64,000 bases of DNA, taken from contig CAVPIB010000001.1 in assembly GCA_963704885.1 (NCBI GenBank), positions 576,001 through 640,000 of the forward strand, read 5' to 3'. Numbering within the stretch: the stretch's first letter is position 1; each line of letters begins with the position of its first letter. The notes under the pieces are model-generated. The model was not told the origin of the DNA. It did not search any database and worked only from the letters and a program-made list of their open reading frames with translations. The translations under genes and the position numbers were made by a program. Shown piece after piece: positions 1 to 64,000 of this stretch. The stretch is from an uncultured Actinomycetes bacterium. GTDB taxonomy: Bacteria; Actinomycetota; UBA4738; HRBIN12.

Positions 1-447
1 GCCCCCCACGATGTGGCGGCAGAGCTCTCGGGCGACGTCACACCGGTCGCGCCGGGCGAGTCACACGACGTCGCCGGGATCCGGTTCACCACGGTGCCCG
101 CGTACAACACGGCCGAGGAACGTCTCCAGATGCATCCGAAAGCGAACCGCTGGGTCGGCTACGTCCTCGAGCTGAGTGGGTCGAGCTACTACCACGCCGG
201 CGACACGGATCATGCGCCCGAGCTCGACGAGGTCAAGACCGACGTCGCGTTCCTGCCGATCGGCGGGACCTACACGATGGACGTGCCCGAGGCGGCCGGT
301 CTGGCTCGCTCTATCGCGCCGAGGGTCGCGGTGCCGATGCACTTCGGCTTCGTGGTGGGTTCAGCGAGCGACGGCGAGCGCTTCCGTGCCGCAGCCGCGC
401 CGATCCCGGTCGAGATCCTCACGCCGAAGGATCCGTTCGAGCTGTAG
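1..447 (+). CDS. MBL-fold metallo-hydrolase (5'-truncated by window edge)
   Basis: VPAYN..HPK, YYHAGDTD and VAFLPIGGTYTM..PMH motifs of the UlaG/YtkL-like family. Confidence 0.8.
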   Translation, partial: APHDVAAELSGDVTPVAPGESHDVAGIRFTTVPAYNTAEERLQMHPKANRWVGYVLELSGSSYYHAGDTDHAPELDEVKTDVAFLPIGGTYTMDVPEAAGLARSIAPRVAVPMHFGFVVGSASDGERFRAAAAPIPVEILTPKDPFEL

Positions 448-534
448 TGATCACCGCGAACGTGGGTGGCCGCCTAGGAGGGGAGCGGGGGTCGGAAGCG
501 GCTAGCATCAGAGAACGACGCGAGGGGAGAAGAC

Positions 535-1452
535 ATGCTGGGGCTCGGCTACGACGGAGACCTCTTCATCCTGGCGTTCGACCACCGGGGATCGTTCGTC
601 AAGAAGTTCTTCGGGATCGAAGGAACGCCCACGCCCGAGGAGACTCGACGTATCGCCGACGCCAAGACCGTCATCTTCGAGGGCTTCCTAAGGTCGGTGG
701 AGCGTCTCGGCGTCCTGAAGATGAGCGCGGGCGTCCTGGTAGACGAGCAGTTCGGCGCCGCGATCGCCCAACGAGCCCGACAGCAGGAGTTCATCCTGGC
801 GATGCCCGCGGAGAAGTCCGGCCAAGACGAGTTCGACTTCGAGTACGGGGAGGAGTTCGGAGAGCACATCCAGTTCAACGAGCCTACGTTCACGAAGGTC
901 CTGGTCCGGTTCAACCCCGAGGGCGACGGTGCGTTGAACGCCCGGCAGGCTGCCAAGCTCAAGACCCTCTCCGAGTGGCTCCACCACTCTGAACGCAAGT
1001 TCCTCTTCGAGCTGCTGGTCCCTGCGGAGCCGCATCAGCTGGAAACGGTCGAGGGGGATGTCGGACGGTTCGACACCGAGCTCCGCCCGCACCTGATGCG
1101 ATTGGCCATCGCGCAGCTGCAGGCGTCGGGGATCGAGCCCGACATATGGAAGATCGAGGGCATCGACTCGCGCGAGGATTGCGAGGCCATAGCGCAACAA
1201 TGTCGGATCGCGGGGCGCGACCACGTGGCGTGCGTGGTCCTCGGCCGGGGCGCGGACGCCGACGCGGTAGATAACTGGCTCCGTACGGCTAGCGGGGTGC
1301 CGGGATATCAGGGGTTCGCGATCGGGCGTTCGATCTGGTGGGATCCGCTGAAGACGTTCGTCGACGGCTCGATGGCGCGAGAGGCAACGCTGGTCCAGAT
1401 CGCGGAGAACTACGCGCGGTTCGTGCAGGTCTACACGGGTGAGACGAGCTGA
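535..1452 (+). CDS. DUF2090 / IolC C-terminal-like class I aldolase-fold protein
   Basis: LAFDHR, PDIWKIEG, VLGRGA and GFAIGRSIW motifs; GAGGGG RBS upstream. Confidence 0.8.
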   Translation: MLGLGYDGDLFILAFDHRGSFVKKFFGIEGTPTPEETRRIADAKTVIFEGFLRSVERLGVLKMSAGVLVDEQFGAAIAQRARQQEFILAMPAEKSGQDEFDFEYGEEFGEHIQFNEPTFTKVLVRFNPEGDGALNARQAAKLKTLSEWLHHSERKFLFELLVPAEPHQLETVEGDVGRFDTELRPHLMRLAIAQLQASGIEPDIWKIEGIDSREDCEAIAQQCRIAGRDHVACVVLGRGADADAVDNWLRTASGVPGYQGFAIGRSIWWDPLKTFVDGSMAREATLVQIAENYARFVQVYTGETS

Positions 1453-1463
1453 GGAGGCGAGGG

Positions 1464-1667
1464 ATGGGAGTCATCAAGACGATCGACCTGGTGGGCGTGT
1501 CGAGCGAATCTTGGCGTGACGCGGCGCAACAGGCGCTGGCCGAGGCGGCCAAGACGATCCGCGGCATCGACGGCATGGACATCCTCGAGACGAGCGCCGT
1601 CGTGGCGGACAATCAGATCAGCGAGTACCACACGCACGTCCAGATCCGGTTCAGGATCGAGCGATAG
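1464..1667 (+). CDS. dodecin family flavin-binding protein
   Basis: 67 aa, K.I.LVG.S..SW..A...A...A.KTIR; GGAGG RBS. Confidence 0.9.
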   Translation: MGVIKTIDLVGVSSESWRDAAQQALAEAAKTIRGIDGMDILETSAVVADNQISEYHTHVQIRFRIER

Positions 1668-1679
1668 CCGCGCTGCGGG

Positions 1680-2450
1680 TCAGCCGCCGATCAGCAGGCC
1701 CCTCCTTGCCCTGATCCGGCGATCGAGCCGGACGAAGACCAGGTACTCCACCATCACGCCGATCACCACGATCACGGCGACGGTCGCGACCAGCGTCGGG
1801 GCATCGTTCTGAGAACGCGCGAGCAGCTGTCCCAGCCCGGTCGCATCGATGACCGCCGTGATCAACTCGCCCGCCATGAGTGCCTTCCACGCGAAGCCCC
1901 AGGCCTGCTGAAGTCCGCCGACGTATCCGGGCAGCGCCGCCGGGAAGATCACGCCCCGGTAGAGCTGCCAACCTTCAGCCCCCAACGTCCGCCCGGCGCG
2001 CTTCAGCACCGGCGGCACCTGTCCGAAACTCGAGATCGTGGCGAGCGTGACCGAGGGGAAGGCGCCGACGATAGCCACGAAGACCACGGCTCGTTCGGTG
2101 AGCCCGAACCACACCACCGCGAGGGGGAGCCAGGCGATGAAGGGCGTTATCTGCAAGGCGACCACGAGTGGCCGGATAGACCTGCGCGCGAACTCGTTCA
2201 GTGCCAGGCTGAACCCGAGCGCCGTCCCGATCACGATCGACACCACGAACGAGAACATCAACCGGACCAGCGTCTTCACGACGGCATCCGGGATGGTGCC
2301 GTCCGAGATCCCACTCTTCAACGCGCTCCATACCGCGGCGGGCGAGGGCACCGTCTGCGGCGATGCGAACGCCGCCACGATCGACCAGACCACCAGCAGT
2401 CCGATCACGCCGGCGAGTGGCGGCCCGACCTCGCGCGCGACCCGCCTCAC
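1680..2450 (-). CDS. ABC transporter permease (nitrate/sulfonate/taurine type)
   Basis: Multiple TM helices, RAGRTLGA..PAALP (EAA-like) motif, W..LMAGEL; GTG start overlaps the ATPase stop. Confidence 0.85.
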   Translation of the reverse strand: MRRVAREVGPPLAGVIGLLVVWSIVAAFASPQTVPSPAAVWSALKSGISDGTIPDAVVKTLVRLMFSFVVSIVIGTALGFSLALNEFARRSIRPLVVALQITPFIAWLPLAVVWFGLTERAVVFVAIVGAFPSVTLATISSFGQVPPVLKRAGRTLGAEGWQLYRGVIFPAALPGYVGGLQQAWGFAWKALMAGELITAVIDATGLGQLLARSQNDAPTLVATVAVIVVIGVMVEYLVFVRLDRRIRARRGLLIGG

Positions 2451-3277
2451 GACTCGCCGCCTTTGTTGACCTCGAGCATCAGGATGTCGTGGATCTCGGA
2501 GACGACGCGAGATACGAGCGCGTCGTCCAGCTGCCGCGGCCGGGGTGCGTGGATGCGTTGTTCTTCCAAGAGCTTTCCAGGGGCGGCCGTCATGACCAGA
2601 ACTCGGTCGGCCAGCAGCGCGGCCTCCCGGACGTTGTGAGTGACGAACACGAACGTCTTGCGACCCTGGCTTTCCACCCACACGCGCTGTAGCTCGTTCT
2701 GGAGGAGCTCGCGCGCCTGTGCGTCCAGCGCGCCGAAGGGCTCGTCGCCCAAGATCACATCCGGATCGCATGCCAGTGCACGGGCCAGCGCTGTTCGCTG
2801 CCGCATCCCCGCCGAGAGCTCATGCGGCTGCGCGTCCGCGAAGTTCGTGAGATGTACGTTCTCCAGCCAGCCCATAGCGCGATCCCGCCGCTCGTCCTGA
2901 GGCACCCCGATGTGCTTGAGCGCGAACTCCACGTTGGCCACGACCGAAAGCCAGGGGAAGAGCGCGGGTTCCTGGAACAGGACGGCACGATCGGGCCCCG
3001 GTCCCACGATCGGCTCCCCGTCGAGCAGTGCCTGGCCCGACGTGGGTGCGTCCAGTCCCGCCAGGATGTTCAAGATCGTGGTCTTGCCGCAGCCCGAGGG
3101 CCCCAGCAGGCAGACGAACTCGCCCTGCAGGACGTCGAGGGTGACGTGGTCTACGGCGGTGACCGTCATGCCGGTGGTGGACGTGCGGGTCTTGACCAGA
3201 TCGCGAAGGGCGAGCTTGGGCGCCGCGGCATCCCGCGGACCGAGAGTTGCCACGGCGCCCTCGGCTCGATCGGCCAT
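2447..3277 (-). CDS. ABC transporter ATP-binding protein (NitT/TauT type)
   Basis: Walker A GPSGCGKT, FQEPALFPW, signature LSAGM, DEPFGALD, VTH; ATG at 3277. Confidence 0.9.
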   Translation of the reverse strand: MADRAEGAVATLGPRDAAAPKLALRDLVKTRTSTTGMTVTAVDHVTLDVLQGEFVCLLGPSGCGKTTILNILAGLDAPTSGQALLDGEPIVGPGPDRAVLFQEPALFPWLSVVANVEFALKHIGVPQDERRDRAMGWLENVHLTNFADAQPHELSAGMRQRTALARALACDPDVILGDEPFGALDAQARELLQNELQRVWVESQGRKTFVFVTHNVREAALLADRVLVMTAAPGKLLEEQRIHAPRPRQLDDALVSRVVSEIHDILMLEVNKGGES

Positions 3278-3465
3278 CAGCGCAACCTGAACTTCTCGGC
3301 CATCTCTATCTGCACGACCTTGCCGTCCTGGATCACCAAGACGACCGTTCCGAACTTGATCTTCTGGATGATGTCGGCGACCTTGGCCAGGACCAGGCGC
3401 TCGTCGTCGGTCAATTCGGCCAGTCGTTCCTGCGTGCTCTGCTCCGGGACGGGATCGTCGGCCAC
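3277..3465 (-). CDS. YezD/DUF2292 family small protein
   Basis: IKFGTVVLVIQDGKVVQIE..EKFRL signature, 62 aa. Confidence 0.85.
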   Translation of the reverse strand: MADDPVPEQSTQERLAELTDDERLVLAKVADIIQKIKFGTVVLVIQDGKVVQIEMAEKFRLR

Positions 3466-3474
3466 GATCGGATA

Positions 3475-4515
3475 CTAGGCCGCGATCGACTCGGTCACGA
3501 GGGGGGTCGCCTCCAGCGTGCGACGGGTCTTCGCGAAGTAGGCGATCGAGGCGACGAATCCCACCACGAACGGAGCTCCGATAGCCTGCCACCTGATCCA
3601 TGTCCTTCGACTGAGGCCGGCGGCTTCCCACTGGACCTCAGCATGATTCGCGGCGTCGATCGCGCCCCACAGCGGGAGTGCCACCAAGCCGACGACCAGC
3701 AAGACCACGCCGAGCATCTCCGTTGACAGGTTGAGCAACTTCAGCCCGGACGCGAGTAGGACGAGCACGAGCGCCGGGCGGATCACCCCGTCGGGTGCCT
3801 TGGAGGACATCCGTGCGCCCACGTAGACCCCTGGGATGGAGCCGACCAGGATCGAGGTGGTGAGCCCCGCCTCGAAGTCCCCGAAGAAGATGTGTGTAAG
3901 GGCGGCCGCTGCCACCAGCGGGACCGCTTGCACCAGGTCGGTTCCGACCAACTCTGCGCCCCGCATGCTGGGGTACAACAGCATCAGCGACACGATGATG
4001 ACCGAACCCGAGCCCACGGAGGTCATCCCGACGAGTAGGCCGCCGACGATGCCGATCAGGATGGTCGGGAGAGGCTTCACTTTCAGCGGAGGAGGCTGCG
4101 TGCCCGAGGAACGATGCTGCGCGTTGCGGCGCCCCTGGAGCCACGCCTTCGAGACCATCGCCACCGCGGCCATCATCAATGTGGCTCCCAGCAGCAGCTT
4201 GATCGTGTTCTGCACGTCCTCGCTGTTGCCCAAGCTCCGCAGGATGAAGACACCAGACGCGGCGGCCGGGATCGAGCCGATAGCCAGCCAAAGAACCAGT
4301 TCCCAGCGGACGGTCTTGCGCCGGATGTGCACGCCGCTGCCGACCGGCTTCATGATCATGGCGGCGACCAGGTCGCTGGACACCGCCGCGCTGGGCGGGA
4401 TCCCGAAAACCAAGACGAGGATCGGGGTCATGAGCGCCCCGCCGCCCATGCCGGTCAGCCCGACGGTGAATCCGACGAGCAGCGCGGCGAACGTGACATA
4501 GAGGTCGATGTCCAT
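3475..4515 (-). CDS. TauE/SafE sulfite exporter family protein
   Basis: VGLTGMGGGALMTP, VGMTSVGSGS, LVGTDL.QAVPL motifs; ATG at 4515. Confidence 0.9.
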   Translation of the reverse strand: MDIDLYVTFAALLVGFTVGLTGMGGGALMTPILVLVFGIPPSAAVSSDLVAAMIMKPVGSGVHIRRKTVRWELVLWLAIGSIPAAASGVFILRSLGNSEDVQNTIKLLLGATLMMAAVAMVSKAWLQGRRNAQHRSSGTQPPPLKVKPLPTILIGIVGGLLVGMTSVGSGSVIIVSLMLLYPSMRGAELVGTDLVQAVPLVAAAALTHIFFGDFEAGLTTSILVGSIPGVYVGARMSSKAPDGVIRPALVLVLLASGLKLLNLSTEMLGVVLLVVGLVALPLWGAIDAANHAEVQWEAAGLSRRTWIRWQAIGAPFVVGFVASIAYFAKTRRTLEATPLVTESIAA

Positions 4516-4542
4516 CTGGTCTTCCCTGTGCTTCCCAAGGAA

Positions 4543-4618
4543 CAACAAAGGCCACGGCGAAGAAAGAGGGTTCCGCCGCGGCCTCCAGTCGTCTGGTCAG
4601 CTGCTTCAGGGGATGCTA
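4543..4618 (-). promoter_or_regulatory. -10 promoter plus leader attenuator (conserved 28-nt motif and intrinsic terminator), copy 1
   Basis: Minus strand TAGCAT (4613-4618), then GCAGCTGACCAGACGACTGGAGGCCGCG (4577-4604), hairpin AGGCCGCGGCG/CGCCGTGGCCT, then TTGTTGTT. Confidence 0.75.
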
Positions 4619-4692
4619 GCTGCGGCGATGGGGGGCGTCAATCAGCCGGATGATGCGGGACCTTCGCCCCGGATCAATCGTCCGAACGGCGG

Positions 4693-5889
4693 CTATGCGG
4701 TGTGCGTTCCGAACAGGAGTCCCGAGAGTAGGAACGTGATCGGGAGCAGGAACAGCGTGCCGACGAAGAACGCCAAGCGACGGTTCGAGGCGACCAGGTA
4801 GTCGTCCAAGCCGAGCACCGCCGTCTTCACTGGTCGATACACGAAGGCGAGGATGATCAGGGAGACGAGCGTGACCCCGATCGCCTCTGCAAGCACGATC
4901 TGTCCTGCGATGGGGGTGTTCTGCAACATCGCCACCACCAGGGTGTCGGCGAGAGTGGTGATGTTCGCGCCCATGATGTAGGGGAGGGCCTCCTCGCGCT
5001 TCACGTAGCCCTTGGCCGCAAGCGGCACCAACACGGTGAGTGCCACAGACACAGATAGCGTGAGGAACGCCACGAGGCATCCCAGGCCGAACATGGTCCA
5101 CGGGTGCTTCAACCACTTCGCGTGGTTGGAGACCGCGGTCCCTGTGCTGAGGTTCGGCAGAACGCGATCGAGGAGGCTGAACGAGACCAAGATCACGCCG
5201 AGACCGACAAGGAACAGCGCCCAGCCAGGCAGGTTGACCGAGGCCGCGTCGACGAGTGGGCCCCAGAGCGCGCCCAACAGGGCCTCCATCTTCGCGGAGG
5301 CGTGCCAGTTCATCCCGTCCAGCAGGCCGCCGCGCAGGATCGCGTAGCCGATGAGCATGCCGGGGATGTACACGATCGCGGTCATGGTCATCGCCTGGAT
5401 GCCGATCCCGATCGACTCTCCGCGATCCCGGCTCCGGTTCCTCATGGCGTAGAGGAAGCCGGTCATCAGCACGATGAAGGACGCGCCCAGCCGCGAGCCG
5501 GAGAGCATGGTGAACGTCTGGAGCTTGGTGAGCGTGCCGGCGCCGAACAAGCTGATGGCGGTCGCGGCGACCGGCGAGCCCGACAGCACGAAGTAGGCCC
5601 CCAGCCAACCCGTGCCCAGCGTGGAGACGCCGTTCGCGAACGGGAACTGACCCTTGATCTGCGGCCCCACAGCAGTGGCGCCGGCCTTCATCAACTGGAT
5701 CGCCAGGATGAACAGGAAGATCGCCGGTAGGAACAACGCGAGCTTCTTGATGACGTACCACGCGCCGCGCTCAACGACCTCAACGGTGTGGTGGTCGACC
5801 AAGTGGTGCTCGCTCGGGTGGTGGTCGCCCAGCCCAGGAACCAGGACGAGCTCATCCGTGAGCTCGGCGCGGCTCTGAACCTCTTCCAT
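4693..5889 (-). CDS. Na/Pi-cotransporter-like membrane protein
   Basis: Two repeats (LSGSPVAA..SGSRLGAS; TLSVSVAL..YIMGANITTL) typical of the Na/Pi cotransporter family; GGGAGG RBS before ATG 5889; His-rich N-terminus. Confidence 0.7.
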   Translation of the reverse strand: MEEVQSRAELTDELVLVPGLGDHHPSEHHLVDHHTVEVVERGAWYVIKKLALFLPAIFLFILAIQLMKAGATAVGPQIKGQFPFANGVSTLGTGWLGAYFVLSGSPVAATAISLFGAGTLTKLQTFTMLSGSRLGASFIVLMTGFLYAMRNRSRDRGESIGIGIQAMTMTAIVYIPGMLIGYAILRGGLLDGMNWHASAKMEALLGALWGPLVDAASVNLPGWALFLVGLGVILVSFSLLDRVLPNLSTGTAVSNHAKWLKHPWTMFGLGCLVAFLTLSVSVALTVLVPLAAKGYVKREEALPYIMGANITTLADTLVVAMLQNTPIAGQIVLAEAIGVTLVSLIILAFVYRPVKTAVLGLDDYLVASNRRLAFFVGTLFLLPITFLLSGLLFGTHTA

Positions 5890-5906
5890 GCGATCCTCCC
5901 TTGGCA

Positions 5907-5974
5907 ACGGAAAAGGCCGCGGCGCAAGATGCGTCGCGGCCTCCAGTCGTCTGGTCAGCTGCCGGGGCACCGTA
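5907..5974 (-). promoter_or_regulatory. -10 promoter plus leader attenuator (conserved 28-nt motif and intrinsic terminator), copy 2
   Basis: Minus strand TGgTACGGT (-10 at 5969-5974), identical 28-mer at 5935-5962, hairpin AGGCCGCGACGC/GCGCCGCGGCCT, then TTTCCGTT. Confidence 0.75.
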
Positions 5975-6085
5975 CCAACCGGTCTTCCGAAGCGTCAAGG
6001 ACCGAAGGGCTAGCTTCGGCTCCCGCCGTTCGGCCTATCCCACACCGGCCGTGCGGTCAATGCGGTCCTCTAGACTGTGGGCGCC

Positions 6086-7360
6086 ATGCCGGCCTCGATC
6101 GTGCTCGGGACGCAGTGGGGGGACGAGGGCAAGGGCAAGGCGGTCGACTACCTGGCGGATCGGATGGACTTCGTGGTCCGCTATCAAGGCGGCAACAACG
6201 CGGGCCACACCGTGATCGCCGAGGGACGGCTGCTGAAGCTCCAGCTGATCCCCTCGGGCATCCTCTACGACCACATCACGTCGGTGATCGCCGACGGGGT
6301 GGTGGTGGACCCGCGCCACCTGATCAAAGAGATGGCGTCGCTCCGCGAGCTGGGCATCGACGTCTCCCGGCTGGTCGTGTCCGGCAACGCTCACATGATC
6401 ATGCCGTACCACTTGGAGTTGGAGAAGGTGACAGAGCGGTTCCTGGGCAAGAACGCGCTCGGCACCACCAAGCGAGGGATCGGCCCGGCCTATGGCGACA
6501 AGGCCGCGCGCATCGGCCTGCGCATCCAGGACCTGTTCGACGCGAAGATCTTCCGCGAGAAGCTCGACGTGGTCCTGCGGGAGAAGAACCTGATCCTCAC
6601 GAAGATCTACAACCGATTGCCGCTCGACGCCGACCTGATCGTCGAGGAGTACATGGAACTGGCATCGCAGCTGGAGCCGCACGTCGCCGACACCGGGGCG
6701 CTCCTGCATCACGGCTTGCGCGACGGCAAGCACGTGATGCTCGAGGGCGCGCAGGGCACCCTGCTCGACCTGGATCACGGGACGTATCCGTTCGTGACGT
6801 CGTCGAACCCCGTTGCCGGCTACGCCCTCGCGTCCGCGGGCATCGGTCCACTCGAGGTGGACCGAGTGATCGGGATCGTGAAGGCCTATGTCACCCGCGT
6901 GGGCGCTGGGCCGTTCCCGACCGAGGACCTCGGCGTCGTGGGCGAGCGGTTGGGTGTGAGAGGAAAGGAGTTCGGGACCGTCACCGGCCGCAAGCGCCGG
7001 TGCGGCTGGTTCGACGCTGTGCTGGCACGCTACGCGGCTCGGCTGAACGGCCTGACCGAGCAGTTCGTGACCAAGCTCGACGTGCTCTCGGGATTCGAGA
7101 AGGTGAAGATCTGCACCGGGTACCGAGCCGACGGCGAACTCTATGAGGACTTCCCGCCGCACCAATCCCTATTCCACAAGGCCGAGCCCGTGTTCGAGGA
7201 GCTCGACGGGTGGATGGAGGAGATCGACGAAGCGAAGACGTTCGAAGACCTGCCTAAACAGGCGCGCGCGTATGTGCAGCGCATGGCCGAACTGGTGAGC
7301 GTCCCGGTGTCGGTCGTTTCGATCGGACCCGCGCGCGAGCAGAGCTTGCCGGTCGGATGA
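6086..7360 (+). CDS. purA: adenylosuccinate synthetase
   Basis: QWGDEGKGK, GGNNAGHT, EGAQG..LD..HGTYPFVTSS, G.EFGTVTGRKRRCGW. Confidence 0.97.
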   Translation: MPASIVLGTQWGDEGKGKAVDYLADRMDFVVRYQGGNNAGHTVIAEGRLLKLQLIPSGILYDHITSVIADGVVVDPRHLIKEMASLRELGIDVSRLVVSGNAHMIMPYHLELEKVTERFLGKNALGTTKRGIGPAYGDKAARIGLRIQDLFDAKIFREKLDVVLREKNLILTKIYNRLPLDADLIVEEYMELASQLEPHVADTGALLHHGLRDGKHVMLEGAQGTLLDLDHGTYPFVTSSNPVAGYALASAGIGPLEVDRVIGIVKAYVTRVGAGPFPTEDLGVVGERLGVRGKEFGTVTGRKRRCGWFDAVLARYAARLNGLTEQFVTKLDVLSGFEKVKICTGYRADGELYEDFPPHQSLFHKAEPVFEELDGWMEEIDEAKTFEDLPKQARAYVQRMAELVSVPVSVVSIGPAREQSLPVG

Positions 7361-8634
7361 AGGTCTTGCTCGTCGGCGCGGGCGCCCGCGAGCACGCGCT
7401 GGCGTGGCGGCTGGCGCAGAGTCCACTCGTGGACCAGTTGGTGGTCGCGCCCGGCAACGCGGGGATCGCGTCGCTGGCCCGTTGTGAACCTGTGGACATC
7501 AACGACATCAACGGACTGGTGTCGCTGGCCGTAAGGGAGGACGCCGACCTCACGGTCGTCGGTCCCGAGGCCCCACTGGTCGCCGGCCTGGCCGACGAGC
7601 TGGAGGCGCGCGGACGCCGCGTGTTCGGACCGACGAAGGCGGGCGCCGCTCTCGAGGGCTCGAAGGCGTTCGCCAAGGACCTGATGCTGCGACACGGGAT
7701 CCCGACCGCGCGCTCCGGCGCGTTCACCGACGTGGAGAAGGCCACGGCGTTCGTGGATGAGCTCGGAGGCAGGGCGGTCGTGAAGGCCGACGGCCTGGCG
7801 GCGGGCAAGGGCGTGACCGTCGCGCTCGAACGGGCGACGGCGATCGGTGCACTTGAGGACTCGCTGGTGCGAGGCGCGTTCGGGGTGGCGGGGTCGACGG
7901 TGGTCGTCGAGGAGTTGCTGGAAGGTCCGGAGATCTCGGTGTTCGCGTTGATGGATCGAGACACGTTAGTTCCGCTCGGACTCGCGCAGGACTTCAAGAG
8001 GATCGGCGACGGCGACGTAGGCCCCAATACCGGGGGGATGGGCGCGTACTCGCCGCTCCCATGGCTCGACACGGAGATCGAGGGCCGCATCTGGGAGGAG
8101 TCGGTGATACCGACGTTCCACGCTCTCCGCGACGAGGGCATCGGATATCGGGGGTGTCTGTTCGCAGGTGTGATGCTGACGGCGGATGGCCCCAAGGTTC
8201 TCGAGTTCAACTGCCGGTTCGGTGATCCAGAGACCGAGGTGCTGATCCCCCGGATCGGCGGGGACCTCGCCGCGCAGCTCCTGGCCTGCGCCCAGGGGCG
8301 CCTCTCGGGGTCCGTAGCCAGCGAAAGCCCGGATGCGGCCGTGACCGTCGTCCTGGCGTCTGCCGGCTATCCAGGGCCTTACGAGGCGGGCTTCGAGATC
8401 CACGGGCTGGACGCGGCCGGAGAGGTGGAGGGCGTGACCGTATTCCACGCTGGGACCGCGATGCGGGACGGTAGAGTGGTGACCGCCGGGGGCCGCGTGC
8501 TTGCGGTGAGTGCGCTCGGGGCTACGCTCCGCGACGCGCACGCCCGGGTGTACGAGGCCTGCGGTCTGATCACGTTCGAAGGTATGCGGTACCGCAACGA
8601 CATCGCCGCCGCGGCGGCGGAAGGGGAGCGATAG
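7357..8634 (+). CDS. purD: phosphoribosylamine-glycine ligase
   Basis: GAREHAL, LEGSKAFAK, KADGLAAGKGV, GPNTGGMGAYSP, EFNCRFGDPE. Confidence 0.97.
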   Translation: MKVLLVGAGAREHALAWRLAQSPLVDQLVVAPGNAGIASLARCEPVDINDINGLVSLAVREDADLTVVGPEAPLVAGLADELEARGRRVFGPTKAGAALEGSKAFAKDLMLRHGIPTARSGAFTDVEKATAFVDELGGRAVVKADGLAAGKGVTVALERATAIGALEDSLVRGAFGVAGSTVVVEELLEGPEISVFALMDRDTLVPLGLAQDFKRIGDGDVGPNTGGMGAYSPLPWLDTEIEGRIWEESVIPTFHALRDEGIGYRGCLFAGVMLTADGPKVLEFNCRFGDPETEVLIPRIGGDLAAQLLACAQGRLSGSVASESPDAAVTVVLASAGYPGPYEAGFEIHGLDAAGEVEGVTVFHAGTAMRDGRVVTAGGRVLAVSALGATLRDAHARVYEACGLITFEGMRYRNDIAAAAAEGER

Positions 8635-9107
8635 GTGGTCGACCAGACGCCGAAGGTCGGAGTGCTCGCCGCGTCGCCGTCCGAGCTCCCGATCATGCGC
8701 CAGGCTGGGTTGATCCTGGAGAAGTTCGACATCGCGCACGAGGTCCAGATCATGTCCTCGTCGCGGACCCCGGATCTCGTCGACGAGTACGCCCGCACCG
8801 CTTTCGAGCGTGGCCTCAAGGTCGTTATCTGTTCGACCGGCATGTCGGGGCATCTGGCCGCGGCCGTGGCTGCGCGCACGATCCTGCCCGTTATCGGCGT
8901 GCCGATCGCGTCGTCGCCGCAGATGGTGGGCAACGAGGCGCTCGCGATCACCGCACAGATGCCCACCGGGGTCCCGGTCGCCACCGTTGGCGTTGACGCC
9001 GCCGTGAACGCCGCCGTATTGGCTGCGCAGATCGTGGCGATCGGCGACCCCAGCGTGCAGACGATCCTCTGGAAGTTCAAGGACGACCTGGGAGAGGGCC
9101 TGAGACT

Positions 9108-9111
<4 letters not shown>
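8635..9111 (+). CDS. purE: PurE-family AIR carboxylase/N5-CAIR mutase (divergent active site)
   Basis: T.LPVIGVP, QMP.GVPVATV, NAA.LA motifs and operon position; SAHR replaced by SSSR. Confidence 0.85.
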
Positions 9112-10417
<1,306 letters not shown>

Positions 10418-10421
<4 letters not shown>

Positions 10422-11311
10422 GCGCGAGCGCCGGTCTGCACGCACGCGGCAAGGTCCGCGACGTCTACGAGGCCGGCGACGATCTTCTGCTGGTGGCCAC
10501 CGACCGGATCAGCGCGTTCGATGTGGTCCTTCCCACGCCGATCCCAGATAAGGGCCGGGTGCTGACGGGCCTCTCGCTGTTCTGGTTCGACCGGACGTCG
10601 GATCTGGTGCGCGATCACCTGATCACGGCGGACCGAGCCGCGTTCCCGCCGCCGTTCGTCGACGATCCGTCCCTCGCCGGGCGCGCGATGCTCGTGACGC
10701 GCGCGGACGTGATCCCCGTCGAGTGCATCGCGCGAGGCTACCTCTCCGGATCGGGGTGGAAGCAGTACCAGCTCGAGGGCGCGGTCTGTGGCGTGAAGCT
10801 TCCGCCGGCACTGGTCGAGTCGGACCGCCTGCCCGAGCCGATCTTCACGCCGACCACGAAGGCGACGGCGGGTCACGACATTCCGCTCTCGCCGCAAGAG
10901 ACCCGCGATCTGTTGGGCATCGGGTTGGCCGAGCGCCTGAAGGAGCTCACATTGACCATCTACGAACGGGCCGCCGCCGTCGCGATGGAGCGCGGGATCA
11001 TCCTGGCAGACACCAAGTTCGAGTTCGGGTTCGCCGGTGGCGAGCTGATGCTGATCGACGAGGTCTGCACCCCGGACTCCTCGCGCTTCTGGCCGGCCGA
11101 TCGCTATGCGCCGGGCGGCGCACAGCCTTCGTTCGACAAGCAGTACGTACGCGATTGGCTGGACGCGAGCGGCTGGAACCACGAGCCGCCACCGCCGGAG
11201 ATCCGAGATGACGTCGTTGCACAGACGGCCGGCCGATACCGGGAGGCGTACGAGCGACTGACGGGCGAGCGGTTCGATGACTACCTGATCAGGATGGGGG
11301 CACGATCGTGA
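10418..11311 (+). CDS. purC: SAICAR synthetase
   Basis: GKVRDVY, ATDRISAFD, ADTKFEFG, DEV.TPDSSRFW, FDKQ. Confidence 0.97.
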
Positions 11312-11562
11312 CTTTCGTGTTCGAGGTGTTGGTGACGCTCAAGCCGGGGCTGTCCGACCCGCAGGGCAAAGCGGTGGAGGGTTCGCTGCCGGCGCTCGGA
11401 TGGACCAACGTGCACGATGTGCACGTTGGCAAGCACATCCGAGTGTCGGTGGAGGCTGCGGACGAGACTTCGGCGCGCACGCAGGTAGACGAGATGGCGC
11501 GGGGCCTCCTGTCCAATCCCGTGATCGAGGAGTACAGGATCCTGGAGACCGAGGAGGCGTGA
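11308..11562 (+). CDS. purS: FGAM synthase subunit PurS
   Basis: V.LK....DPQG, GK, LL.NPVIE.Y. Confidence 0.95.
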
Positions 11563-11566
11563 GCAC

Positions 11567-12277
11567 GTGACCATCGGCACGCCGCGGATCGGCGTGATCA
11601 CGTTCCCTGGGTCGCTCGACGACCTAGACGCGCTGCGAGCGATCGAGACCATGGGTGGGGAGTCTGTATCTCTCTGGCATGCCGACGCCGACCTGCGCGG
11701 CGTGGACGCCGTGGTGCTGCCCGGCGGGTTCAGCTATGGGGATTACCTCCGAACGGGGGCGATCGCGCGGTTCGCGCCGGTGATGGACGAGGTGCGCTCG
11801 TTCGCCGACCGAGGCGGCCCGGTGCTGGGGATCTGCAACGGCTTCCAGATCCTCTGCGAGAGTGGTCTGCTGCCGGGCGCTTTGATCCGGAACCGATCGC
11901 TCCGCTTCGTGTGCCGCCAGGTACACGTTCGCGTCGAGACCACCGTGACGCCGGTGACCATGGACCTGGTGCCCGGCGAGGTGTTGGACATCCCGGTCAA
12001 GCACGGGGAGGGGCAGTTCGTGGCCGGCGCGGACGAGCTGGCCGCGATCGAGGCGGAGGGACGGGTCGTGTTCCGCTACTGCGCCTCCGATGGATCGCTC
12101 GACGACGTCCACAACCCCAACGGCAGCGCGAACGCGATCGCCGGCGTGCGGAACGAGGCAGGGAACGTCGTGGGGCTCATGCCGCATCCCGAGCACGCCG
12201 TGGATCCCGACCTCGGTCCCACCGGCGGACAACCGCTGTTCGGATCGCTCCTCACGAACGTGCTCGCGAGGGCCTAG
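11567..12277 (+). CDS. purQ: FGAM synthase glutaminase subunit PurQ
   Basis: [36 protein letters not shown]. Confidence 0.97.
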
Positions 12278-12282
12278 GGAAC

Positions 12283-14490
12283 GTGACGGTCGTCGAGCAG
12301 CCGTTGCATCGAGCCCTCGGTCTGACGGACGAAGAGCTCGAACGCATCCGTGCGACCCTCGGTCGTGACCCCAACCGCACCGAGTTGGCGATGTACGGGG
12401 CTATGTGGTCGGAGCACTGTTCGTACAAGTCGTCCAAGAAGTACCTGCGGATGCTCCCCACCGAGGGCTCGGCCGTGTTGGTGGGGCCGGGTCAAGACGC
12501 GGGTGCCGTGGATGTCGGCGACGGCATCGCCGTGGTCTTCAAGATGGAGTCGCACTCCCACCCGAGCGCGATCGAGCCCTACCAGGGCGCGGCGACCGGC
12601 GTTGGCGGGATCGTTCGCGACATCATCTCGATGGGAGCCAGGCCGGTGGCGTTGCTCGATCCCTTGATGTTCGGCCCGCTCACCGACGAGCGCAACCGCT
12701 GGCTCCTGGGAGGCGTGGTCGCCGGGATCGGCGGGTACGGCAACTGCATCGGGGTTCCTACCGTGGGCGGCGAGATCCACTTCGCCCAACCACACTCCGC
12801 CAACCCTAGCGTGAACGTGATGTGCGTGGGTCTGGCCCCGGCAGACGGCCTGATGACGTCCGCGTCCCACGAAGCGCACGCCGGCTCGTTCATGGTGCTC
12901 TACGGGGCGGCCACGGGACGCGACGGGATCGGCGGGGTGTCGGTGCTGGCGAGCGCAACGCTCGAGGAGGGCGCCGAGGCCTCTCGCCCAAGCGTGCAGA
13001 TCGGCGATCCGTTCGCTGGGAAGCTCCTGATCGAAGCCTCGCTCGAGATGGTCGAGCGCGGTTTGCTGGAAGGACTGCAGGATCTGGGCGGTGCCGGGAT
13101 CACCTGTGCGGTCAGCGAGTCGGCGGCCAGGGCTCGGATGGGCGCCGACCTGGACCTGGAGGCTGTGCCGCTCCGCGAGCAGGGGATGGAACCGTTCGAG
13201 ATCCTGACCTCGGAGTCGCAGGAGCGGATGCTGGCGATCGTGGCTCCCGACCGGCTAGACGAGGTTCGAGGCGTCTGCGAGAAGTGGGGTCTGGAGTCCG
13301 CGGTGATCGCCACTCTCGTTCCCGGCGGTGTGCTCACGGTCCGTCACGGCGAGCACTTGATCGCCCAGGTGCCGGCGTCCTCTCTCGCGGATGACGGACC
13401 CGAATACGACCGGCCTTTGGCGCCGGAGGACGTCCCCGAAACCCATGACGACCCGGCGTTCGTCCCGTTCGAAGGAGATCCGCGCGAGGCGCTGGTAGCG
13501 GTGCTGGCCTCCCCGAACATCGCGGACAAACGCTGGGTCTTCGAGCAGTACGACTCATTGGTGCAGGGCCAGACGGTGGCGAGCTCGGACTCCGACGCCG
13601 CCGTGATCCGCGTTCCAGGCACGCTGAAAGGGCTGGCCCTGTCCACGGATGGCAAGGGCCGGTACGGTCACCTGGATCCTTACCTGGGAGCGGCGCACGC
13701 GGTGGCCGAGGCCGCGCGGAACGTTGCCGTCACCGGGGCCAGGCCCCTCGCCATCACGAACTGCCTGAACTTCGGCAACCCCGAGCGACCGGTCGTGATG
13801 TGGCAGTTCGCGGAGACGATCCGCGGGATGCGGGACGCGTGCCTGGCGTTCGATACGCCGGTCACCGGCGGGAACGTCAGTTTCTACAACGAGTCGGGGG
13901 ACTCCGCGATCTGGCCGACGCCGGTGATCGGGATGTTGGGGCTCCTCGCCGACCACAGGCTGCGCGTGCCTGCGGGTTTCGAAAGCGCCGGTCAGACGAT
14001 CTGCCTCCTGGGCGAGACGTTCCCCGAGTTGGGCGGATCGGAGTTCGCCGACGTGGTGCTGGGCGTGGTGGCCGGCCGCCCTCCAGCATTGGATCTGGAT
14101 CGAGAGCGTGCGTTGCACGCTCTACTGCAGGAGGCGGCCGGTGCCGATCTTCTGGGCGCGGCGCACGATTGTGGCGACGGGGGGTTGGCTGTGACGCTCG
14201 CGGAGCAGGCGATCCTCGGTGGTCACGGGTTCGCGGTGACCATCCCCGGCGATCTCCCGGCTCACGTGGCGCTCTTCTCCGAGTCCGCGTCCCGCGCGGT
14301 CGTGGCCATGGCGCCGGAGCGGGTCGACGCACTGACGGATCTGGCTGGGGCGCTTGGGGTGCCGATCGCCACGATCGGGGAGACGGGCGGCCCGCGCGTC
14401 GTGTTCGATGGGCTATTCGAGACGACCGTCCATGAGCTCCGCGACGCTTACCAGGACGCGATACCCCGGCTCCTCGGCGAGCTCAGGTGA
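12283..14490 (+). CDS. purL: FGAM synthase subunit PurL
   Basis: MWSEHCSYKSS, ESH.HPSAIEPYQGAATGVGG, DLGGAG, NCLNFGNP, GGNVSFYN. Confidence 0.97.
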   Translation: MTVVEQPLHRALGLTDEELERIRATLGRDPNRTELAMYGAMWSEHCSYKSSKKYLRMLPTEGSAVLVGPGQDAGAVDVGDGIAVVFKMESHSHPSAIEPYQGAATGVGGIVRDIISMGARPVALLDPLMFGPLTDERNRWLLGGVVAGIGGYGNCIGVPTVGGEIHFAQPHSANPSVNVMCVGLAPADGLMTSASHEAHAGSFMVLYGAATGRDGIGGVSVLASATLEEGAEASRPSVQIGDPFAGKLLIEASLEMVERGLLEGLQDLGGAGITCAVSESAARARMGADLDLEAVPLREQGMEPFEILTSESQERMLAIVAPDRLDEVRGVCEKWGLESAVIATLVPGGVLTVRHGEHLIAQVPASSLADDGPEYDRPLAPEDVPETHDDPAFVPFEGDPREALVAVLASPNIADKRWVFEQYDSLVQGQTVASSDSDAAVIRVPGTLKGLALSTDGKGRYGHLDPYLGAAHAVAEAARNVAVTGARPLAITNCLNFGNPERPVVMWQFAETIRGMRDACLAFDTPVTGGNVSFYNESGDSAIWPTPVIGMLGLLADHRLRVPAGFESAGQTICLLGETFPELGGSEFADVVLGVVAGRPPALDLDRERALHALLQEAAGADLLGAAHDCGDGGLAVTLAEQAILGGHGFAVTIPGDLPAHVALFSESASRAVVAMAPERVDALTDLAGALGVPIATIGETGGPRVVFDGLFETTVHELRDAYQDAIPRLLGELR

Positions 14491-15230
14491 TCGACGCCGT
14501 CACGTTCGATTATTGGGAGACACTCGTCTCCGAGGGTGCGGGCATCGACGCCGAAGAGGATGGGTCGATGCGCTCGCGCCAGCTCCGCAGCTGGTCGGCG
14601 ATCCTGCACCGGGCGGGTTTCCAGGTCGACGACGTGGCGATCGAGCAGGCGTTCACCCACAACTGGGAGGTCTTCCACGAGCGCTGGCACGCGAACGTGC
14701 AGCACGGTCCTCGGGAGGCGACACCCCTGATGTGCGAGTTCCTCGGCGTCGAGCCGTCACTCGAGATCTGGGATGAACTGGTGGAGTCGTTCGCCATCGT
14801 CGGCCGTGAGGCGCCCCTGCAGCTGGCGCCCGGCGTGGAAGAGTGCCTGCTCACCTTGAGGGCTTCCGGCGCGCGGATCGGGATCATCTGCGACGTCGGC
14901 ATGACCTATTCGCCGACGCTTCGCGCGCGCTTGGCCGACTTCGGCGTTCTCGAGCTGTTCGATCACTGGTCGTTCTCCGACGAGGTGGGTTGCTTCAAGC
15001 CGTTCCGCCCCGTCTTCGAGCATGCGCTGGAAGGACTCGGCGTTGAGGATCCCGGGCGCGTCGCGCACGTAGGCGATGGGCGTCGCACGGACATGGCCGG
15101 CGCACTTGCCATGGGCATGACCGCGGTGCGGTATACGCACTTCAACGATCCCCCGCCCGATACAGGTCCCGACGGCGACTTCGTGCTGGACGATCACGCC
15201 AAGCTCCCGGCGACCCTCGGCCTGGCCTGA
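14487..15230 (+). CDS. HAD-superfamily hydrolase
   Basis: FDYWETL (motif I), SDEVG..KP, HVGD...D..GA. Confidence 0.85.
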   Translation: MIDAVTFDYWETLVSEGAGIDAEEDGSMRSRQLRSWSAILHRAGFQVDDVAIEQAFTHNWEVFHERWHANVQHGPREATPLMCEFLGVEPSLEIWDELVESFAIVGREAPLQLAPGVEECLLTLRASGARIGIICDVGMTYSPTLRARLADFGVLELFDHWSFSDEVGCFKPFRPVFEHALEGLGVEDPGRVAHVGDGRRTDMAGALAMGMTAVRYTHFNDPPPDTGPDGDFVLDDHAKLPATLGLA

Positions 15231-15288
15231 GTTTCACGGATCGCCGCCCCTGGTCGTTGTTCGGGTGACGACCGCGAAGGAGGCGACG

Positions 15289-15411
15289 ATGATGCGCGTA
15301 GACCGATGGTGGCGGTGGCGTGTGGTTGAACCCGATCCCGAGTACGTCCGGAAGGTCGAGCGGCAGCGCTCGACGCGCACGCCACTCAGCCGAACCCCGT
15401 GGTGGTCGTGA
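15289..15411 (+). CDS. putative 40-aa Trp/Arg-rich small protein
   Basis: AAGGAGG RBS at 15277, ATG 15289, MMRVDRWWRWRVVEPDPEYVRKVERQRSTRTPLSRTPWWS; its stop overlaps the GTG start of the sigma gene (GTGA). Below the ORF-track size cutoff. Confidence 0.5.
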   Translation: MMRVDRWWRWRVVEPDPEYVRKVERQRSTRTPLSRTPWWS

Positions 15412-15881
15412 GCCGAACGCCCATACCTCCGTTCCAGGAATTCCTCGAGGCGAACCGCGCGGCCGTGTATCGGTTCCTTCAGGTGGCGGTGGGTCCCATC
15501 GAGGCGGACGACTGCTTCCAGGAGACGTTCATGGCCGCGCTGAGGGCCTATCCACGCCTGGAGGACGGCGGACGTCTGGACCGGTGGATCCTGAGGATCG
15601 CCTCCCGCAAGGCTATCGACCACCACCGCGGCCGCGGCCGGCGGCCGGCCCCGGTAGCGGAGATCCCGGACCGTTCGGTCCCGCCGTCCGATCCGATGCC
15701 TGACGAAGAGCTTCGGGATGCGGTCGCCTCGCTGCCGACGCGCCAGCGGGTGGCGGTGGTGCACCGCCATCTGCTCGATCGTCCATACGCCGAGATCGCC
15801 GAATCGATGGGAACGAGCGAAGAGACCGCCCGGGCGAACGTGTCGCAGGGTGTGAAGAAGCTGAGGGAGCTGATGAGATGA
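15408..15881 (+). CDS. ECF RNA polymerase sigma factor
   Basis: ADDCFQETF..A.RAY, W..RIA..KAIDH.R (region 2); LP.RQR....YAEIA..MG.S..T.R (region 4). Confidence 0.9.
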   Translation: MSRTPIPPFQEFLEANRAAVYRFLQVAVGPIEADDCFQETFMAALRAYPRLEDGGRLDRWILRIASRKAIDHHRGRGRRPAPVAEIPDRSVPPSDPMPDEELRDAVASLPTRQRVAVVHRHLLDRPYAEIAESMGTSEETARANVSQGVKKLRELMR

Positions 15882-16486
15882 ACACCAACGACCTGAAGCG
15901 CCTGGCCGGTCGAGTGGAGGCGGAACGGAACTCCCGAGCCGCCGCCGCGGCGATCCCCGACCTGGCCGCTACCGCCGGGCTGCTCGACGTCGCGATCGGG
16001 ACGGTGGACTCCCCGATCGGCGAACTCCGGGTGGCCGTCACGCCCCGCGGTCTTGCATGCGTGGTGTTCGACAACGAGGACTTCGATGGCGTGCTCGAAC
16101 GGATCGCGCGCCGGATCTCGCCGCGGATCCTGGAGTCGCGGTCCGCGACCGATGACGTCCGCCGCGAGCTCGATCAGTACTTCGACCGCGAGCGCACCAA
16201 CTTCGACATGCCGGTCGACAGGCGACTGATCCACGGGATCGCTCGCGACGTCTTGTTACAGACCAGTCGCATCGCGTTCGGCCGAACCAGCACTTACGGA
16301 GAGATCGCCAAGAAGATCGGCCATCCCGCCGCGGCGCGCGCGGTCGGCCGAGCGCTCGGCGCCAATCCGATCCCCATCGTGATCCCGTGCCATCGGGTGA
16401 TCGGCGCGTCGGGCAAGCTCACCGGATACGCCGGGGGTCTTGACCGCAAGGTCGCCCTCCTCGAGTTGGAGGGAGCGATCCTCTGA
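15878..16486 (+). CDS. ogt: methylated-DNA-protein-cysteine methyltransferase with N-terminal extension
   Basis: TYGEIA, RAVG.A.G.NP..IVIPCHRV, GYAGG. Confidence 0.92.
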   Translation: MNTNDLKRLAGRVEAERNSRAAAAAIPDLAATAGLLDVAIGTVDSPIGELRVAVTPRGLACVVFDNEDFDGVLERIARRISPRILESRSATDDVRRELDQYFDRERTNFDMPVDRRLIHGIARDVLLQTSRIAFGRTSTYGEIAKKIGHPAAARAVGRALGANPIPIVIPCHRVIGASGKLTGYAGGLDRKVALLELEGAIL

Positions 16487-16551
16487 GACGGACGGAGGGG
16501 CGCCTATCGACCCGCCGTCGGGTCACCGGCTGCTGCTAGGCTGAAGCTCTC

Positions 16552-17964
16552 GTGGGCGCCGAGTCACCGAAAGACGAGTGCGGGCTCTTCGGCATATGGG
16601 CACCCGGCGATGAGGTCGCCCGGCTCACCTACTTCGGGCTCTTCGCGCAACAGCATCGGGGACAGGAATCCGCCGGTATCGCGGTGAGCGACGGCACCAA
16701 CGTCTTGGTCTACAAGGATCTCGGGCTGGTCAGCCAGGTCTTCAACGAAGCCACCCTCACCACCCTGCATGGCGATCTGGCGATCGGTCACACCCGTTAC
16801 TCCACGACCGGATCCAACACCTGGGACAACGCCCAGCCGGTCTTCAAGACCGACGGGACGCACTCGGTCGCTTTGGGCCACAACGGGAACCTGGTGAACA
16901 CTCACGAGCTGGCGGAGGTTGCGGGCAAACGCGGCACCGCCACCACCGACACCGACATCATGACCACGCTGCTGGCCGAGGGGATGGGTGAAGGGGGACT
17001 CGAAGCCTCGGCGATACGGATCCTGCCCACCCTGGCGGGAGCGTTCAGCTTGGTGATCATGGACGAGCGGAGCGTCTTCGCGGCGCGCGACCCGATGGGC
17101 ATCCGACCCCTGTCGATCGGACGCCTCCCGAACGGCTTCTGCGTGGCCTCAGAGACGTGCGCCCTCGACATCGTCGGCGCCACGCTGGTGCGCGAGGTGG
17201 AGCCCGGCGAACTGATCCGGATCGACGACCGAGGGCTGCATTCCGTCCGGTTCGCCGGATCGCCTCGAGCGGCACTCTGCATCTTCGAGTTCGTGTATCT
17301 GGCGCGACCGGACTCCCGCCTGCGCGGAACCACCGTGTACGAGGCGCGGCGCGAGATGGGCCGACTGCTCGCCCAGGAGTCCCCGGTCGAGGCCGACATG
17401 GTCATCGGGGTTCCGCAGACGGGCCACTCTGCCGCGCAGGGGTATGCCGAAGTGTCGGGGATCCCGTACGGCGATGGCTTGATAAAGAACACCTACGTCG
17501 GTCGCACGTTCATACAACCCTCGCAATCGCTCCGCGAGCGCGGCGTGAAGCTCAAGCTCAACCCGCTGCCCGACTCGATCCGCGGCAAGCGGCTGGTGGT
17601 CATCGACGACTCGATCGTGCGCGGCACGACTCAGCAACAGGTCGTCCAGATGCTCCGCGAGGCCGGGGCGACCGAGGTCCACATCCGGATCACATGCCCG
17701 CCGATCAAGTGGCCATGCTTCTATGGGATCGACATGCCCACGCGACAGGAGCTGGTCGCCTCCGACCTGAGCGTCGAGGAGATCCGGCGGTTCGTAGGTG
17801 CCGACTCGCTCGGCTACCTGTCGCTCGACGGGCTGGTCAAGGCGTCCGGCTCGCCCAAGGGCGAATCGTGCCGCGCCTGCTTCGACGGGGAGTACCCCAT
17901 CCCGATCCCCGAACGCGCCGGGAAGTTCGTGCTGGAAGACCAGCTGAAGCTACCGAGCGCCTGA
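16552..17964 (+). CDS. purF: amidophosphoribosyltransferase
   Basis: ECGLFG, QHRGQESAG, GHTRYST, CIFEFVY.ARPDS, VIDDSIVRGTT; TAGGCT -10 just upstream. Confidence 0.97.
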   Translation: MGAESPKDECGLFGIWAPGDEVARLTYFGLFAQQHRGQESAGIAVSDGTNVLVYKDLGLVSQVFNEATLTTLHGDLAIGHTRYSTTGSNTWDNAQPVFKTDGTHSVALGHNGNLVNTHELAEVAGKRGTATTDTDIMTTLLAEGMGEGGLEASAIRILPTLAGAFSLVIMDERSVFAARDPMGIRPLSIGRLPNGFCVASETCALDIVGATLVREVEPGELIRIDDRGLHSVRFAGSPRAALCIFEFVYLARPDSRLRGTTVYEARREMGRLLAQESPVEADMVIGVPQTGHSAAQGYAEVSGIPYGDGLIKNTYVGRTFIQPSQSLRERGVKLKLNPLPDSIRGKRLVVIDDSIVRGTTQQQVVQMLREAGATEVHIRITCPPIKWPCFYGIDMPTRQELVASDLSVEEIRRFVGADSLGYLSLDGLVKASGSPKGESCRACFDGEYPIPIPERAGKFVLEDQLKLPSA

Positions 17965-17981
17965 GCGTAGGTGGGCACGGC

Positions 17982-18986
17982 GTGAGCGACGCGTACCGCC
18001 GGGCCGGCGTCGATACGGAGGCCGCGGCGAAGGCGGTCACGTTGATCGCCGACCTCGCGGCACGGACACGCCGACCGGAGGTGGCAGATCAGGTCGGAGG
18101 ATTCGCGGGCCTCTTCCGCGTGGGTAACGGTCGACTGCTGGCCGCCGCCACCGACGGCGTCGGCACCAAGCTCGAGATCGCGCGCATGACCGACAGACTC
18201 GACACCGTAGGGATAGACCTGGTGGCCATGTGCGCCGACGACGTGGTGTGCACCGGCGCCGAACCGCTCTTCTTCCTGGACTACCTTGCGGTGGGTCGCG
18301 TGATCCCCGAGCGCGTCGCCTCGATCGTGGAAGGTGTCGCCGAAGGATGCCGGCGCGCGGGTTGCGCCCTGCTGGGCGGCGAGACGGCGGAACATCCGGG
18401 CGTGATGCCCGACGACCAGTTCGACCTGGCCGGGTTCTGCGTTGGAGCGGTAGACGAGGCGCAACTGCTCGGTCCCCATCGCGTCTCGGTCGGTGACGTC
18501 CTGATCGGGTTGGCCTCGAGCGGTCTCCACGCGAACGGTTACTCCCTGGTCCGCTCAACGTTGCTCAACCGGTATGGGCTGGACGACGTGCCGCCCGGTC
18601 TCACCCGCTCGCTCGCGGACGAGCTCCTGGAACCCTGCGAGATCTACGCCACGGATGTTCTTGCGCTCGCGCAGGATGGACTGGTGAAGGCGGCGGCCCA
18701 CATCACCGGTGGCGGGTTCCACGAGAACATCCCTCGGGCGCTGTCTCCCGGGACGGGCGCGCGGGTGTTCCGCGATCGCTGGGTGGAGCCACCGATCTTC
18801 GGCCTGATCCACGAAGTTTCGGACACCAGCAAGGACGAGCTCTTCTCGACCTTGAACATGGGGATCGGGATGGTCCTTGTTTCGGCCCCCGAGCACGGGG
18901 AGGAGATCCTGCGTCGCAGTCAAGGTCGGGCATCCGCGATCGGTGAGGTGATCGAGGGTGCCGGCGTGGAGGTCCTTTCCGGCTAA
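17982..18986 (+). CDS. purM: AIR synthetase
   Basis: Y..AGVD, TDGVGTK, GGETAEHPG, SSGLHANGYSL, HITGGG. Confidence 0.96.
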   Translation: MSDAYRRAGVDTEAAAKAVTLIADLAARTRRPEVADQVGGFAGLFRVGNGRLLAAATDGVGTKLEIARMTDRLDTVGIDLVAMCADDVVCTGAEPLFFLDYLAVGRVIPERVASIVEGVAEGCRRAGCALLGGETAEHPGVMPDDQFDLAGFCVGAVDEAQLLGPHRVSVGDVLIGLASSGLHANGYSLVRSTLLNRYGLDDVPPGLTRSLADELLEPCEIYATDVLALAQDGLVKAAAHITGGGFHENIPRALSPGTGARVFRDRWVEPPIFGLIHEVSDTSKDELFSTLNMGIGMVLVSAPEHGEEILRRSQGRASAIGEVIEGAGVEVLSG

Positions 18987-19141
18987 GGGGAGCTGACTAC
19001 CTAGACCTGGTCACGGTGGGCTACGTAGCCGTCCCCCGGGACGGCCAGATCCCTCTAGGGCCTAGGCCCTGGGTCTCGACGCAGAAGGGGCAGGCTGGCC
19101 GATACAGCCGAAGCTCCGAACAGCCGTACCTTCATTCAGGT

Positions 19142-19570
19142 ATGGAAGCCTTCACCCCAACCCTCGATCACAGCATCCTCGTCGTAGACGACGAGCCACA
19201 GGTCGTGTGGGTCCTGCAGTACAGCCTGGAGGCCGAGGGATACACCACGCTTTCGGCGCGAGACGGAGCTGCCGCGCTCGAAGCTGTGGACCTGTTCCAC
19301 CCCAAGATGATCCTGCTGGACATCATGATGCCCACCCTCGACGGGTGGAGCGTTCTCGAGGCCCTCGGCGAACTGCCGGCCGACGCTCGACCGAAGGTGG
19401 TTGTCGTTTCCGCTCTGTCGAGCCTGCGCGACCGGGCGCGAGCGGCCGAGCTGGGTGCCGACGCCTTCTGCTCGAAGCCTTTCAACGTGGAAGATCTCCT
19501 GGGCGTGGTGCAGGGGCTGGCAGATCTGGACGACCTGACGGACCTGCACCACCTGGACGACGCGAGCTGA
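19142..19570 (+). CDS. single-domain response regulator, paralog 1
   Basis: LVVDDE, LLDIMMP..DG, VVSA, KPF; no output domain. Confidence 0.9.
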   Translation: MEAFTPTLDHSILVVDDEPQVVWVLQYSLEAEGYTTLSARDGAAALEAVDLFHPKMILLDIMMPTLDGWSVLEALGELPADARPKVVVVSALSSLRDRARAAELGADAFCSKPFNVEDLLGVVQGLADLDDLTDLHHLDDAS

Positions 19571-19717
19571 TCGTGTTCGCCGGGCCAGCCCGGCATGACT
19601 AGCTCGGACTCCCCCAACGTGATGGAGGTTCAGGGCGTTCCCTAGTTCATGGGGTCACGCCCGAAACCGCCCACGCGACCGATTCCGCTTGCGCCGGAAG
19701 GGCCGTACCCTCGCTCC

Positions 19718-20107
19718 ATGACCGAACTCGGATCGCTCGGGACCAGTGTGCTCGTCGTGGACGACGAGCCCCAGGTCGTGTGGGTGCTCCAGTTCAGCCT
19801 GGAGGCGGAGGGATACACGACGTACGCGGCCAGGGACGGTCTCCAGGCGATGAGCGCGATCGCAGAGCACCACCCCAAACTCATGGTGTTGGACATCATG
19901 ATGCCGAGCATGGACGGGTGGAGCGTGCTCGAAGAGATGATGCTGCTACCTCGCGAGGAGCGACCGCGCGTGATCGTGGTGTCGGCGATGTCCAACCTGC
20001 GCGACAGGGCAAAGGCGGCCGAGATGGGCGCCGATGCCTTCGTGCCCAAGCCCTTCAACGTGGACGACCTGCTTGGAGTCATGCACGATCTCGAACGGGC
20101 GTCCTGA
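19718..20107 (+). CDS. single-domain response regulator, paralog 2
   Basis: LVVDDE, LDIMMP..DG, VVSA, KPF; highly similar to the upstream gene. Confidence 0.9.
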   Translation: MTELGSLGTSVLVVDDEPQVVWVLQFSLEAEGYTTYAARDGLQAMSAIAEHHPKLMVLDIMMPSMDGWSVLEEMMLLPREERPRVIVVSAMSNLRDRAKAAEMGADAFVPKPFNVDDLLGVMHDLERAS

Positions 20108-20114
20108 TCGTCTC

Positions 20115-20137
20115 CACTAGTCCGTCATAGACTAGTG
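20115..20137. terminator. hairpin between convergent genes
   Basis: CACTAGTC-7nt-GACTAGTG inverted repeat. Confidence 0.4.
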
Positions 20138-20536
20138 TACGAACCGCTGGTGCTCCTTCGTGACCACCGTGGTGCCCGCGGCTCGGCACGTGAGGATCGG
20201 CTCATCCAGGAACTCGGCAGCCGACTCGCTGATGTCTCCTCGCGGCCCGCCGATCTTCCACACTTCGAACTCGCACGTCCGGCTGGAGTTACCGACACGA
20301 ACTATCCGTCCGGTCGCCTCGATCCAATCGCCCGCGTAGAGCGGCGCGAGGAACTCGACCGACTCGTACGCGCGGAACAGACCCTCGTCCCCGTCGTACC
20401 GCATGGCGAGCTCGGTGATGAGGTCCCCGATGATCTCCAGCTGCTTCGCCCCGGCCACCAGGTTCCCGCCGTAGTGGGCATCCTCGCTGCTGAGGCGCCG
20501 CCGGATGGATGCGGACGGCAGGTCGTGCTCGGTCAC
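20132..20536 (-). CDS. kal: 3-aminobutyryl-CoA ammonia-lyase-like hotdog protein
   Basis: [13 protein letters not shown]....[26 protein letters not shown]. Confidence 0.85.
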
Positions 20537-20760
20537 GGTGTCTCCTCTGTGGGTGGTCCGATGACTTTGCCGTGGCGCACTCCGCGTGCCGGCACGCGCA
20601 CCACCTCCCCGGTCTTGCGACGAACGAAGTAGGTCTCCGCGCCCTGATCCCAGCGTTCGAATACGCCCACGGCCTCGGAGAGATACCCGTTCGGGAGCTC
20701 GAACTGGAACGTGACACGCATGCCCACGTCCTCGGGCGTTACCAGGTTGGTGGCAGGCAT
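20533..20760 (-). CDS. small hypothetical protein (SH3-like beta-barrel)
   Basis: DVG.RVT...L..G...EAVG.......VRRK.GE.V.V; overlaps the kal start. Confidence 0.65.
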
Positions 20761-20790
20761 GGCGCGAGGATACCGGACCGTTCGCCGGCC

Positions 20791-21582
20791 CTATAGGGGC
20801 GGGAGGCGAAGGCAGGCCTCTGCGGCCAGGCGGAAGAGCAGTTCGCGGCCGGAGGCGTGCTCATCCCACCCGCGCTGGTCCCAGCGGTCGCCGGAGAGAT
20901 CGTCGCCGGCATAGAGGAGCTGTCCGAACGACACACCCCGGAAGGCGGCGACAGCGAAGAACGCGGCCGCCTCCATCTCGACGGTCAGGCACCCTTCGGT
21001 CACGCGACGGTCCACCTTGCTGCGCGTCTCCCGGTACAGCCCGTCGGTGGTCCACGTCTTGCCCGTCACGAACGGCACGTGGTGGTGCTCCAGCGTTTGA
21101 ACGATCGACTCCACGGCCTGCTGCGTGGGTCGCACCTCCCGGCTCGGCGCGAGGTAGTGGTACGAGGTGCCCTCGTCGCGGACGGCCGACGTGGGGACCA
21201 CCACGTGGCCGAGCGCCACGTCGGGAACCAGCACGCCGGCGCCGCCGCAGGCGATGAACGCCCGACACCCACGCGCGATCAGCTCCTCCAAGAAGCCGGC
21301 CGCCAGCGGCGCGCCCACGCCCGGGTGCACGACCGTCAGCCGGCGTCCGTCGAACTCGAGCTCGTATACCGGATTCCGGCCGATCTCCGACACCATGTGA
21401 TCGATCGCTCGACCTCCGTGCTCGGCAACCACCTTCGTGATCACATCCTGGAAGAAGCAAAGGACCGCGTGCGGCGCGATATCCATCGGCTCGATCGTTT
21501 CGGACGGCTCGATGACAGCCGTCGCCACGGGGTCGAACTCCAGGATCGGAGGGCGCGTCGCGTCGGAAGTGTCTCCGCTCAT
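20791..21582 (-). CDS. nucleoside phosphorylase (PNP/UDP family)
   Basis: [36 protein letters not shown]. Confidence 0.9.
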
Positions 21583-22514
21583 CGCTGCTCGCTCCGAGAC
21601 GCAAGGACGGCCCCGGCGATCACCAGGCAGATCCCCACCACCGACAACGGGTTGATCTGCTCGTCGCGGAACACCACCCCGAGGATGAGTGCAACGACCG
21701 GGATGAGGTAGATCGCGAACGATGCGCGCGAGCCGACCCGCGACACCAGGTGACCCATCATCACGAACGCGATGCCGGTTCCGAGGATCCCCAGCGTGGC
21801 GACGGCCAGGACAGACGGCCACGCGAACGAGGACCCGCGGATCGCGTACAGGCCCAGCGGGGCCGTCCACACGGCGCCCCATCCGAGCATGCGAGCCGTC
21901 ACCGGGAGTGCGCCGTAGCGCTGCGTGAGTGGCGCGGCGATGTTGACGGCGAGCCCGTAGCAGACGGTGGCAACCAGCGCGAGGATCACGCCGATCGCTT
22001 CGCTCGATCCAGCGCTCAGCGAAGGGAGCGCGATGGCCGCGATCCCGAAGAAGCCGATCACCAGACCAAGCGACTGCGCTCTGCCGGGCCTCCGTCGCAG
22101 CATCAGCGAGCTGATGAGCACCGCGAAGATGGGGAGCGCGCCGTTGATCAGGCCCGCGAGCCCCGAGCTGATCCACTGCTGCACTATCGGGAACAGGGTG
22201 AACGGGATGGCGATCCATAGGACGGACAACGTCACGAGCCTGGGTAGATCCTCCCGCTGCATCGGCCGCCTAGCGGCAGGGACCAACCAGAGGGCGGACG
22301 CGCCCAGGAGGGTCCGCAACCAGGTGACCAGCCCGGGTTCGAAGGCATCCAACCCGATCGCGATGAGCAGGAAGGACGACCCCCAGATCGCGCCGATAGA
22401 CAGGAAGAGCGCCCAATCGGCTGGCGTGAACGCACCCGCATTGGTCCCGGCGGTCGTGGTGAGCACGCTCCGACGGGTGGTGCTCGGTCGGGGTGCGGCC
22501 TGAGGGTCGGTCAC
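21579..22514 (-). CDS. DMT/EamA family transporter
   Basis: IWGSSF, two EamA repeats, YLIPVVA..LG....E. Confidence 0.9.
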   Translation of the reverse strand: MTDPQAAPRPSTTRRSVLTTTAGTNAGAFTPADWALFLSIGAIWGSSFLLIAIGLDAFEPGLVTWLRTLLGASALWLVPAARRPMQREDLPRLVTLSVLWIAIPFTLFPIVQQWISSGLAGLINGALPIFAVLISSLMLRRRPGRAQSLGLVIGFFGIAAIALPSLSAGSSEAIGVILALVATVCYGLAVNIAAPLTQRYGALPVTARMLGWGAVWTAPLGLYAIRGSSFAWPSVLAVATLGILGTGIAFVMMGHLVSRVGSRASFAIYLIPVVALILGVVFRDEQINPLSVVGICLVIAGAVLASRSEQR

Positions 22515-23425
22515 GGCAGGTGCGCGATCGAACCCGGCGCCGGCTCGGGGTAGGCCTCAGGGTGGACCGCCCACGCCAAGATCTCCAGGCCGTCTACGAG
22601 TCGCGGTCCAGGTCTGGAGAAGTACGACGTGGCATCCACGGCGAAGACGTTCCCGTTGCGCGCGGCGGGAGTCTCGGCGAAGTCGGGTTGCTGCCGGAGC
22701 GCCGCGCCCTCTTGCTCGGCCTCTTCCAGGTAGTAGCCGCAGGGCATGAACACGATGACCTCGGGGTTCTCGTCGCGGACCTGTCGCCACGTGACCACCT
22801 TGGAGGGCTCGCCCTTGGCGTTCAGGACGTTGACGCCGCCGGCGGCCTCGACCATCTCGGGGATCCAGTGGCCACCGACGAACGCCGGCTCGGCCCACTC
22901 CAGGCAGAAGACCCTGATCGTCGGTAGCCGCAGGGCGATCTCCTTCACGCGCGCGACGCGGGCCCGCAAGGTGGCCGCGAGCTCCCTCGCCCGCTGTTCC
23001 GCGCCGAGGACCTCGCCGACCTCAGCGATCTGGGCGATCACATCGTCCAGCGTGTGCGGGTCGAGCGAGATGACTTTGGCGTCGGGAAGCCCCAGCTCGT
23101 CGAGTGCGCGTTCGACCTGGCCGCTGGGTATCGCGCAGACGCGGCAGAGATCCTGGGTCAAGATCACATCGGGGCGTTCCCGGCGAAGGAGGTCTCTGTC
23201 CAAGATGAAGAGCGGCTCCTTCCCATCCATCCGTTGCCGTACGGCGTCGTCGATCTCCCGCGAGGTGAGAGGCCGGCCTTGGGGGAGGGCGCTGCGGGAC
23301 ACGACCGGCTTCGTGACGGCGTCTGGCGGGTAGTCGCACTCGTCGGTCACGCCGACCAGGTCGGCGCCCATCCCGAGGGCGTAGACGATCTCGGTCGCCG
23401 ATGGCAGCAGGGACACGATCTTCAT
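22511..23425 (-). CDS. cobalamin/iron-complex-type substrate-binding protein (BtuF-like, no signal peptide)
   Basis: KIVSLLPSATEI, ECDYP, TQDLC.VCA, GHW.PE, FSRPGPRL. Confidence 0.85.
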   Translation of the reverse strand: MKIVSLLPSATEIVYALGMGADLVGVTDECDYPPDAVTKPVVSRSALPQGRPLTSREIDDAVRQRMDGKEPLFILDRDLLRRERPDVILTQDLCRVCAIPSGQVERALDELGLPDAKVISLDPHTLDDVIAQIAEVGEVLGAEQRARELAATLRARVARVKEIALRLPTIRVFCLEWAEPAFVGGHWIPEMVEAAGGVNVLNAKGEPSKVVTWRQVRDENPEVIVFMPCGYYLEEAEQEGAALRQQPDFAETPAARNGNVFAVDATSYFSRPGPRLVDGLEILAWAVHPEAYPEPAPGSIAHLP

Positions 23426-24507
23426 CCCGGCAAGTCTCGCAGTCGGCCGGGATCTTGGAGCAGGTCGACCAGGTCGGTGAGCGCGCGCCCGACCGCTGCG
23501 CCGTCGAGCACCCTGTGGTCGAAGGTCAGCGAGAGCGTGCATGCCGGTCGCGCGGCGATCGCGCCGTTGACCACGAGCGCGCGCGGTTGGATCACGCCGA
23601 GGGCGATGGTGACGGCGTTCCCCGGGTTGAGGAGCGGCGTGCCGGCCTCCGAGCCGTAGCTCCCCGTGTTGCTAACCGAGATCGTGCTCCCGCGGAGGTC
23701 GGCGGGTCGCAGGTGCCCGCCGCGCGCGGCCTCAGCGAGCCGTCCGATCTCGCCGGCGATGCCCGCGATGCCCATGGCGTGGGCATTCATGAGCACCGGC
23801 ACCATGAGCCCCTTCTCGGTGTCGATCGCGATCCCGACATGCACCGAACGGAACTCATGGATCCCGTCGTCCATCCAAGCGGCGTTGATGAGCTCGTGAT
23901 CGGCGCAGACCCGCGTCAACGCGGCAACGAACAGCGGCAACGGCGACACGTCGAGCTCCCGACGGAACCCGTCCAGCTCCGAACAATCCACGGTCCGAAA
24001 CGTGGTCACCTGCGGGATGGCCGCTACCTCCGTCAGCCGCCGAGCGATCTCACGCCGCACCGGCGATACGGGGCTCACGCCCGCGACGTCGTTCGTCCAG
24101 CCACCTGCGGCATCCAGATCCTCGATCGTGATGCGGCCGCTCGGTCCGGTGCCCGACACGGTCGACAGGTCGATCCCTCGATCCTTCGCCAGCTTCCTGA
24201 CCGCTGGGGTCGCAGCCACGGCTGGGGCGGTCACCGCTGACGGCGGCGCGGCGTCGGTCTCCGCGGTCTCGACCTCGAAAGTCACTAGCGGAGCGCCGAC
24301 CGGCACGGCATCGCCCAGGCTGCCATGAAGGGTGACGATCACCCCAACGAACGGCGAGGGGATCTCCACCGTCGCCTTCGCTGTCTCCACCTCCACGAGC
24401 GGTTGGTTCAGCGCGATCCGGTCGCCCTCGGCGACGAGCCACGCAACGATCTCGCCCTCTTCGAGTCCTTCGCCCAGGTCCGGCATCAGGAAGACCTTCT
24501 CGGGCAT
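23422..24507 (-). CDS. 2-oxoacid dehydrogenase E2 dihydrolipoamide acyltransferase
   Basis: Lipoyl domain EVETAKA, PAVRKLA E3-binding domain, TFDHRVLDG. Confidence 0.93.
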   Translation of the reverse strand: MPEKVFLMPDLGEGLEEGEIVAWLVAEGDRIALNQPLVEVETAKATVEIPSPFVGVIVTLHGSLGDAVPVGAPLVTFEVETAETDAAPPSAVTAPAVAATPAVRKLAKDRGIDLSTVSGTGPSGRITIEDLDAAGGWTNDVAGVSPVSPVRREIARRLTEVAAIPQVTTFRTVDCSELDGFRRELDVSPLPLFVAALTRVCADHELINAAWMDDGIHEFRSVHVGIAIDTEKGLMVPVLMNAHAMGIAGIAGEIGRLAEAARGGHLRPADLRGSTISVSNTGSYGSEAGTPLLNPGNAVTIALGVIQPRALVVNGAIAARPACTLSLTFDHRVLDGAAVGRALTDLVDLLQDPGRLRDLPG

Positions 24508-25481
24508 CAGTAGCTCACCGTCCGTCGGACGGCGTCCGTGATCCGCTCCAAGCTCGGCAGGTAATGCTGTTCGAGCGACGCCGGCGGATACGGCACGTCC
24601 CACCCGGTCACCCGGGCCACTGGTGCCTGTAGGTGGTCGAACGCCAACTCCATCACTCGCGCCGCGATCTCGGCTCCCATGCCGAGCGTGCGCGGCGCCT
24701 CGTGCACCACGACGACCCGTCCGGTCTCCCGGACGCAGCGGCCGATCAGGTCTAGGTCCAGCGGCGAGAGCGAGCGCAGGTCGACGACGCGCGCGTCGAC
24801 GCCTTCCGCGGCGAGCACGTCGGCCGACTCCAGGCATCGGGTGACCATGGCGCCGTAGGTCATCACTGTGCACGCGACGCCGTCGCGGAGGATCCTGCCT
24901 TCGCCGATCGCGGGGCCTTCGGTGGAGAGCTCTCCGTCCTCCTTGGTCCAGTACCGTGCCTTGGGCTCCAGGACGATCACCGGATCGGGATCGGCGATCG
25001 CCAAGCGCAGGAGCCGATAGGCATCGAGCGGTGTGGAGGGTGCGACAACCTTCAGCCCGGCCGTGTGCACGTAGTAGGTCTCGGGGCTCTCGCCGTGATG
25101 CTCCTTGCCGCGGATGCCACCGAACGACGGGATCCGGATCGTGATCGGCATCTCCACGCGACCCCGGGCCCGTTCGCGGTACTTCGCCACGTGGCTGATC
25201 ACCTGATCGAGCGCCGGGTAGCTGAAGCCATCGAACTGGATCTCCACCACGGGTCTCCACCCCGCGAGCGCCAATCCGACCGCGGCACCGACCATCCCGG
25301 CCTCCGCGATCGGCGTGTCGAACACGCGCGCCTCGCCGAACTCGTCCTGCAGGCCGTCGGTCACGCGGAACACGCCGCCGAGCGTCCCGATGTCCTGACC
25401 GTAGAGGAGCACCCGCGGATCCTCGTTGAGCGCGTGCCGAAGCGCCGAGTTCAGCGCGGCGGACATGGTGATCTCAGGCAT
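24507..25481 (-). CDS. 2-oxoacid dehydrogenase E1 beta
   Basis: GGVFRVTDGL, DTPIAE, EIQFDGF, EHH.ESPE, DLRSL.PLD. Confidence 0.93.
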   Translation of the reverse strand: MPEITMSAALNSALRHALNEDPRVLLYGQDIGTLGGVFRVTDGLQDEFGEARVFDTPIAEAGMVGAAVGLALAGWRPVVEIQFDGFSYPALDQVISHVAKYRERARGRVEMPITIRIPSFGGIRGKEHHGESPETYYVHTAGLKVVAPSTPLDAYRLLRLAIADPDPVIVLEPKARYWTKEDGELSTEGPAIGEGRILRDGVACTVMTYGAMVTRCLESADVLAAEGVDARVVDLRSLSPLDLDLIGRCVRETGRVVVVHEAPRTLGMGAEIAARVMELAFDHLQAPVARVTGWDVPYPPASLEQHYLPSLERITDAVRRTVSY

Positions 25482-26538
25482 CGCCGAGCGCCTCCGTGCG
25501 CTGTCGCAGGAGCTGTGCGGGCGATTCCACGTAGGTCCAGTCGAACATCCACTCCACCGGCGGGGCCTCCGTCGCGACGACCGCTGCGCGGATCTCGGCG
25601 ACCCGGGCCTCCGCATCCGCCTCGCATCCGGTCACGAACGCCTCGTCGGCGTGGCCGGTCGCGAGCAGCCACGCGCGGTACCTGGCGATCGGGTCGAGGG
25701 CCCGCCAGCCCTCGACCTCCGCTTCGTCGCGATAGCGAGTGGCGTCGTCGGCCGTCGTGTGGGGGCCGACCCGGTAGGTCATGGCCTCGATCAGCGTCGG
25801 CCCGCCGCCCGCATGAGCGCGGGCCACCGCATCCTTCGTCACGTGGTACACGGCGAGCACGTCGTTGCCGTCCACGCGAACCCCGGGGAAGCCGTAGCCC
25901 TCGGCTCGCTTCCAGATCTCGCCGCTCGTCTGCGAAGTGGTCGGCACGCTGATCGCCCAGCCGTTGTTCTGGCAGAACAGGACCGCCGGCGAACGGAAGA
26001 CCGCCGCCATGTTCGCGGCCTCGTGGAAATCGCCCTCGCTGGCCGATCCATCGCCGAAGTACGCGATCGCACAGGCCTCGATGCCGTCCAGGCTTAGCCC
26101 CATCGCGTAGCCGACCGCGTGTGAGATCTGGGTTGCGGTCGGCACGCAGATCGGCGCGAACCGCGTGGCCCGCGGGTCGTAGGGACCACCGTGCCATGTG
26201 CCTCGGTGGTAGTGCAGGTACTGGACGGGGTCGACCCCGCGGACCAGGGCCACCGCCAGTTCTCGGAACGACGGGAAGACGAAGTCCTGGGCGCCCAGGG
26301 CGAAGGCCGACCCGACCTGGGCGGCCTCCTGGCCTTCGAACGGGGGGTAGACGGTCAGCTCACCCTGGCGCTGCAGAGCCATGCACTCGCGATCGAGCCG
26401 GCGCCCCAGGACCATCCAGCGCAGCAGCTCTCGTAGTTCGTCCGGTGTGAGGCCGACGTCGGTGTCGCCGACGGGGGTGCCGTCGGGCGCGATGAGGCGG
26501 AACGGCTCGCTGCCGCCCCGTGGATCGGCGGTGGACAA
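25474..26538 (-). CDS. 2-oxoacid dehydrogenase E1 alpha
   Basis: GQEAAQVG, FGDG..SEGDFHE..N, QNN.WAIS, YR..HTTADD. Confidence 0.93.
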   Translation of the reverse strand: MSTADPRGGSEPFRLIAPDGTPVGDTDVGLTPDELRELLRWMVLGRRLDRECMALQRQGELTVYPPFEGQEAAQVGSAFALGAQDFVFPSFRELAVALVRGVDPVQYLHYHRGTWHGGPYDPRATRFAPICVPTATQISHAVGYAMGLSLDGIEACAIAYFGDGSASEGDFHEAANMAAVFRSPAVLFCQNNGWAISVPTTSQTSGEIWKRAEGYGFPGVRVDGNDVLAVYHVTKDAVARAHAGGGPTLIEAMTYRVGPHTTADDATRYRDEAEVEGWRALDPIARYRAWLLATGHADEAFVTGCEADAEARVAEIRAAVVATEAPPVEWMFDWTYVESPAQLLRQRTEALGDA

Positions 26539-26578
26539 GGCTTCAGCTCCTGCACCGGGAACGCCGAGAGCATAGGGG

Positions 26579-27412
26579 ATGGCGCCGTTCGCTAGACTCC
26601 GCGACGTGGTTCCCAGCGCCTACCTCCGCGTGTACCAGCCGCTCGATGCGTTCGATCGTCAGGAGCAGTTGCACTGGGAGCGCTACCTGGTCGACGGTGC
26701 GCGATCCACGTCGCTCCGGCCCAGGTATGCGGACCGCGTGACCAGCGGACGCTTGGGCATCATGGCGCCGTCCGACGGCGAGCACGCCGAGATCCGCGTG
26801 ATCGACGGCCGGACGTACGTGAGTCCCTGGCGGATGCGCCTTCGCGTGCTGGGCGCGCTGCTCTCGTTCGCGGGATCAGAGCCGCTGGAGCTCTCTGACC
26901 AGTACGTCACGAAGAAGGACGCCAAGCGGGCGGCGAAGGAGCTGGTCCGGTTCCGGCGGCGCGACCCCCGCGGGGTGGTCTTCGTGCATCAGAGCCCGTG
27001 GCACGTTCCGATCCGCTGGTTCGTGCTCTTCGATGACGGCGATCGATGGTTGGGTGAGGATGAGTTCGACCGGACCCGACTCCGCTACCACACGACCGCC
27101 CGGCGAGCGATGCGCCGCGCGGAACGCGCCATCCCGGTGCTCCGCCGGACGGACCTGGGACCGATCTCAGAGTTGATCTTGGACCTGCACCAGTGGTTGG
27201 CGGCGTTCGACCCGGGCTCGCTCTTGGAGCTCGACTACGCCTCGTTGTGCGACTTCATGAGCTGGGACGAGCTCGACGACGACCGGTCTTCGCGCGATCT
27301 CCACGAGGCGCTGGATGCGCTCGAGCGCGAGGAGTTCCCGCGTTCGGCCGACATCTACCAGGGTGTCCTGACCCACTGGGCCGAGGTCCGCAGCCGCGAG
27401 ATCATGAACTGA
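26579..27412 (+). CDS. conserved actinobacterial hypothetical protein
   Basis: AYLRVYQPL, W.VP.RWF, WL..F...S..ELDY; coding-like GC3. Confidence 0.75.
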   Translation: MAPFARLRDVVPSAYLRVYQPLDAFDRQEQLHWERYLVDGARSTSLRPRYADRVTSGRLGIMAPSDGEHAEIRVIDGRTYVSPWRMRLRVLGALLSFAGSEPLELSDQYVTKKDAKRAAKELVRFRRRDPRGVVFVHQSPWHVPIRWFVLFDDGDRWLGEDEFDRTRLRYHTTARRAMRRAERAIPVLRRTDLGPISELILDLHQWLAAFDPGSLLELDYASLCDFMSWDELDDDRSSRDLHEALDALEREEFPRSADIYQGVLTHWAEVRSREIMN

Positions 27413-27442
27413 TGAGGATCGATGCGATCGGGATCCTGGTCG

Positions 27443-27515
27443 TGGCCAGGGGCAGAATCGAACTGCCGACACCGCGGTTTTCAGCCGCGTGCTCTGCCAA
27501 CTGAGCTACCTGGCC
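27443..27515 (-). tRNA. tRNA-Phe(GAA)
   Basis: GGCCAGGTAGCTCAGTTGGCAGAGCACGCGGCTGAAAACCGCGGTGTCGGCAGTTCGATTCTGCCCCTGGCCA cloverleaf; CCA not encoded. Confidence 0.96.
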
Positions 27516-27517
27516 TG

Positions 27518-27650
27518 GGCCGGTAGAAAACCTGGCAGAGATCGATACCGAGGTCATCACCAGCGCGTTGAAGTGTAGCGAGCGGAGGTGGGTCCGGGCT
27601 CGGTAACGCCATCTCGGCCTAAAGGATGTTTGCGAGACGACCTTGATCCC
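27518..27650. repeat. transposon end, copy A
   Basis: GGCCGGTAGAAA.CCTGGCAG...AGTGTAGCGAG...GTAACGCCATCT.GGCCT; alignable with 32503-32630 and partly with 31773-31866. Confidence 0.8.
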
Positions 27651-27679
27651 TGCCGGGGTGGTGCCGGGAGTGGAGTGAG

Positions 27680-28140
27680 TCAGGCGGCCGCTTCGAGGCC
27701 CCCAGCCGCTCTGTAGCGGGCCATCGTGAGCGCGTTGACCATCACAGCCCAGCCGAGCATCTCGACCTGCTGACGACGCCATCCCAGGCTGTGAGCCCTG
27801 CCGAGGAACAGCGTGTCCTCCAAGGACCGGTTGAGCGATTCGGAGTCGTTCCGGCGCCCGTAGAGACGCGGGAAGTCCGGGTCCGAGGGCGGGATGGGCC
27901 GAACGTTCTCTGTCCGGTTGAATTTGCGTCTGCGGTCGTCTTCGTTCTGATGGAGGCGAACGGTGATCTGCCCCCGCCCAGGTGCTCGGGCAGCCGGTAG
28001 TCGTTGTACCAGCGATACAGGCCTGAGTCGGCTGCCTTCATCCTGTGCGTTCTCTTGCGGGTGAGGGGGGCGAACTCCAGCTCACCCGCCTCTGTCGGGC
28101 GCATGAGGCCGATCGCGCCCGCTTCGGAGTACAGACGGGT
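27680..28140 (-). pseudogene. DDE-type transposase C-terminal fragment (frameshifted)
   Basis: YRWYNDYRLPEHLGGG / frameshift near 27968 / ITVRLHQ..FNRTENVRPIPPSDPDFPRLYGRRNDSESLNRSLEDTL..RAHSLG..LEAAA*; Y-x2-R-x3-E resembles the YREK motif of IS4/IS5-like transposases. Confidence 0.7.
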
Positions 28141-28452
28141 CACCCCTTCGACGACCCGACCGCGCCGAGCTCGCCGTTCGCGATGACGCAGTACCGACTC
28201 GAGGCGACGGCGGAGGCGAAGGAACTCGAGACGGCGGCCGACGCGCTCGCCGCCCAGGCGCGGGAGAACGTGCAACGGGCGACGAACTACGTGCTCGCCG
28301 TCGTGCTGCCGGCGGTCGTCCTGTTCTTCGCGGGCATCAGTACGAAGCTCGCCGATCCACGCCTTCGCCGTCGGATCCTCGGTGCGGCGGTCGTGGTCCT
28401 CGTGGCGACGGTGGTGTGGCTCGTCACCTCGCCCGTCAGCATCTCGGTCTGA
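28141..28452 (+). pseudogene. 5'-truncated membrane protein (3' end only)
   Basis: P..DP.AP.SPFAM..Y, then two TM helices; no start, fused to the transposase fragment. Confidence 0.6.
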
Positions 28453-28481
28453 GCCCGACCCCACCGCGCACGAGCCCGCGA

Positions 28482-31400
28482 TCACTGCACCCAGAGACGG
28501 CTCAGCAGCACGCCCCACTGGGGATGCACCTGCACGTTCCCGGTCCTGGCCGAGACGGGGAGCGTGACCACCGGATTCGCGAGCGGCACCTGCACGGCCT
28601 CGTCCACGAGCCGGTGCTCGATCGCCGTCCACGCCCGGTTCGCCTCGCCCGGGTCGGTGGCCTCGAGCGCCTTCGCCCCGGCGATCATCCGGTCGATCGC
28701 TCGGTCGCAGTAGCCCGCGATGTTGCTCCCTCCTCGGCAGCCGAACTGCGGCTCGATGAAGTCGCTCGCCAGCGGATATTCCGACACCCAGCCGTTGAAG
28801 AACACGTGCGGGTGTCCCGCCGAGCCGGGCGGGGCATCGTAGACCGACGGGAAGTACTGCTCGGGCCCTACGGTCTTCACCGTGGCGCGGAACCCGAGCT
28901 CGTTCAGCAGGTCGGCCACGTACCGCATCACCCCGTCCGTACCGGGCACCTGCGGAGGGACAGGCGACAAGACCATGACCTCCGTCCCCGCCACGCCGGC
29001 GTCGGCGATCAGCGAGCTCGCACGAGCGAGGTCCGGTCCGGTCCAGACGCCGCTGCCCGGGTCGAGGGAGTGGGGGCAGTACAGGGCATAGCCCTGGAAC
29101 CCCGGCGGGAGGACCTGGCAGGTGATCCGAACCGATCGCGGGCCGCCGAACAGGTCGGCCACCTGCGAACGGTCGACCGCGAGGCTCAGCGCCTCACGGA
29201 CGACGGGATCGTCGAAGGGAGCCTTGCGCACGTCCAGCCCCACGAACAACGTCCAGGGAAGCACGTTGACCACGGCCTGATCGGGGTGCTGGGTGAGCAA
29301 CGTCTCCACATCCTTCGGCGACGGGATGCCGGCCAGCAGGTCTGCGTCGCCGGCCAGGACCCGGTCGAACGACGCCTCGGGATCCTCGCCGTACCACCGG
29401 ACCGAGATCCGATCCACGAACCCGTCCGGCTGCGCAGCGGCCGACCACTCGTCGAACTCGGTGTTGCGGACGAGTTCGACGGCGAGCGCGTCGATCCGCT
29501 CGATCGCGTAGGGGCCGGTCGCCGGCACGCTGGCCACCTCCTCGACCGGGGTCGTCGACGGCACCACGCTGGCGAGCGGGAGCGCCAACTTGTAGAGGAG
29601 GTCCGGGTCCCGGCGCGTGAGGGAGATCGTCACGCCGGCGCCGTCGACCGCGATCGCGTCCTCGAGGTCGCAGCGGGCCGGTCGCTGCGAGCAGGCGCTC
29701 ACCCCGTCGATCGCGTCGAAGAGGTCGGCCGCGTACCCGTTCAGCGAGACCGCCCGCTCGATCGAGTGCCGCACGTCCTCTCCCTGTAGGGGCGCGCCCG
29801 TCGAGAAGGTGACGCCCTCTTCGAGCGTGAACCGGTACGTCAGACCGTCGTCGGTGACCTGCGGCATCGCGGTGGCCAGGTCCGGGACGAGCGTCGCTCC
29901 GCTTGGCCCACCCACCTTCTTGTAGGTCACGAGGCGGTCGTTCGTGATCGACAGGATCTGCGAGATGATCTGGTCCTCCGCGAACACGGGGTCGAGCGAG
30001 GTCGGTACGCCGGGGGCCTCCACGTGCAGGGTGCCGCCGCGGTGCTGCGCCGAGGACGCACCGGCGGCGATCCAGAGCCCGTCCGGGTCGGCCGCGAGCG
30101 ACGCCGACGTGCTCCCGGTCGGGGTCCTGCGCGCGATCGCGTTCGTCGCGGGATCGATCGCCACGATCGAGTCGCCGAGCTCGTTGGCCGCCCAGAGGAG
30201 ACCGCCGGACGCGGCCAGCGCGTTCGGCCCTTCGCCCACCGACACCTTCGCCTCCTCGATCCCGGTCGCGGGGTCGACGCGGGAGACGGTGCCGTCGAGG
30301 TGGTTCGCGACCCAGATCGAATCGAACGCCGACGTGACCGCGGTCGGCCCGTTCCCCACGTTCTGCGTCAGTGTGATCGTCTCGGTCGTCGGGTCGATCC
30401 GAGCGATCTCCGCCGGCGCGATCGTGACCCAGACACCCTCGGGCGTGAACGCGACGCCCGCCGGCTCACCCGGGAGGGGGATCGAGACCGCCTCACCGGT
30501 CGAGGCGTCGATCCGGAGGAGCTGGGTACCGACCGAATCGGCCACCCAGAGCGCCCCGGTTCCCGAGGAGACGGCGACCGGCGTGGTCCCCGCCTCGAAC
30601 GACTGGCTCGGCTCGTTCGTCTCCGGATCGATCCGGTGGAGCCGACCGCCGGCGGCGTCCGTCACCCAGACGGCGTCGTCGTCGATCGCGATCCCCGAGG
30701 GCGTGCCGCCGACCCCGATCGTGTCGACGATCGTGGCGCTGTCAAGATCGATCCGCGCGACCCGGCCCCGGTCGGGCCAGGCGATCCACAGGCTCCCGAA
30801 CCCGATCGCGCTCGCCCCGGGCCGCTCCTCAAGCGGCACCGTCTGCTCGAGCCGCTCGCCCGTGGGGTCCAGCCGGGCGGCGGTGTTCGCGGGGATCGCG
30901 ATCGGCCCGTCGTCGGACCCGATCCGCGGGACGACGACCGCGACGAGCGCGAGGGCGACGAGCACCGCGACGCCGACGGTCCATCGGGTGACCCGGCGTC
31001 GGGATGCCGTGTCCGGCTCGATCGCCGCGAGGCGCTCGGCTGCCTCGCCGGGGTCGGCGGGCGCGCGCCGGGGCTCGCCGTCGACCTTCGTGACGGCGCG
31101 GACGCGCCAGGCGCCGTCGAGCCCCTTCAGGGTGTGCTCGCCACGTTCCTCGAACCCGAAACCGGCGCCGGCGACCAGCTCGCTCGTCGACGCGGTCACG
31201 AGCACGTCGCCGGCGCCGCCGAGCGACATCACGCGCGCGCCGACCACGACGGCGAGGCCGCCGAGCTTTCCCCGACCCGCTCGCACTCGCCGAAGTGCAC
31301 GCCGGCGCGGATCTCGATCCCGAACGCGCGGACCGCGTCCGCGGCCGCGCAGGCGCAGCGGATCGCGGCGGCGGGCTCGGAGAAGCTCGCGAAGAACCCG

Positions 31401-31582
31401 TCCCCAGCGGTGTCGAGCTCGCGGCCCCCGAAGCGTTTCAGCTCTCGTCGTACCGCCGCGTGGTGGCGGGCGATCAGCTCCTTCCACCTCGCGTCGCCGA
31501 TGCGGCTCGCGACGGCGGTCGAGTCGACGATGTCCGTGAACAGGACGGCGGCGAGGATGCGCGAGGCCGAACGTCCGCTCAT
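28482..31582 (-). pseudogene. class III nucleotide cyclase-TM-beta-propeller-family 5 solute-binding fusion, one frameshift
   Basis: LFTDIVDST, DTAGDGFF, RAGVHFGE (31582-31275), then another frame KLGGLAV..GARV..LKG, TM, repeated GxLWVA/RIDP blades, SLDP..LVPDLA..TYRF.L..G..FS.G, ATGPY; 1-nt shift in the C run 31270-31273. Confidence 0.85.
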
Positions 31583-31663
31583 GCGGCCGTAGTGTCGCCG
31601 AAGATGCATCGAAACGCGAGCAGCGCCCTGCCTCCGACCATCCCGGTCGCTACACTCGTCGGC

Positions 31664-31736
31664 GGAGACGTTCCTGAGTGGCCGAAAGGAGCCGCCTGCT
31701 AAGCGGTACTCGGGGAAACACCAACCCCGATCGGGG
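31664..31736 (+). pseudogene. truncated tRNA-Ser(GCT)
   Basis: GGAGACG TT CCTGAGTGGCCGAAAGG A GCCGC-CTGCTAA-GCGGT and a long variable arm TCGGGG..CCCCGA; T-loop and 3' acceptor strand missing; TACACT -10 at 31651. Confidence 0.8.
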
Positions 31737-31772
31737 AGGCGGCGAGTCAGGCGGCCGCTTCGAGGCTGGCCT

Positions 31773-32486
31773 GGCCGGTAGAAATCCTGGCAGAAATCGA
31801 ACCAGGGCCCTGTTCCGGGACACCCGAGTCAAGCGACTCGAGGAGACTTGGTCCCGGTAACGCCGATGTCTCTACGTTGTTGCGGTTTCGGCCCAGACCG
31901 ATTCCGTGTTGGGCTTGTGCCGGGGTTGGGGAAGTCCGGCGGCTAGCCACCCGCTCGGGATCACTTCCAACCCGGCACGTGCCCGGCTTGCTCGATCCAG
32001 CTTCGCATCTCCTGCCCCTGCGCCTCGTTCAGCGACGTCACCTTGACGTAGCGGGTGCGCTCAGTGGTTCCAAGCGGCGGCGGAGGGTCGAATGCCCCAC
32101 CGCCGAAGAAGACGACGTTCACCGAGACGTCGTAGGCGACCATCTCGATGATCCACCCAAGGTTTGGCAACCCGTAGTACGCCTTCTTCCACTTGATCGC
32201 GTAGTGGAGTCCGGGGATCGACTCGCGGATCGATGTATCGAGATGCGTCACGATGGGGTGCAAGTCCGGCATCACGCGCCGGATCCAATCGTCGATGTCG
32301 GCGTGGCTGTCGGAGGGGACGGGCGGCTTTCGTGACGCATTCGGCTTGCGCGATTTCTCCATCGATCCTCCTCCTCTGCGGGATGGTCAGGAGTGGCAAC
32401 TCGGCGTTACCGAATCGCCGATATCCGTTACCAGCTGGTTTGCAACACGGCGTGTGATCTGGGGCGGAAGCGATTTCTACCGCCCC
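31773..32486. mobile_element. non-autonomous ~715 bp element carrying a DUF1801 gene
   Basis: Inverted ends GGCCGGTAGAAAT (31773-31785) / ATTTCTACCGCC (32473-32484) and subterminal CGGTAACGCCGA (31855-31866) / TCGGCGTTACCG (32401-32412). Confidence 0.75.
31961..32362 (-). CDS. DUF1801 (YdhG-like) protein
   Basis: LD..IRE.IPGL.YAIKW..AYYG, VFF.G..FDPPPP; GAGGAGG RBS. Confidence 0.8.
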   Translation of the reverse strand: MEKSRKPNASRKPPVPSDSHADIDDWIRRVMPDLHPIVTHLDTSIRESIPGLHYAIKWKKAYYGLPNLGWIIEMVAYDVSVNVVFFGGGAFDPPPPLGTTERTRYVKVTSLNEAQGQEMRSWIEQAGHVPGWK

Positions 32487-32502
32487 GACCTGGCCCGGCC
32501 CG

Positions 32503-32630
32503 GGCCGGTGGAAGACCTGGCAGGAATCGGCTCCGAGGTGATCACCAACGCGTTCGAGTGTAGCGAGTGGAAGCCGGGCTGGGCATAGTAACGCCATCTT
32601 GGCCTGAAGGGTGCTCGTGCAGCCCTGATC
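32503..32630. repeat. transposon end, copy C
   Basis: GGCCGGTGGAAGACCTGGCAG..CCGAGGT.ATCACCA.CGCGTT..AGTGTAGCGAG..GTAACGCCATCT.GGCCT, colinear with copy A. Confidence 0.8.
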
Positions 32631-32981
32631 CTGCCCGGAGTTGCGGTGGATCGCGAGCGTGACTCGAGCGAGACCTGAAATCCGACCTGCGACGGTCAGC
32701 ACCTCGTCTCGATCACGGGGCGTTATTCGGCATGTGAACCGAATGATGAAGACCGTCTGGGTTTCCCCACGGTTGAGGCGGAACTCTCTGCCGGCCGGGT
32801 ATGGAAGCGAACGCAGACAACCGATCTGGCGCTGGGCGCGGAGCTCATGCGTTCGAGTAACAACCGCCCTCGCGCGCAGCGAGGCCGATCGCAGTCACCC
32901 GAGCATAGTCCCTGCGATAGTGGTGACCGCGTGCCGCCATCATCGGTAGCCCTCAAGAAGCTACCCAGGGAGTCCCCAAAG

Positions 32982-33920
32982 ATGTCGCTGGTTTCCAGAC
33001 TCAAGCCGAACGGACCGAGTGGCTTCGGGTATGGCTCGACCGCCGAGGATGTCACCGAAGGCCTTGACCTGGGCGGTCGGACCTACCTGGTTACCGGTGC
33101 GACCTCCGGGATCGGCTTCGAGACGATGCGGGTGCTGGCGCTGCGCGGCGCCCGAGTGATCGCCGTCGGCCGCACGGAGCAGACCGCGGGCGCCGTGGCC
33201 GCGAGAGTCGTCGGGGCCGCCCTCCCCGTCGCCTGCGAGCTGACCGATCCCTCGTCCACCATGGCGTGCGCCGACTGGCTTCGCGCCGAGGACATCCGCC
33301 TGGACGCGATCATCTGCAACGCCGGCATCATGTCTATCCCGGAGCTCCAGCTGGCCTGCGGCTACGAGTTGCAGTTCTTCAACAACCACATGGGCCACTT
33401 CATCCTGGTCTCGCGCCTTCTCGACTCGCTCACGGCAGACGGCCGCGTCGTGGTCGTGAGCAGCAACGCGCACAAGACCGCCCCGAAGGAAGGGATCGAG
33501 TTCGACAACCTGTCGGGGGAGCGCCGCTATCGACCTGCGAGTTCCTACGCGCAGTCCAAGCTCGCGAACCTGCTATTCGCGAAGGAACTCGCACGCCGCC
33601 TCGGGGACACGGGAAGGACGGCCGATGCGGTTCACCCAGGAGCCGTGAGCACCAACCTGGCTCACCACATGTCAAGAGCGGCGCGAGCCGTGATCGGCGT
33701 CGGGCTACGCATCGCCGGCCCCTTGATGCTGAAGACCATCGGCCAGGGAGCGGCAACACAGTGCTACGTCGCTACCCAACCGGGCTTGAGGGCGACCGGC
33801 GAGTACTTCGTCGACTGCAACATCGCTCAACCCAGCGCGCTTGCCAGCGATGCGGACCTGGCCCGGCGTCTCTGGGAGCGATCCGAACGGATCTCCGGCG
33901 AGGTGCTCTCCGACGCATGA
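32982..33920 (+). CDS. SDR oxidoreductase (retinol dehydrogenase/WWOX-like)
   Basis: VTGATSGIG, CNAGIM, N.MGHF, VSS.AH, YAQSKLAN, VHPG. Confidence 0.9.
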   Translation: MSLVSRLKPNGPSGFGYGSTAEDVTEGLDLGGRTYLVTGATSGIGFETMRVLALRGARVIAVGRTEQTAGAVAARVVGAALPVACELTDPSSTMACADWLRAEDIRLDAIICNAGIMSIPELQLACGYELQFFNNHMGHFILVSRLLDSLTADGRVVVVSSNAHKTAPKEGIEFDNLSGERRYRPASSYAQSKLANLLFAKELARRLGDTGRTADAVHPGAVSTNLAHHMSRAARAVIGVGLRIAGPLMLKTIGQGAATQCYVATQPGLRATGEYFVDCNIAQPSALASDADLARRLWERSERISGEVLSDA

Positions 33921-33957
33921 CCACGATCGCGAACCACGACACCCTAGGAGGTACACC

Positions 33958-34953
33958 ATGAAGGCATGGATCTACCGGAACTACGGCTCACCGGACGTCC
34001 TGAGCTTCGAGGACATCGAGGTCCCGACCCCGAAGGCTGACGAAGTGACGGTGCGGGTGCAGGCGAGCGGCCTGAATGCGGCTGACTGGCACATCATGCG
34101 AGCGGATCCGTTCCTCGCTCGGCTGGCAGTGGGCCTGCGAAAGCCGCGCAAACCCATGATCATCGGCTCAGATCTCGCTGGCACTGTCGAAGCCGTTGGC
34201 TCGAAGGTCACGCGCCTGGCCGTTGGCGACAAGGTCTACGCCGAATCCATGATGAAGGGCGGGTGCGCGGAGGTGATCGTCCTGAACGAGGACCACGTCG
34301 CCCACATGCCGAAGAGCGTGACGTTCGAGCAGGCAGCAGCGGTGCCGATGGCCGCTACCAGCGCACTGGCGGCAGTTCGCGATGATGGCGGCGTGCAGCC
34401 GGGACAGTCGGTGCTGGTCATCGGCGCATCAGGCGGGGTCGGCACGTTCGCGGTGCAGATGGCATACGCCCTTGGGGGGAAGGTCACGGCGGTGTGTCGC
34501 ACCGAGGCGATCGACCTGGTGCGCTCGCTTGGCGCGGAAGAGGTCATCGACTACACCGTTGAGGACCCGACCTCCTCCGGACGCACGTATGACGTCATCG
34601 TGAACATCGGCGGCACCCACTCGCTCAAGGCCCTGCGTGGGACGTTGGCGCCCAAGGGGACCCTGGCAGGGGTCGGCGGCTCCCAACACGGAGGTTTGCT
34701 CGGCCCAGGTTCGGTCGGCACCCGCGGCAAGTTCGTCTCGCCGTTCGTGTCGCAGCAGTTGAAGTCCGTCGGCCGCAAGGGCAACTTCACCGATCTCGGC
34801 ACCATCGCCGAGATGATCGACAAGGGTGACGTGAAGCCCGTGGTCGATCGCGTCTTCCCGTTCAGCGAGACACCGGATGCGATGCGCTACGTCGAGGACG
34901 CACACCCGAAGGGCAAGGTCGTCGTCACTGTCGGGAGCGACTCCGGGTCATAG
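33958..34953 (+). CDS. MDR-family NAD(P)H:quinone oxidoreductase-like protein
   Basis: YGSPDVL, GSDLAG.VEAVG, GASGGVG.FAVQ.A, KGKVV; AGGAGG RBS. Confidence 0.9.
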   Translation: MKAWIYRNYGSPDVLSFEDIEVPTPKADEVTVRVQASGLNAADWHIMRADPFLARLAVGLRKPRKPMIIGSDLAGTVEAVGSKVTRLAVGDKVYAESMMKGGCAEVIVLNEDHVAHMPKSVTFEQAAAVPMAATSALAAVRDDGGVQPGQSVLVIGASGGVGTFAVQMAYALGGKVTAVCRTEAIDLVRSLGAEEVIDYTVEDPTSSGRTYDVIVNIGGTHSLKALRGTLAPKGTLAGVGGSQHGGLLGPGSVGTRGKFVSPFVSQQLKSVGRKGNFTDLGTIAEMIDKGDVKPVVDRVFPFSETPDAMRYVEDAHPKGKVVVTVGSDSGS

Positions 34954-34959
34954 GGGCTC

Positions 34960-35060
34960 GGTCAGGCGCGTACGCATCCCGGATGGGCGACTTCTTGAAC
35001 CCCTTGGCGATCAGGTAGATCCCGAGGAACCCTTCCAAACGATCTCTGGAACCTCGGCTA
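34960..35060 (-). pseudogene. possible DUF4386-like membrane protein C-terminal remnant
   Basis: VPEIV[W]EGFLGIYLIAKGFKK readable across a 1-nt frameshift. Confidence 0.4.
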
Positions 35061-35159
35061 GGAGGCCCGGCGGGCCATAGGTACTTGACGCCCGTCACGG
35101 TCACGGTTTCACGTTCCTGTCAGGGTGGACCGTGTCGATCGACGCGTCATCTGACTAAG

Positions 35160-35453
35160 ATGACCATCATGGTCAGAGCGGGAGACACCGTGGGGGTCGC
35201 GGAAGCCAAGGCCAAGCTGTCCGAGTTGCTGGAGCGTGTCGCGAACGGAGAGCGCATCACGGTCTCCCGGCGGGGCCGTCCCGCAGCCGTGCTCGCGCCA
35301 CCCGATGCCGCATTCGAGCCCGCGGGGCACAACACCGGACTAGCGACGCTTGCTGGCGTCCTGGCGGACTGGCCGGAGCTCGAGGCCGACATGCGCGTGG
35401 TCATGCGCTCGAGGCGCACCGCTCGCGATCGGGCGGTGCCCGACCCGCGGTGA
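35160..35453 (+). CDS. Phd/YefM-family antitoxin
   Basis: VGVAEAKAKLSELLERV..GE.I.V.RRG.P.A.L; overlaps the vapC start. Confidence 0.9.
   Translation: MTIMVRAGDTVGVAEAKAKLSELLERVANGERITVSRRGRPAAVLAPPDAAFEPAGHNTGLATLAGVLADWPELEADMRVVMRSRRTARDRAVPDPR
35161..35175. promoter_or_regulatory. putative TA operator palindrome
   Basis: TGACCAT-C-ATGGTCA at the antitoxin start. Confidence 0.5.
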
Positions 35454-35896
35454 CCACCTACTGTTTCGATACCGACGTACTCTCGGCCACGATGCGCCGC
35501 GATCCGCCGCTCCATCTGATCAGGCTCCTGGCGGCGACTCCCCCGACCGCACAGTGCACCACGTCGATCACGCTCGGCGAGCTCGTCTACGGCGCGGCGA
35601 AAGCCGGGAGCGACCGTCTCGCTGAGCGTGTCCGCGAGCTCGTCAGCGGTGCGGTGCGCGTGGTGTCGTTCGACGCGGCGGCCGCCGAGGTCTACGGGCC
35701 GCTCCGAGCGGCGCTCGAGGCAGGCGGGAAGCGTCTCGCTGAGCCCGATCTCCGCATCGCCTCGATCGCCCTGTCCCTCGACCTCACCTTGGTCACGGGC
35801 AACCTTCGTCACTTCGCCCGAGTGCCCGGCCTGCACGTCGAGGACTGGATCACGGTTCCGCCGGGCACCCGACCGGACCCCGAGCTCCCGAGCTAA
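35450..35896 (+). CDS. vapC: VapC PIN-domain toxin
   Basis: FDTDV, SIT.GEL.YG, DL.IASIAL, LVT.N.RHF..VPGL..EDW. Confidence 0.92.
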   Translation: MTTYCFDTDVLSATMRRDPPLHLIRLLAATPPTAQCTTSITLGELVYGAAKAGSDRLAERVRELVSGAVRVVSFDAAAAEVYGPLRAALEAGGKRLAEPDLRIASIALSLDLTLVTGNLRHFARVPGLHVEDWITVPPGTRPDPELPS

Positions 35897-36046
35897 CCCG
35901 CGGGTCGGGTCACCAGCGTGACCCGCTGGGTGGTGTCTGAGGATGAGCGACCGTTCTCCGCCACGATGTGGGGGAAGGATCGCCCAAGACAAGACGGGAC
36001 TCTAGATGTTGCCCAACGAGCAACCGCCGACCTGGCCCGGTGGATC

Positions 36047-36124
36047 TGGCGCGGGTGACGGGCTTCGATCCCGCGATCTTCGCCTTGACAGGGCGATGAG
36101 GACTCCGGACTCCTCCACACCCGC
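36047..36124 (-). tRNA. tRNA-Asp(GTC)
   Basis: GCGGGTG..TCGCC-CTGTCAA-GGCGA..GCGGG-ATCGAAG-CCCGT-CACCCGCGCCA; atypical T-loop. Confidence 0.9.
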
Positions 36125-36144
36125 GTGTATGTGATTGTGCTGCG

Positions 36145-36217
36145 TGCCCCCAACGGGATTCGAACCCGTGCCGCCGCCTTGAAAGGGCGGTGTCCTAGGC
36201 CGCTAGACGATGGGGGC
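36145..36217 (-). tRNA. tRNA-Glu(TTC)
   Basis: GCCCCCATCGTCTAGCGGCCTAGGACACCGCCCTTTCAAGGCGGCGGCACGGGTTCGAATCCCGTTGGGGGCA; TATACT -10 at 36261-36266. Confidence 0.96.
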
Positions 36218-36291
36218 TTACCCAGCTGCTCAGCGGCCACATCCGAGGCGCAGCCGGAAGAGTATAGCGACGGCGGCGTAGCCCCCACCCG

Positions 36292-36603
36292 CTACGTGCC
36301 AGGACCGAGCCGGTCGCCGACGCGAACGGCGGCGCCGATGTGACACTCGAGCACCCGGCGTGCGCGACGGCAGAACAGGAGCCTTCCGGGACGTGCCCGG
36401 ACCACGCGGAGCACACGCCAGGAGCGATCCAGGAAGACGACCGTGATAGGCAAGCGCATCCCGATCGTGTGCACCGACCGGCAATCTTCCAGAAGCAGGG
36501 CGTCGCGCGGATCTACCCGATGGCGGCCGAGCCATCCGCGTCGCCGCTCCCGCCGCGTCACCGGCCGCTCAGCGCTCCACGGCCCGACTGTCACGCGGTC
36601 CAT
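36292..36603 (-). CDS. DUF192-family protein
   Basis: R..G.LGR, SVHT.GMR.PI.VVFLD, VLE. Confidence 0.8.
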   Translation of the reverse strand: MDRVTVGPWSAERPVTRRERRRGWLGRHRVDPRDALLLEDCRSVHTIGMRLPITVVFLDRSWRVLRVVRARPGRLLFCRRARRVLECHIGAAVRVGDRLGPGT

Positions 36604-36645
36604 CGGCGGAACGTAGCTCCGCGTACCGACACGCCGGTCGCCGAG

Positions 36646-36720
36646 TGGGCCTGGCAGGATTCGAACCTGCGACACGAGGGTTAAAAGCCCCCTGCTCTAA
36701 CCGGGCTGAGCTACAGGCCC
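36646..36720 (-). tRNA. tRNA-Lys(TTT)
   Basis: GGGCCTGTAGCTCAGCCCGGTTAGAGCAGGGGGCTTTTAACCCTCGTGTCGCAGGTTCGAATCCTGCCAGGCCCA; TACAAT -10 at 36730-36735. Confidence 0.96.
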
Positions 36721-36864
36721 TACCGCGGGATTGTACGGACATGCCCTCTGACTTGGGCGTTCTCACTTTCCCGTTACTTCTCGCGGATACCCGACGTTTC
36801 TCTTCATCTTGCGGGCCGCATCGCTCTACAGGTTCAGGGCCCGCCGGGTGTTGAACTGGTCAGG

Positions 36865-37401
36865 ATGGGAGAGGTGGCTGGCCTTCGGCGGATGTGGAAG
36901 GGTCCCGATGAACCGATGGACTCAGAGCCTCCCACCTTCGAGGGTTTCTTCGAGGAGGAGAAGGAACGCCTCCTCCGGATCTTGTCGGTCATCACCGGGC
37001 GCCGGTCCGAGGCGGAGGATCTGGCCCAGGAGGCGTTCACCAAGGTGTTCGAGCGCTGGGACACGGTGGCAGCGATGGCGGACCCTGCGGGGTACCTGCA
37101 CGTGACCGCCATGAACCTGTTCCGCAACCAGTACCGGCGCGCCCGGGTGGCCCTCAGCCGGGCCGGGGGGTTCGGGCCGGAGCAGGACGTGTTCAAGCCC
37201 GTGGAGGATCGGGATGCCGCCGCCCGGGCCCTGGGCGCACTCACGCCCCGGCAGCGCGCCGCCCTGGTGCTGACCGAGGCCCTCGGCTACTCGGGCGAGG
37301 AGGCGGGGCAGCTCCTAGGCATCAAGGCCTCGACCGTGTGGGCGCTCACCCATCAGGCTCGGGCGGCGCTGCAGGGAACCGTGGAGGTGACCGATGCCTA
37401 G
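36865..37401 (+). CDS. ECF sigma factor (module 1)
   Basis: AEDLAQEAF....RW, YL...AMN.FR, LTPRQR.A.VL; start uncertain (36865 or 36916). Confidence 0.9.
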   Translation: MGEVAGLRRMWKGPDEPMDSEPPTFEGFFEEEKERLLRILSVITGRRSEAEDLAQEAFTKVFERWDTVAAMADPAGYLHVTAMNLFRNQYRRARVALSRAGGFGPEQDVFKPVEDRDAAARALGALTPRQRAALVLTEALGYSGEEAGQLLGIKASTVWALTHQARAALQGTVEVTDA

Positions 37402-39364
37402 CGACCGTTCGCTCGTCGAGCGCGAGATGGAGCGCGTTGAGCTCCGCCCGTTCACGCTCGAGGGGTTCCATCGCCGTCGCCAGCGGAAGGAGCGGAACCG
37501 CCGGATCCGCGCGGGCGTCGTTGCCCTCGTCGTCGCGGTCGCAGGGGTCGGCGCGCTCGTTTCGGCCTTCTCCTCGGGCCCCGTCCCTGCGGGCGATCCC
37601 CGCAGCCCCTTCCTGGGCACCTGGGTCTCCACCAGCGACGCCGACGGGGGCACGCAGACGATGATCGTCCGGGTCTCCGCCGATGACGCCGTCGAGATCA
37701 CGGTGACCGACGACGTCGCCTCGGAGTGCTCGGGCACCCCGTCGACGATGACGGGGACCGGACGGATCGAGGCCGGCACGCAGCTCACCATCCCCGCGCC
37801 CGTGTACACGTGCGACGACGGGAGCGAGGCCGAAACCTTGAGCGGGCCTCCGCTCGAGGAACTGCTCCGCGATTGGACCTTGTTCCTCGACCCTCAGACC
37901 GACACCCTCACGGACGGCGTCGGCGGCGTGTGGCTGCGGGAGGGGGCGGAGGTCCCGAGCCCCGATCCGCTCGGGGGGCTCGACGAGGCGCCGTGGGACC
38001 CGAGCCTCTTCGGCGGCACCTGGGTGTCGACGGCCGCCGACACCGGGTTCCTCGGGACGTGGGAATCGACCGATGTGGACGGGAGCTCCCTCCTCCTCGG
38101 GATCCGCCCGTCCGAGGACCCCTCCGGCGGGTACGAGGTCTTGCTCCTCGACGGCGCGCTCGACGGCGCGCAGCCCTGCTACTCCTCGGGGTGGAACAGC
38201 CTCGGCACCGGCCCGATCACCATGACCGGGATCGGGCGGGTCGAGGGACGGGAGCTGGCCATGGACTCCCAGACCTGGTTCTGCGAGGGCGAGCCCGGGC
38301 CGGACGTCGTGACGGGAGACCGGAGCCTCCAGCTAGCGGCCGCCCACACGCCACTCGTCCACGATCCCGAGACCGACACCCTCGTCGGTCCCGCTGGCAG
38401 GACGCCTGGTGCTCCTTCCTGGATGCAGGGTTACGGCGTGGTGTGGCATCGACGCCCTCCCGGGAGCGACCCGCTCGCGGTCCCGTTCTGGGGGGTCTGG
38501 CCCCAGACGAGCGTGGAGGAAGCCCAGGAAGCCCAGCGGCGGGCCGACGCAGGCGACCCCGCATTCACCTGGCAGCTCGCCCCGGAGCTTGCGACCGAGC
38601 CGGTGTCCGAGGGGCTCCCGATCCCCGGGATGGACGCCAAGGACGGTGCGGAGATCGTGGTCCGGTTCTTCCGGGACGTCCTCGGGTGGGACGAGTACCT
38701 GACCGTCGCCAGGCGCAACCCGTATTGGCAAGGGGACGCCGGGTGGTCGTTCGTGCGGATCCGGTGCGGTCCAGGGACGAATCCCCTGTACCCGAACGAC
38801 CCGAACGGAGGGGACTGCCCGCCCACGATCGGCGACACCCACTACGAGACGGTCTCGCTGATGCTCACGCAGCCCGTCCGGAGCGGCCCGTCCGGGATCT
38901 GGGTGGTCACCGGCTGGACGGAGCTCGTCCCATCGGGCGAGCCAGCCAGCGACCTCCGCTACCACGAGTGGGTGAGTCGGCAGTACGAGCAGGTGATCCC
39001 GCCCACCGAGGCCGAGCTGGTGGAAGCCCTCGAGGCGTTCCTATCCGCCAGGGTGGCTGGCGAGGGGGCCGAGGCGTACCTGACCGAGGGGTACTACCGG
39101 CCCCGCCCCTTTGTCCCGCTCCTGTACGCCACGACCGAGGGCCGTCGATACGAGGGGTTCGAGATCGGGAGGGTGGAGGGGCCGGTTTGGCCGGCCGGGG
39201 TCTACGCGGTGACGGTGCGGCTGTTCGCCCGTGGAGGGCAGGACGTCGTGGAGCAGGATTTCGCCGTCTGGCCGGGCTCCGGAGGGCAACTGACGATGGA
39301 CGCGGGGCGGGAGCAGACCAGGGAGAACGGCGAGCCGGTGCCCGACCGTTTCGGCTCGGAGTAG
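37394..39364 (+). CDS. single-pass membrane protein, putative anti-sigma factor with large extracytoplasmic region (module 1)
   Basis: Short basic cytoplasmic N-terminus (RRRQRK.R.RR), TM helix, FLGTW.ST.D.DG repeats, ~290 aa domain shared with 41271-42941; overlaps the sigma gene. Confidence 0.8.
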   Translation: MPSDRSLVEREMERVELRPFTLEGFHRRRQRKERNRRIRAGVVALVVAVAGVGALVSAFSSGPVPAGDPRSPFLGTWVSTSDADGGTQTMIVRVSADDAVEITVTDDVASECSGTPSTMTGTGRIEAGTQLTIPAPVYTCDDGSEAETLSGPPLEELLRDWTLFLDPQTDTLTDGVGGVWLREGAEVPSPDPLGGLDEAPWDPSLFGGTWVSTAADTGFLGTWESTDVDGSSLLLGIRPSEDPSGGYEVLLLDGALDGAQPCYSSGWNSLGTGPITMTGIGRVEGRELAMDSQTWFCEGEPGPDVVTGDRSLQLAAAHTPLVHDPETDTLVGPAGRTPGAPSWMQGYGVVWHRRPPGSDPLAVPFWGVWPQTSVEEAQEAQRRADAGDPAFTWQLAPELATEPVSEGLPIPGMDAKDGAEIVVRFFRDVLGWDEYLTVARRNPYWQGDAGWSFVRIRCGPGTNPLYPNDPNGGDCPPTIGDTHYETVSLMLTQPVRSGPSGIWVVTGWTELVPSGEPASDLRYHEWVSRQYEQVIPPTEAELVEALEAFLSARVAGEGAEAYLTEGYYRPRPFVPLLYATTEGRRYEGFEIGRVEGPVWPAGVYAVTVRLFARGGQDVVEQDFAVWPGSGGQLTMDAGREQTRENGEPVPDRFGSE

Positions 39365-39428
39365 CGGACGCGGAAGATCCGCGGCCCTGAGGAGTCACCG
39401 GGCGACGGGACGACGGGAGGAGGCAAGG

Positions 39429-40625
39429 GTGACTGACCGCGGACGGGTCTCGGCTTTGGCCCTGATGCTCGCGCTGGCGGCATGCACACCGACCTCGGGC
39501 GGCACGGAGACGACGCCCTCGGTCGAGCCAACGGCGTCAAGCGTTCCGTCGCCCTCCCCGACCGAGCAGGCCGAGACGTTCCCGACTGCGGCGTTCGCCG
39601 ACATCAGCGAGGACCCGGTCTCCGAAAGGAAGGCAGCCGGATTCCAAGCGATCCTGACCGACATGGCCGCCTTCAACGGAGCCGGGATGGCGGCCACCGT
39701 GATGACCGCCGACGGCACGTGGAGCGGGGCGACGGGTTCGGCGGACGGCGTTCGAGACGTTCGGGTCGACAGCCAGTTCGGCATCGCGAGCATCACCAAG
39801 TCGGTGATCGCCGCTCAGGTGATGCAGATGGTCGAGGCCGGCGAGCTCTCGCTCGACGCCCCGGCGACCGACTACCTCCCGGCGAATTTCGACTTCGACA
39901 CCAACGCAGCGACGATCCGCCAACTGCTCGACATGTACTCCGGCATCCCGGATTGGTACAGCGACGAGATGGAGATGCGGGTCTCGATGCATCGACGGCG
40001 CGACTGGACGACGGACGAGATCCTGGCACTGGTCCCTCGACATCGTGCTCCCGTCGACGAGACGTTCGAGTACGCGGACACCAACTACAACCTGCTCGGG
40101 CTCGTGATCGAGCACGTGCGCGGGCGACCGCTGGTGGACGTGCTGCGCCACGGCGTGCTTCGCGTCGACGGGACGGAGCGGCTCGTCTACCAGCCCGATG
40201 AGGCCCCCACCGACCCGATGGCCATGCCCGGGGGCGAGTCACGGGCCGCGCTCCAGAAGGGCGGCGGCTACCTCCCATCCCTCTCCGATGCGAGCTCGGC
40301 CGGTCCGGCGGGCGCCATCGCGTCGGACTCGATCTCCCTCGCCCGTTGGTGGCGTGCGTTCTGCGCCGGCGAGATCGTCTCGCAGGACTCGTTGACCGAG
40401 ATGTCGACGTTCGTCGACGGTCCCGACGGCTACGGGCTCGGGGTGTTCAACGTGGCAGATCCGTACGGCGTCGCCGTGGGACACGCCGGCGCCAACTTCG
40501 GATACGTGTCGTGGGCCGGGTGCGCAACCGACGCCGGGGCCGTCATCGTCGTCCTGAGCAACTACACGTTCGAGGACGTCGGCGGGATGGCCAGACCGCT
40601 GATCGACGCTGTTATCGCAGACTGA
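39429..40625 (+). CDS. beta-lactamase-fold serine hydrolase lipoprotein
   Basis: Lipobox LAAC, F.IASITK (SxxK), FEY.DTNY.LLG, YGLG, GHAG. Confidence 0.88.
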   Translation: MTDRGRVSALALMLALAACTPTSGGTETTPSVEPTASSVPSPSPTEQAETFPTAAFADISEDPVSERKAAGFQAILTDMAAFNGAGMAATVMTADGTWSGATGSADGVRDVRVDSQFGIASITKSVIAAQVMQMVEAGELSLDAPATDYLPANFDFDTNAATIRQLLDMYSGIPDWYSDEMEMRVSMHRRRDWTTDEILALVPRHRAPVDETFEYADTNYNLLGLVIEHVRGRPLVDVLRHGVLRVDGTERLVYQPDEAPTDPMAMPGGESRAALQKGGGYLPSLSDASSAGPAGAIASDSISLARWWRAFCAGEIVSQDSLTEMSTFVDGPDGYGLGVFNVADPYGVAVGHAGANFGYVSWAGCATDAGAVIVVLSNYTFEDVGGMARPLIDAVIAD

Positions 40626-40740
40626 CTGGCGGTCCTACGCGGTCGGTTGCCCGAGCACTCCCGAACGTTGCATCGAAGCTCTGCGTCGACCGTTCACCAC
40701 TGGGCTGCCACAGAACGATGCGCTCGCGTGTCAGAAGGAC

Positions 40741-41274
40741 ATGGGGCACGATCGGACCGGGGTGGTATGGACCGTGGATCGAGAGGTGGGTCTCCGGAGC
40801 CGGCTCGCCGACGCGTATGTGCGTTCGGCGCCCGGAGGAATCCGGCTCGCGTACCTGCTGACCGGCGACCGGGCCGCCGCAGAGGACCTGGTCCAAGAGG
40901 CGTTCGTCCGGTTCGTGGGTCGGCTCCGGTTCCTCCGAGACCCGGATGCCTTCGAGCCGTACCTGCGACGCACGATCGTTAACCTGTCGAAGAACCACTT
41001 CCGGCGTCGAGCGGTCGAGCGCGCGTACCTGGAGCGCGAGGGTCCGAGGATCGAGGACGTCAGCACCGACCCGGACGTCGCCACACACGATGCGCTCCGG
41101 TCGGCGCTGCTCCGGCTCCCGCTCCGCCAGCGCACGGCGCTCGTCCTCCGTTACTACGAAGACCTCCCGGACGCGACGATCGCGGAGCTCCTCGGGTGCC
41201 GCCAGGCGACGGTGCGTTCGCTCGTCGCCCGTGGCCTCGAGGCGCTCCGCACGACCCCAGAGGTGATCTCATGA
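40741..41274 (+). CDS. ECF sigma factor, SigE-like (module 2)
   Basis: RLAYLLTGD...AEDLVQEAF, YLRR.IVN, LP.RQR..LVLRYYEDL. Confidence 0.92.
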   Translation: MGHDRTGVVWTVDREVGLRSRLADAYVRSAPGGIRLAYLLTGDRAAAEDLVQEAFVRFVGRLRFLRDPDAFEPYLRRTIVNLSKNHFRRRAVERAYLEREGPRIEDVSTDPDVATHDALRSALLRLPLRQRTALVLRYYEDLPDATIAELLGCRQATVRSLVARGLEALRTTPEVIS

Positions 41275-42941
41275 ACGACACCGACGTCCGAGAGCTCCTC
41301 TCCCGCGTCGCTGACGAGGTGCCGGCCGCCCCCGTGGATCCGGAGCCGCTGCTCCGTCGCGGCTACCGTCGGATGGCAAGGACGGCGGCCGGCGGCGCGC
41401 TCGGGATCGCCTGCGCGATCGTCCTCGTCGTGGGAGGCGTCGGCCTGATCCGTTCGAGCGCGCCGACGAAGATCCCGGCCGACGAGGGACAGTCGACCGA
41501 GCGGCCAGCGTCGAGAGGCATGTGGCCGCAGTCGAGCCTCAAGGATGTCCGGGAAGCTCAGCGACTCGCCGATGCCGGCGACCCTCGCTACACCTGGCAG
41601 ATCCTTGGGCCCGGCCCTATCACGGATGCCCGCCAGACGGAGTTCATCACCCGGTTCCTCCATGAGGAGCTCGGCTGGGAGGAGTTCGATCTGAGTGTCT
41701 TCCCTGGGCTGTACGCCGGGGTTCCCCAGGACGGGCTGTGGGAGATGCTGGCCGTGCGATGCGCCCCCGGCCAGACGAACCCCTTGTACCCCAACGACCC
41801 CGAGGGCCGAGGGTGCGCCCCCACGATCGACGAGTACCGCTACGAGACGGTGATGATCGGCGCGGAAACGCCCGTCCGCGTCGCGGACGACCCCTCCGCC
41901 ATCTGGGTCGTGACCAACTGGGAGATGCTCCAGCCGTCCGATGTACAGGTCACCCTTACCCGCTACCTCGACGACAACCGCGGCCCCAGGAATCAGGTCC
42001 GCCAGGTGGTGCCGCCCTCCGACGCCGAGGCGACCGCGCTCGTGGAGGCCTTCCTCCAGGCACGCGTGGACGGTGAAGGCGCCGAGGAGTATCTGTCCCC
42101 CGCCACCTCGCAGATCCCCCTCCTGTACGCCACGACCTCGGGCGACCCCTACGAGCGATCCGAGTTCGAGCTGGTGCAGGGCCCGGTGTGGCCCGGCGGC
42201 TGGAGGGAGTTCACCGTCCGACTGTTCGCGACGGGGGCGAGCACCGTGGTGGAGCAGCCCTTCCTCGTCGAGCGTGACGAGGACGGTCGCCCCGTGCTCG
42301 TGTACATGACCCTGGATCCGTTCGAGGGATCGTTCGGTATGGGGGACGTCCTGACGAGGGAGAACGGGGGGGGCCTGGTCGAGCCCTACGAGTTCCTCGA
42401 CGGCGAGGTGATCTTCGACGCGGCCTGGCCATGGGACTGGTACGTCGGCGGCTGGGGCTTCACTCCGACGATGACCACCCTCCAATTCGACGACCCCGAT
42501 CAGAGCGCCGGGTTCGATCAACTCCTTGCGATCGTTGCCGACCCCCTGCCGGTCGAGGACGGCTGTCGACAGGGTCCGGCTCCCGCAGACGCCGCGGCGC
42601 TGGCCCGGAGCATCCGGTCAGACCCGGACCTCGAGGCGACTGAGCCGGTGGCGGTGAGCGTCGGGGGGATCGAGGGGCTGCGGATTGACGTGGTGGCCGC
42701 CGCGGGAGCGAGCGTCTGCGAGGAGGTGCCGGCGCCGCAGGTGATGACGCCGAACGACCACGACTGGTACGGGGTCGCCCTGGAGCACGGGCACCGGATG
42801 CGCCTGTACCTGCTCGACCTCCCCGAGGGGATGTCCAGTCGGATCCTGGCCATCTCGGTCACCGCGCCGGAGTCGGACTTCGAGCGCGTGCTGGAGGCGG
42901 TGGCGCCGATCCTGGAGTCGTTCGAGTTCCACACGCGGTGA
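41271..42941 (+). CDS. single-pass membrane protein, putative anti-sigma factor (module 2)
   Basis: ELL...ADEVP..P....LLRRG.RR, TM helix, shared WPQ.S..ADAGDP domain, C-terminal domain resembling the adjacent lipoproteins. Confidence 0.8.
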   Translation: MNDTDVRELLSRVADEVPAAPVDPEPLLRRGYRRMARTAAGGALGIACAIVLVVGGVGLIRSSAPTKIPADEGQSTERPASRGMWPQSSLKDVREAQRLADAGDPRYTWQILGPGPITDARQTEFITRFLHEELGWEEFDLSVFPGLYAGVPQDGLWEMLAVRCAPGQTNPLYPNDPEGRGCAPTIDEYRYETVMIGAETPVRVADDPSAIWVVTNWEMLQPSDVQVTLTRYLDDNRGPRNQVRQVVPPSDAEATALVEAFLQARVDGEGAEEYLSPATSQIPLLYATTSGDPYERSEFELVQGPVWPGGWREFTVRLFATGASTVVEQPFLVERDEDGRPVLVYMTLDPFEGSFGMGDVLTRENGGGLVEPYEFLDGEVIFDAAWPWDWYVGGWGFTPTMTTLQFDDPDQSAGFDQLLAIVADPLPVEDGCRQGPAPADAAALARSIRSDPDLEATEPVAVSVGGIEGLRIDVVAAAGASVCEEVPAPQVMTPNDHDWYGVALEHGHRMRLYLLDLPEGMSSRILAISVTAPESDFERVLEAVAPILESFEFHTR

Positions 42942-42988
42942 TGGCGATGATCGGCGGTAGGCGAGATCGCGCGGAGAGGAGAGGCCGG

Positions 42989-43780
42989 ATGAAGGTGCGC
43001 TACGGACCTTCCCTCGCGTTGGTCGTCATGCTCGCGCTCGGAGCATGCACATCAGCTTCGGAGGCGGCGGACGCTCCGGCCTCCCCCGCACCGACCCCGA
43101 GCGACGCGGACACCACGGTGCCGAGCGAGACGGATCCCGGTCCGGAGGTCCAGGACATCATGGAGCTCGCGCCCTTCGCGCCGCTCGAGCCGGGGACCTA
43201 CTCCATCGACCCCGACCTCGACCCCTCCACCCCGCTCCGCGTGGTGTACGAAGTCCCCGCTGAGGGATGGGCTCAATGGATCGGCGCGGCCAAGCCCGCG
43301 GATGATGGGCACGTCATGGTGAGCATCACCACCGTGACGAACCTGGTGCGGCATGGGTGCCGCGACCATTCGTGGGCCGATCCGCCGGTAGGACCGAGCG
43401 TCGACGACCTCGCTGCCGCGCTGGCGGACCTTGCCCCGTTCCGGGTGACGTCGGCCCCGAAGGACGTGACCATCTACGGCTACAGCGGGAAGCATCTGGA
43501 ACTGACCGTGCCCGACCTGCCGGTCGAGGGAGAGGGAGACGACCGCCGTTTCACCGGATGCGTGGACGGCAACCTCAAGAGCTGGGTCGCGGCCATCGAC
43601 ACGGAGCCGGGGGACGCGTTCTACGGCTACAACGGCGAGCCGGGCCGCACCGAGGAGTTCTGGATCCTCGACGTGGAGGGCACCCGCCTGGTGATCGAGG
43701 CGAACTGGTCGCCTACCTCCCCCCGGAAGGACGTAGCAGAGCTGCGGGCCATCCTGGACTCCATACAGATCGAGCCATGA
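42989..43780 (+). CDS. lipoprotein of unknown function (module 2)
   Basis: Lipobox LGAC; paralog of 47046-47789. Confidence 0.8.
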   Translation: MKVRYGPSLALVVMLALGACTSASEAADAPASPAPTPSDADTTVPSETDPGPEVQDIMELAPFAPLEPGTYSIDPDLDPSTPLRVVYEVPAEGWAQWIGAAKPADDGHVMVSITTVTNLVRHGCRDHSWADPPVGPSVDDLAAALADLAPFRVTSAPKDVTIYGYSGKHLELTVPDLPVEGEGDDRRFTGCVDGNLKSWVAAIDTEPGDAFYGYNGEPGRTEEFWILDVEGTRLVIEANWSPTSPRKDVAELRAILDSIQIEP

Positions 43781-43878
43781 GGTTGCACGAGATCATCAAA
43801 CCTTCCCTCGTCGAGAGTTGGGGGAGCACGGGGAGCGGCCGGTGAGATACCCTCCGACCGCGAGATGCGACCTGACGG

Positions 43879-44045
43879 CTACTCGAGGTAGCCAAGGCCG
43901 CGGAGGTGCTCCTCCATCTCGTCGGCCTCGGTGTCGCTGACCGCGCCGTCAGGCCCGCGCCCGGCCAGGTTGATCGAGACGCCCTCGCCGGTCGAGCGGA
44001 TCGTCGTGAAGGCCTTCGTCTTCGACCAGTTCACGGACTGCGGAA
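43879..44045 (-). pseudogene. alkaline phosphatase/nucleotide pyrophosphatase family remnant with internal deletion
   Basis: VNWSKTKAF...GEGVSINLAGRGPDG joined directly to AVSD.EADEMEEHLRGLGYLE*. Confidence 0.6.
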
Positions 44046-44322
44046 GCTGACCTTGCCGTGCGGGCCGAGGATGTCGTACGCGATGAACGAGAGGCCGGAT
44101 CTGCGGTCCACGTTCCTGCGCTGGCGTGTGGCCGGCCAGACGGCCGTCATCGTGCTCGTCATCATCGCCGCCAAGCTCGTGTTCACCATCCCGACGTCAG
44201 CCTGGCCTGCTCCGCCGGTTCGTGGAGCGTCTGGACTGCTCGCGCGCGTGACGGTGGCGGACCGCCTCCGACCCCGACATCCACCTAAACCCTTCGGCCG
44301 AGGTAGGGGTTCATGACGCCAG

Positions 44323-44862
44323 ATGGATGAGACGGCGGCCATCGTGTATACAGCTCCGGTGGACCCATCGGAGGTCGACGACCTCGCCTCGACGTTCGAG
44401 GCGTTCGTCGGCGCCGAGACGGCGCGGTTCCACGGCGCCCTCCGGCTCCTGACGCGCGACCGCGCGGAGGCCGAGGACCTGATGCAGGACGCGTACCTCA
44501 AGGTCTGGGAGCGCTGGCACCACGTGCGGTCGCTCGACGACCCGACCGGCTATCTCTACCGCACCGCCATGAACCTGTTCCGCAAGCGCCGCCGCCGGGC
44601 CGCCGTCGCGATCCGCCACGCGATCGGACCGAGACCCCGGCGCGATCAGCTGGAGGACGTCGAGTCGCGTGACGAGGTCCTTCGGGCGCTCGCGACGCTC
44701 AGCCCACGGCAGCGGATGAGCCTCGTGCTCACGGACCTCCTGGATCACTCTTCGGAAGAGGCCGGGCGACTGATGGGCGTCAAGGCGACGACGGTCCGGG
44801 TCCTGGCCCTGCAGGGACGGGCCGCCCTCCGAGCCAGCACTGGAGACGACGTCGATGCCTGA
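44323..44862 (+). CDS. ECF sigma factor (module 3)
   Basis: AEDLMQDAY.KVWERW, GYLYRTAMN.FR, LSPRQR..LVL; similar to the module 1 sigma. Confidence 0.92.
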   Translation: MDETAAIVYTAPVDPSEVDDLASTFEAFVGAETARFHGALRLLTRDRAEAEDLMQDAYLKVWERWHHVRSLDDPTGYLYRTAMNLFRKRRRRAAVAIRHAIGPRPRRDQLEDVESRDEVLRALATLSPRQRMSLVLTDLLDHSSEEAGRLMGVKATTVRVLALQGRAALRASTGDDVDA

Positions 44863-47032
44863 CACGAAGCAGCTCCTTCGCGAGACACGCGATCGGATCG
44901 CGCCGCCGCCCGACGTGCTCGGCGGGCTCGAGCGCCGACGCCGGCACCAGGAGAACGCGAAGCGTTTCGCGGCCGCGGCCGTGGCGATCGTCGTCGCGGT
45001 CGTCGGGCTCGGCGGTTGGTTCCTCCTCGAGCGCGACGCCGCGCCGAGGCCTGCCGATCGTTCCGAGGAGCTCGGGATCTTCGCCCCGGTCGCCGGCCGG
45101 ATCGTGTTCGTGAACGAGGACGAGGTCGCCGTCGCCGGCTATGACCCTGGCCCCTGGGCCATCGACCCGAGCGGGCCCGCCGACACTACGGCAGGCCCGA
45201 GGGTCGCCGATGACGTCGTCTCCACCCTGGCGCCACTGGGCCCACAGGACGCCATCCCGCTCGACTGGTCAGGCGACGGCACCGAGCTGCTGTTCGGGCG
45301 CATGCATGGAGATCTCATCGTCCAGGAGGACCTCTACGTCCTGCATTCGGACGGATCGGAGACCCTCCTGGTCCGGGGATACAGCGGGGGCGCGACGATC
45401 TCGCCCAATGGGACGCGCGTCGTGTTCTCCGTTCTATCCAGGGAGTGCGGCCAGTCGGGGCTGTGCGTCGTCGACGCCGAGGGCGGGCAACCGGTTCCTC
45501 TCCCGTCTCCCTCAGCCGAGGGTGCGTACGCACCGACCTTCTCGCCCGATGGGACGCAGATCGCGTACCTCGTGCACGAGGACGACGACCTGACCCACGT
45601 GTGGGTGGCGAATGCGGACGGCAGCGGGGCGCGCGAGATCCTCGCGGCCGAGGAGACCCGCTCCGTCGGCGCGGGCGGCCTCCAGTGGTCACCGGCGGGC
45701 GACCGCCTCGCGTTCGGGGTGCGCGGTTTCGACGGCAACGGGGATGTGTCCTCGATCTACACCTTCGCCCCCGACGGCTCGGACTTCACGCGCGTGATAA
45801 CCGGTGGGGACTCGCCCCACTGGTCGCCCGACGGCTCCCAGATCGCGTATACGATCAACTGCACCGAAGGGCAGGCCTCGTGCGCGGATGGATCGATCGT
45901 CCTCACCCTCGCGATCGCCGATGCGGACGGCTCCAACGTCGCGAGTTCGGGTTCGGCGACCTCGGGTCCGTGGCATCCGGCCGGGGTGGCCCCGGCGAAC
46001 GAGATCACACCGACCCCCAGCGAGAGCTTCGCGCGCGCCGACGGGGAGGTTCTGGACTTCACCGGGGTGCCCCGCGATCTCGTCGCCGTGAACCCCGAGA
46101 CCGGCGAGGAACGCGTCCTCGCCGAGGACATCGACAACGTCTTCTCCGCGAGATGGTCGGCGGACGGCCGCTGGGTCGCGTACGAGACCGAGGTGCCGGA
46201 GGGAGGCTGGGGATTGTGGGTCGTGGGCGGGTCGCAGGAGCCTCGTCTCGTCGCGACGGGCGGCGATCCGGACCTCTTCGCGACCCTCGGGTTGTACTGG
46301 ATGTGGTCGCCGACGGGCGCCGAGCTCGCGACGATCAGTCGTTCGACGTTGAGCACGATCGACTTCACGACCGGCGAAACGACCGACCTCGGAGAGATCG
46401 TCGCCGACCTCCTCAGCACGAACGCCTCCCCGATATGGGCGTGGTCGCCGGACGGGACGCGACTCGTGTTCGCAGCGCCCGAGGGTGCACCCGAGGGCTC
46501 CCTGGACACGGTCGACGTGTGGAGCGGAGAGCGTTCGCTCCTCGCGCGCCTGCCGGACGAGGATTGGGACCTGACTGAAGAGATCCTGTGGTCGCCGGAC
46601 GGAGCCCACATCGCCGTCTTGATCCGCAAGGCGTCCAATGAAGCCGGTCGTCTGTACGTGATGGATGCCGACGGATCGAACATCCGCGTCGTGGCCGACG
46701 ACTACGACCCACTCGGCGTCGCGTGGTCCCCCGATGGGACGCGACTCGCGTTCGGATCGGGCTCGAAGGCGGACGGAGACGTCCGGATCCGCGTCGCGAC
46801 GATGGACGACGCCGCTCCCGCAGAGATCGGGAGCCTCGACTTCATCGGGTGCACCTACAACTACAAGTGCCGCCTGACGTGGTCGCCCGACGGGTCGCGG
46901 ATCGCCTTCCACAAGGAGGACGGCCTGGGAGTCAGCGTGTTCGACGCCAACGGAGCGGGCGAGGCCGCGCCCGTCGACGAGCTCACCTACCTGAGTTGGG
47001 ACGGTGGTACGTACCCTTGCGAGTGCCCGTGA
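44855..47032 (+). CDS. membrane-anchored TolB-like (PD40) beta-propeller protein, putative anti-sigma factor (module 3)
   Basis: Basic N-terminus (LERRRRH..KR), TM helix, many WSPDG repeats in two blocks; overlaps the sigma gene. Confidence 0.85.
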   Translation: MPDTKQLLRETRDRIAPPPDVLGGLERRRRHQENAKRFAAAAVAIVVAVVGLGGWFLLERDAAPRPADRSEELGIFAPVAGRIVFVNEDEVAVAGYDPGPWAIDPSGPADTTAGPRVADDVVSTLAPLGPQDAIPLDWSGDGTELLFGRMHGDLIVQEDLYVLHSDGSETLLVRGYSGGATISPNGTRVVFSVLSRECGQSGLCVVDAEGGQPVPLPSPSAEGAYAPTFSPDGTQIAYLVHEDDDLTHVWVANADGSGAREILAAEETRSVGAGGLQWSPAGDRLAFGVRGFDGNGDVSSIYTFAPDGSDFTRVITGGDSPHWSPDGSQIAYTINCTEGQASCADGSIVLTLAIADADGSNVASSGSATSGPWHPAGVAPANEITPTPSESFARADGEVLDFTGVPRDLVAVNPETGEERVLAEDIDNVFSARWSADGRWVAYETEVPEGGWGLWVVGGSQEPRLVATGGDPDLFATLGLYWMWSPTGAELATISRSTLSTIDFTTGETTDLGEIVADLLSTNASPIWAWSPDGTRLVFAAPEGAPEGSLDTVDVWSGERSLLARLPDEDWDLTEEILWSPDGAHIAVLIRKASNEAGRLYVMDADGSNIRVVADDYDPLGVAWSPDGTRLAFGSGSKADGDVRIRVATMDDAAPAEIGSLDFIGCTYNYKCRLTWSPDGSRIAFHKEDGLGVSVFDANGAGEAAPVDELTYLSWDGGTYPCECP

Positions 47033-47045
47033 TGGAGGGATCCCG

Positions 47046-47789
47046 ATGACGATCCGATCCACACGTGCGCTCGCGTTGACGGTCATGCTCGCCGTCGGTG
47101 TCTGCTCATCGGGTTCGAACACGGCGGACGCTCCGGCTCCGTCGTCGGTCGCGCCGAGCGAGACGGACACCGCTCCGGCGGTGCGGGACATGATGGACTT
47201 CGAGCCGCTCGGTCCGATCGAGCCCGGGGCCTACTTCATCGACGCCGACCTCGACCCGTCAACGCCGCTCCGGGTCCTCTACGACATCCCCGCAGAGGGA
47301 TGGTCGAACTGGATCGGCGCGGCGAAGTTCGGCCCCGACGACGGTCACGTCGGCGTAAGCATCACCACGGTGGTGAACCTCGTGACCCACGGCTGTCGCG
47401 ATCACTTCGCCGCCGTTCCGCCCGTCGGCCCCACCGTGGACGACCTCGCGACCGCGCTGACGGAGCTCGCCCCGTTCGAGGTCACGTCGCCAGCGGAGGA
47501 CGTGGCGATGTACGGCTACCGCGGGAAGCACCTCGAGTGGACCGTGCCGGACATCGCGTTCGACCGCTGCGACGCCGGCGACCTCAGGAGCTGGATCGCA
47601 CCGATGGACGCGGCCGAGGTAGGCGACGCCTACTACGGCTACACGGGTCCCGGCTACACCGAGGAGTTCTGGATCCTCGACGTCGAAGGCACCCGTCTGA
47701 TGATCGCAGCCGAGCGGTCCCCCGGCTCGCCGTCGGAGGACCTTGCCGAGCTGGGCGACATCCTCGACTCGATCCGGATCGAGCCATGA
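47046..47789 (+). CDS. secreted/lipoprotein, paralog of 42989-43780 (module 3)
   Basis: Signal peptide ending AVGVC; shared EPG.Y.ID.DLDPSTPLRV.Y..PAEGW, EEFWILDVEGTRL, ILDSI.IEP. Confidence 0.8.
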   Translation: MTIRSTRALALTVMLAVGVCSSGSNTADAPAPSSVAPSETDTAPAVRDMMDFEPLGPIEPGAYFIDADLDPSTPLRVLYDIPAEGWSNWIGAAKFGPDDGHVGVSITTVVNLVTHGCRDHFAAVPPVGPTVDDLATALTELAPFEVTSPAEDVAMYGYRGKHLEWTVPDIAFDRCDAGDLRSWIAPMDAAEVGDAYYGYTGPGYTEEFWILDVEGTRLMIAAERSPGSPSEDLAELGDILDSIRIEP

Positions 47790-47942
47790 CGTCGTCCCCG
47801 GTCCTACGTGGCTCGTTGTCGCCTGACAGGTGTCACGGGGGCGTGAGAGGGATCTGGCACGAACCACGAGCCTCGCATCGGACGCGCGGCGTGGAAAGCG
47901 GGGCGGGCGATAGCCCGCCCCGCCTTCCTGAGCTGCACGTGC

Positions 47943-49421
47943 CTAGGGACCGGTGACCGAACTCGTGTCCATCGCGTACGTCAGAGTTGCGAACGCGATC
48001 GAGTCCGAGTTCAGATCCAGGACCTCGAGGCTCACGTTCGCGAACGTGTCGCACGCGAGGTGGTAGCACGGGTCGTACTGGGCGCCGGCTGTTCCCCCAT
48101 AGACGGCTACCTGTGCAGCCGTCTTGATGCCCTCGGCGCCGGTGAACAGGCCCCCTGCGGGGATCCCGACGGCGATGAACGGCCCGTAGTCGGAGCGACC
48201 GTCGAACGACGTCGGCTCGGACGCCAGACCGCGAGCGCTGTAGAACCCCGTCAACAGGGCCTCGATCGCCCCCGAACCCGGTGGGCCGACGGGACCGACG
48301 GTCCCGTCACCGTCGTAGACGAACCGCACGTAGTTCGGTGAGCCCACCATGTCGAAGTTCAGGTACAGCGCGATGTCGTCGAGCTCCTCCGCGGTCAGGT
48401 TGTCCACGTAGTAGTTCGAGCCGACCAGGCCGGACTCCTCCGCGCCCCACCAGGCGAAGCGGACCGTGTTGGTCGGCTTGACCTTCCGCATCGCCTCAGC
48501 GACGTCGAGGATCGCCGCGCTGCCGGAGCCGTTGTCCTGGATCCCCGGGCCTGTGCTGACCGAGTCGAGGTGGGCACCGACCATCACGACGTTGCCGTCG
48601 TTGCCCTTCTTCGTCTCCGCGAAGATGTTCTCGGTGCTTCGGATCTCCGAGATGGTCGAAGTGAACATATGCATCGTCACGGACGTGGGACCGTTGGTCA
48701 CGCCGTTTCGGAGAGCGTCCCCGAGGGCGAACGTGGTCCCGGTCACTGGGATGCCAACGGGCTCGCCGAGTGTCCCGAACAGGAGCCCGGTGCGTCCCGC
48801 GTTCCCTTCATTGAAGATGATGACGCCGACCGCGCCGGCCGCTTCGGCATTGACGGCCTTGGTCGCGAACGTGCACGTCCCTCGCTGTACCAGCGCGATG
48901 TGCCCTGCCGTGAACCCGGTGAAGTCGGCCGCCTCGCAGCCGCTGGTGGAGCCGCCCACGGGTGGGATGAGCAGGTCGACGGCCGTGAGGGGCGCGGTGA
49001 CGTTCCCGCTTCCCGAGTAGCTCATCGTGGAGAAGTCGACGTCGTGCGTGTACGTCGTGGGAGTAGGAGCCGTCTGGTCGAGCGCCGGCGTGGCGAGCTC
49101 CTGGAAGAAAGCGAAGTCGAACGGTTGGCGGGTAACGTCGTAGCCCGCCGCCTCCAGCCGGTCAACGACGTAGTCGGCCGAGGCGTCGTAGCCGGGTGTG
49201 CCCGAGGTCCGCACGCCGCCGTTGGCATCGGCTATGGCCTGGAGCGCCGCCTGATGCTCGCGGACGCCCTCCAGCGTCACGCATTCCAAGAGTTTCTTGA
49301 TCGTGTTGTTGTTCCGGCTGTCGCAGCTCGCTGGGCCGGCGCCTGCCGGTACGGCCGTCAGCGCTGAGACCGCGATCGTGACGAGCACGACCGCCGATGC
49401 GAACGCAGATCTTCTGCGCAT
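47943..49421 (-). CDS. secreted M28 aminopeptidase with PA domain
   Basis: Signal peptide, IALVQRGTC.F, GAHLDSV, DNGSG, WGAEE.GL.GS, LNFDM, YH..CD. Confidence 0.93.
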   Translation of the reverse strand: MRRRSAFASAVVLVTIAVSALTAVPAGAGPASCDSRNNNTIKKLLECVTLEGVREHQAALQAIADANGGVRTSGTPGYDASADYVVDRLEAAGYDVTRQPFDFAFFQELATPALDQTAPTPTTYTHDVDFSTMSYSGSGNVTAPLTAVDLLIPPVGGSTSGCEAADFTGFTAGHIALVQRGTCTFATKAVNAEAAGAVGVIIFNEGNAGRTGLLFGTLGEPVGIPVTGTTFALGDALRNGVTNGPTSVTMHMFTSTISEIRSTENIFAETKKGNDGNVVMVGAHLDSVSTGPGIQDNGSGSAAILDVAEAMRKVKPTNTVRFAWWGAEESGLVGSNYYVDNLTAEELDDIALYLNFDMVGSPNYVRFVYDGDGTVGPVGPPGSGAIEALLTGFYSARGLASEPTSFDGRSDYGPFIAVGIPAGGLFTGAEGIKTAAQVAVYGGTAGAQYDPCYHLACDTFANVSLEVLDLNSDSIAFATLTYAMDTSSVTGP

Positions 49422-49643
49422 CCTGGACCTCCTCCGTTCGGGGACGGTCTCTGCCTATCGCATCAGGACGTGTTGCGCAAATCCGACGACCCGAACGGGT
49501 GTCTGGCGGAGGTTAGGCCACGTAGACCGAACGATCTAGGGAGCTCGGCAACCGTGCACAGGGATCCTCGAGACCTGCCTGGGGAACCGCTCGCAGCCGT
49601 CCGGCCGTCCCAGGGACGTTCCCACCGGCCGAAGGAGGCCCAC

Positions 49644-50372
49644 ATGAAGCGGATCGGCTACATGGTCGCAGGAGTCGTGCTCGGAGCGATGGTCGCCCTA
49701 CAGGTGCCGTCACTCGCGCAGGACACCGGCAGTTCGGACAACACCAGCACGCAACGCACCGTCACGGTGAACGGCACGGCCACGATCAAGGCCGCGCCCG
49801 ACGAGGCCGTGATCAGCCTCGGTGTTCAGACCCAGGCGGCCACCGCACAAGGTGCCATCACCCAGAACGCGGAGAGGATGATGGCCGTCCTGCAGGCGCT
49901 GGTCGGTCAGGGCATCGGAAAGGATGACGTGGCCACCAGCTACGTGAGCCTGTATCCCACGTACAGCAACAGCGGCATGGAGATCACCGGCTATCAGGCG
50001 TCGAACTCGATCGACGTCACGGTTCGCGACATGGATCGGGTCGGCCCCGTGATCGATGCGAGCGTGGATGCCGGCGCGAACCTGACGAACGGCATCTCGT
50101 TCCGCCTATCCGACGAGAATCACGGCGTGAACGAGGCTCTGCAAGCCGCGGTCGCAGATGCGCGCTCGAAGGCGGAGACGCTCGCCGCCGCCGGCGACAC
50201 GCAGCTCGGTCAGGTCATCACCATCGTTGAGGGGTCGTCCCCGTCGTCCGTTCCGCCCATCTACTACGAGCGGGACATGATGGCCGGTGCCGACGGCGCT
50301 GTCTCGACCCCCATCCAGCCTCCTACGCTCGAGACGCAGATCTCGGTCTCGGTGACTTGGGAGCTGGCTTGA
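49644..50372 (+). CDS. SIMPL (DUF541) domain protein
   Basis: Signal peptide, V.G......PD.A....GV, GY.A.N, A..DAR.KA..LA; AAGGAGG RBS. Confidence 0.9.
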   Translation: MKRIGYMVAGVVLGAMVALQVPSLAQDTGSSDNTSTQRTVTVNGTATIKAAPDEAVISLGVQTQAATAQGAITQNAERMMAVLQALVGQGIGKDDVATSYVSLYPTYSNSGMEITGYQASNSIDVTVRDMDRVGPVIDASVDAGANLTNGISFRLSDENHGVNEALQAAVADARSKAETLAAAGDTQLGQVITIVEGSSPSSVPPIYYERDMMAGADGAVSTPIQPPTLETQISVSVTWELA

Positions 50373-50381
50373 TACCGACGG

Positions 50382-52025
50382 TCAAGGAACGCCGTAGCGG
50401 TTAGTGATGGGCAGGCGGCGGTCGCGTCCGAATGCCTTCGGCGTGATCTTCACCCCGGGAGCGGCCTGCCGCCGCTTGTACTCGGCGCGATCGATCATCC
50501 GCGTCACGAGCTCCACCGTCGCCCGGTCGAACCCCCGGGCGACGATGGCGTCCGCATCCAGATCGTCCTCGACGTAGGCCTCGATGATCGGATCGAGCAC
50601 GTCGTACGGCGGCAGCGAATCGGTATCGAGCTGATCCGGCCTGAGCTCGGCGGACGGAGGCTTGGTCATGATCCGCTCGGGGATAGGAGCGTTCGCCGGG
50701 TCGCGCGCGTTCCTCCACGCGCACACCTCGTACACGAGCGTCTTGGGAACGTCTTTGATGGGCGCGAAACCCCCGGCCATGTCGCCGTAGAGGGTCGCGT
50801 ATCCAACCGCGTACTCGCTCTTGTTCCCCGTTGCCAAGACGAGGGATCCGAACTTGTTCGACAGCGCCATCAGCAGGTTGCCGCGGATGCGAGCTTGCAG
50901 GTTCTCCTCGGCGACGCCTTCATCAGTGCCGGCGAACAACTCGGTGAGCGTCCGCCCGTACGCGTCGAAGGCGTCGGTGATCGGCACGGTGTCGATCCTG
51001 ACGCCCAGACGCTGAGCGCAGTCCACCGCGTCCTCGACACTCTCGGGCGAGGAGTACGGAGAGGGCATCGCGAGCACCCTGACGGAGTCTGGGCCGAGGG
51101 CGTCGGTGGCCAGGGTCGCGACGAGCGCCGAATCGATCCCTCCGGACAGCCCGATCACGACCTCGCGGAAGCCGTTCTTCCGGACGTAATCGGCGAGCGC
51201 GAGGACCAGCGCCCGGTACACCTCCTCGGGCCCGGTCGGCCAGGTCGGAGGCGGCTCTGCGAAACCAACCGACCACCGACCACCGCCTTCGAGTTCCTGA
51301 AGTTCGCAGAACGCGAGCTCTTCTTCGAACATCGCAGCTCGGGCGACGATCTGACCGTCGGGCGAAACGACCATCGAGCCGCCGTCGAACACCAGCTCGT
51401 CCTGTCCGCCGACCGCGTTCACGTACACGAACCATGCGCCCGTCTGCATCGCTCTGTCGCGACAGATCTCCAACCGTTCCGCGCCTTTGCCGTGGTGGTA
51501 GGGAGACCCGTTGATGTTCAGGATCATCTGTGGGTGCGAACGTGCGTACTCGTCGAACGGCGCGTCGCCGTGCCAGGCGTCTTCGCAGATGGACAGGCCG
51601 AGCTCCGAGGATCCCAGTCGGATAGAGCACGTCGCTGTTCCCGGCACGAAGTAGCGCTTCTCGTCGAACACGCCGAAGTTCGGGAGCTGGATCTTGTGGT
51701 AGCGCTCATCGACTTGGCCATCTCGCAGCAACGCGGCCGCGTTGTGCAGGCCCCGCTCCGAGCGGTCCACGAACCCGACCACCACCGCGCACGACGATCC
51801 GGTTGTCGAGGCGGCGAGCGCGTCGAGCGCGGCGAGGTTGTCCTGGATGAAGCTCGGGCGGAGCACCAGATCCTCGGGCGGATAGCCGGTGATCGCCAGC
51901 TCCGGAAAACAGATCAGGTCGGCGCCGGCGTCGGCTGCCCGGGTCGTCCACTCGACCATCCGCTCGACGTTCCCATCGAGGTCGCCGACCGTCGTGTTCA
52001 GCTGGCCAAGCGCTACACGGACCAC
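50382..52025 (-). CDS. nadE: glutamine-dependent NAD+ synthetase
   Basis: Nitrilase domain (FPEL..TGYPPEDL, ICED) plus GLSGGIDS, ENLQAR.RG, TGNKSE, PSAEL. Confidence 0.97.
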   Translation of the reverse strand: MVRVALGQLNTTVGDLDGNVERMVEWTTRAADAGADLICFPELAITGYPPEDLVLRPSFIQDNLAALDALAASTTGSSCAVVVGFVDRSERGLHNAAALLRDGQVDERYHKIQLPNFGVFDEKRYFVPGTATCSIRLGSSELGLSICEDAWHGDAPFDEYARSHPQMILNINGSPYHHGKGAERLEICRDRAMQTGAWFVYVNAVGGQDELVFDGGSMVVSPDGQIVARAAMFEEELAFCELQELEGGGRWSVGFAEPPPTWPTGPEEVYRALVLALADYVRKNGFREVVIGLSGGIDSALVATLATDALGPDSVRVLAMPSPYSSPESVEDAVDCAQRLGVRIDTVPITDAFDAYGRTLTELFAGTDEGVAEENLQARIRGNLLMALSNKFGSLVLATGNKSEYAVGYATLYGDMAGGFAPIKDVPKTLVYEVCAWRNARDPANAPIPERIMTKPPSAELRPDQLDTDSLPPYDVLDPIIEAYVEDDLDADAIVARGFDRATVELVTRMIDRAEYKRRQAAPGVKITPKAFGRDRRLPITNRYGVP

Positions 52026-52068
52026 GACGGAAGCCTACGCGACGGGGCCGATCGCCCTGGAGCGGGGG

Positions 52069-52539
52069 TTACCCGGGTCCACCGATGTCGACGGTGTACG
52101 CCTCCCAGACCAGGTCCGCGCCCTTCTGCCGATGGCGAACCACGCTGCCCATCATGCGCTGGAGATCGTCGCGTGCCTTGTCGAGGGGCCAGTCGTCGGA
52201 TCCGACGTCGCCGGCCTCGAGCCGCGCCAGGAGCTCGGCAACGGAGGCAGCTATCGTTGGGTGCTCCTCCTTGAGCCGGGCGACCGTACCTACCAGTCGT
52301 GGGGCCCGCTCCATGATCTCCTCGTAGAGGCCGGCCGGCTTCTCGGTAACGATCACGTGCTGATCGAACGCGTCACGGACGCCGACCATGTCCTTCGTGA
52401 CCTGGGCCCCCCAGTCATCAACGCGGCCTGCGGCCGGGGAGCTGGTCGCCATCTCCAGCTGCACGATCGCATCGTGCAGGGTCTGGCGGCGCTTCCGCGC
52501 CTCTCCGAGGGCCGGGGTCAGTCCGTGATCGGGCTCCAT
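52069..52539 (-). CDS. hemerythrin-like domain protein
   Basis: H....E, L..EH, RH...GADL.WEAY..DIGG. Confidence 0.7.
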   Translation of the reverse strand: MEPDHGLTPALGEARKRRQTLHDAIVQLEMATSSPAAGRVDDWGAQVTKDMVGVRDAFDQHVIVTEKPAGLYEEIMERAPRLVGTVARLKEEHPTIAASVAELLARLEAGDVGSDDWPLDKARDDLQRMMGSVVRHRQKGADLVWEAYTVDIGGPG

Positions 52540-52613
52540 CGCGACACTCTACGGGCCCGTCACGATCCGGCGCAAACCGCCAGGGAGCTCCCGGTGCGAT
52601 ATGTTCACGCCCG

Positions 52614-52967
52614 ATGTCGTCCGTGAGTAGAGCCGGAGTCTCCCTCGTCCTCGCTGTGGTTCTGGCCTTCGTTATAGGAGGCTCCGCGCAAGCGGCGCCG
52701 GTCATCCGGGGGAGCGGTGTGAGATGGACCCCTTCGATCGTCACGGTGTCCCGCGGGTCACTCGTGCGTTGGCGTGGGGTGCTCGGGTATCACGACGTCG
52801 TGTCGTACGGTCGCAACTGGCGGTTCAACGAGGCACTCCCGGTCGGCACGATGGTCAGGAAGCGGTTCCGGAACTCAGGCAGGTATCGGTTCCGCTGCAC
52901 CTACCACTCGACGCTGATCGGCAACACGTGCAACGGGATGTGCGGCCGCGTGGTCGTCAGGTCCTGA
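52614..52967 (+). CDS. secreted cupredoxin (plastocyanin-like)
   Basis: Signal peptide, H.V, G.Y.F.CTYH.........GM.G.VVV type-1 copper ligands. Confidence 0.8.
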   Translation: MSSVSRAGVSLVLAVVLAFVIGGSAQAAPVIRGSGVRWTPSIVTVSRGSLVRWRGVLGYHDVVSYGRNWRFNEALPVGTMVRKRFRNSGRYRFRCTYHSTLIGNTCNGMCGRVVVRS

Positions 52968-53112
52968 CCGCACTGATCGCTTCGAGTCGCCCGTGCGTAC
53001 CACCCTCCTAGGACGAGGCAACAGGGGCCCGCAAGCGTCGGACGTCGCCCACGACGCGCCGCCTGGGTCGCGGCTAGACTCCCGATGCGGATCCCGCCCC
53101 GGAGGTCACCCC

Positions 53113-56100
53113 GTGCCTGAGCGTCCCATCGAACTTGCCTCGGTCCTTGGGCCGTACATCCCGCGACTCCTCGCCGAATGGGTTGCCGAAGCGCCAGGAA
53201 CAACGCTCCGCACGATCGACGGGACGATGGTGTTCGTCGACATCTCTGGTTTCACGAAGATGTCCGAGCGATTGGCTCGAACGGGGAAGGTCGGGGCCGA
53301 GGAGGTCACCGACGTCATCGGGTCTGTGTTCGCCTCGCTCCTCGCTCTCGCCTACGGCGCTGGCGGTGGGCTGATCAAGTTCGGTGGAGACGCGCTCCTG
53401 CTCTTCTTCTATGGAGAGGATCATGAGCGAAGAGGAGCGCAGGCGGCCGTGGGCATGCGGAAGGCGCTTCGCGACATCGGTCCCATCCCGACCTCCGCCG
53501 GGAAGGTCACGTTGAGGATGTCGATCGGCATCCATCGAGGGACGTTCCACTTCTTCCTCGTGGGGGACTCGCATCGGGAGTTGATGATCACGGGTCCGGC
53601 GGCCACCGAGACCGCGTCGATGGAGGGCCTGGCTTCGGCTGGCGAGATCCTGATCAGCAGCGCCATGGCCGAACTCCTTCCCGAAGCAGTTGTCGGGAAT
53701 CCCAAGGGCGATGGCTTCCTGCTCAGGAGCGCGCCCCTTGGGCTGCCGCGCGACGTCGCGGCTCCCGAGCCGATCCTGGAAGGGGTCGACCTGCTGTCCC
53801 ACATCCCTCACGCGATCCGGGAGCACGTGCTGTCGGGCCAGGGGGATCCCGAGCATCGACGGGTGACTGTGGCGTTCATCCATTTCGACGGCATCGATCG
53901 TCTGGTGAGCGATCTCGGCTCCGACGTCGTCGCGTATGGGCTCGACCATCTCGTGAGCGAGGTGCAGTCGGCTAGCGAGAAGAACGGCGTTACGTTCCTG
54001 GGGACCGACGTCGACAAGGACGGGGGCAAGATCATCCTGGTGTCGGGCGCGCCGCAGGCTCTGGGCGACGACGAAGAGCGGATGCTTCTGACCCTGCGCT
54101 CGATCGTCGACGCCGAGACGACGATCCCGGTTCGGATCGGCGTGAACAGCGGCCCGGTCTTCGTCGGCGACGTCGGCCCGCCGTACCGCCGCACCTACAC
54201 GGTGATGGGCGACGCGGTCAACCTCGCGGCCCGGGTTATGTCCAAGGCCGCGCCGGGCGAGATCCTCGCCACCGAGCCGGTGCTCGAGGCCTCTGGGGTT
54301 CGGTTCGAGACCGAGGCCCTCGAGCCGTTCATGGTCAAGGGCAAGAAGCACCCCGTGGTGGCGCGCCGGGTCGGCAAGATCCTCGGCAGCAGCCGCACCG
54401 AAGTCTTGGCCGACCTCCCGCTCGTGGGGCGTAAGCGCGAGCTCGACGTCTTGAGGTCGACGCTCGATCGAACGCGTGAGGGTCGGGGGACGCTGGTCGA
54501 GGTGACCGGTGATGCGGGCGTCGGGAAGAGTCGCCTGCTCCATGAGCTTCACAGTGAGACGGCCGAGGTCCCCTGGCACGCGGTCGCCTGCGAGCCGTAC
54601 GAGGCGTCGACGCCATACTTCCCTTTCCGACCGCTGCTCCGGGCGCTCCTGGGGATCTCCGAAGACCTCGGTCATGATCAGGCGGTCACCGTCTTCGCGG
54701 CACGGGTGCAGCAGGCCTGTCCGGAGCTGACTCCGTGGCTCCCGCTGCTGGCGCTCCCTTTGGACCTGGAGATCGCCGACACACCCGAGGTCGCGGCCCT
54801 GGAAGAACGCTTCAGGCGTGAACGGATGGAGGGGGCGATCGGCGACCTCCTCGTGGAGTTCGGCGGCGGCCCCGCCGTGGCCGTGATCGAGGATGCGCAG
54901 TGGATGGACGACGCGTCTAGCGACCTCCTGGAGGCCGTCGCCGCTCGGATGGATGAGCTCCCGTTGATGGTCGTGGTGGCCCGGCGCGAGGGAGCTCCGC
55001 GGCGGGAACAGGAAGTCGAGGGTGAGGGAGACCACCGGGTACAGCTGGAGCTTGGACCGCTCTCCGTGGAGGACGCTGTCAGCCTGATCCATGAGGCGAC
55101 GGAGCAGTATCCGCTCACGCCCCATACGGTCGAGGCGCTCGCGCACCGATCGGGGGGGAGCCCCCGTTTCCTGAAAGCGATGCTCTACGAGGTCATCCGA
55201 TCAGGCGGCACGATCGACCAGCTCCCTAGCTCGGTCGAGGGCGTGGTGATGATGCAGATCGACCGACTGGCGCCCAAGGACCGCACACGTCTTCGGTACC
55301 TCTCCGTGCTCGGCATGAGCTTCGACCAAGACCTGGTCGGCCGGGTGCTGGAGGAGGAGGGCCTGGAGACCGACCTCGCAACGGAAGTCTTCGAGGGACT
55401 GCTCGAGCCGGATGGCCGGGGAGGGTTCCGGTTCCGCAACGGGCTCGTCCGCGACGTGGCCTACGAGAGCCTCCCCTTCCGTCGCCGGCGGGAACTGCAT
55501 GCTCGCGTCGGAGAGGCGATCGAGGCCGAGGCTGGGGACGATGCCGACGACATCGCCGAGATCCTGTCCCTCCACTACTTCTACGCGCAGCGGTTCGAGG
55601 ACGCCTGGCGGTTCTCGAGGGTGGCTGCGCAGCAGGCTTCCGAGATCTACGCGAACGTGGAGGCCCGCGACTTCTTCGTTCGCGCGCTCGACGCCGCCGA
55701 CCGTCTGCCGGCGCTTGACCCGAGCGAGCACGCGGCCGCGAGCGAGGCGCTCGGCGACGTGCGGATGCGCCTCGGGGAATTCCGGGGAGCCGAGCAAGCC
55801 TATCGGCGGGCCCGACAGCGTCTCGCAGGAGAGCGGTTGGCGCAGGCGCGCCTGTTGCTCAAGGAGGCGCTCGTCTCCGACTTCGAGGGACGTTATCCGA
55901 CTGCGCTGCGGACCCTCTCGCGCGGCACACGCCTGTTGGGAGATGGGGCGGATCCGTCGATCGCGGGGCTGCGCGCGCAGTTGGCCGCGCACTACGCGGG
56001 GATCCGGTGGGCCCAAGGACGCAATCACGAGGCCATCCGTTGGTGTCGTGACGCGCTCGCCGACGGCGAGGCGGCGGGTGAGCTCGATGCCACCGCGCAT

Positions 56101-56946
56101 GCCCTCTATGTCCTGGACGTCGCTGAGCACTCCCTGGGCGTCTCCAAAGGCGGGACCTACTCGAAGCAGGCCCTCGGGCTCTACGAACAACTCGGTGACT
56201 TCGCGAAACAGGGCCTCGTCATGACGAACCTCGGCTACTTCGCCTACTTCCAAGGGAGATGGGACGAAGCCGTGGACTGGTACGAGCGAGCCCGCGATGT
56301 CCTACTCCGCACCGGCAACGTCGTGGATGCCGCATTCGATGAGTCGAACATCGGGGAGGTCCTCGTCTTCCAAGGTCGTCTGGAGGAGGCGGCGACACAG
56401 CTTCGGGACGCACTCCGCATCTTCAAAGCCTCAGGCGTACGACCCCAAGAGGTGTTCGTCCTGACGCTGCTCGCGGCGACCGCGTCGCGGGCTGGAAGTT
56501 TCGAGGAGGCGGCGGGCATGTTCGACGATGCAGAGGCGCTCGTCCGCGAGGTCGGTGAGCCCGATCTCGCCGCGGGTGTTGCGGGGATGCGGGCGGAGTC
56601 CTTGATCCTCCAGGGACGCCCCAGCGAAGCCCTGCCGGTGAACGATGAGCTGCTGTCGTCGCTCCCGGCCGCGCACGCGTACGTGCCCTGGTTGCTACGC
56701 AATCGTGGCTACGCGCTGGCTCAGTTCAACGATCGGGCCGAAGCTGAGACGACTCTCCGAGAGAGTCTGGCGGCCGCACGCTCCCTCGGAGCCGACCACG
56801 ACGTAGCCTTCGCGCTCGCGGCCTTCCTCCGGTGCAACTTGTCCGACGGCCGATCGGCCGAAGAGATGCGGCGCGAGCGGGAAGAACTGGACCGCTCGCT
56901 GGGCATCGTCGACGTCCCCGACGTTCCCCTGCCGGCACCCATATAG
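53113..56946 (+). CDS. tandem class III cyclase domains + AAA/STAND ATPase + TPR
   Basis: FVDISGFT, KFGGDA, GDAVNLAAR, VKGK, LVGR..EL, GDAGVGKSRL, IEDAQW.D, TPR-like helices; GGAGG RBS at 53101. Confidence 0.9.
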   Translation: MPERPIELASVLGPYIPRLLAEWVAEAPGTTLRTIDGTMVFVDISGFTKMSERLARTGKVGAEEVTDVIGSVFASLLALAYGAGGGLIKFGGDALLLFFYGEDHERRGAQAAVGMRKALRDIGPIPTSAGKVTLRMSIGIHRGTFHFFLVGDSHRELMITGPAATETASMEGLASAGEILISSAMAELLPEAVVGNPKGDGFLLRSAPLGLPRDVAAPEPILEGVDLLSHIPHAIREHVLSGQGDPEHRRVTVAFIHFDGIDRLVSDLGSDVVAYGLDHLVSEVQSASEKNGVTFLGTDVDKDGGKIILVSGAPQALGDDEERMLLTLRSIVDAETTIPVRIGVNSGPVFVGDVGPPYRRTYTVMGDAVNLAARVMSKAAPGEILATEPVLEASGVRFETEALEPFMVKGKKHPVVARRVGKILGSSRTEVLADLPLVGRKRELDVLRSTLDRTREGRGTLVEVTGDAGVGKSRLLHELHSETAEVPWHAVACEPYEASTPYFPFRPLLRALLGISEDLGHDQAVTVFAARVQQACPELTPWLPLLALPLDLEIADTPEVAALEERFRRERMEGAIGDLLVEFGGGPAVAVIEDAQWMDDASSDLLEAVAARMDELPLMVVVARREGAPRREQEVEGEGDHRVQLELGPLSVEDAVSLIHEATEQYPLTPHTVEALAHRSGGSPRFLKAMLYEVIRSGGTIDQLPSSVEGVVMMQIDRLAPKDRTRLRYLSVLGMSFDQDLVGRVLEEEGLETDLATEVFEGLLEPDGRGGFRFRNGLVRDVAYESLPFRRRRELHARVGEAIEAEAGDDADDIAEILSLHYFYAQRFEDAWRFSRVAAQQASEIYANVEARDFFVRALDAADRLPALDPSEHAAASEALGDVRMRLGEFRGAEQAYRRARQRLAGERLAQARLLLKEALVSDFEGRYPTALRTLSRGTRLLGDGADPSIAGLRAQLAAHYAGIRWAQGRNHEAIRWCRDALADGEAAGELDATAHALYVLDVAEHSLGVSKGGTYSKQALGLYEQLGDFAKQGLVMTNLGYFAYFQGRWDEAVDWYERARDVLLRTGNVVDAAFDESNIGEVLVFQGRLEEAATQLRDALRIFKASGVRPQEVFVLTLLAATASRAGSFEEAAGMFDDAEALVREVGEPDLAAGVAGMRAESLILQGRPSEALPVNDELLSSLPAAHAYVPWLLRNRGYALAQFNDRAEAETTLRESLAAARSLGADHDVAFALAAFLRCNLSDGRSAEEMRREREELDRSLGIVDVPDVPLPAPI

Positions 56947-56950
56947 AGTG

Positions 56951-56985
56951 CCGTCCGAGCCGCCGGGATCCGGCGGCTCGGACGG
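56951..56985. terminator. perfect 16-bp hairpin between convergent genes
   Basis: CCGTCCGAGCCGCCGG-GAT-CCGGCGGCTCGGACGG. Confidence 0.75.
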
Positions 56986-56992
56986 AAACGAA

Positions 56993-58285
56993 CTAGTGCC
57001 TCGCACGCGGGTCCAACGAGTCCATGTACAGGCGTGAGCGCAATGTCGCGGTCGTATCCATCGGACCCGTGAACTCGACCGACTCCGTCACGCAGGGCTC
57101 GGTCCCATCGGGTCGATCGAAGCCATCCGTGATGTAGTTGCAAAGCGGGACGGTGTCGACGGATTCATCCTCGGGCGGCCCGCTCGTCTTGCAGAAGGGG
57201 ACCGGACCTCCGACAGGGAGATCGATCGTGTCTATGAACTCCACGACTATCACGCCGGTCCCGGTGGGGATGATCGTCACAGTGCCGGCGATGTCGTTCG
57301 TTACGCCCGAGCAGTCCAGCTGGTTCGTCTCGATGACGAGGATGGTGCCGGCCGGGGCGCTGACCGTCGATCCGTTGGGGAACGTCGCGGTGCAATCCGT
57401 GCAACTGCTATCCGTGTTGGTGATCGCGAACTCATCACTGTCGGCTGACGCCGCCCCGGCTACGGCATGCAGCGTGAAGCCAGAGCTCGTCGTATCGATC
57501 GTCAGGTCCGTGAACGTCGCGACACCGAAAACCGTCCCTTGCGTCTTCGTGCCACCGAGCTCGGCCGACCCCGAGGGGTCTACCCCGATCGACATCGTCA
57601 CCAGGGTCCCGTCGGCCACCAGGTTGCCGTCGACGTCCTCAACTGTCACCTCGACGCCGCCCCCAAACTCGCCAGCGATCGGTTGGGTCTTGAGTGTGTC
57701 CGTCGGTTGGTTGGTGAAGGCCATCGAAGCCGGAGGTCCGATACAGGAACCCACGTACACCTTCGGGCTGGAGGCGCCGCTGGCGAGGGAGAATCCGCTT
57801 CCGAAGAACAGGGTGCCCTGCCATGCGTTCGTCGACCACGTCCTGTCTCCGGCAGAGGAAGGAGTCGCGGCGGTGAAGGTCACGCTGACCGACTCACCCG
57901 GCGCGAGAGCGCTGCTGGAGCTCGTAGCCCGGAGGTAGATGCCGTCCGCATCGAGCACGTCGGGGATCGCCTGCCATGACTTGGCCGGGTTGGACACGAC
58001 CGGTGTGGAGAATGAGCCAGAGTAGATGTTGTGGAAGTTCGCCACGGTGCTATGGAACAGCGCTGACCCGAGCGTCCGGTTGCTCGTTGAGTCGTTGGTG
58101 ATCGTCGCCGTGAATTGCACGTCGCTCGACGTCGGGACGCAGGTCGGGGTGATCGACGGCACGTACTTTCGCACCGAGGGAGTGGAGGCGTCGGCGATGC
58201 CGCCGAGCAGCGACCCGAGGATGAAGACGGCTGCGACGACGGCGATGCCGGACCTGCGGGACCTGCGGATCGGTGCGTGACTCAT
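56993..58285 (-). CDS. secreted Ser/Thr-rich protein with Ig-like domains
   Basis: Signal peptide, LAPGESVSVTF, F..QP..T, V.V.V.D..GN.V, GVATF.DL.I; Cys-rich C-terminus; AAGGAG RBS. Confidence 0.75.
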   Translation of the reverse strand: MSHAPIRRSRRSGIAVVAAVFILGSLLGGIADASTPSVRKYVPSITPTCVPTSSDVQFTATITNDSTSNRTLGSALFHSTVANFHNIYSGSFSTPVVSNPAKSWQAIPDVLDADGIYLRATSSSSALAPGESVSVTFTAATPSSAGDRTWSTNAWQGTLFFGSGFSLASGASSPKVYVGSCIGPPASMAFTNQPTDTLKTQPIAGEFGGGVEVTVEDVDGNLVADGTLVTMSIGVDPSGSAELGGTKTQGTVFGVATFTDLTIDTTSSGFTLHAVAGAASADSDEFAITNTDSSCTDCTATFPNGSTVSAPAGTILVIETNQLDCSGVTNDIAGTVTIIPTGTGVIVVEFIDTIDLPVGGPVPFCKTSGPPEDESVDTVPLCNYITDGFDRPDGTEPCVTESVEFTGPMDTTATLRSRLYMDSLDPRARH

Positions 58286-58400
58286 CTGATCGCTCTCCTT
58301 CTTTCTGCGCGGTCGGTCGGGGCATCACTGTCCCTCCAAAGGGTGTCGGTAGTCAAATGCATCAAAGGCATCGGACCTAAGTCGAAGGTCGCCGAAACGG

Positions 58401-58443
58401 CCCGGTGATCTCATACCCCGGTGATCTCATATATGACACCGGG
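58401..58443. repeat. operator-like direct plus inverted repeat
   Basis: CCCGGTGATCTCATA at 58401-58415 and 58417-58431, then inverted TATGACACCGGG at 58432-58443. Confidence 0.7.
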
Positions 58444-58505
58444 CCTCTTCGTACCGGCTCTAGAGCTGGAGCGAGAAGCCGAGATAGGCCGCGGTGCGGA
58501 GGCCC

Positions 58506-59834
58506 TCACAGGATGGGTAGGTAACGTTCGCGTTCGTACTCGGTCACGTATGCCTTGTAGCCGTCCCACTCCTGGCGCTTGTTGCGGATCAAGTACTCGT
58601 GAACGTGCTCGCCGAGCGCGTCGCGGAGAACGTCGGACCCATCCGCCAATACGATCGCGTCGTGGAGGTCCTCGGGCAGGGAGTCGATGCCGGCCACGCG
58701 ACGCTCGTCGGGCTCCATCTCGTAGATGTTGTTCGAGGCCTCGGGCGGCAGCTCGTACTCGCCTTCGATCCCCGCCAGACCGGCGGCGAGCATGGCCGCG
58801 AACGCCAGGTACGGGTTGCACGCCGGGTCTGGGGAGCGGTACTCGATACGTGTGGCCGTCTCCTTCCCCGGCTTGTACATCGGGATACGCACCAGCGCCG
58901 ATCGGTTGCGCCGCGCCCAGCACACGTAGACGGGCGCCTCGAACCCCGGCACGAGGCGCTTGTAGGAGTTCACCCATTGGTTGGTCACCAACGTGATCTC
59001 GGGCGCGTGGCGCAGCAGTCCTGCGATGTATCCCTTCGCCGTCTTCGACAGGTGGTACTCGTCGGTCGCGTCGAAGAACGCGTTGCGGTCGCCTTCGAAC
59101 AGCGACTGATGGGTATGCATGCCGCTGCCGTTGATCCCCGCGATCGGTTTGGGCATGAACGTGGCGTAGATGCCGAATTCCTGCGCGACCTCTTTCACCG
59201 TGAGGCGGTACGACATCACGTTGTCAGCCATGGTGAGCGCGTCGGTGTACCGCAGGTCGATCTCGTGCTGTGAGGGCGCCACCTCGTGGTGCACGTATTC
59301 GACCGGGATCCCCATGGACTCCAGGTATAGGACCGTGCGCTTGCGGTAGTCGGTTGCCACGTCCAGCGGAGTCTCGTCGAAGTACCCGCCCTGATCGAGC
59401 GGCGTCGGATCGTCCACGCTCTTGAAGTAGAAGAACTCGAGCTCGGGACCCACGTAGAACGTGAAGCCCAGGTCGGCGGCGCGCTGCAGCTGGCGCTTCA
59501 ACACGCCACGCGGGTCGCCGTCGAACGGCGTTCCGTCGGGGTCGTAGATGTCGCAGAACATCCGGGCGACCGCCTGCTCGGTCTTCCACGGGATCACCTG
59601 GAACGTGCCGGCGTCTGGGACGGCGATCATGTCCGACTCCTGGATCCGGCTGAACCCCTCGATGGACGAACCGTCGAACCCCATGCCTTCTGTGAACGCG
59701 CCCTCCAGCTCCTGCGAGGTGATCGTGAAGGCCTTCAGGAAACCCAGGACGTCGGTGAACCACAGGCGAACGAACCGGATGCCGCGCTCCTCGACGGTGC
59801 GCAGGACGTATTCGGCTTCGGCTGAAAGGGCCAT
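58506..59834 (-). CDS. glnA: glutamine synthetase type I (GSI-alpha/GlnA2-like)
   Basis: FDGSSIEG, GPELEF, HHEVAPSQHE, ATFMPKP..G.NGSGMH, NSYKRL.PG.EAP, RIEYR. Confidence 0.95.
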   Translation of the reverse strand: MALSAEAEYVLRTVEERGIRFVRLWFTDVLGFLKAFTITSQELEGAFTEGMGFDGSSIEGFSRIQESDMIAVPDAGTFQVIPWKTEQAVARMFCDIYDPDGTPFDGDPRGVLKRQLQRAADLGFTFYVGPELEFFYFKSVDDPTPLDQGGYFDETPLDVATDYRKRTVLYLESMGIPVEYVHHEVAPSQHEIDLRYTDALTMADNVMSYRLTVKEVAQEFGIYATFMPKPIAGINGSGMHTHQSLFEGDRNAFFDATDEYHLSKTAKGYIAGLLRHAPEITLVTNQWVNSYKRLVPGFEAPVYVCWARRNRSALVRIPMYKPGKETATRIEYRSPDPACNPYLAFAAMLAAGLAGIEGEYELPPEASNNIYEMEPDERRVAGIDSLPEDLHDAIVLADGSDVLRDALGEHVHEYLIRNKRQEWDGYKAYVTEYERERYLPIL

Positions 59835-59867
59835 GGGTCGAGGGTAAGTTCGGATCGTGCGGGAACG

Positions 59868-59884
59868 GTTACGCCGCCGTTAAC
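59868..59884. promoter_or_regulatory. putative GlnR box
   Basis: GTTAC-N6-GTTAAC between divergent glnA and ridA-glnE; resembles the actinobacterial GTNAC-N6-GAAAC consensus. Confidence 0.5.
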
Positions 59885-59912
59885 TCTGCGTGTCGCGCGA
59901 TAGCATCGCGCG

Positions 59913-60296
59913 ATGGATCGTCGCCTCATCTCCTCGGGCTCGCCATACGAACCGGTGATCGGCTTCTCGCGCGCGGTGGTCGTCGGCGACCGCGTGTTCG
60001 TGTCCGGGACGGGTCCGGTCATGCCCGACGGCGCGGAGTTGCCGCCGGACCCCTACGGCCAGGCCGAGCGCTGCCTGGAGATCATCCTCGAGGCGCTGCG
60101 AGCGGCCGGGGCCGGACCGCAGGATGTGGTCCGCACCCGGACCTACCTGGTGGATGCCGCCGACTGGGAGGAGGTCGGTCGGGCGCATGGAGATGTGTTC
60201 GCCGACGTCAGGCCGGCGAGCACCATGGTCGTGGTGAAGGGGTTCCTCGATCCAAGGTGGCGGGTAGAGATAGAAGCGGACGCGATCTTGGGCTGA
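59913..60296 (+). CDS. RidA/YjgF family protein
   Basis: E...G.SRAV, VSGT, DVVRTR.Y, RPA.T.V.V.......VEIEA; leaderless after TAGCAT. Confidence 0.9.
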   Translation: MDRRLISSGSPYEPVIGFSRAVVVGDRVFVSGTGPVMPDGAELPPDPYGQAERCLEIILEALRAAGAGPQDVVRTRTYLVDAADWEEVGRAHGDVFADVRPASTMVVVKGFLDPRWRVEIEADAILG

Positions 60297-60333
60297 GCCC
60301 CCAGCCACAGCGTCCAGCCGCTACGGTTCACCC

Positions 60334-62991
60334 GTGGCGGACCAGAGAACCGAAGGCCTCGATCGAGCGCTCGCCGAGGCGCCCGATCCCGAGCTGGCCC
60401 GGGTGGCCGTCTCCCGCGTGAGCGACGATCCTGTCGCCCACGAGCAGCTCTTCAGGCCCGACGTGCTCAACGTCGCCGTTCGGCTTCTCGGTTTCTCGAC
60501 CGCCGCGGCCGACCTCCTGGTCCGGCATCCGGAAGAGGTCGTTGAGCTCGCCGACATCCGGCCGCGGGACCGAGCGGAACTGGACGCCGAGCTCCGAGAG
60601 GCCGTCGCCGTCCTAGGGCTGCAGGACGGGCTCCGCGTGTTCCGCCGACGAGCCATGCTGCGCGTCGCCGCGCGCGACCTCCAGGGCGGCGCGCTGGAGG
60701 ATGTCGTCACCGAGATCTCGGAGGTCGCCGAGGGCTGCCTGCAGGAAGCATGCGCCCGGGCCGCGGGCGATACCCGCCTCACCGTGATCGGCCTGGGGAA
60801 GTTGGGCGGGGGCGAGCTCAACTACGCCAGCGACGTGGACCTGATCTTCCTGCATGCGGACGCGGGACCCGACGCGCAGGACGCCGCCGAACACGCGGCG
60901 GCCGAGCTGATCCGCACGCTGGCGGAGCCCACCGGCGAAGGGATCGCGCTCCGAGTGGACCCCACCCTTCGCCCCGGTGGCCGGAGCGGCGTGCTGTCGC
61001 GCAGCCTGGAGGCGACCCTCGAGTACTACGAGCACCAGTCGGCCACCTGGGAACGGCAGGCCATGATCAAGGCGCGTCCGGTCGCCGGAGACCCGTGGAT
61101 CGGCTCGGCGTTCGTGCAGGGGGTGGTGCCGTTCGTCTATCCGGTGGAGCTCGCTCCGCGCGCTATCGACGACGTCCGCCGCACGAAGGTTCGGCTCGAG
61201 GAGTACATCCGCCGCCGGGGCAAGGAGCTAACAGAGGTGAAGCGCGGCCGCGGCGGCATCCGCGATGTGGAGTTCGCGGTGCAGCTGCTTCAGATCGTCC
61301 ACGGACGCCGCGATCCTCGCCTGCGCGAGCCCAACACGCTCCGTGCGCTCGCGACGCTCGCCGACGAGGGGTACGTGGCGCAGCCGGACGCCGAGGCGCT
61401 CGCCGACGCCTACAGGTTCCTGCGGACCCTGGAGCACAGGCTTCAGATCGTCCGCGATCTGCAGACGCACGACCTGCCGGCGGACCCGCACGCACGCACC
61501 ACGTTGGCGCGCTCACTCGGCTTCGGTGACGCAGGCGAGCTCCAGCGGACCTACGAGAAGCAGACCGGGTTGGTCCGCGGGATCCACGAGCGCCTGTTCT
61601 ACCGGCCTCTGCTGGAGGCGTTCGCGGGACCGGTGGCGCCCAGTCCAGGCGTGGATCGGCCTGCTACCGAGGAGCTGCTCTCCGGGCTCGGGTTCGCCTC
61701 GCCGTCGTCGTCGTTCGAAGTACTGCGCGGTCTGGTGGATCCGGCGACCCGGATGGGCAAGGTGCTGGCACACGTGTTCCCCGTGATGGTTCCGGCCCTC
61801 GCCCAGGTGGCCAACCCGGACCAAGCGCTCGTTCGGCTGGAGCGGATCGCTCAGGCAGTCGGAGATCGGCACGGGCCGGCCGATACGCTGGCTGCGGATC
61901 CGAAAGCCGCGCAACGCCTCGCGCATCTGGCGGCCGCAAGCGCCTTCGCGACCGACCTTCTGGTCACCAAGCCGGAACGCTTGACGGCACTCGCCGATCG
62001 CGGCCGGGTCGTCGATACGCAGGCCGCTCTGGTCTCGGCCGTCGGTCGTTACGCCTCTCGCGAGCTCCAGCCTCGCGAGACCGGCGCGGCGCTCGCCGAC
62101 GTGGCAGACCGAGCGGTGCGCGAGGCCACCGACGCCGCCGAGCCCGATCTGCCCTTCGCCGTGATCGGCATGGGCAAGCTTGGCGCGCGCGAGCTGAACA
62201 TGGCGTCGGATCTCGACGTGATGTTCGTCTACGAGGGCGAGGGTCCAGACGACGTGCGGCGAGCCGTGAACGTGGGGGAGCGCGTGATGCGAGGTATCCG
62301 GGACGCCGGGTGGGAGCCCGACGCCGACCTCCGCCCCGAGGGCCGCAACGGTCCGCTCGCCCGATCGCTCGCCGGGTATCTGGAGTATTGGGAGCGGTAC
62401 GCGGAGCTATGGGAGTTCCAGTCGCTCCTGCGCGCGCGTCACGTGGCGGGCGACGAGCAACTCGGCCGACGGTTCGTGATGAACGCCGGCGACTTCGCGT
62501 ATCCGCCCGACGGCATCACGGTGGATCGTGTCGGTGACATCCGACGCATGCGCGAACGGATAGAGCGCGAACGCGTGAAGCCTCCCGAGGCGGCGAAGTT
62601 CCACTTCAAGCTCGGGTACGGATCGCTCGCCGACGTGCAGTTCGCCGTGGAGGTGTCGCTGATGCGTTCCGGTGGCGCGCTTCCGGAGCTCCGTACCAAT
62701 CGCACGCTGGAGGCGATCGAGCGCCTGGCGGAGCATCACCTGTTGGAGCAGAGCGTGGCCCGCGACCTAGGTGAGGCGTTCGTCTTCCTGTCGGACGTCA
62801 AGAACGCGCTAGAGGTCGATCGTCGGCTGCACGCCGAAGCTCTACCACCCGCCCCCGAAGATCAAGACGCGCTGGCGCGCCGGCTGGGATATCAGGAATA
62901 CCCGCGTCAGAGTTTCATCGACGACTACCTACGCATCACGCGTCGATGTCGGCGTGCGATGGAGCGCGTCTTCCACGAAGAAGCGTCGTGA
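60334..62991 (+). CDS. glnE: glutamine synthetase adenylyltransferase
   Basis: Two NT domains GKLGG.ELNYASDVD and MGKLGARELN.ASDLD, WERQA..KAR, K.G.GG.RDVEF. Confidence 0.93.
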   Translation: MADQRTEGLDRALAEAPDPELARVAVSRVSDDPVAHEQLFRPDVLNVAVRLLGFSTAAADLLVRHPEEVVELADIRPRDRAELDAELREAVAVLGLQDGLRVFRRRAMLRVAARDLQGGALEDVVTEISEVAEGCLQEACARAAGDTRLTVIGLGKLGGGELNYASDVDLIFLHADAGPDAQDAAEHAAAELIRTLAEPTGEGIALRVDPTLRPGGRSGVLSRSLEATLEYYEHQSATWERQAMIKARPVAGDPWIGSAFVQGVVPFVYPVELAPRAIDDVRRTKVRLEEYIRRRGKELTEVKRGRGGIRDVEFAVQLLQIVHGRRDPRLREPNTLRALATLADEGYVAQPDAEALADAYRFLRTLEHRLQIVRDLQTHDLPADPHARTTLARSLGFGDAGELQRTYEKQTGLVRGIHERLFYRPLLEAFAGPVAPSPGVDRPATEELLSGLGFASPSSSFEVLRGLVDPATRMGKVLAHVFPVMVPALAQVANPDQALVRLERIAQAVGDRHGPADTLAADPKAAQRLAHLAAASAFATDLLVTKPERLTALADRGRVVDTQAALVSAVGRYASRELQPRETGAALADVADRAVREATDAAEPDLPFAVIGMGKLGARELNMASDLDVMFVYEGEGPDDVRRAVNVGERVMRGIRDAGWEPDADLRPEGRNGPLARSLAGYLEYWERYAELWEFQSLLRARHVAGDEQLGRRFVMNAGDFAYPPDGITVDRVGDIRRMRERIERERVKPPEAAKFHFKLGYGSLADVQFAVEVSLMRSGGALPELRTNRTLEAIERLAEHHLLEQSVARDLGEAFVFLSDVKNALEVDRRLHAEALPPAPEDQDALARRLGYQEYPRQSFIDDYLRITRRCRRAMERVFHEEAS

Positions 62992-62999
62992 CCATCCGC

Positions 63000-63896
63000 C
63001 TACAGCTGATCGATCGGGTGGATATCCGCTCGCGGGCCGTACGCCGGCGCTTTGACGTGGCCGGCCTCCAGCAGGCGCTGCACTCGGCCGCGATGTCCGC
63101 TGTACGGCTCCAACAGCTCCAACATCCGCTCGTCGGTGCCGCGGGGTTCGCCGGCCAACGCCCAACAGACCACGTCCGGCAGGTGGTAGTCGCCCACGGA
63201 GACGGCGTCCGCGTCGCCGAGCGCCAGCCTGGAGACCTCCGCCACGGTCCACGGACCCACGCCGGGGATCTGCGAGAGCCGGCCCTTGGCCAACTCGAGC
63301 GGTAGCGCCGCGGCGGCCTCGAGCCGCGGCGCTCCGGCGCACGCGGCTCGGACCGTCTCGGCTCGCCGTTGTTCAACGCCCCACGGGTGGAACGCGAAGT
63401 ACGGCGTCTCGGCCATGAGTTCAGGTTCGGGTGGAAGATGAAGGCCGCTCTCTCCGGGAGCGGGGCCGCTCGTGGCAAGGACCATCGCGCGGTAGGCCCG
63501 GCGCGCCTCAACGCCGGTCACCTTCTGCTCCAAGATCGTGGGGATCAAGACCTGCATGACGCCCATCGATCGCGTGATGCGGACCCCGCGGTGGTTGCGC
63601 CAAAGCTCGGCGATCACGTCGTGCTGCGGCTCGAACCCCTCGGCCGTGTCGCGGGCGCCGATCAGGCCGGGCGCGGTGTCGAGCGCCCAGTCCGCTCCCG
63701 GTCCCCACGCTTCGGCCTGGACGTCGTAGCCGAACGAGCGAACGTGAAGTGTGGCCGGGCCGTCGGGGGTGCGCATGGCTCGCCAGGCCTCGCCCTGACC
63801 GACCCGCATCGTCGGGTCCCCGGCGCCACGACAAAGGGGGAAGAGGGTGCCGGCCAGATCGATCGGGAAGGAAGTCGCGATCATCCTTAGCGGCAC
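63000..63896 (-). CDS. HhH-GPD DNA-3-methyladenine glycosylase-like protein
   Basis: ILEQKVTG, IPGVGPWT, GD.DAVSVGDYHL; start approximate. Confidence 0.85.
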   Translation of the reverse strand: MPLRMIATSFPIDLAGTLFPLCRGAGDPTMRVGQGEAWRAMRTPDGPATLHVRSFGYDVQAEAWGPGADWALDTAPGLIGARDTAEGFEPQHDVIAELWRNHRGVRITRSMGVMQVLIPTILEQKVTGVEARRAYRAMVLATSGPAPGESGLHLPPEPELMAETPYFAFHPWGVEQRRAETVRAACAGAPRLEAAAALPLELAKGRLSQIPGVGPWTVAEVSRLALGDADAVSVGDYHLPDVVCWALAGEPRGTDERMLELLEPYSGHRGRVQRLLEAGHVKAPAYGPRADIHPIDQL

Positions 63897-64000
63897 TACA
63901 CACAGACTAGCCCGCAGCCAGGCGGGTCCCGGCTACTCACGGCAGATAGTGCGACAAGTTCGGTGGCGCCCAGGCTCAGACGGTCTTCGCGTATGCGGGC

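What the first reader, a model, noticed from the sequence alone, without database searches (positions are those of the whole stretch)
3277..5974. Duplicated 5'-leader attenuator in a sulfur-transport cluster, possibly read by YezD/DUF2292
Seen: an identical 28-mer GCAGCTGA-CCAG-ACGA-CTGG-AGGCCGCG sits 6-8 nt downstream of a -10 box in front of both the Na/Pi-like gene (5935-5962) and the tauE-yezD-ABC operon (4577-4604). In both copies its 3' end is the left arm of a GC-rich terminator followed by U-rich sequence. The terminator loops and inner stems differ between copies while pairing is kept. The motif can form a bulged hairpin (GCU-GA-CCAG/CUGG-AGGC) that sequesters the first terminator bases. 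Established: this geometry matches RAT antiterminators of the BglG/LicT type; the element is too short for SAM-I or T-box riboswitches. Inference: an uncharacterised antitermination switch for sulfur genes, with the small YezD protein in the same operon a candidate RNA-binding regulator.
Basis: partly seen in the sequence, partly recalled or inferred. Interest (0 to 1): 0.85.

Follow-up and report, generated by a model that had tools for sequence, protein, structure and literature searches.

The report
Sulfur-gene leader hairpin paired with YezD/OscA
Two sulfur-transport operons here start with the same small RNA hairpin that competes with a transcription terminator, and across several bacterial phyla this hairpin always travels with the tiny uncharacterised protein YezD/OscA, which is therefore the best candidate for the factor that reads it.

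Summary
An identical 28-mer sits on the minus strand at 4577-4604 and 5935-5962, after promoter-like sites and fused to GC-rich stem-loops with U-rich tails.

It is not a local duplication. It is one member of a widespread RNA element absent from Rfam: helix P0, a GA/A internal loop, helix P1 (CCRG/CYGG) and an A-rich loop. Its 3' strand is the start of a terminator in about 80% of copies. In the rest it faces a helix that covers the ribosome-binding site.

Downstream genes are sulfur-acquisition genes: TauE, sulfate and sulfonate binding proteins, CysK, CysJ, homocysteine synthase, MetQ and nitrogenase-like genes.

Genomes with the element nearly always carry DUF2292 (YezD/OscA): 71 of 71, 21 of 22 and 3 of 3 in three order-level samples. 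The gene usually lies beside the hairpin. Diverged hairpins follow yezD/oscA where the model finds nothing.

Best reading (about 0.55): a protein-dependent antiterminator and translation switch for sulfur starvation, read by YezD/OscA.

Rivals: a small riboswitch, or another trans-acting factor.

No binding or expression data exist. It is not a BglG/LicT or ANTAR member.

The parts
5969..5998 (-). Promoter-like site for copy B: TTGACG (5998-5993), 18-nt spacer, TACGGT (5974-5969). It ends 6 nt before the 28-mer.
   Evidence: Read by eye; NOT reported by the scanner. In related loci, 43 of 106 motif copies have a -35/-10-like site within 70 nt upstream, against 0 of 106 control windows.
5936..5962 (-). 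Motif copy B: antiterminator hairpin (P0 with one A.C mismatch, GA/A internal loop, P1 CCAG/CUGG, loop ACGA). The identical 28-mer is 5935-5962.
   Evidence: Exact match; fold -10.2 kcal/mol; R1 50.4 bits.
5911..5942 (-). Terminator-like stem-loop B (8+4 bp) plus UUUU. Its left arm AGGCCGCG overlaps the 3' strand of the hairpin.
   Evidence: RNAfold (leader -26.1 kcal/mol; stem-loop alone -17.2, z -4.0). Not flagged by the simple scan.
4693..5889 (-). Na/Pi-cotransporter-like membrane protein (398 aa), the first gene after copy B.
   Evidence: PF02690 at 30.1 bits, just above the 29.1 cut-off; NCBIfam gives only weak Na/Pi hits. The same family is the first gene after the motif in 11 related loci.
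4613..4641 (-). Promoter-like site for copy A: TTGACG-17-TAGCAT.
   Evidence: 9 of 12 matches; 1 site found against 0.3 expected.
4578..4604 (-). Motif copy A: the same hairpin. The identical 28-mer is 4577-4604.
   Evidence: fold -10.4 kcal/mol; R1 50.0 bits.
4543..4584 (-). Terminator-like stem-loop A (13 bp, 10-nt loop) plus a UUUGUUG tail.
   Evidence: RNAfold (stem-loop alone -19.7 kcal/mol, z -4.5). Not flagged.
3475..4515 (-). TauE/SafE-family anion transporter (346 aa), the first gene after copy A.
   Evidence: PF01925, 153.5 bits.
3277..3465 (-). YezD/OscA-family small protein (DUF2292, 62 aa), the candidate reader of the hairpin. Its stop codon overlaps the ATG of the ABC ATPase.
   Evidence: PF10055 at 57.5 bits; NF033785 'sulfur starvation response protein OscA' at 33.8 bits, below its 85-bit cut-off. 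AF2 model: helix plus beta-hairpin, pLDDT 84.5.
2447..3277 (-). ABC transporter ATPase of the nitrate/sulfonate/taurine type.
   Evidence: PF00005. Best NCBIfam hit is SaoA at 236.9 bits, below its cut-off; taurine and sulfonate ATPases also match.
1680..2450 (-). ABC permease (TauC/SsuC/SaoP-like). The true start is probably near 2450; the ORF as listed runs to 2771.
   Evidence: PF00528; NCBIfam alignments start at residues 103-122 of the long ORF.

Best explanation
The 28-mer encodes a 5'-leader RNA hairpin. It has an outer helix P0 (GCU/GGC here, extendable to GCAGCU/GGCCGC), an invariant GA/A internal loop, an inner helix P1 (CCRG/CYGG) and an A-rich loop.

The 3' strand of P0 is also the bottom of an intrinsic terminator, so the hairpin and the full terminator exclude each other. 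Unaided, the much stronger terminator wins and transcription stops before the sulfur-transport genes.

A trans-acting factor that clamps the hairpin lets RNA polymerase read through. In a second version of the leader (before sulfate-binding-protein genes in relatives), the same clamping frees the ribosome-binding site.

The factor is most likely the small protein YezD/OscA (DUF2292), encoded in the same operon, acting as a dimer when sulfur is scarce.

Shown here: the hairpin, its covariation, its overlap with terminators, its sulfur-gene context, and its genomic coupling to yezD.

Inferred: that YezD binds the RNA, that binding means ON, and how sulfur status reaches YezD. The signal could be YezD abundance set by an upstream regulator such as an Rrf2/CymR-type protein, or a ligand.
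For: STRUCTURE.
- In 65 distinct R1 hits, 100% of 452 cells pair in P0+P1 (shuffles 95.7%, 0 of 500 reach it; slid partners at most 57%). Pair 8-29 is CG 48 / UG 10 / UA 6 and never C-A.
- In 98 distinct hairpins chosen only for GA + P1 + A, the three inner P0 pairs are paired in 92, 89 and 90 of 98, each with 4-5 pair types. Covariation score is 0.320 against 0.182 shuffled (0 of 500) and at most 0.146 slid. 81 of the 98 have at least 3 consecutive P0 pairs.
- The isolated motif folds as the hairpin; the full leader folds as P1 plus terminator.

EXPRESSION PLATFORMS.
- 77 of 106 distinct copies are auto-classed as hairpin-overlapping terminators, plus about 7 more by eye.
- About 20 lack a U run. 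These have a 13-bp alternative helix between the hairpin's 5' half and the sequence just before the SD: 88.9% of cells paired, slid at most 57%.
- Both platforms give the same logic: hairpin held means gene ON.

SULFUR REGULON.
- First genes after the motif fall into these clusters: sulfate SBP 17, Na/Pi-like 11, TauE 8, SsuA-like 6.
- NCBIfam names: sulfate SBP, SsuA family, CysJ, CysK, OAH/OAS sulfhydrylase, MetQ-like, NifH-like and NifB-like.

YEZD LINK.
- All 5 motif-bearing genomes from other phyla have PF10055. In 4 loci the gene ends about 40-50 nt before the motif.
- Window's phylum sample (151 genomes): the 6 genomes with strong motif hits are exactly the 6 order members with PF10055. 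The 5 order members without the motif lack it.
- Window's order (123 genomes, at least 90% complete): motif 71, PF10055 81, both 71. Of 7 'PF10055-only' genomes examined, 6 have a weaker motif beside yezD.
- G295's order (101 genomes): motif 22, PF10055 45, both 21.
- G297's order (101 genomes): motif 3, PF10055 36, both 3.
- 87 of 110 yezD matches lie within 6 kb of a motif hit, 19 of them 46-493 nt upstream of it.
- Hairpins of the same architecture but different P0 follow yezD/oscA in 8 of 9 gammaproteobacterial loci by pattern, and in the true OscA locus by eye. They also follow yezD in 5 of 7 Methylococcales-like loci, and in the two f9 genomes that R1 missed.

OTHER.
- The cargo genes vary between phyla (porin, sbp, nifH-like, tauE), but the yezD + hairpin pair is constant.
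- YezD homodimer model: score 0.43, best control 0.00. That mark was reached by 20 of 30 proteins solved as pairs and 1 of 23 solved as single chains. Runs agree in at least 94% of contacts; pLDDT is at least 68.
- Literature: oscA inactivation made P. corrugata Cr(VI)-sensitive, and oscA-sbp is strongly induced (passages in PMC2996968). B. subtilis yezD is repressed by CymR and Spx (passage in PMC3479203).
Against: - No binding, termination or expression data exist.
- YezD has no recognised RNA-binding domain. There is no PDB relative by sequence and no Foldseek match at E <= 0.001. The whole protein is net acidic by my count.
- In the window's order, motif and yezD are physically clustered: 93 of 110 motif hits are within 6 kb of a yezD. 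Co-occurrence there could therefore be co-inheritance of one gene cluster, with YezD as cargo.
- The yezD stop overlaps the ABC ATPase start, which would also fit a transporter accessory protein.
- PF10055 is far commoner than R1 hits in other orders: 24 of 45 and 33 of 36 PF10055 genomes have no hit at the thresholds used.
- One motif genome (G631) has no PF10055 match.
- B. subtilis yezD is controlled at the DNA level by CymR, and I could not search that genome for the hairpin.
- U tracts in the window are weak, and the simple terminator scan flagged neither stem-loop.
- The alternative helix of the second leader type shows no compensatory changes.
- How sulfur status would be sensed is unknown.
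Confidence: 0.55

Rival explanations
1. The hairpin, perhaps together with the base of the terminator, is itself a very small riboswitch. It binds a sulfur-status metabolite or ion directly. YezD/OscA is only a constant member of the regulon.
For: - Two different expression platforms share one conserved element.
- Tandem copies occur, as in L003, L216, L235, L236 and L256.
- The unpaired GA/A is invariant and the neighbouring pair is mostly U.G (68 of 98).
- The element occurs at up to 9 sites per genome, far from yezD.
- Terminator-embedded aptamers exist (HMP-PP riboswitch, PMC6478431; seen only as a search listing).
Against: - The conserved part is only about 21-27 nt, with a 3-nt internal loop and a variable apical loop.
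- Three of the four P1 base pairs are sequence-invariant across phyla. This looks more like protein recognition than a ligand pocket.
- It does not explain why the motif is found without PF10055 in only 1 of 96 motif genomes in the order samples.
- It does not explain why yezD so often sits immediately upstream of the hairpin, outside the attenuated unit.
Confidence: 0.2
2. The hairpin is read by another trans-acting factor: a different RNA-binding protein, an sRNA, or the ribosome through the GGAGG it contains. YezD is cargo of the same clusters.
For: - Rrf2-family regulators and cysK sit in the same loci in 2 of 2 non-actinobacterial loci that I annotated, so other regulators are around.
- The 3' strand contains a Shine-Dalgarno-like GGAGG.
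Against: - No other gene is constant next to the hairpin across phyla.
- Rrf2 proteins are DNA binders.
- GGAGG is not conserved in all variants: GGAGAC, GGAAGC and GGAAGU also occur.
Confidence: 0.13
3. The conserved sequence acts as DNA: an operator just downstream of the promoter for a repressor. The stem-loop behind it is incidental.
For: - The motif starts 9-11 nt after the -10-like box in many loci, a classic repressor position.
- The centre CCAG-N4-CTGG is a partial palindrome.
Against: - Pairing tolerates G.U but never C-A (pair 8-29). The outer helix covaries freely, which has no meaning for double-stranded DNA.
- The flanks are asymmetric.
- The element is fused to terminator arms in 77+ of 106 copies.
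- It also occurs 40-130 nt downstream of yezD stop codons, far from any promoter-like site.
Confidence: 0.05
4. No switch at all: the element is a 5' stabilising hairpin followed by leaky terminators or decay barriers, without conditional control.
For: No expression data are available. U tracts in the window are weak.
Against: - The overlap between P0 and the terminator base is systematic.
- Sequence is conserved across at least 5 phyla, and the element is restricted to sulfur genes.
Confidence: 0.05

Closest known systems
RAT antiterminator RNA with BglG/LicT/SacY (CAT-PRD) proteins
   Same: A short hairpin with internal loops lies directly upstream of, and overlaps, the 5' arm of an intrinsic terminator. 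Protein binding would stabilise the hairpin and give read-through.
   Different: No CAT_RBD protein was found in the genome. The RNA sequence and loop layout differ. The genes are sulfur transporters, not sugar PTS genes. The candidate protein is a 62-aa helix plus beta-hairpin, not CAT-PRD.
HutP and the hut operon of Bacillus subtilis (recalled, not checked in a call)
   Same: A small regulator gene comes first, followed by a terminator region to which its own product binds to allow transcription of the structural genes. The layout yezD - hairpin/terminator - cargo is seen in 19 of 110 yezD matches in the window's order, in the Desulfuromonadales-like loci and in gammaproteobacterial loci.
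   Different: HutP is an unrelated 148-aa hexamer that reads UAG repeats and needs histidine. No ligand is known for YezD.
ANTAR regulators and their dual-hexaloop RNA (PMC3369931, passages read)
   Same: Protein-dependent antitermination at several leaders of one regulon, with the target overlapping the terminator.
   Different: The ANTAR target is two 3-bp stems with hexaloops carrying A1 and G4. Here there is one hairpin with a GA/A internal loop and a 4-5-nt loop. The GnfR site in Geobacter, CAGGCAANGGCGCC, is unrelated. The ANTAR domain search of the genome was uninformative.
HMP-PP (thiS) riboswitch with a terminator-embedded aptamer (PMC6478431, search listing only)
   Same: A very small conserved element merged with the terminator stem.
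   Different: It is a ligand-binding OFF switch for thiamin genes. There is no match in the Rfam scans, and the gene context differs.
OscA of Pseudomonas corrugata / YezD of B. subtilis (DUF2292)
   Same: The window protein is a member of PF10055 and a relative of the NCBIfam OscA model. The family is tied to sulfur starvation in the literature. The oscA-sbp order matches yezD-hairpin-sbp here.
   Different: No molecular function is published for OscA/YezD in the library searched. An RNA partner is proposed here for the first time, as far as those searches show.
PyrR binding loop
   Same: A small purine-rich hairpin read by a protein in attenuators. One weak R1 hit (L217, 30.5 bits) lies before a pyrR-like gene.
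   Different: Different consensus, different regulon and different protein.

Membership tests
BglG/LicT-type RAT antitermination | A CAT RNA-binding domain protein (PF03123) is encoded in the genome | tested here: not met
   0 matches in the 97%-complete genome; the control rang in 4 of 14 known genomes.
BglG/LicT-type RAT antitermination | The antiterminator hairpin overlaps the 5' arm of an intrinsic terminator | tested here: met
   (77 of 106 copies auto-classed as such).
ANTAR antitermination | Two tandem 3-bp stems with hexanucleotide loops carrying A at position 1 and G at position 4 | tested here: not met
   The definition comes from passages of PMC3369931. The motif is one hairpin with a 4-5-nt loop and an internal loop.
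ANTAR antitermination | An ANTAR domain protein (PF03861) is present in the genome | tested here: inconclusive
   0 matches, but the control rang in none of the 14 known genomes.
Any described Rfam family (SAM-I to -VI, SAM/SAH, mini-ykkC, thiS and others) | A match to the family covariance model | tested here: not met
   Window 3000-6500 at E <= 10 gave 5 weak, unrelated hits; the one touching the element is mir-3926 at 18.4 bits against a gathering score of 82, on the opposite strand. Twelve related loci at E <= 1 gave only two tRNAs and one weak hit over a tRNA.
Intrinsic (Rho-independent) terminator | A GC-rich stem-loop directly followed by a U tract | tested here: inconclusive
   The stems are strong (-17.2 and -19.7 kcal/mol), but the tails are UUUUCCG and UUUGUUG and the simple scan did not flag them. 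Many relatives have 5-8 U.
DUF2292 / YezD (PF10055) | Score above the Pfam gathering cut-off | tested here: met
   57.5 bits against a cut-off of 22.
OscA equivalog (NF033785) | Score above the NCBIfam cut-off of 85 bits | tested here: not met
   33.8 bits: a relative, not an equivalog.
Metabolite riboswitch (generic) | Direct, selective ligand binding by the RNA | not testable with these tools
   Requires in-line probing or ITC.

The most novel reading that the evidence does not exclude
YezD/OscA (DUF2292) is a previously unrecognised family of small, dimeric, sequence-specific RNA-binding regulators. Each clamps a GA/A-loop hairpin in mRNA leaders. This switches on sulfur-scavenging genes by antitermination or by freeing the ribosome-binding site, and the system operates in Actinomycetota, Desulfuromonadales-like bacteria, Gammaproteobacteria, Planctomycetota and others. 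It would explain the long-standing OscA phenotype (failure to mount a sulfur-starvation response) and add a post-initiation layer to sulfur regulation.
Probability: 0.5. Interest if true: 0.85.

Novelty: new variant of a known kind. Interest (0 to 1): 0.8.

Why it matters
Sulfur-starvation control in bacteria is described almost entirely in terms of DNA-binding regulators such as CysB, CymR and SsuR. A 2025 review of RNA-binding antiterminators contains no occurrence of sulfur, sulfate or cysteine.

This work defines an unannotated RNA element found in at least five phyla. It gives a concrete, testable molecular role to DUF2292/OscA/YezD. That family is known only as sulfur-starvation-induced, and its loss causes chromate sensitivity. 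The work also supplies the exact RNA (27 nt) and protein (about 60 aa) needed for a one-day binding test.

In addition, it flags nitrogenase-like (NifH/NifB-like) genes as members of a sulfur regulon in Desulfuromonadales-like genomes.

Tried and rejected
Loose pattern in the order. GCTGACCNGNNNNCNGGAGGCC with 1 mismatch hit 248 of 294 genomes, but the reversed-pattern control also hit many. It is too noisy for counting, so I used it only to spot the GUUGACC variant.

Genome contigs pattern scan (one search got no answer). Most are chance matches inside genes of Streptomyces and others. Only the intergenic, hairpin-bearing ones were kept.

ANTAR/GnfR idea for the nifH-like and nifB-like contexts. 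Rejected: the GnfR site and the ANTAR dual hexaloops differ from this motif.

PF03861 search of the genome. Uninformative, because the control rang nowhere.

Weak R1 hits L176 and L217-L222 (E 0.005-0.1). These lie in coding sequence or belong to other elements, and I did not count them as the motif.

YezD fold. PDB sequence search, Foldseek against PDB and the ESM Atlas (only DUF2292 clusters) gave no functional lead.

Sequencing runs. No RNA holder is listed for window 3200-6100.

Literature. DUF2292 appears in 2 papers. yezD as a whole word appears in 11 papers, 10 of them listed, and those on bacteria mention it only in passing. The oscA searches and the search combining sulfur starvation with antiterminator terms found no paper describing an RNA partner. 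Narunsky 2024 (PMC11109978) describes a different, three-stem 'dauA' motif in Streptomyces. Viti et al. 2009 is not in the library; I know it only from citing passages and from recall. I did not open any supplementary files. The supplements of PMC3369931 and PMC2995071 may hold target lists that I could not compare.

The greedy ORF calling in high-GC loci picks wrong frames in some cases. Three TauE loci were mis-framed, and I re-assigned them by eye.

UNPUBLISHED genomes. The counts include genomes flagged unpublished: G008, G034, G041, G049, G059, G062, G063, G066, G082, G086, G128, G129, G130, G142, G200, G218, G219, G242, G285, G292, G375, G822, G924 and G1078. Loci L003, L011, L032, L216, L222, L228, L240, L241, L286, L290 and L293 come from them. 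These loci contribute rows to alignments A1, A2, A3, A4, A5 and A6.

Full report
1. THE OBSERVATION

The 28-mer occurs twice in the window, on the minus strand at 4577-4604 and 5935-5962. Both copies are exact, and no shuffle of the window gave a match. These are the only copies in the 3.0-Mb, 97%-complete genome.

- Na_Pi_cotrans-like protein, 4693-5889(-)
- TauE, 3475-4515(-)
- DUF2292, 3277-3465(-)
- ABC ATPase, 2447-3277(-)
- permease ending at 1680(-)
- purA lies divergently at 6077-7360(+)

A sigma-70-like site, TTGACG-17-TAGCAT, ends 8 nt before copy A. For copy B a weaker site is visible only by eye.

RNAfold places the CCAG/CUGG hairpin directly against a long GC-rich stem-loop in both leaders. 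The two stem-loops have different loops and inner stems. The isolated 29-nt motif folds as a bulged hairpin of about -10.3 kcal/mol that uses GGCCGC, which is most of the terminator's left arm.

The U tracts are short, and the simple terminator scan flagged neither stem-loop.

2. IT IS A FAMILY, NOT A DUPLICATION

With up to 3 mismatches, the 28-mer is found in 21 of 61 related genomes. These include compensatory variants CCGG...CCGG. In all of them the layout is the same: promoter-like site, motif, variable stem-loop, T run, ribosome-binding site, gene.

A pattern scan of one genome per species was mostly noise. It did uncover intergenic, terminator-followed copies in a Pelobacter MAG, Desulfuromonadales MAGs, a Methylobacter MAG, a Methylomirabilia MAG and a Planctomycetaceae MAG.

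I built covariance model R1 from 34 copies. It finds only the two known copies strongly in the window's genome. It finds 9, 6, 2, 1 and 1 copies in five of those other-phylum genomes.

Rfam has nothing for the window region or for 12 related loci.

3. STRUCTURE

In 65 distinct R1 hits, every one of 452 cells pairs in the proposed structure P0 (3 bp) + GA/A + P1 (4 bp). One P0 pair reads C-G 48, U.G 10 and U-A 6, and never C-A. P1's variable pair reads A-U 40, G-C 24 and G.U 1.

To avoid circularity I then collected all 98 distinct 27-mers in 180 held loci that have only GA + a 4-bp CCRG/CYGG hairpin + A. No condition was set on the flanks. Results:
- 81 of the 98 have at least 3 consecutive P0 pairs. 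About 5% would be expected for random flanks (my arithmetic).
- The three inner P0 pairs are paired in 92, 89 and 90 of 98, each with four or five pair types.
- The covariation score is 0.320, against 0.182 in shuffles (0 of 500 reach it) and at most 0.146 when partners are slid.

P0 sequences range over GCU/GGC, GUU/GAC, GCC/GGC, AUC/GAU, ACU/AGU, GCCC/GGGC, GAGCU/GGUUC and more. By contrast GA, the 3' A and three P1 pairs never vary. These columns are fixed by selection in A6, but the four invariant helix pairs also never vary among the R1 hits.

G.U tolerance and free covariation of P0 argue for RNA rather than a DNA operator.

4. TWO EXPRESSION PLATFORMS, ONE LOGIC

Of 106 distinct copies, 77 are automatically classed as 'stem-loop starting in the motif's 3' end and followed by a T run'. 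About 7 more qualify by eye.

About 20 copies precede sulfate-binding-protein genes and have no T run. These are the 'GUUGACC...GGAGRCCGA' variant. In them RNAalifold predicts a 6-bp P0. I also found that the hairpin's 5' half (CUUUCGGUUGACC) is complementary to GGUCGAUCGAAAG, which lies just before the Shine-Dalgarno sequence. In this 13-bp helix 88.9% of cells pair, against at most 57% when slid, but there are no compensatory changes.

In both designs a clamped hairpin means expression. In the first the terminator loses its base. In the second the SD region is released. This step is inferred.

A -35/-10-like site lies within 70 nt upstream in 43 of 106 copies, against 0 of 106 control windows. 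The -10 box usually ends 9-11 nt before the motif. In those cases the hairpin sits at the very 5' end of the transcript.

5. WHAT IT CONTROLS

First genes after the motif cluster as follows:
- sulfate-binding protein, 17
- Na/Pi-like, 11
- TauE, 8 (three re-framed by eye)
- SsuA-like binding protein, 6
- ABC ATPase after a small ORF, 4
- NifB-like, 3
- NifH-like, 3
- CysK, 2
- a variant radical-SAM protein, 2
- singletons

NCBIfam names them as sulfate SBP (above cut-off), SsuA family, CysJ, CysK and OAH/OAS sulfhydrylase (all above cut-off), MetQ-like, and NifH/NifB-like below the nitrogenase cut-offs.

So this is a sulfur-acquisition regulon in every phylum examined.

6. THE LINK TO YEZD/OSCA

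Presence and absence:
- All five other-phylum motif genomes have PF10055.
- In a 151-genome sample of the window's phylum, strong motif hits occur in six genomes. These are exactly the six members of the window's order that have PF10055. The five order members without the motif lack it. Two genomes of another family (f9) have PF10055 without an R1 hit.
- In 123 genomes of the order that are at least 90% complete, the motif is in 71, PF10055 in 81, and both in 71. I looked at 7 of the 10 PF10055-only genomes. Six have a 25-29-bit motif next to yezD that the genome-wide filters had lost.
- In 101 genomes of G295's order the counts are 22, 45 and 21. The exception, G631, carries the motif between cysK-like and sulfite-reductase-like genes.
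- In 101 genomes of G297's order the counts are 3, 36 and 3.

Position (window's order):
- 87 of 110 yezD matches lie within 6 kb of a motif hit on the same contig.
- For 61 of them the motif is upstream on the same strand, so yezD lies inside the controlled operon, as in the window.
- For 19 the motif is 46-493 nt downstream of yezD.
- 7 are on opposite strands.

Where R1 sees nothing, hairpins of the same architecture but with different P0 sequences still follow yezD:
- 5 of 7 Methylococcales-like loci
- 8 of 9 gammaproteobacterial loci by pattern, plus GCCC-GA-CUGG-ACCA-CCGG-A-GGGC by eye after the one true OscA equivalog, upstream of an sbp-like gene
- the two f9 genomes

Across phyla the neighbouring cargo changes (porin, sbp, nifH-like, tauE-ABC), but the yezD + hairpin pair stays. 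This is the pattern expected of a regulator and its site. The order 'small gene - attenuator - structural genes' recalls hutP (recalled from memory, not checked here).

7. WHAT IS KNOWN ABOUT THE PROTEIN

The window protein scores 57.5 bits on PF10055 and 33.8 bits on NCBIfam 'sulfur starvation response protein OscA', whose cut-off is 85.

Passages citing Viti et al. 2009 say that inactivating oscA made Pseudomonas corrugata chromate-sensitive. They also say oscA forms a strongly induced transcription unit with sbp, and that the protein's function is unknown. B. subtilis yezD is repressed by CymR and Spx.

I found no paper giving a molecular function or an RNA partner. A 2025 review of RNA-binding antiterminators does not mention sulfur.

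The AF2 model is one helix plus a beta-hairpin, pLDDT 84.5. There is no PDB relative by sequence or by fold.

A homodimer prediction passes its mark:
- score 0.43, best control 0.00
- the mark was reached by 20 of 30 proteins solved as pairs and 1 of 23 solved as single chains
- runs agree in at least 94% of contacts, and pLDDT is at least 68
- the strands of residues 38-46 pair antiparallel

None of this shows RNA binding.

8. POSSIBLE UPSTREAM SENSOR

In a Desulfuromonadales-like locus the order is Rrf2 regulator - cysK - yezD - hairpin/terminator - nifH-like, with cysA and PAPS-reductase-family genes divergent. In the Planctomycetaceae locus the order is hairpin - porin - ? - Rrf2 - sulfate SBP - yezD.

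A CymR-like Rrf2 protein could set the YezD level, and YezD could then open the leaders. This is speculation.

9. WEIGHING THE READINGS

That this is an RNA attenuator element for sulfur genes I hold at about 0.85. That YezD/OscA is its reader I hold at about 0.55.

Points against YezD as reader:
- In the window's order the motif and yezD are physically clustered (93 of 110 motif hits lie within 6 kb of yezD). Co-occurrence there may be co-inheritance of one cluster.
- The yezD stop overlaps the ABC ATPase start.
- The protein has no known RNA-binding fold.
- One motif genome lacks PF10055.
- No RNA data exist; no RNA holder is listed for the window region.

The main rival is a tiny riboswitch (0.2). 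Next comes another trans-acting factor (0.13). A DNA operator and 'no switch' are each at about 0.05.

10. FAMILY MEMBERSHIP

The element works like a RAT or HutP-type protein-dependent antiterminator. It is not a member of BglG/LicT: there is no CAT_RBD in the genome, and the control rang in 4 genomes. It is not an ANTAR target by RNA architecture. It is not any Rfam family.

I rate it a new variant of a known kind: a new RNA motif and, if the reading holds, a new RNA-binding protein family.

Several counts include genomes flagged unpublished. They are listed under Tried and rejected.

Noticed in passing
L190/L152, L201, L205 (nifH-like); L186, L192, L195 (nifB-like); L194, L197 (variant radical SAM): In Desulfuromonadales-like genomes, nitrogenase-like NifH and NifB paralogues (below the nitrogenase cut-offs) sit behind the sulfur hairpin and next to yezD. 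They may belong to a sulfur-salvage nitrogenase-like system; from memory, methylthio-alkane reductase is such a system. L210 has yezD directly before a NifH-like gene with no R1 hit between them.
   Followed up: partly
L280 (G295:C84) and L282 (G298:C132): Rrf2-family regulators lie in the same loci: Rrf2-cysK-yezD-hairpin-nifH-like, and hairpin-porin-?-Rrf2-SBP-yezD. A CymR-like regulator could act upstream of YezD.
   Followed up: partly
L003, L031, L216, L235, L236, L237, L241, L256, L247; also L005 and L018: Tandem arrangements occur: two (sometimes three) hairpins 50-105 nt apart in one leader. In L005 and L018 a partial copy GCTGACCAGAC lies just upstream of the full motif.
   Followed up: partly
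L231, L232 (family f9 of the window's phylum): Upstream of yezD there is a promoter-like TTGACA followed by repeated CACTCC boxes, possibly a DNA operator. A hairpin of the motif type lies 41-60 nt after the yezD stop.
   Followed up: no
L217 (G377:C76): A weak R1 hit (30.5 bits) lies just before a pyrR-like gene. It is probably a PyrR binding loop that resembles the motif superficially.
   Followed up: no
L274-L278, L284-L293: In Gammaproteobacteria the gene after yezD + hairpin often encodes a protein with a signal peptide and an N-terminal coiled-coil-like repeat. The Planctomycetaceae counterpart scores as Porin_O_P. This suggests an anion-selective porin in the sulfur regulon.
   Followed up: partly
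window 535-1452 (+): A DUF2090 protein (PF09863, 116.8 bits) lies on the opposite strand downstream of the ABC permease. It is unrelated to the finding.
   Followed up: no
window 1680-2771 (-): No substrate-binding protein gene was seen next to the tauE-yezD-ABC operon in the part of the window I examined. The long permease ORF overlaps the ATPase gene by about 320 nt, so its real start is probably near 2450.
   Followed up: partly
L056 5235-5445 (+): Two tRNA genes lie about 1 kb from a variant-2 motif.
   Followed up: no

Follow-up and report, generated by a model that had tools for sequence, protein, structure and literature searches.

The DNA analysed, a stretch of 64,000 nucleotides from an uncultured Actinomycetes bacterium referred to here as the window, carries a run of tRNA genes on its minus strand that is interrupted by a long gap. 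ARAGORN located tRNA-Phe(GAA) and tRNA-Asp, with tRNA-Glu and tRNA-Lys beyond, and the Asp–Phe gap in the window measures 8,531 bp. In same-genus relatives the distance from tRNA-Asp to tRNA-Phe is 8–9 bp. The tRNA-Phe(GAA) gene is the sole Phe gene found in the genome (one match in G000; one Phe gene among 53 tRNAs). The gap is occupied by three elements, A, B and C, all of which finish in the same right end of about 165 nt; between them lie copies of the 8 nt with which tRNA-Phe begins, GGCCAGGT. The features are listed in Table 1.

Table 1. Features of the island and its tRNA flanks, in window coordinates.
Feature	Position	Strand	Evidence or remark
tRNA-Phe(GAA), intact target	27442–27515	-	ARAGORN; Rfam 69 bits
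tRNA-proximal 8-bp duplication copy GGCCAGGT	27508–27515	-	tRNA-Phe positions 1–8
Element A right end, 164 nt, non-coding	27516–27679	-	repeat families, alignment
Transposase remnant	27680–28146	-	about residues 316–467 of a 467-aa DDE transposase; stop codon 27680–27682
Possible small membrane-protein ORF, region A	28045–28452	+	ORF
Region A interior	28147–31743	.	ORFs, Pfam
Frameshifted fusion gene: class-III-cyclase-like N-terminus, beta-propeller, SBP_bac_5 domain	28482–31609	-	
Exact 23-nt copy of transposase 3' end with stop codon	31744–31766	-	equals 27677–27699; 100% over query positions 162–184
Truncated duplication copy GGCCAG	31766–31771	-	beside element B right end; direct reading
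Element B, 716 bp, non-autonomous	31772–32487	-	repeat families I19, D7; Pfam
DUF1801 gene, only cargo of element B	31961–32362	-	Pfam DUF1801, E 4.5e-8
C/B junction: full GGCCAGGT (32488–32495) and extra GGCCG (32496–32500)	32488–32500	-	direct reading
Element C, 3,529 bp	32501–36029	-	repeat family D1, Pfam
Element C right end	32501–32613	-	
HTH-gene remnant, element C	32763–32870	+	E 1.8e-4
SDR, element C	about 33084–33920	+	
Zinc-type ADH, element C	33958–34953	+	
Phd/YefM antitoxin, element C	35169–35453	+	
PIN/VapC toxin, element C	35450–35896	+	
Degenerate left repeat of element C, CGGCGGTTGC	end at 36029	-	
Outermost duplication copy GGCCAGGT	36030–36037	-	9 nt after tRNA-Asp; element comes next, rest of tRNA absent
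Native 9-nt Asp–Phe spacer GATCCACCG	36038–36046	-	upstream flank of the original target, with tRNA-Asp
tRNA-Asp	36047–36124	-	ARAGORN; upstream flank of the original target

Elements and junctions of the island

The terminal inverted repeat of element A contains two tandem TTTCTRCC boxes (27516–27547). Its right end also holds a −10-like TACACT at 27572–27577, −62 from tRNA +1, and a subterminal GGTAACGCC at 27602–27610. The adjoining transposase remnant has its N-terminal two thirds deleted and contains one frameshift near 27935–27967; read from 28146 to 27683 on the minus strand, it is 88–93% identical to residues 316–459 of full-length homologues, with a weak Pfam match to DDE_Tnp_1 (E 1.3e-3, below cut-off). 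Region A starts with the unexplained 23-nt transposase-end copy, which is joined to the truncated duplication copy. No recognisable left end was seen in region A, and its interior is not common to other islands at the Asp–Phe site. The cyclase label for the N-terminus of the fusion gene is a reading of the ORF with no profile match behind it.

Element B has inverted repeats at 32472–32487 (left, CGGGGCGGTAGAAATC) and 31772–31787 (right), and its left end carries two subterminal GGTAACG repeats (32403–32434). Element C is a deletion derivative of an autonomous copy, and the extra GGCCG at the C/B junction can be read as an excision footprint. The repeated end GGCCGGTRGAA (repeat family D7) occurs at 27518, 31773 and 32503 and, inverted, at 32473–32484; the right-end copies at 27509–27628 and 32494–32613 (repeat family D1) are 79% identical over 120 nt. 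Without a transposase, the copies in the window are probably immobile.

Direct reading gave GGCCAGGT on the minus strand at each of the three positions in Table 1, and the 14-mer CCGACCTGGCCCGG is identical at 32485–32498 and 36027–36040. The 8-mer occurs ten times in the window against 2.1 expected, with none of 100 shuffles reaching ten, a bare count that is only modestly informative, the weight resting on the three copies exactly at element ends. These readings bear out what the first-pass annotation had described: a Glu–Asp–Phe run split by 8.5 kb, a tRNA-Phe start repeated at those three positions and in part at 31766–31771, a 14-bp identity between two of them, element ends adjoining the copies, a YREK-like transposase remnant inside the island and a tRNA left whole by insertion.

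Relatives with an empty Asp–Phe site, which that annotation had proposed to seek, were found. Sequence-level reading of seven same-genus genomes gave ...CGCGCCA-GATCCACCG-GGCCAGGTAGCTCAG, and two further relatives, G003 and the unpublished G008, have an empty site according to coordinates. The order in the seven genomes is Asp-GATCCACCG-GGCCAGGTAGC; in the window it is Asp-GATCCACCG-GGCCAGGT/CGGCGGTT...CCGGCCCA/GGCCAGGTAGC. Inserts of 1.9 to 63 kb occupy the same point in other genomes, and the cargo is not the same between islands.

The transposase family, its sites and its partner genes

The full-length homologues form a family of proteins of about 467 aa, annotated 'hypothetical' everywhere, which is a distant IS4/IS5/IS1182-like DDE transposase. 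Residues D156, D254, R412 and E416 are invariant and Y409 is nearly so (alignments of 34 and of 25 sequences), and the signature Y409-x2-R412-x3-E416 is kept around the Glu; the first two Asp of the triad, D156 and D254, were assigned by invariance only and would be catalytic. Weak DDE_Tnp_1 matches were obtained for 21 of 34 members (best E 1.8e-4); the transposase scores 15–19 bits, below the Pfam cut-off of 23, and NCBIfam gave no match to it at E ≤ 1. An Atlas model of homologue P0017 (pTM 0.87) matches IS4-family/DUF772+DDE_Tnp_1 clusters with a TM of 0.68 over 377 residues, PF01609 being present on 100% and PF05598 on 53% of the cluster members; the match points indirectly to an RNase-H-like transposase fold. 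The family is abundant, with 1,558 clusters at 50% identity matched at E ≤ 1e-3 and 269 at E ≤ 1e-30.

Insertion sites were compared in 79 loci from other species, of which the 68 with at least 300 nt after the transposase gene were judged. Random insertion of homologues would have contradicted the first-pass annotation, as would island-free relatives with tRNA-Asp and tRNA-Phe apart; neither was seen. None of the 68 loci has an unrelated flank: the right end abuts the 5' end or 5' half of a tRNA gene, or another copy by its left end. An intact same-strand tRNA lies 157–233 nt (mostly 160–182) after the transposase stop in 54 loci, and the 5' half of a tRNA-Arg follows the right end in five. 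The remaining nine have the left end of another copy, separated by an 8-nt spacer equal to the tRNA start in eight; in L111 only 3 nt lie between the two ends. The targets of the family are tRNA-Phe, Arg(CCT), Arg(CCG), Lys(TTT), Thr(TGT/CGT) and Ala(TGC), so the targeting of tRNA-Phe claimed initially holds for one clade, whereas other clades use Arg, Lys, Thr and Ala tRNAs. Module copies are present at both Thr(TGT) and Arg(CCT) in the complete genome of Aquihabitans sp. McL0605.

In two complete elements, L068 (4,971 bp, tRNA-Lys) and L089 (4,568 bp, tRNA-Phe), the first 8 nt of the tRNA flank the inverted repeats. The combination of inverted repeats of about 16–18 bp and an 8-bp duplication is found in both and in element B, and at Phe-type loci GGCCAGGT stands directly before all ten left repeats found, in one case with a shift of 1 nt. 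Of the range of about 8–11 bp proposed earlier for the duplication, the lower value applies. In G037, where the tRNA starts GGCGAGGT, every internal junction has that local variant, which shows that the duplication is derived from the target. Tandem partial copies of the 8-mer (GCCCTCG three times in L120, GGCCAGGTGGCCAGGT in G028, four copies in G037, GGCCG followed by GGCCAGGT in the window) look like excision footprints and are consistent with cut-and-paste transposition, not with conservative recombination. The succession of right end, 8 bp and left end is also what a circle or dimer junction would look like.

In 54 of 79 loci a tyrosine-recombinase-like gene was matched immediately upstream of the transposase, and the ends of 39 near-full-length recombinase-like ORFs lie between −8 and +105 nt relative to the transposase start. 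Alignment of 26 sequences to XerA (5hxy) shows that they retain the first Arg alone, with the Arg and His of HxxR and the His of LGH replaced. The expected Tyr position, which lies beyond the aligned stretch, is F, W, L, Y or H, and no conserved Tyr is present in the C-terminal motif of the 39 ORFs. On these substitutions the protein is predicted to be catalytically dead. A small divergent HTH gene is present in 43 of 49 loci. At least four loci (L086, L087, L097 and L130) have a near-full-length transposase and no recombinase match at E ≤ 1e-5 in the 6 kb upstream. The first-pass annotation had reported no integrase; this is correct for the island in the window, where Pfam found none on nine ORFs and a tblastn search with the recombinase-like protein of the family gave a best E of 7.5, but not for the autonomous relatives, which carry the dead recombinase-like and HTH genes. 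A three-gene module that is 28% identical lies on a Mycobacterium kansasii plasmid with no adjoining tRNA, so tRNA targeting is shown only for the sampled clade, with at least 44% identity to the query.

The right end may also act as a promoter. In 43 of 55 right ends a TANNNT box starts between −75 and −59, compared with 0–4 of 55 in other 17-nt windows, and hexamers of this type also occur 8–30 nt upstream of 40 of the 53 native tRNA genes of this genome. Apart from the terminal boxes and the TANNNT box, the right end is not conserved between clades, and a scan of it for E. coli-type promoters found nothing. The conserved box is a candidate outward promoter that would keep the displaced tRNA expressed.

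Proposed mechanism and alternative readings

The island very probably consists of three decayed DDE transposons, specific for site and orientation and stacked head to tail, that inserted with the right end before tRNA +1. The first-pass annotation had arrived at site-specific, cargo-carrying transposons inserting repeatedly at the tRNA 5' end, and the empty sites, the 68 judged loci and the stacking agree with it. Taking the observed family, ends, 8-bp duplication, insertion position, empty sites, stacking and loss of catalytic residues in the recombinase together, the following course is proposed. A complete member comprises, in order, a left inverted repeat, variable cargo, the HTH gene, the dead recombinase gene, the DDE transposase of about 467 aa and the right end of about 165 nt, and on insertion this right end comes to lie directly against nucleotide +1 of one specific tRNA gene. 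Staggered cutting over tRNA positions 1–8, followed by filling of the gap, would leave the tRNA whole on the right side and a lone 8-bp copy on the left side. Newly arriving elements would pick the intact tRNA again and push older copies upstream, which would make C the oldest element, followed by B and then by A beside the tRNA; excision would leave tandem partial copies of the 8-mer. The DDE protein would perform the chemistry, and the dead recombinase, with or without help from the HTH protein, would recognise the body of the tRNA gene and position the transposase there.

A broader proposal is made tentatively: that these elements represent a widespread, compact class of protein-guided, site-specific transposons in which the dead recombinase and the HTH protein read the tRNA body and the DDE protein cuts positions 1–8, with repeated retargeting from Arg(CCT) to Phe, Lys, Thr, Arg(CCG) and Ala and replacement of the tRNA promoter by that of the right end.

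An integrase-type island, in which a tyrosine recombinase (its own or in trans) joins an attP with the 8-bp overlap GGCCAGGT to the tRNA 5' end and the DDE protein is a passenger or accessory, is an unlikely alternative, though the rebuilt junction GATTTCTACCGGCCCG-GGCCAGGT-CGGGGCGGTAGAAATC resembles a lox/FRT core with inverted arms and an 8-bp spacer. The element also has a conserved recombinase-fold gene and a conserved Xis-like HTH gene, and RefSeq names the Mycobacterium homologue 'site-specific integrase'. The same recombinase, however, lacks the second catalytic Arg, both His and a conserved Tyr. Tandem partial copies at many junctions would be impossible by conservative recombination, and the G037 junction 8-mers match the local tRNA variant. 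In addition, the DDE/YRE residues of the transposase are invariant at 45–92% family identity, which implies selection on catalysis.

It is very improbable that targeting is RNA-guided, the right end encoding a guide RNA that pairs with the tRNA gene in the manner of the IS110 bridge RNA. The near-constant length of the non-coding segment between transposase and tRNA and the recurrence of GCCAGGT within the Phe-type right end would suit such a guide, but the longest exact match of a right end to its own tRNA averages 7.22 nt, compared with 7.22 nt to non-target tRNAs (54 right ends). Moreover, in L058 the tRNA starts GGCGAGGT while the internal box remains GCCAGCA; the segment outside the terminal and TANNNT boxes varies between clades and no Rfam family was found in the right end. 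An IS110-type bridge-RNA element as such was rejected, since the transposase is DDE_Tnp_1-like, not DEDD, and the right ends have no excess complementarity.

That nothing here is mobile, the genes being ordinary conserved tRNA neighbours or an assembly or binning artefact of metagenome-assembled genomes (from which most loci come, several contigs breaking at the element), is scarcely credible, being already contradicted by the empty sites, with their precise presence and absence within one genus, and by the inverted repeats with 8-bp duplications, the one module beside different tRNAs in the complete Aquihabitans genome and the varying cargo.

Relation to known systems and significance

Bacterial tRNA genes are classic landing sites of integrase-borne islands (phage, ICE, AICE), at their 3' ends. 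The transposon family shares with these islands the tRNA landing site, tandem stacking, short flanking direct repeats and a preserved tRNA, but it uses the 5' end, repeats only 8 bp that are derived from the target, has a recombinase-fold protein without catalytic residues, and shows inverted repeats and footprints. An integrase island that carries and duplicates the 3' part of the tRNA was rejected because the repeat corresponds to tRNA positions 1–8 and follows the local tRNA.

Like Tn7-like elements with dedicated target selectors, Tn6022 with TnsF above all, the family inserts in a single orientation, keeps a set distance from a site that is conserved, essential or safe, leaves the target undamaged, turns one particular end towards it, carries cargo and accumulates islands at one site. 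Tn7 duplicates 5 bp, and Tn7-like elements at tRNA genes lie on the downstream side; the present family duplicates 8 bp and sits at tRNA +1. Its three-gene core (HTH, dead recombinase and IS4/IS1182-like DDE transposase) has no TnsA, TnsB, TnsC or TniQ, and TnsB, TnsC, TniQ and TnsD domains were found neither in the three core proteins (Pfam, NCBIfam) nor in the ORF list of L068. A precedent for a dead recombinase in target choice is TnsF of Tn6022, a tyrosine recombinase that has been inactivated and serves as target selector (PMC10293859). The recombinase of the present family resembles it in having a tyrosine-recombinase fold without catalytic residues and in being encoded beside the transposase, and differs, as judged by Pfam only, in lacking the zinc-finger N-terminus described for TnsF.

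With IS4, IS5 and IS1182 (DDE_Tnp_1, DUF772, DDE_Tnp_1_6) the family has in common the fold (TM 0.68), Y-x2-R-x3-E, inverted repeats and a duplication of several bp. It falls below the Pfam cut-off, matches no NCBIfam IS model, needs or keeps two extra genes, carries kilobases of cargo and has strict site and orientation specificity. Eukaryotic elements also aim at tRNA genes, among them the Dada DNA transposons and the retroelements Ty3 and TRE5-A; Ty3 is described as integrating in a narrow window at the Pol III start. Dada is a DDE superfamily with 6–7 bp duplications, whose families target specific sites in tRNA or snRNA genes and whose transposase resembles IS256/MuDR/hAT (PMC3706591). 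Dada differs in inserting inside multicopy genes and disrupting the copy hit, whereas the tRNA genes used by the bacterial family are single-copy and stay whole, and in having a transposase of another family.

For the window, the outcome is a clean annotation of the 8.5-kb island as three decayed elements with their cargo. The transposon family is actinobacterial and previously unannotated, and no description of it was found in the literature searched; annotation pipelines miss it because the transposase is labelled 'hypothetical' and its partner 'integrase'. If the broader, tentative proposal is true, a single-copy essential tRNA would depend on a transposon end, which would explain the persistence of right ends where all else has decayed. 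The family would add a second and independent example of a transposon that has recruited a dead tyrosine recombinase, in this case without Tn7 machinery, and would make a two- or three-protein system for site-specific insertion directly testable; experiments are feasible, since cultured hosts (Aquihabitans) exist. A DDE family landing at tRNA +1 would mean that tRNA-linked islands can arise by a second route with a different mechanism.

The island and its insertion site

The island was read in the sense of the tRNA genes (minus strand, 36046 to 27516); tRNA-Asp and tRNA-Phe are 8,531 bp apart. Every coordinate in the first-pass annotation was verified against the window sequence.

Features of the tRNA cluster and the island, in tRNA sense
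Feature	Positions	Strand	Details
tRNA-Lys	36645-36720	minus	ARAGORN; Rfam agrees
tRNA-Glu	36144-36217	minus	ARAGORN; Rfam agrees
tRNA-Asp	36047-36124	minus	ARAGORN; Rfam agrees
Start of island		minus	tRNA-Asp, then GATCCACCG, then GGCCAGGT
Element C	36029-32501	minus	after GATCCACCG and GGCCAGGT; cargo SDR, zinc-type alcohol dehydrogenase, Phd/YefM-PIN toxin-antitoxin pair
C/B junction		minus	GGCCG, then GGCCAGGT
Element B	32487-31772	minus	cargo DUF1801 gene only; then GGCCAG
Region A	31766-27516	minus	then tRNA-Phe, whose own start is GGCCAGGT
Large cargo gene, region A	28482-31609	minus	frameshifted; beta-propeller and SBP_bac_5 domains
Transposase remnant, region A	28146..27683		last ~150 codons, one frameshift
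tRNA-Phe(GAA)	27442-27515	minus	ARAGORN; Rfam agrees

At the left junction, GATCCACCG-GGCCAGGT/CGGCGG, the repeat covers tRNA positions 1-8 exactly. Region A and elements B and C have a common tRNA-side terminus of two tandem TTTCTRCC boxes followed by CCGGCCC(G/A), and the ~100 nt before it are 79% identical between A and C. Element B has an inverted copy at its far end (CGGGGCGGTAGAAATC against the reverse complement of its right end, CGGGCCGGTAGAAATC). The 8-mer occurs ten times in the window against 2.1 expected and alone is not rare; the case for the island is therefore based on the placement of three copies, not on their number. Subterminal GGTAACG repeats, two in the left end (CGGAACG in Arg types) and one inverted copy in the right end, were located in the window at 27602, 31856 and 32403 (four matches against 0.5 expected) and are candidate sites for accessory proteins.

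The HTH-gene remnant in element C comprises 36 codons on the expected strand and adjoins the right end (E 1.8e-4). The absence of an integrase, claimed in the first-pass annotation, was borne out for the window: neither an integrase nor a remnant was found in the island by Pfam on ORFs or by a search with the recombinase-like protein of the family. The cargo gene of region A is split into a 126-aa ORF (31229-31609) and a 1001-aa ORF holding the remainder with both domains; it has either decayed to a pseudogene or been misassembled. To us, with no tool match, the 126-aa ORF resembles the opening half of a class III cyclase domain. In Phe-type right ends the conserved −10-like box is TCGCTACACT; this motif also occurs once at 31640-31665 (+), on the opposite strand inside region A and near a 23-nt copy of the transposase end, possibly by chance or as a remnant of an inverted end. 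No further copy of the right end or the transposase fragment was found elsewhere in this 3.0-Mb genome, and the end boxes precede just one of its 53 tRNA genes, tRNA-Phe. The cargo was not found in the same-site islands of eight other genomes and is therefore uninformative on history.

tRNA-Phe and tRNA-Glu/Asp were located in 60 related genomes. The empty Asp-Phe site expected in relatives exists: the two genes are 8-9 bp apart in nine of 12 same-genus genomes (eight without the unpublished genome G008), and in seven same-genus genomes the site itself reads ...CGCGCCA GATCCACCG GGCCAGGTAGCTCAG. Two other members of the genus are occupied or broken here, G010 by an unlike 7.4-kb insert at the same point and G006 with the two tRNAs on separate contigs and a transposase contig that ends at the eighth nucleotide of the tRNA. 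In other genera of the host family the Asp-Phe spacing is 0-47 bp, or the site is filled by inserts of 1.0, 1.9, 10.3, 18.9, 31.8, 40 and 63 kb. From the empty sites and the varied inserts it follows that Asp-Phe adjacency is ancestral and that the insertion point is a hotspot. The Asp-side junctions in G010 and in two further genomes, G021 (31.8 kb) and G022, are degenerate or unlike the consensus left repeat.

The D-loop of the tRNA-Phe in the window has a T (GCTCAGTTGG), against A (GCTCAGATGG) in all seven same-genus empty-site genomes (loci L033-L039); the T form is common to other genera, and the position is not part of the 8-bp duplication. tRNA-Thr(CGT) was found in three identical copies, with the 40 nt upstream also identical, on separate contigs (C1:23588, C12:3441 and C13:2014), and tRNA-Leu(TAG) is likewise duplicated (C14 and C19); these are probably assembly redundancy or a strain mixture (stated contamination 4.5%). 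Each of 24 sequencing runs, available as contigs only, contained at most 0.15 of the sampled words.

The transposase, its partners and its targets

A query with the transposase fragment retrieved 392 proteins, of which the complete ones have 466-475 aa and, where named, are called 'hypothetical protein'; among 50%-identity cluster representatives, 1,558 clusters matched at E<=1e-3 and 269 at E<=1e-30. Matches of the 467-aa protein to Pfam DDE_Tnp_1 were weak (21 of 34 members, best E 1.8e-4, all below the cut-off), no NCBIfam model was matched and a sequence search of solved structures returned nothing meaningful. Its invariant residues include D156, D254 and E416, the last within Y409-x2-R412-x3-E416, and the ESM Atlas model of the homologue P0017 superimposes on IS4-family and DUF772 + DDE_Tnp_1 clusters with a TM score of 0.68 over 377 residues.

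All five close homologues in related genomes precede tRNA-Phe on its own strand, at a distance of ~165 nt, and more distant ones adjoin tRNA-Arg(CCT) and tRNA-Ala(TGC). A scan of one genome per species gave 79 loci, nearly all in Actinomycetota; 68 with at least 300 nt past the gene were judged, the other 11 ending too early. An intact same-strand tRNA stands 157-233 nt past the stop codon in 53 of the 68, and also at L092 if one transposase frameshift is allowed (54 in total). Five loci adjoin a tRNA-Arg 5' half, the gene being interrupted past the anticodon loop by other sequence. The remaining nine show a right end, a spacer and then the left end of another copy, and in eight of these the spacer is 8 nt matching a tRNA start (GGCCAGGT, GCCCTCGT, GCCCCCGT or GGGCCCGT). 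The site specificity proposed in the first-pass annotation holds in this tabulation: all 68 judged loci are tRNA-linked or stacked, none has an unrelated flank after the right end and random insertion was not seen.

The target tRNAs are Phe(GAA), Arg(CCT), Arg(CCG), Lys(TTT), Thr(TGT), Thr(CGT) and Ala(TGC). In a quick maximum-likelihood tree of 53 transposases, of which weakly supported forks were not used, the elements that target Phe group in a single clade (SH-aLRT 100) embedded among those that target Arg(CCT), and Lys-targeting elements occupy at least three places. Target labels are clustered, with 18 changes against 27.1 when shuffled and none of 200 shuffles as low, a clustering that near-copies inflate.

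At the five interrupted loci (L074, L079, L084, L107 and L130), tRNA-Arg is intact to the anticodon loop (e.g. ...GGTTTCCTAA) and continues into unrelated sequence, as though another element, of integrase type, had entered from the 3' side; the tRNA would in that case be used from both ends.

The ~320-aa gene directly upstream of the transposase gene, often overlapping its start codon, was matched in 54 of the 79 loci, with a near-full-length ORF in 39; the 25 loci that lack a match are mostly 5'-truncated copies or contig starts (exceptions L086, L087, L097 and L130). A divergent 69-75-aa HTH_17/excisionase-like gene precedes it in 43 of 49 loci. The ~320-aa protein matches Phage_integrase (E 5e-5) and XerA/XerD models below their cut-offs, and a profile of 26 sequences finds XerA 5hxy (E 1.2e-6) and also XerD. 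In the alignment with 5hxy the first catalytic Arg is retained; in HxxR both the His and the Arg are replaced by non-conserved Ala, and in LGH the His by Val or Met; at the expected Tyr position, beyond the XerA alignment in the motif LG(M/V)RSLDRAAxxIG-x-DW, F, W, L, Y or H is found. The recombinase fold is kept and the chemistry is impossible.

Full-length plasmid homologues, 24-29% identical and named 'hypothetical protein', occur in Mycobacterium (five records) and on one Streptomyces plasmid. On M. kansasii pMK12478 (locus L135, NC_022654.1 35593-38458; 28% identity) the same three-gene order, named 'helix-turn-helix', 'site-specific integrase' and 'hypothetical protein' in RefSeq, is not beside a tRNA; its right end keeps a CGCTACACT box and TTTT boxes, and no tRNA follows.

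Duplications, footprints and target choice

Two complete elements were delimited within the retrieved flanks, at tRNA-Lys (L068, 4,971 bp; GGGCCTCT/GGGGCCGGTAGAGAACCC ... CATGCCCC/GGGCCTCT-AGCTCA) and at tRNA-Phe (L089, 4,568 bp). In Phe-type loci all ten left-repeat matches directly follow GGCCAGGT, one shifted by a base. Where the tRNA-Phe start differs, as in the related genome G037 (GGCGAGGT), the three internal junctions of its 63-kb stack read GGCGAGG(T); the junctions track the local tRNA variant and the repeat therefore derives from the target, not from the element. A duplication of 8 bp is favoured by the symmetric ends of L068, and the Phe and Arg types fit 8 bp or 7 bp plus T alike.

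Extra partial tandem copies are present in G037 (GGCGAGG-GGCGAGGTA-GGCGAGG-GCGAGGT), at L120 (GCCCTCG three times before tRNA-Arg), in a further related genome, G028 (GGCCAGGTGGCCAGGT), at L089 (GGCCAG-GGCCAGGT) and at the C/B junction of the window (GGCCG-GGCCAGGT). We read these as footprints of elements once inserted and then excised. Such footprints fit a staggered-cut DDE transposon and not a conservative recombinase, because only the former leaves such copies. L120 also repeats 17 nt of the tRNA-Arg 5' end (GCCCTCGTAGCTCAGTT) at 3572, 4 kb upstream of the real tRNA; this copy is longer than the 8-bp duplication, and an event of another kind may have left it.

An RNA guide was rejected as the means of target choice, since the complementarity of right ends to their own tRNA does not exceed that to other tRNAs; a search of 26500-37500 with Rfam at E<=1 found tRNAs only. 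TAGCTCA at tRNA positions 8-14 is common to all target tRNAs seen and is present in 25 of the 53 tRNA genes of the genome, and every clade is confined to a single tRNA. Within a stack, a new element is always at the intact tRNA and never at an orphan 8-mer, which places the determinant inside the tRNA gene, on the downstream side of the cut. Distance and orientation of insertion would then be set by a DNA-binding protein on the body of the tRNA gene. The dead recombinase is the most evident candidate for this target-selecting protein; TnsF of Tn6022 is a published precedent (PMC10293859).

History of the stack and a putative promoter in the right end

Element C came first, as an autonomous element with SDR, ADH and VapBC cargo; a single internal deletion later removed the transposase, the recombinase-like gene and half of the HTH gene. 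The GGCCG at the C/B junction points to a further element that arrived and was lost again. Element B (716 bp, with the DUF1801 gene) followed, and region A is the youngest right end, its left part gone. Region A begins with the 23-nt copy of the transposase 3' end (31744-31766); several deletion scenarios for this boundary and the copy were weighed, and each needs two events. The stack is probably fixed, because no transposase is left in the genome.

Tn7-type elements likewise use one site in one orientation, spare the target, carry cargo and build islands, but the machinery of the present family is unrelated to theirs and much smaller. Integrase islands also use tRNA genes, whereas this family uses the opposite gene end and a different chemistry. 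The nearest analogue of a DDE transposon aimed at a tRNA gene is the eukaryotic Dada, whose elements disrupt multicopy genes (PMC3706591). In open full-text main articles, no description was found of bacterial DDE transposons at tRNA 5' ends or of this protein family.

Alignment of 55 right ends showed conservation across clades only in the terminal ~32 nt (GGTTTTCTSCCA-SGTTTTCTNC-NNSCCCC) and in a TANNNT box. The box starts at −75 to −59 from tRNA +1 in 43 of the 55, against 0-4 in other windows of equal width. Its hexamers (TACACT, TAGACT, TACGAT and similar) are of the same kind as those before native tRNA genes, of which 40 of 53 in this genome have a TANNNT starting 8-30 nt upstream of +1 (TAGACT in 16), a strong signature of native tRNA promoters in the lineage. 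In empty-site relatives tRNA-Phe is 9 nt behind tRNA-Asp, with no room for a promoter of its own; in the window the sole tRNA-Phe of the genome is 8.5 kb from the tRNA-Asp operon. From this displacement and the positioned box we infer that the right end holds an outward promoter for the tRNA. A scan of the right end for promoters and terminators of the E. coli consensus gave no sites, so that the position-specific TANNNT box is the sole basis of the proposal. What survives in decayed copies (the window, L089, L106, L119 and L128) is the right end together with the final third of the transposase gene; the outward promoter, if real, would also account for this survival.
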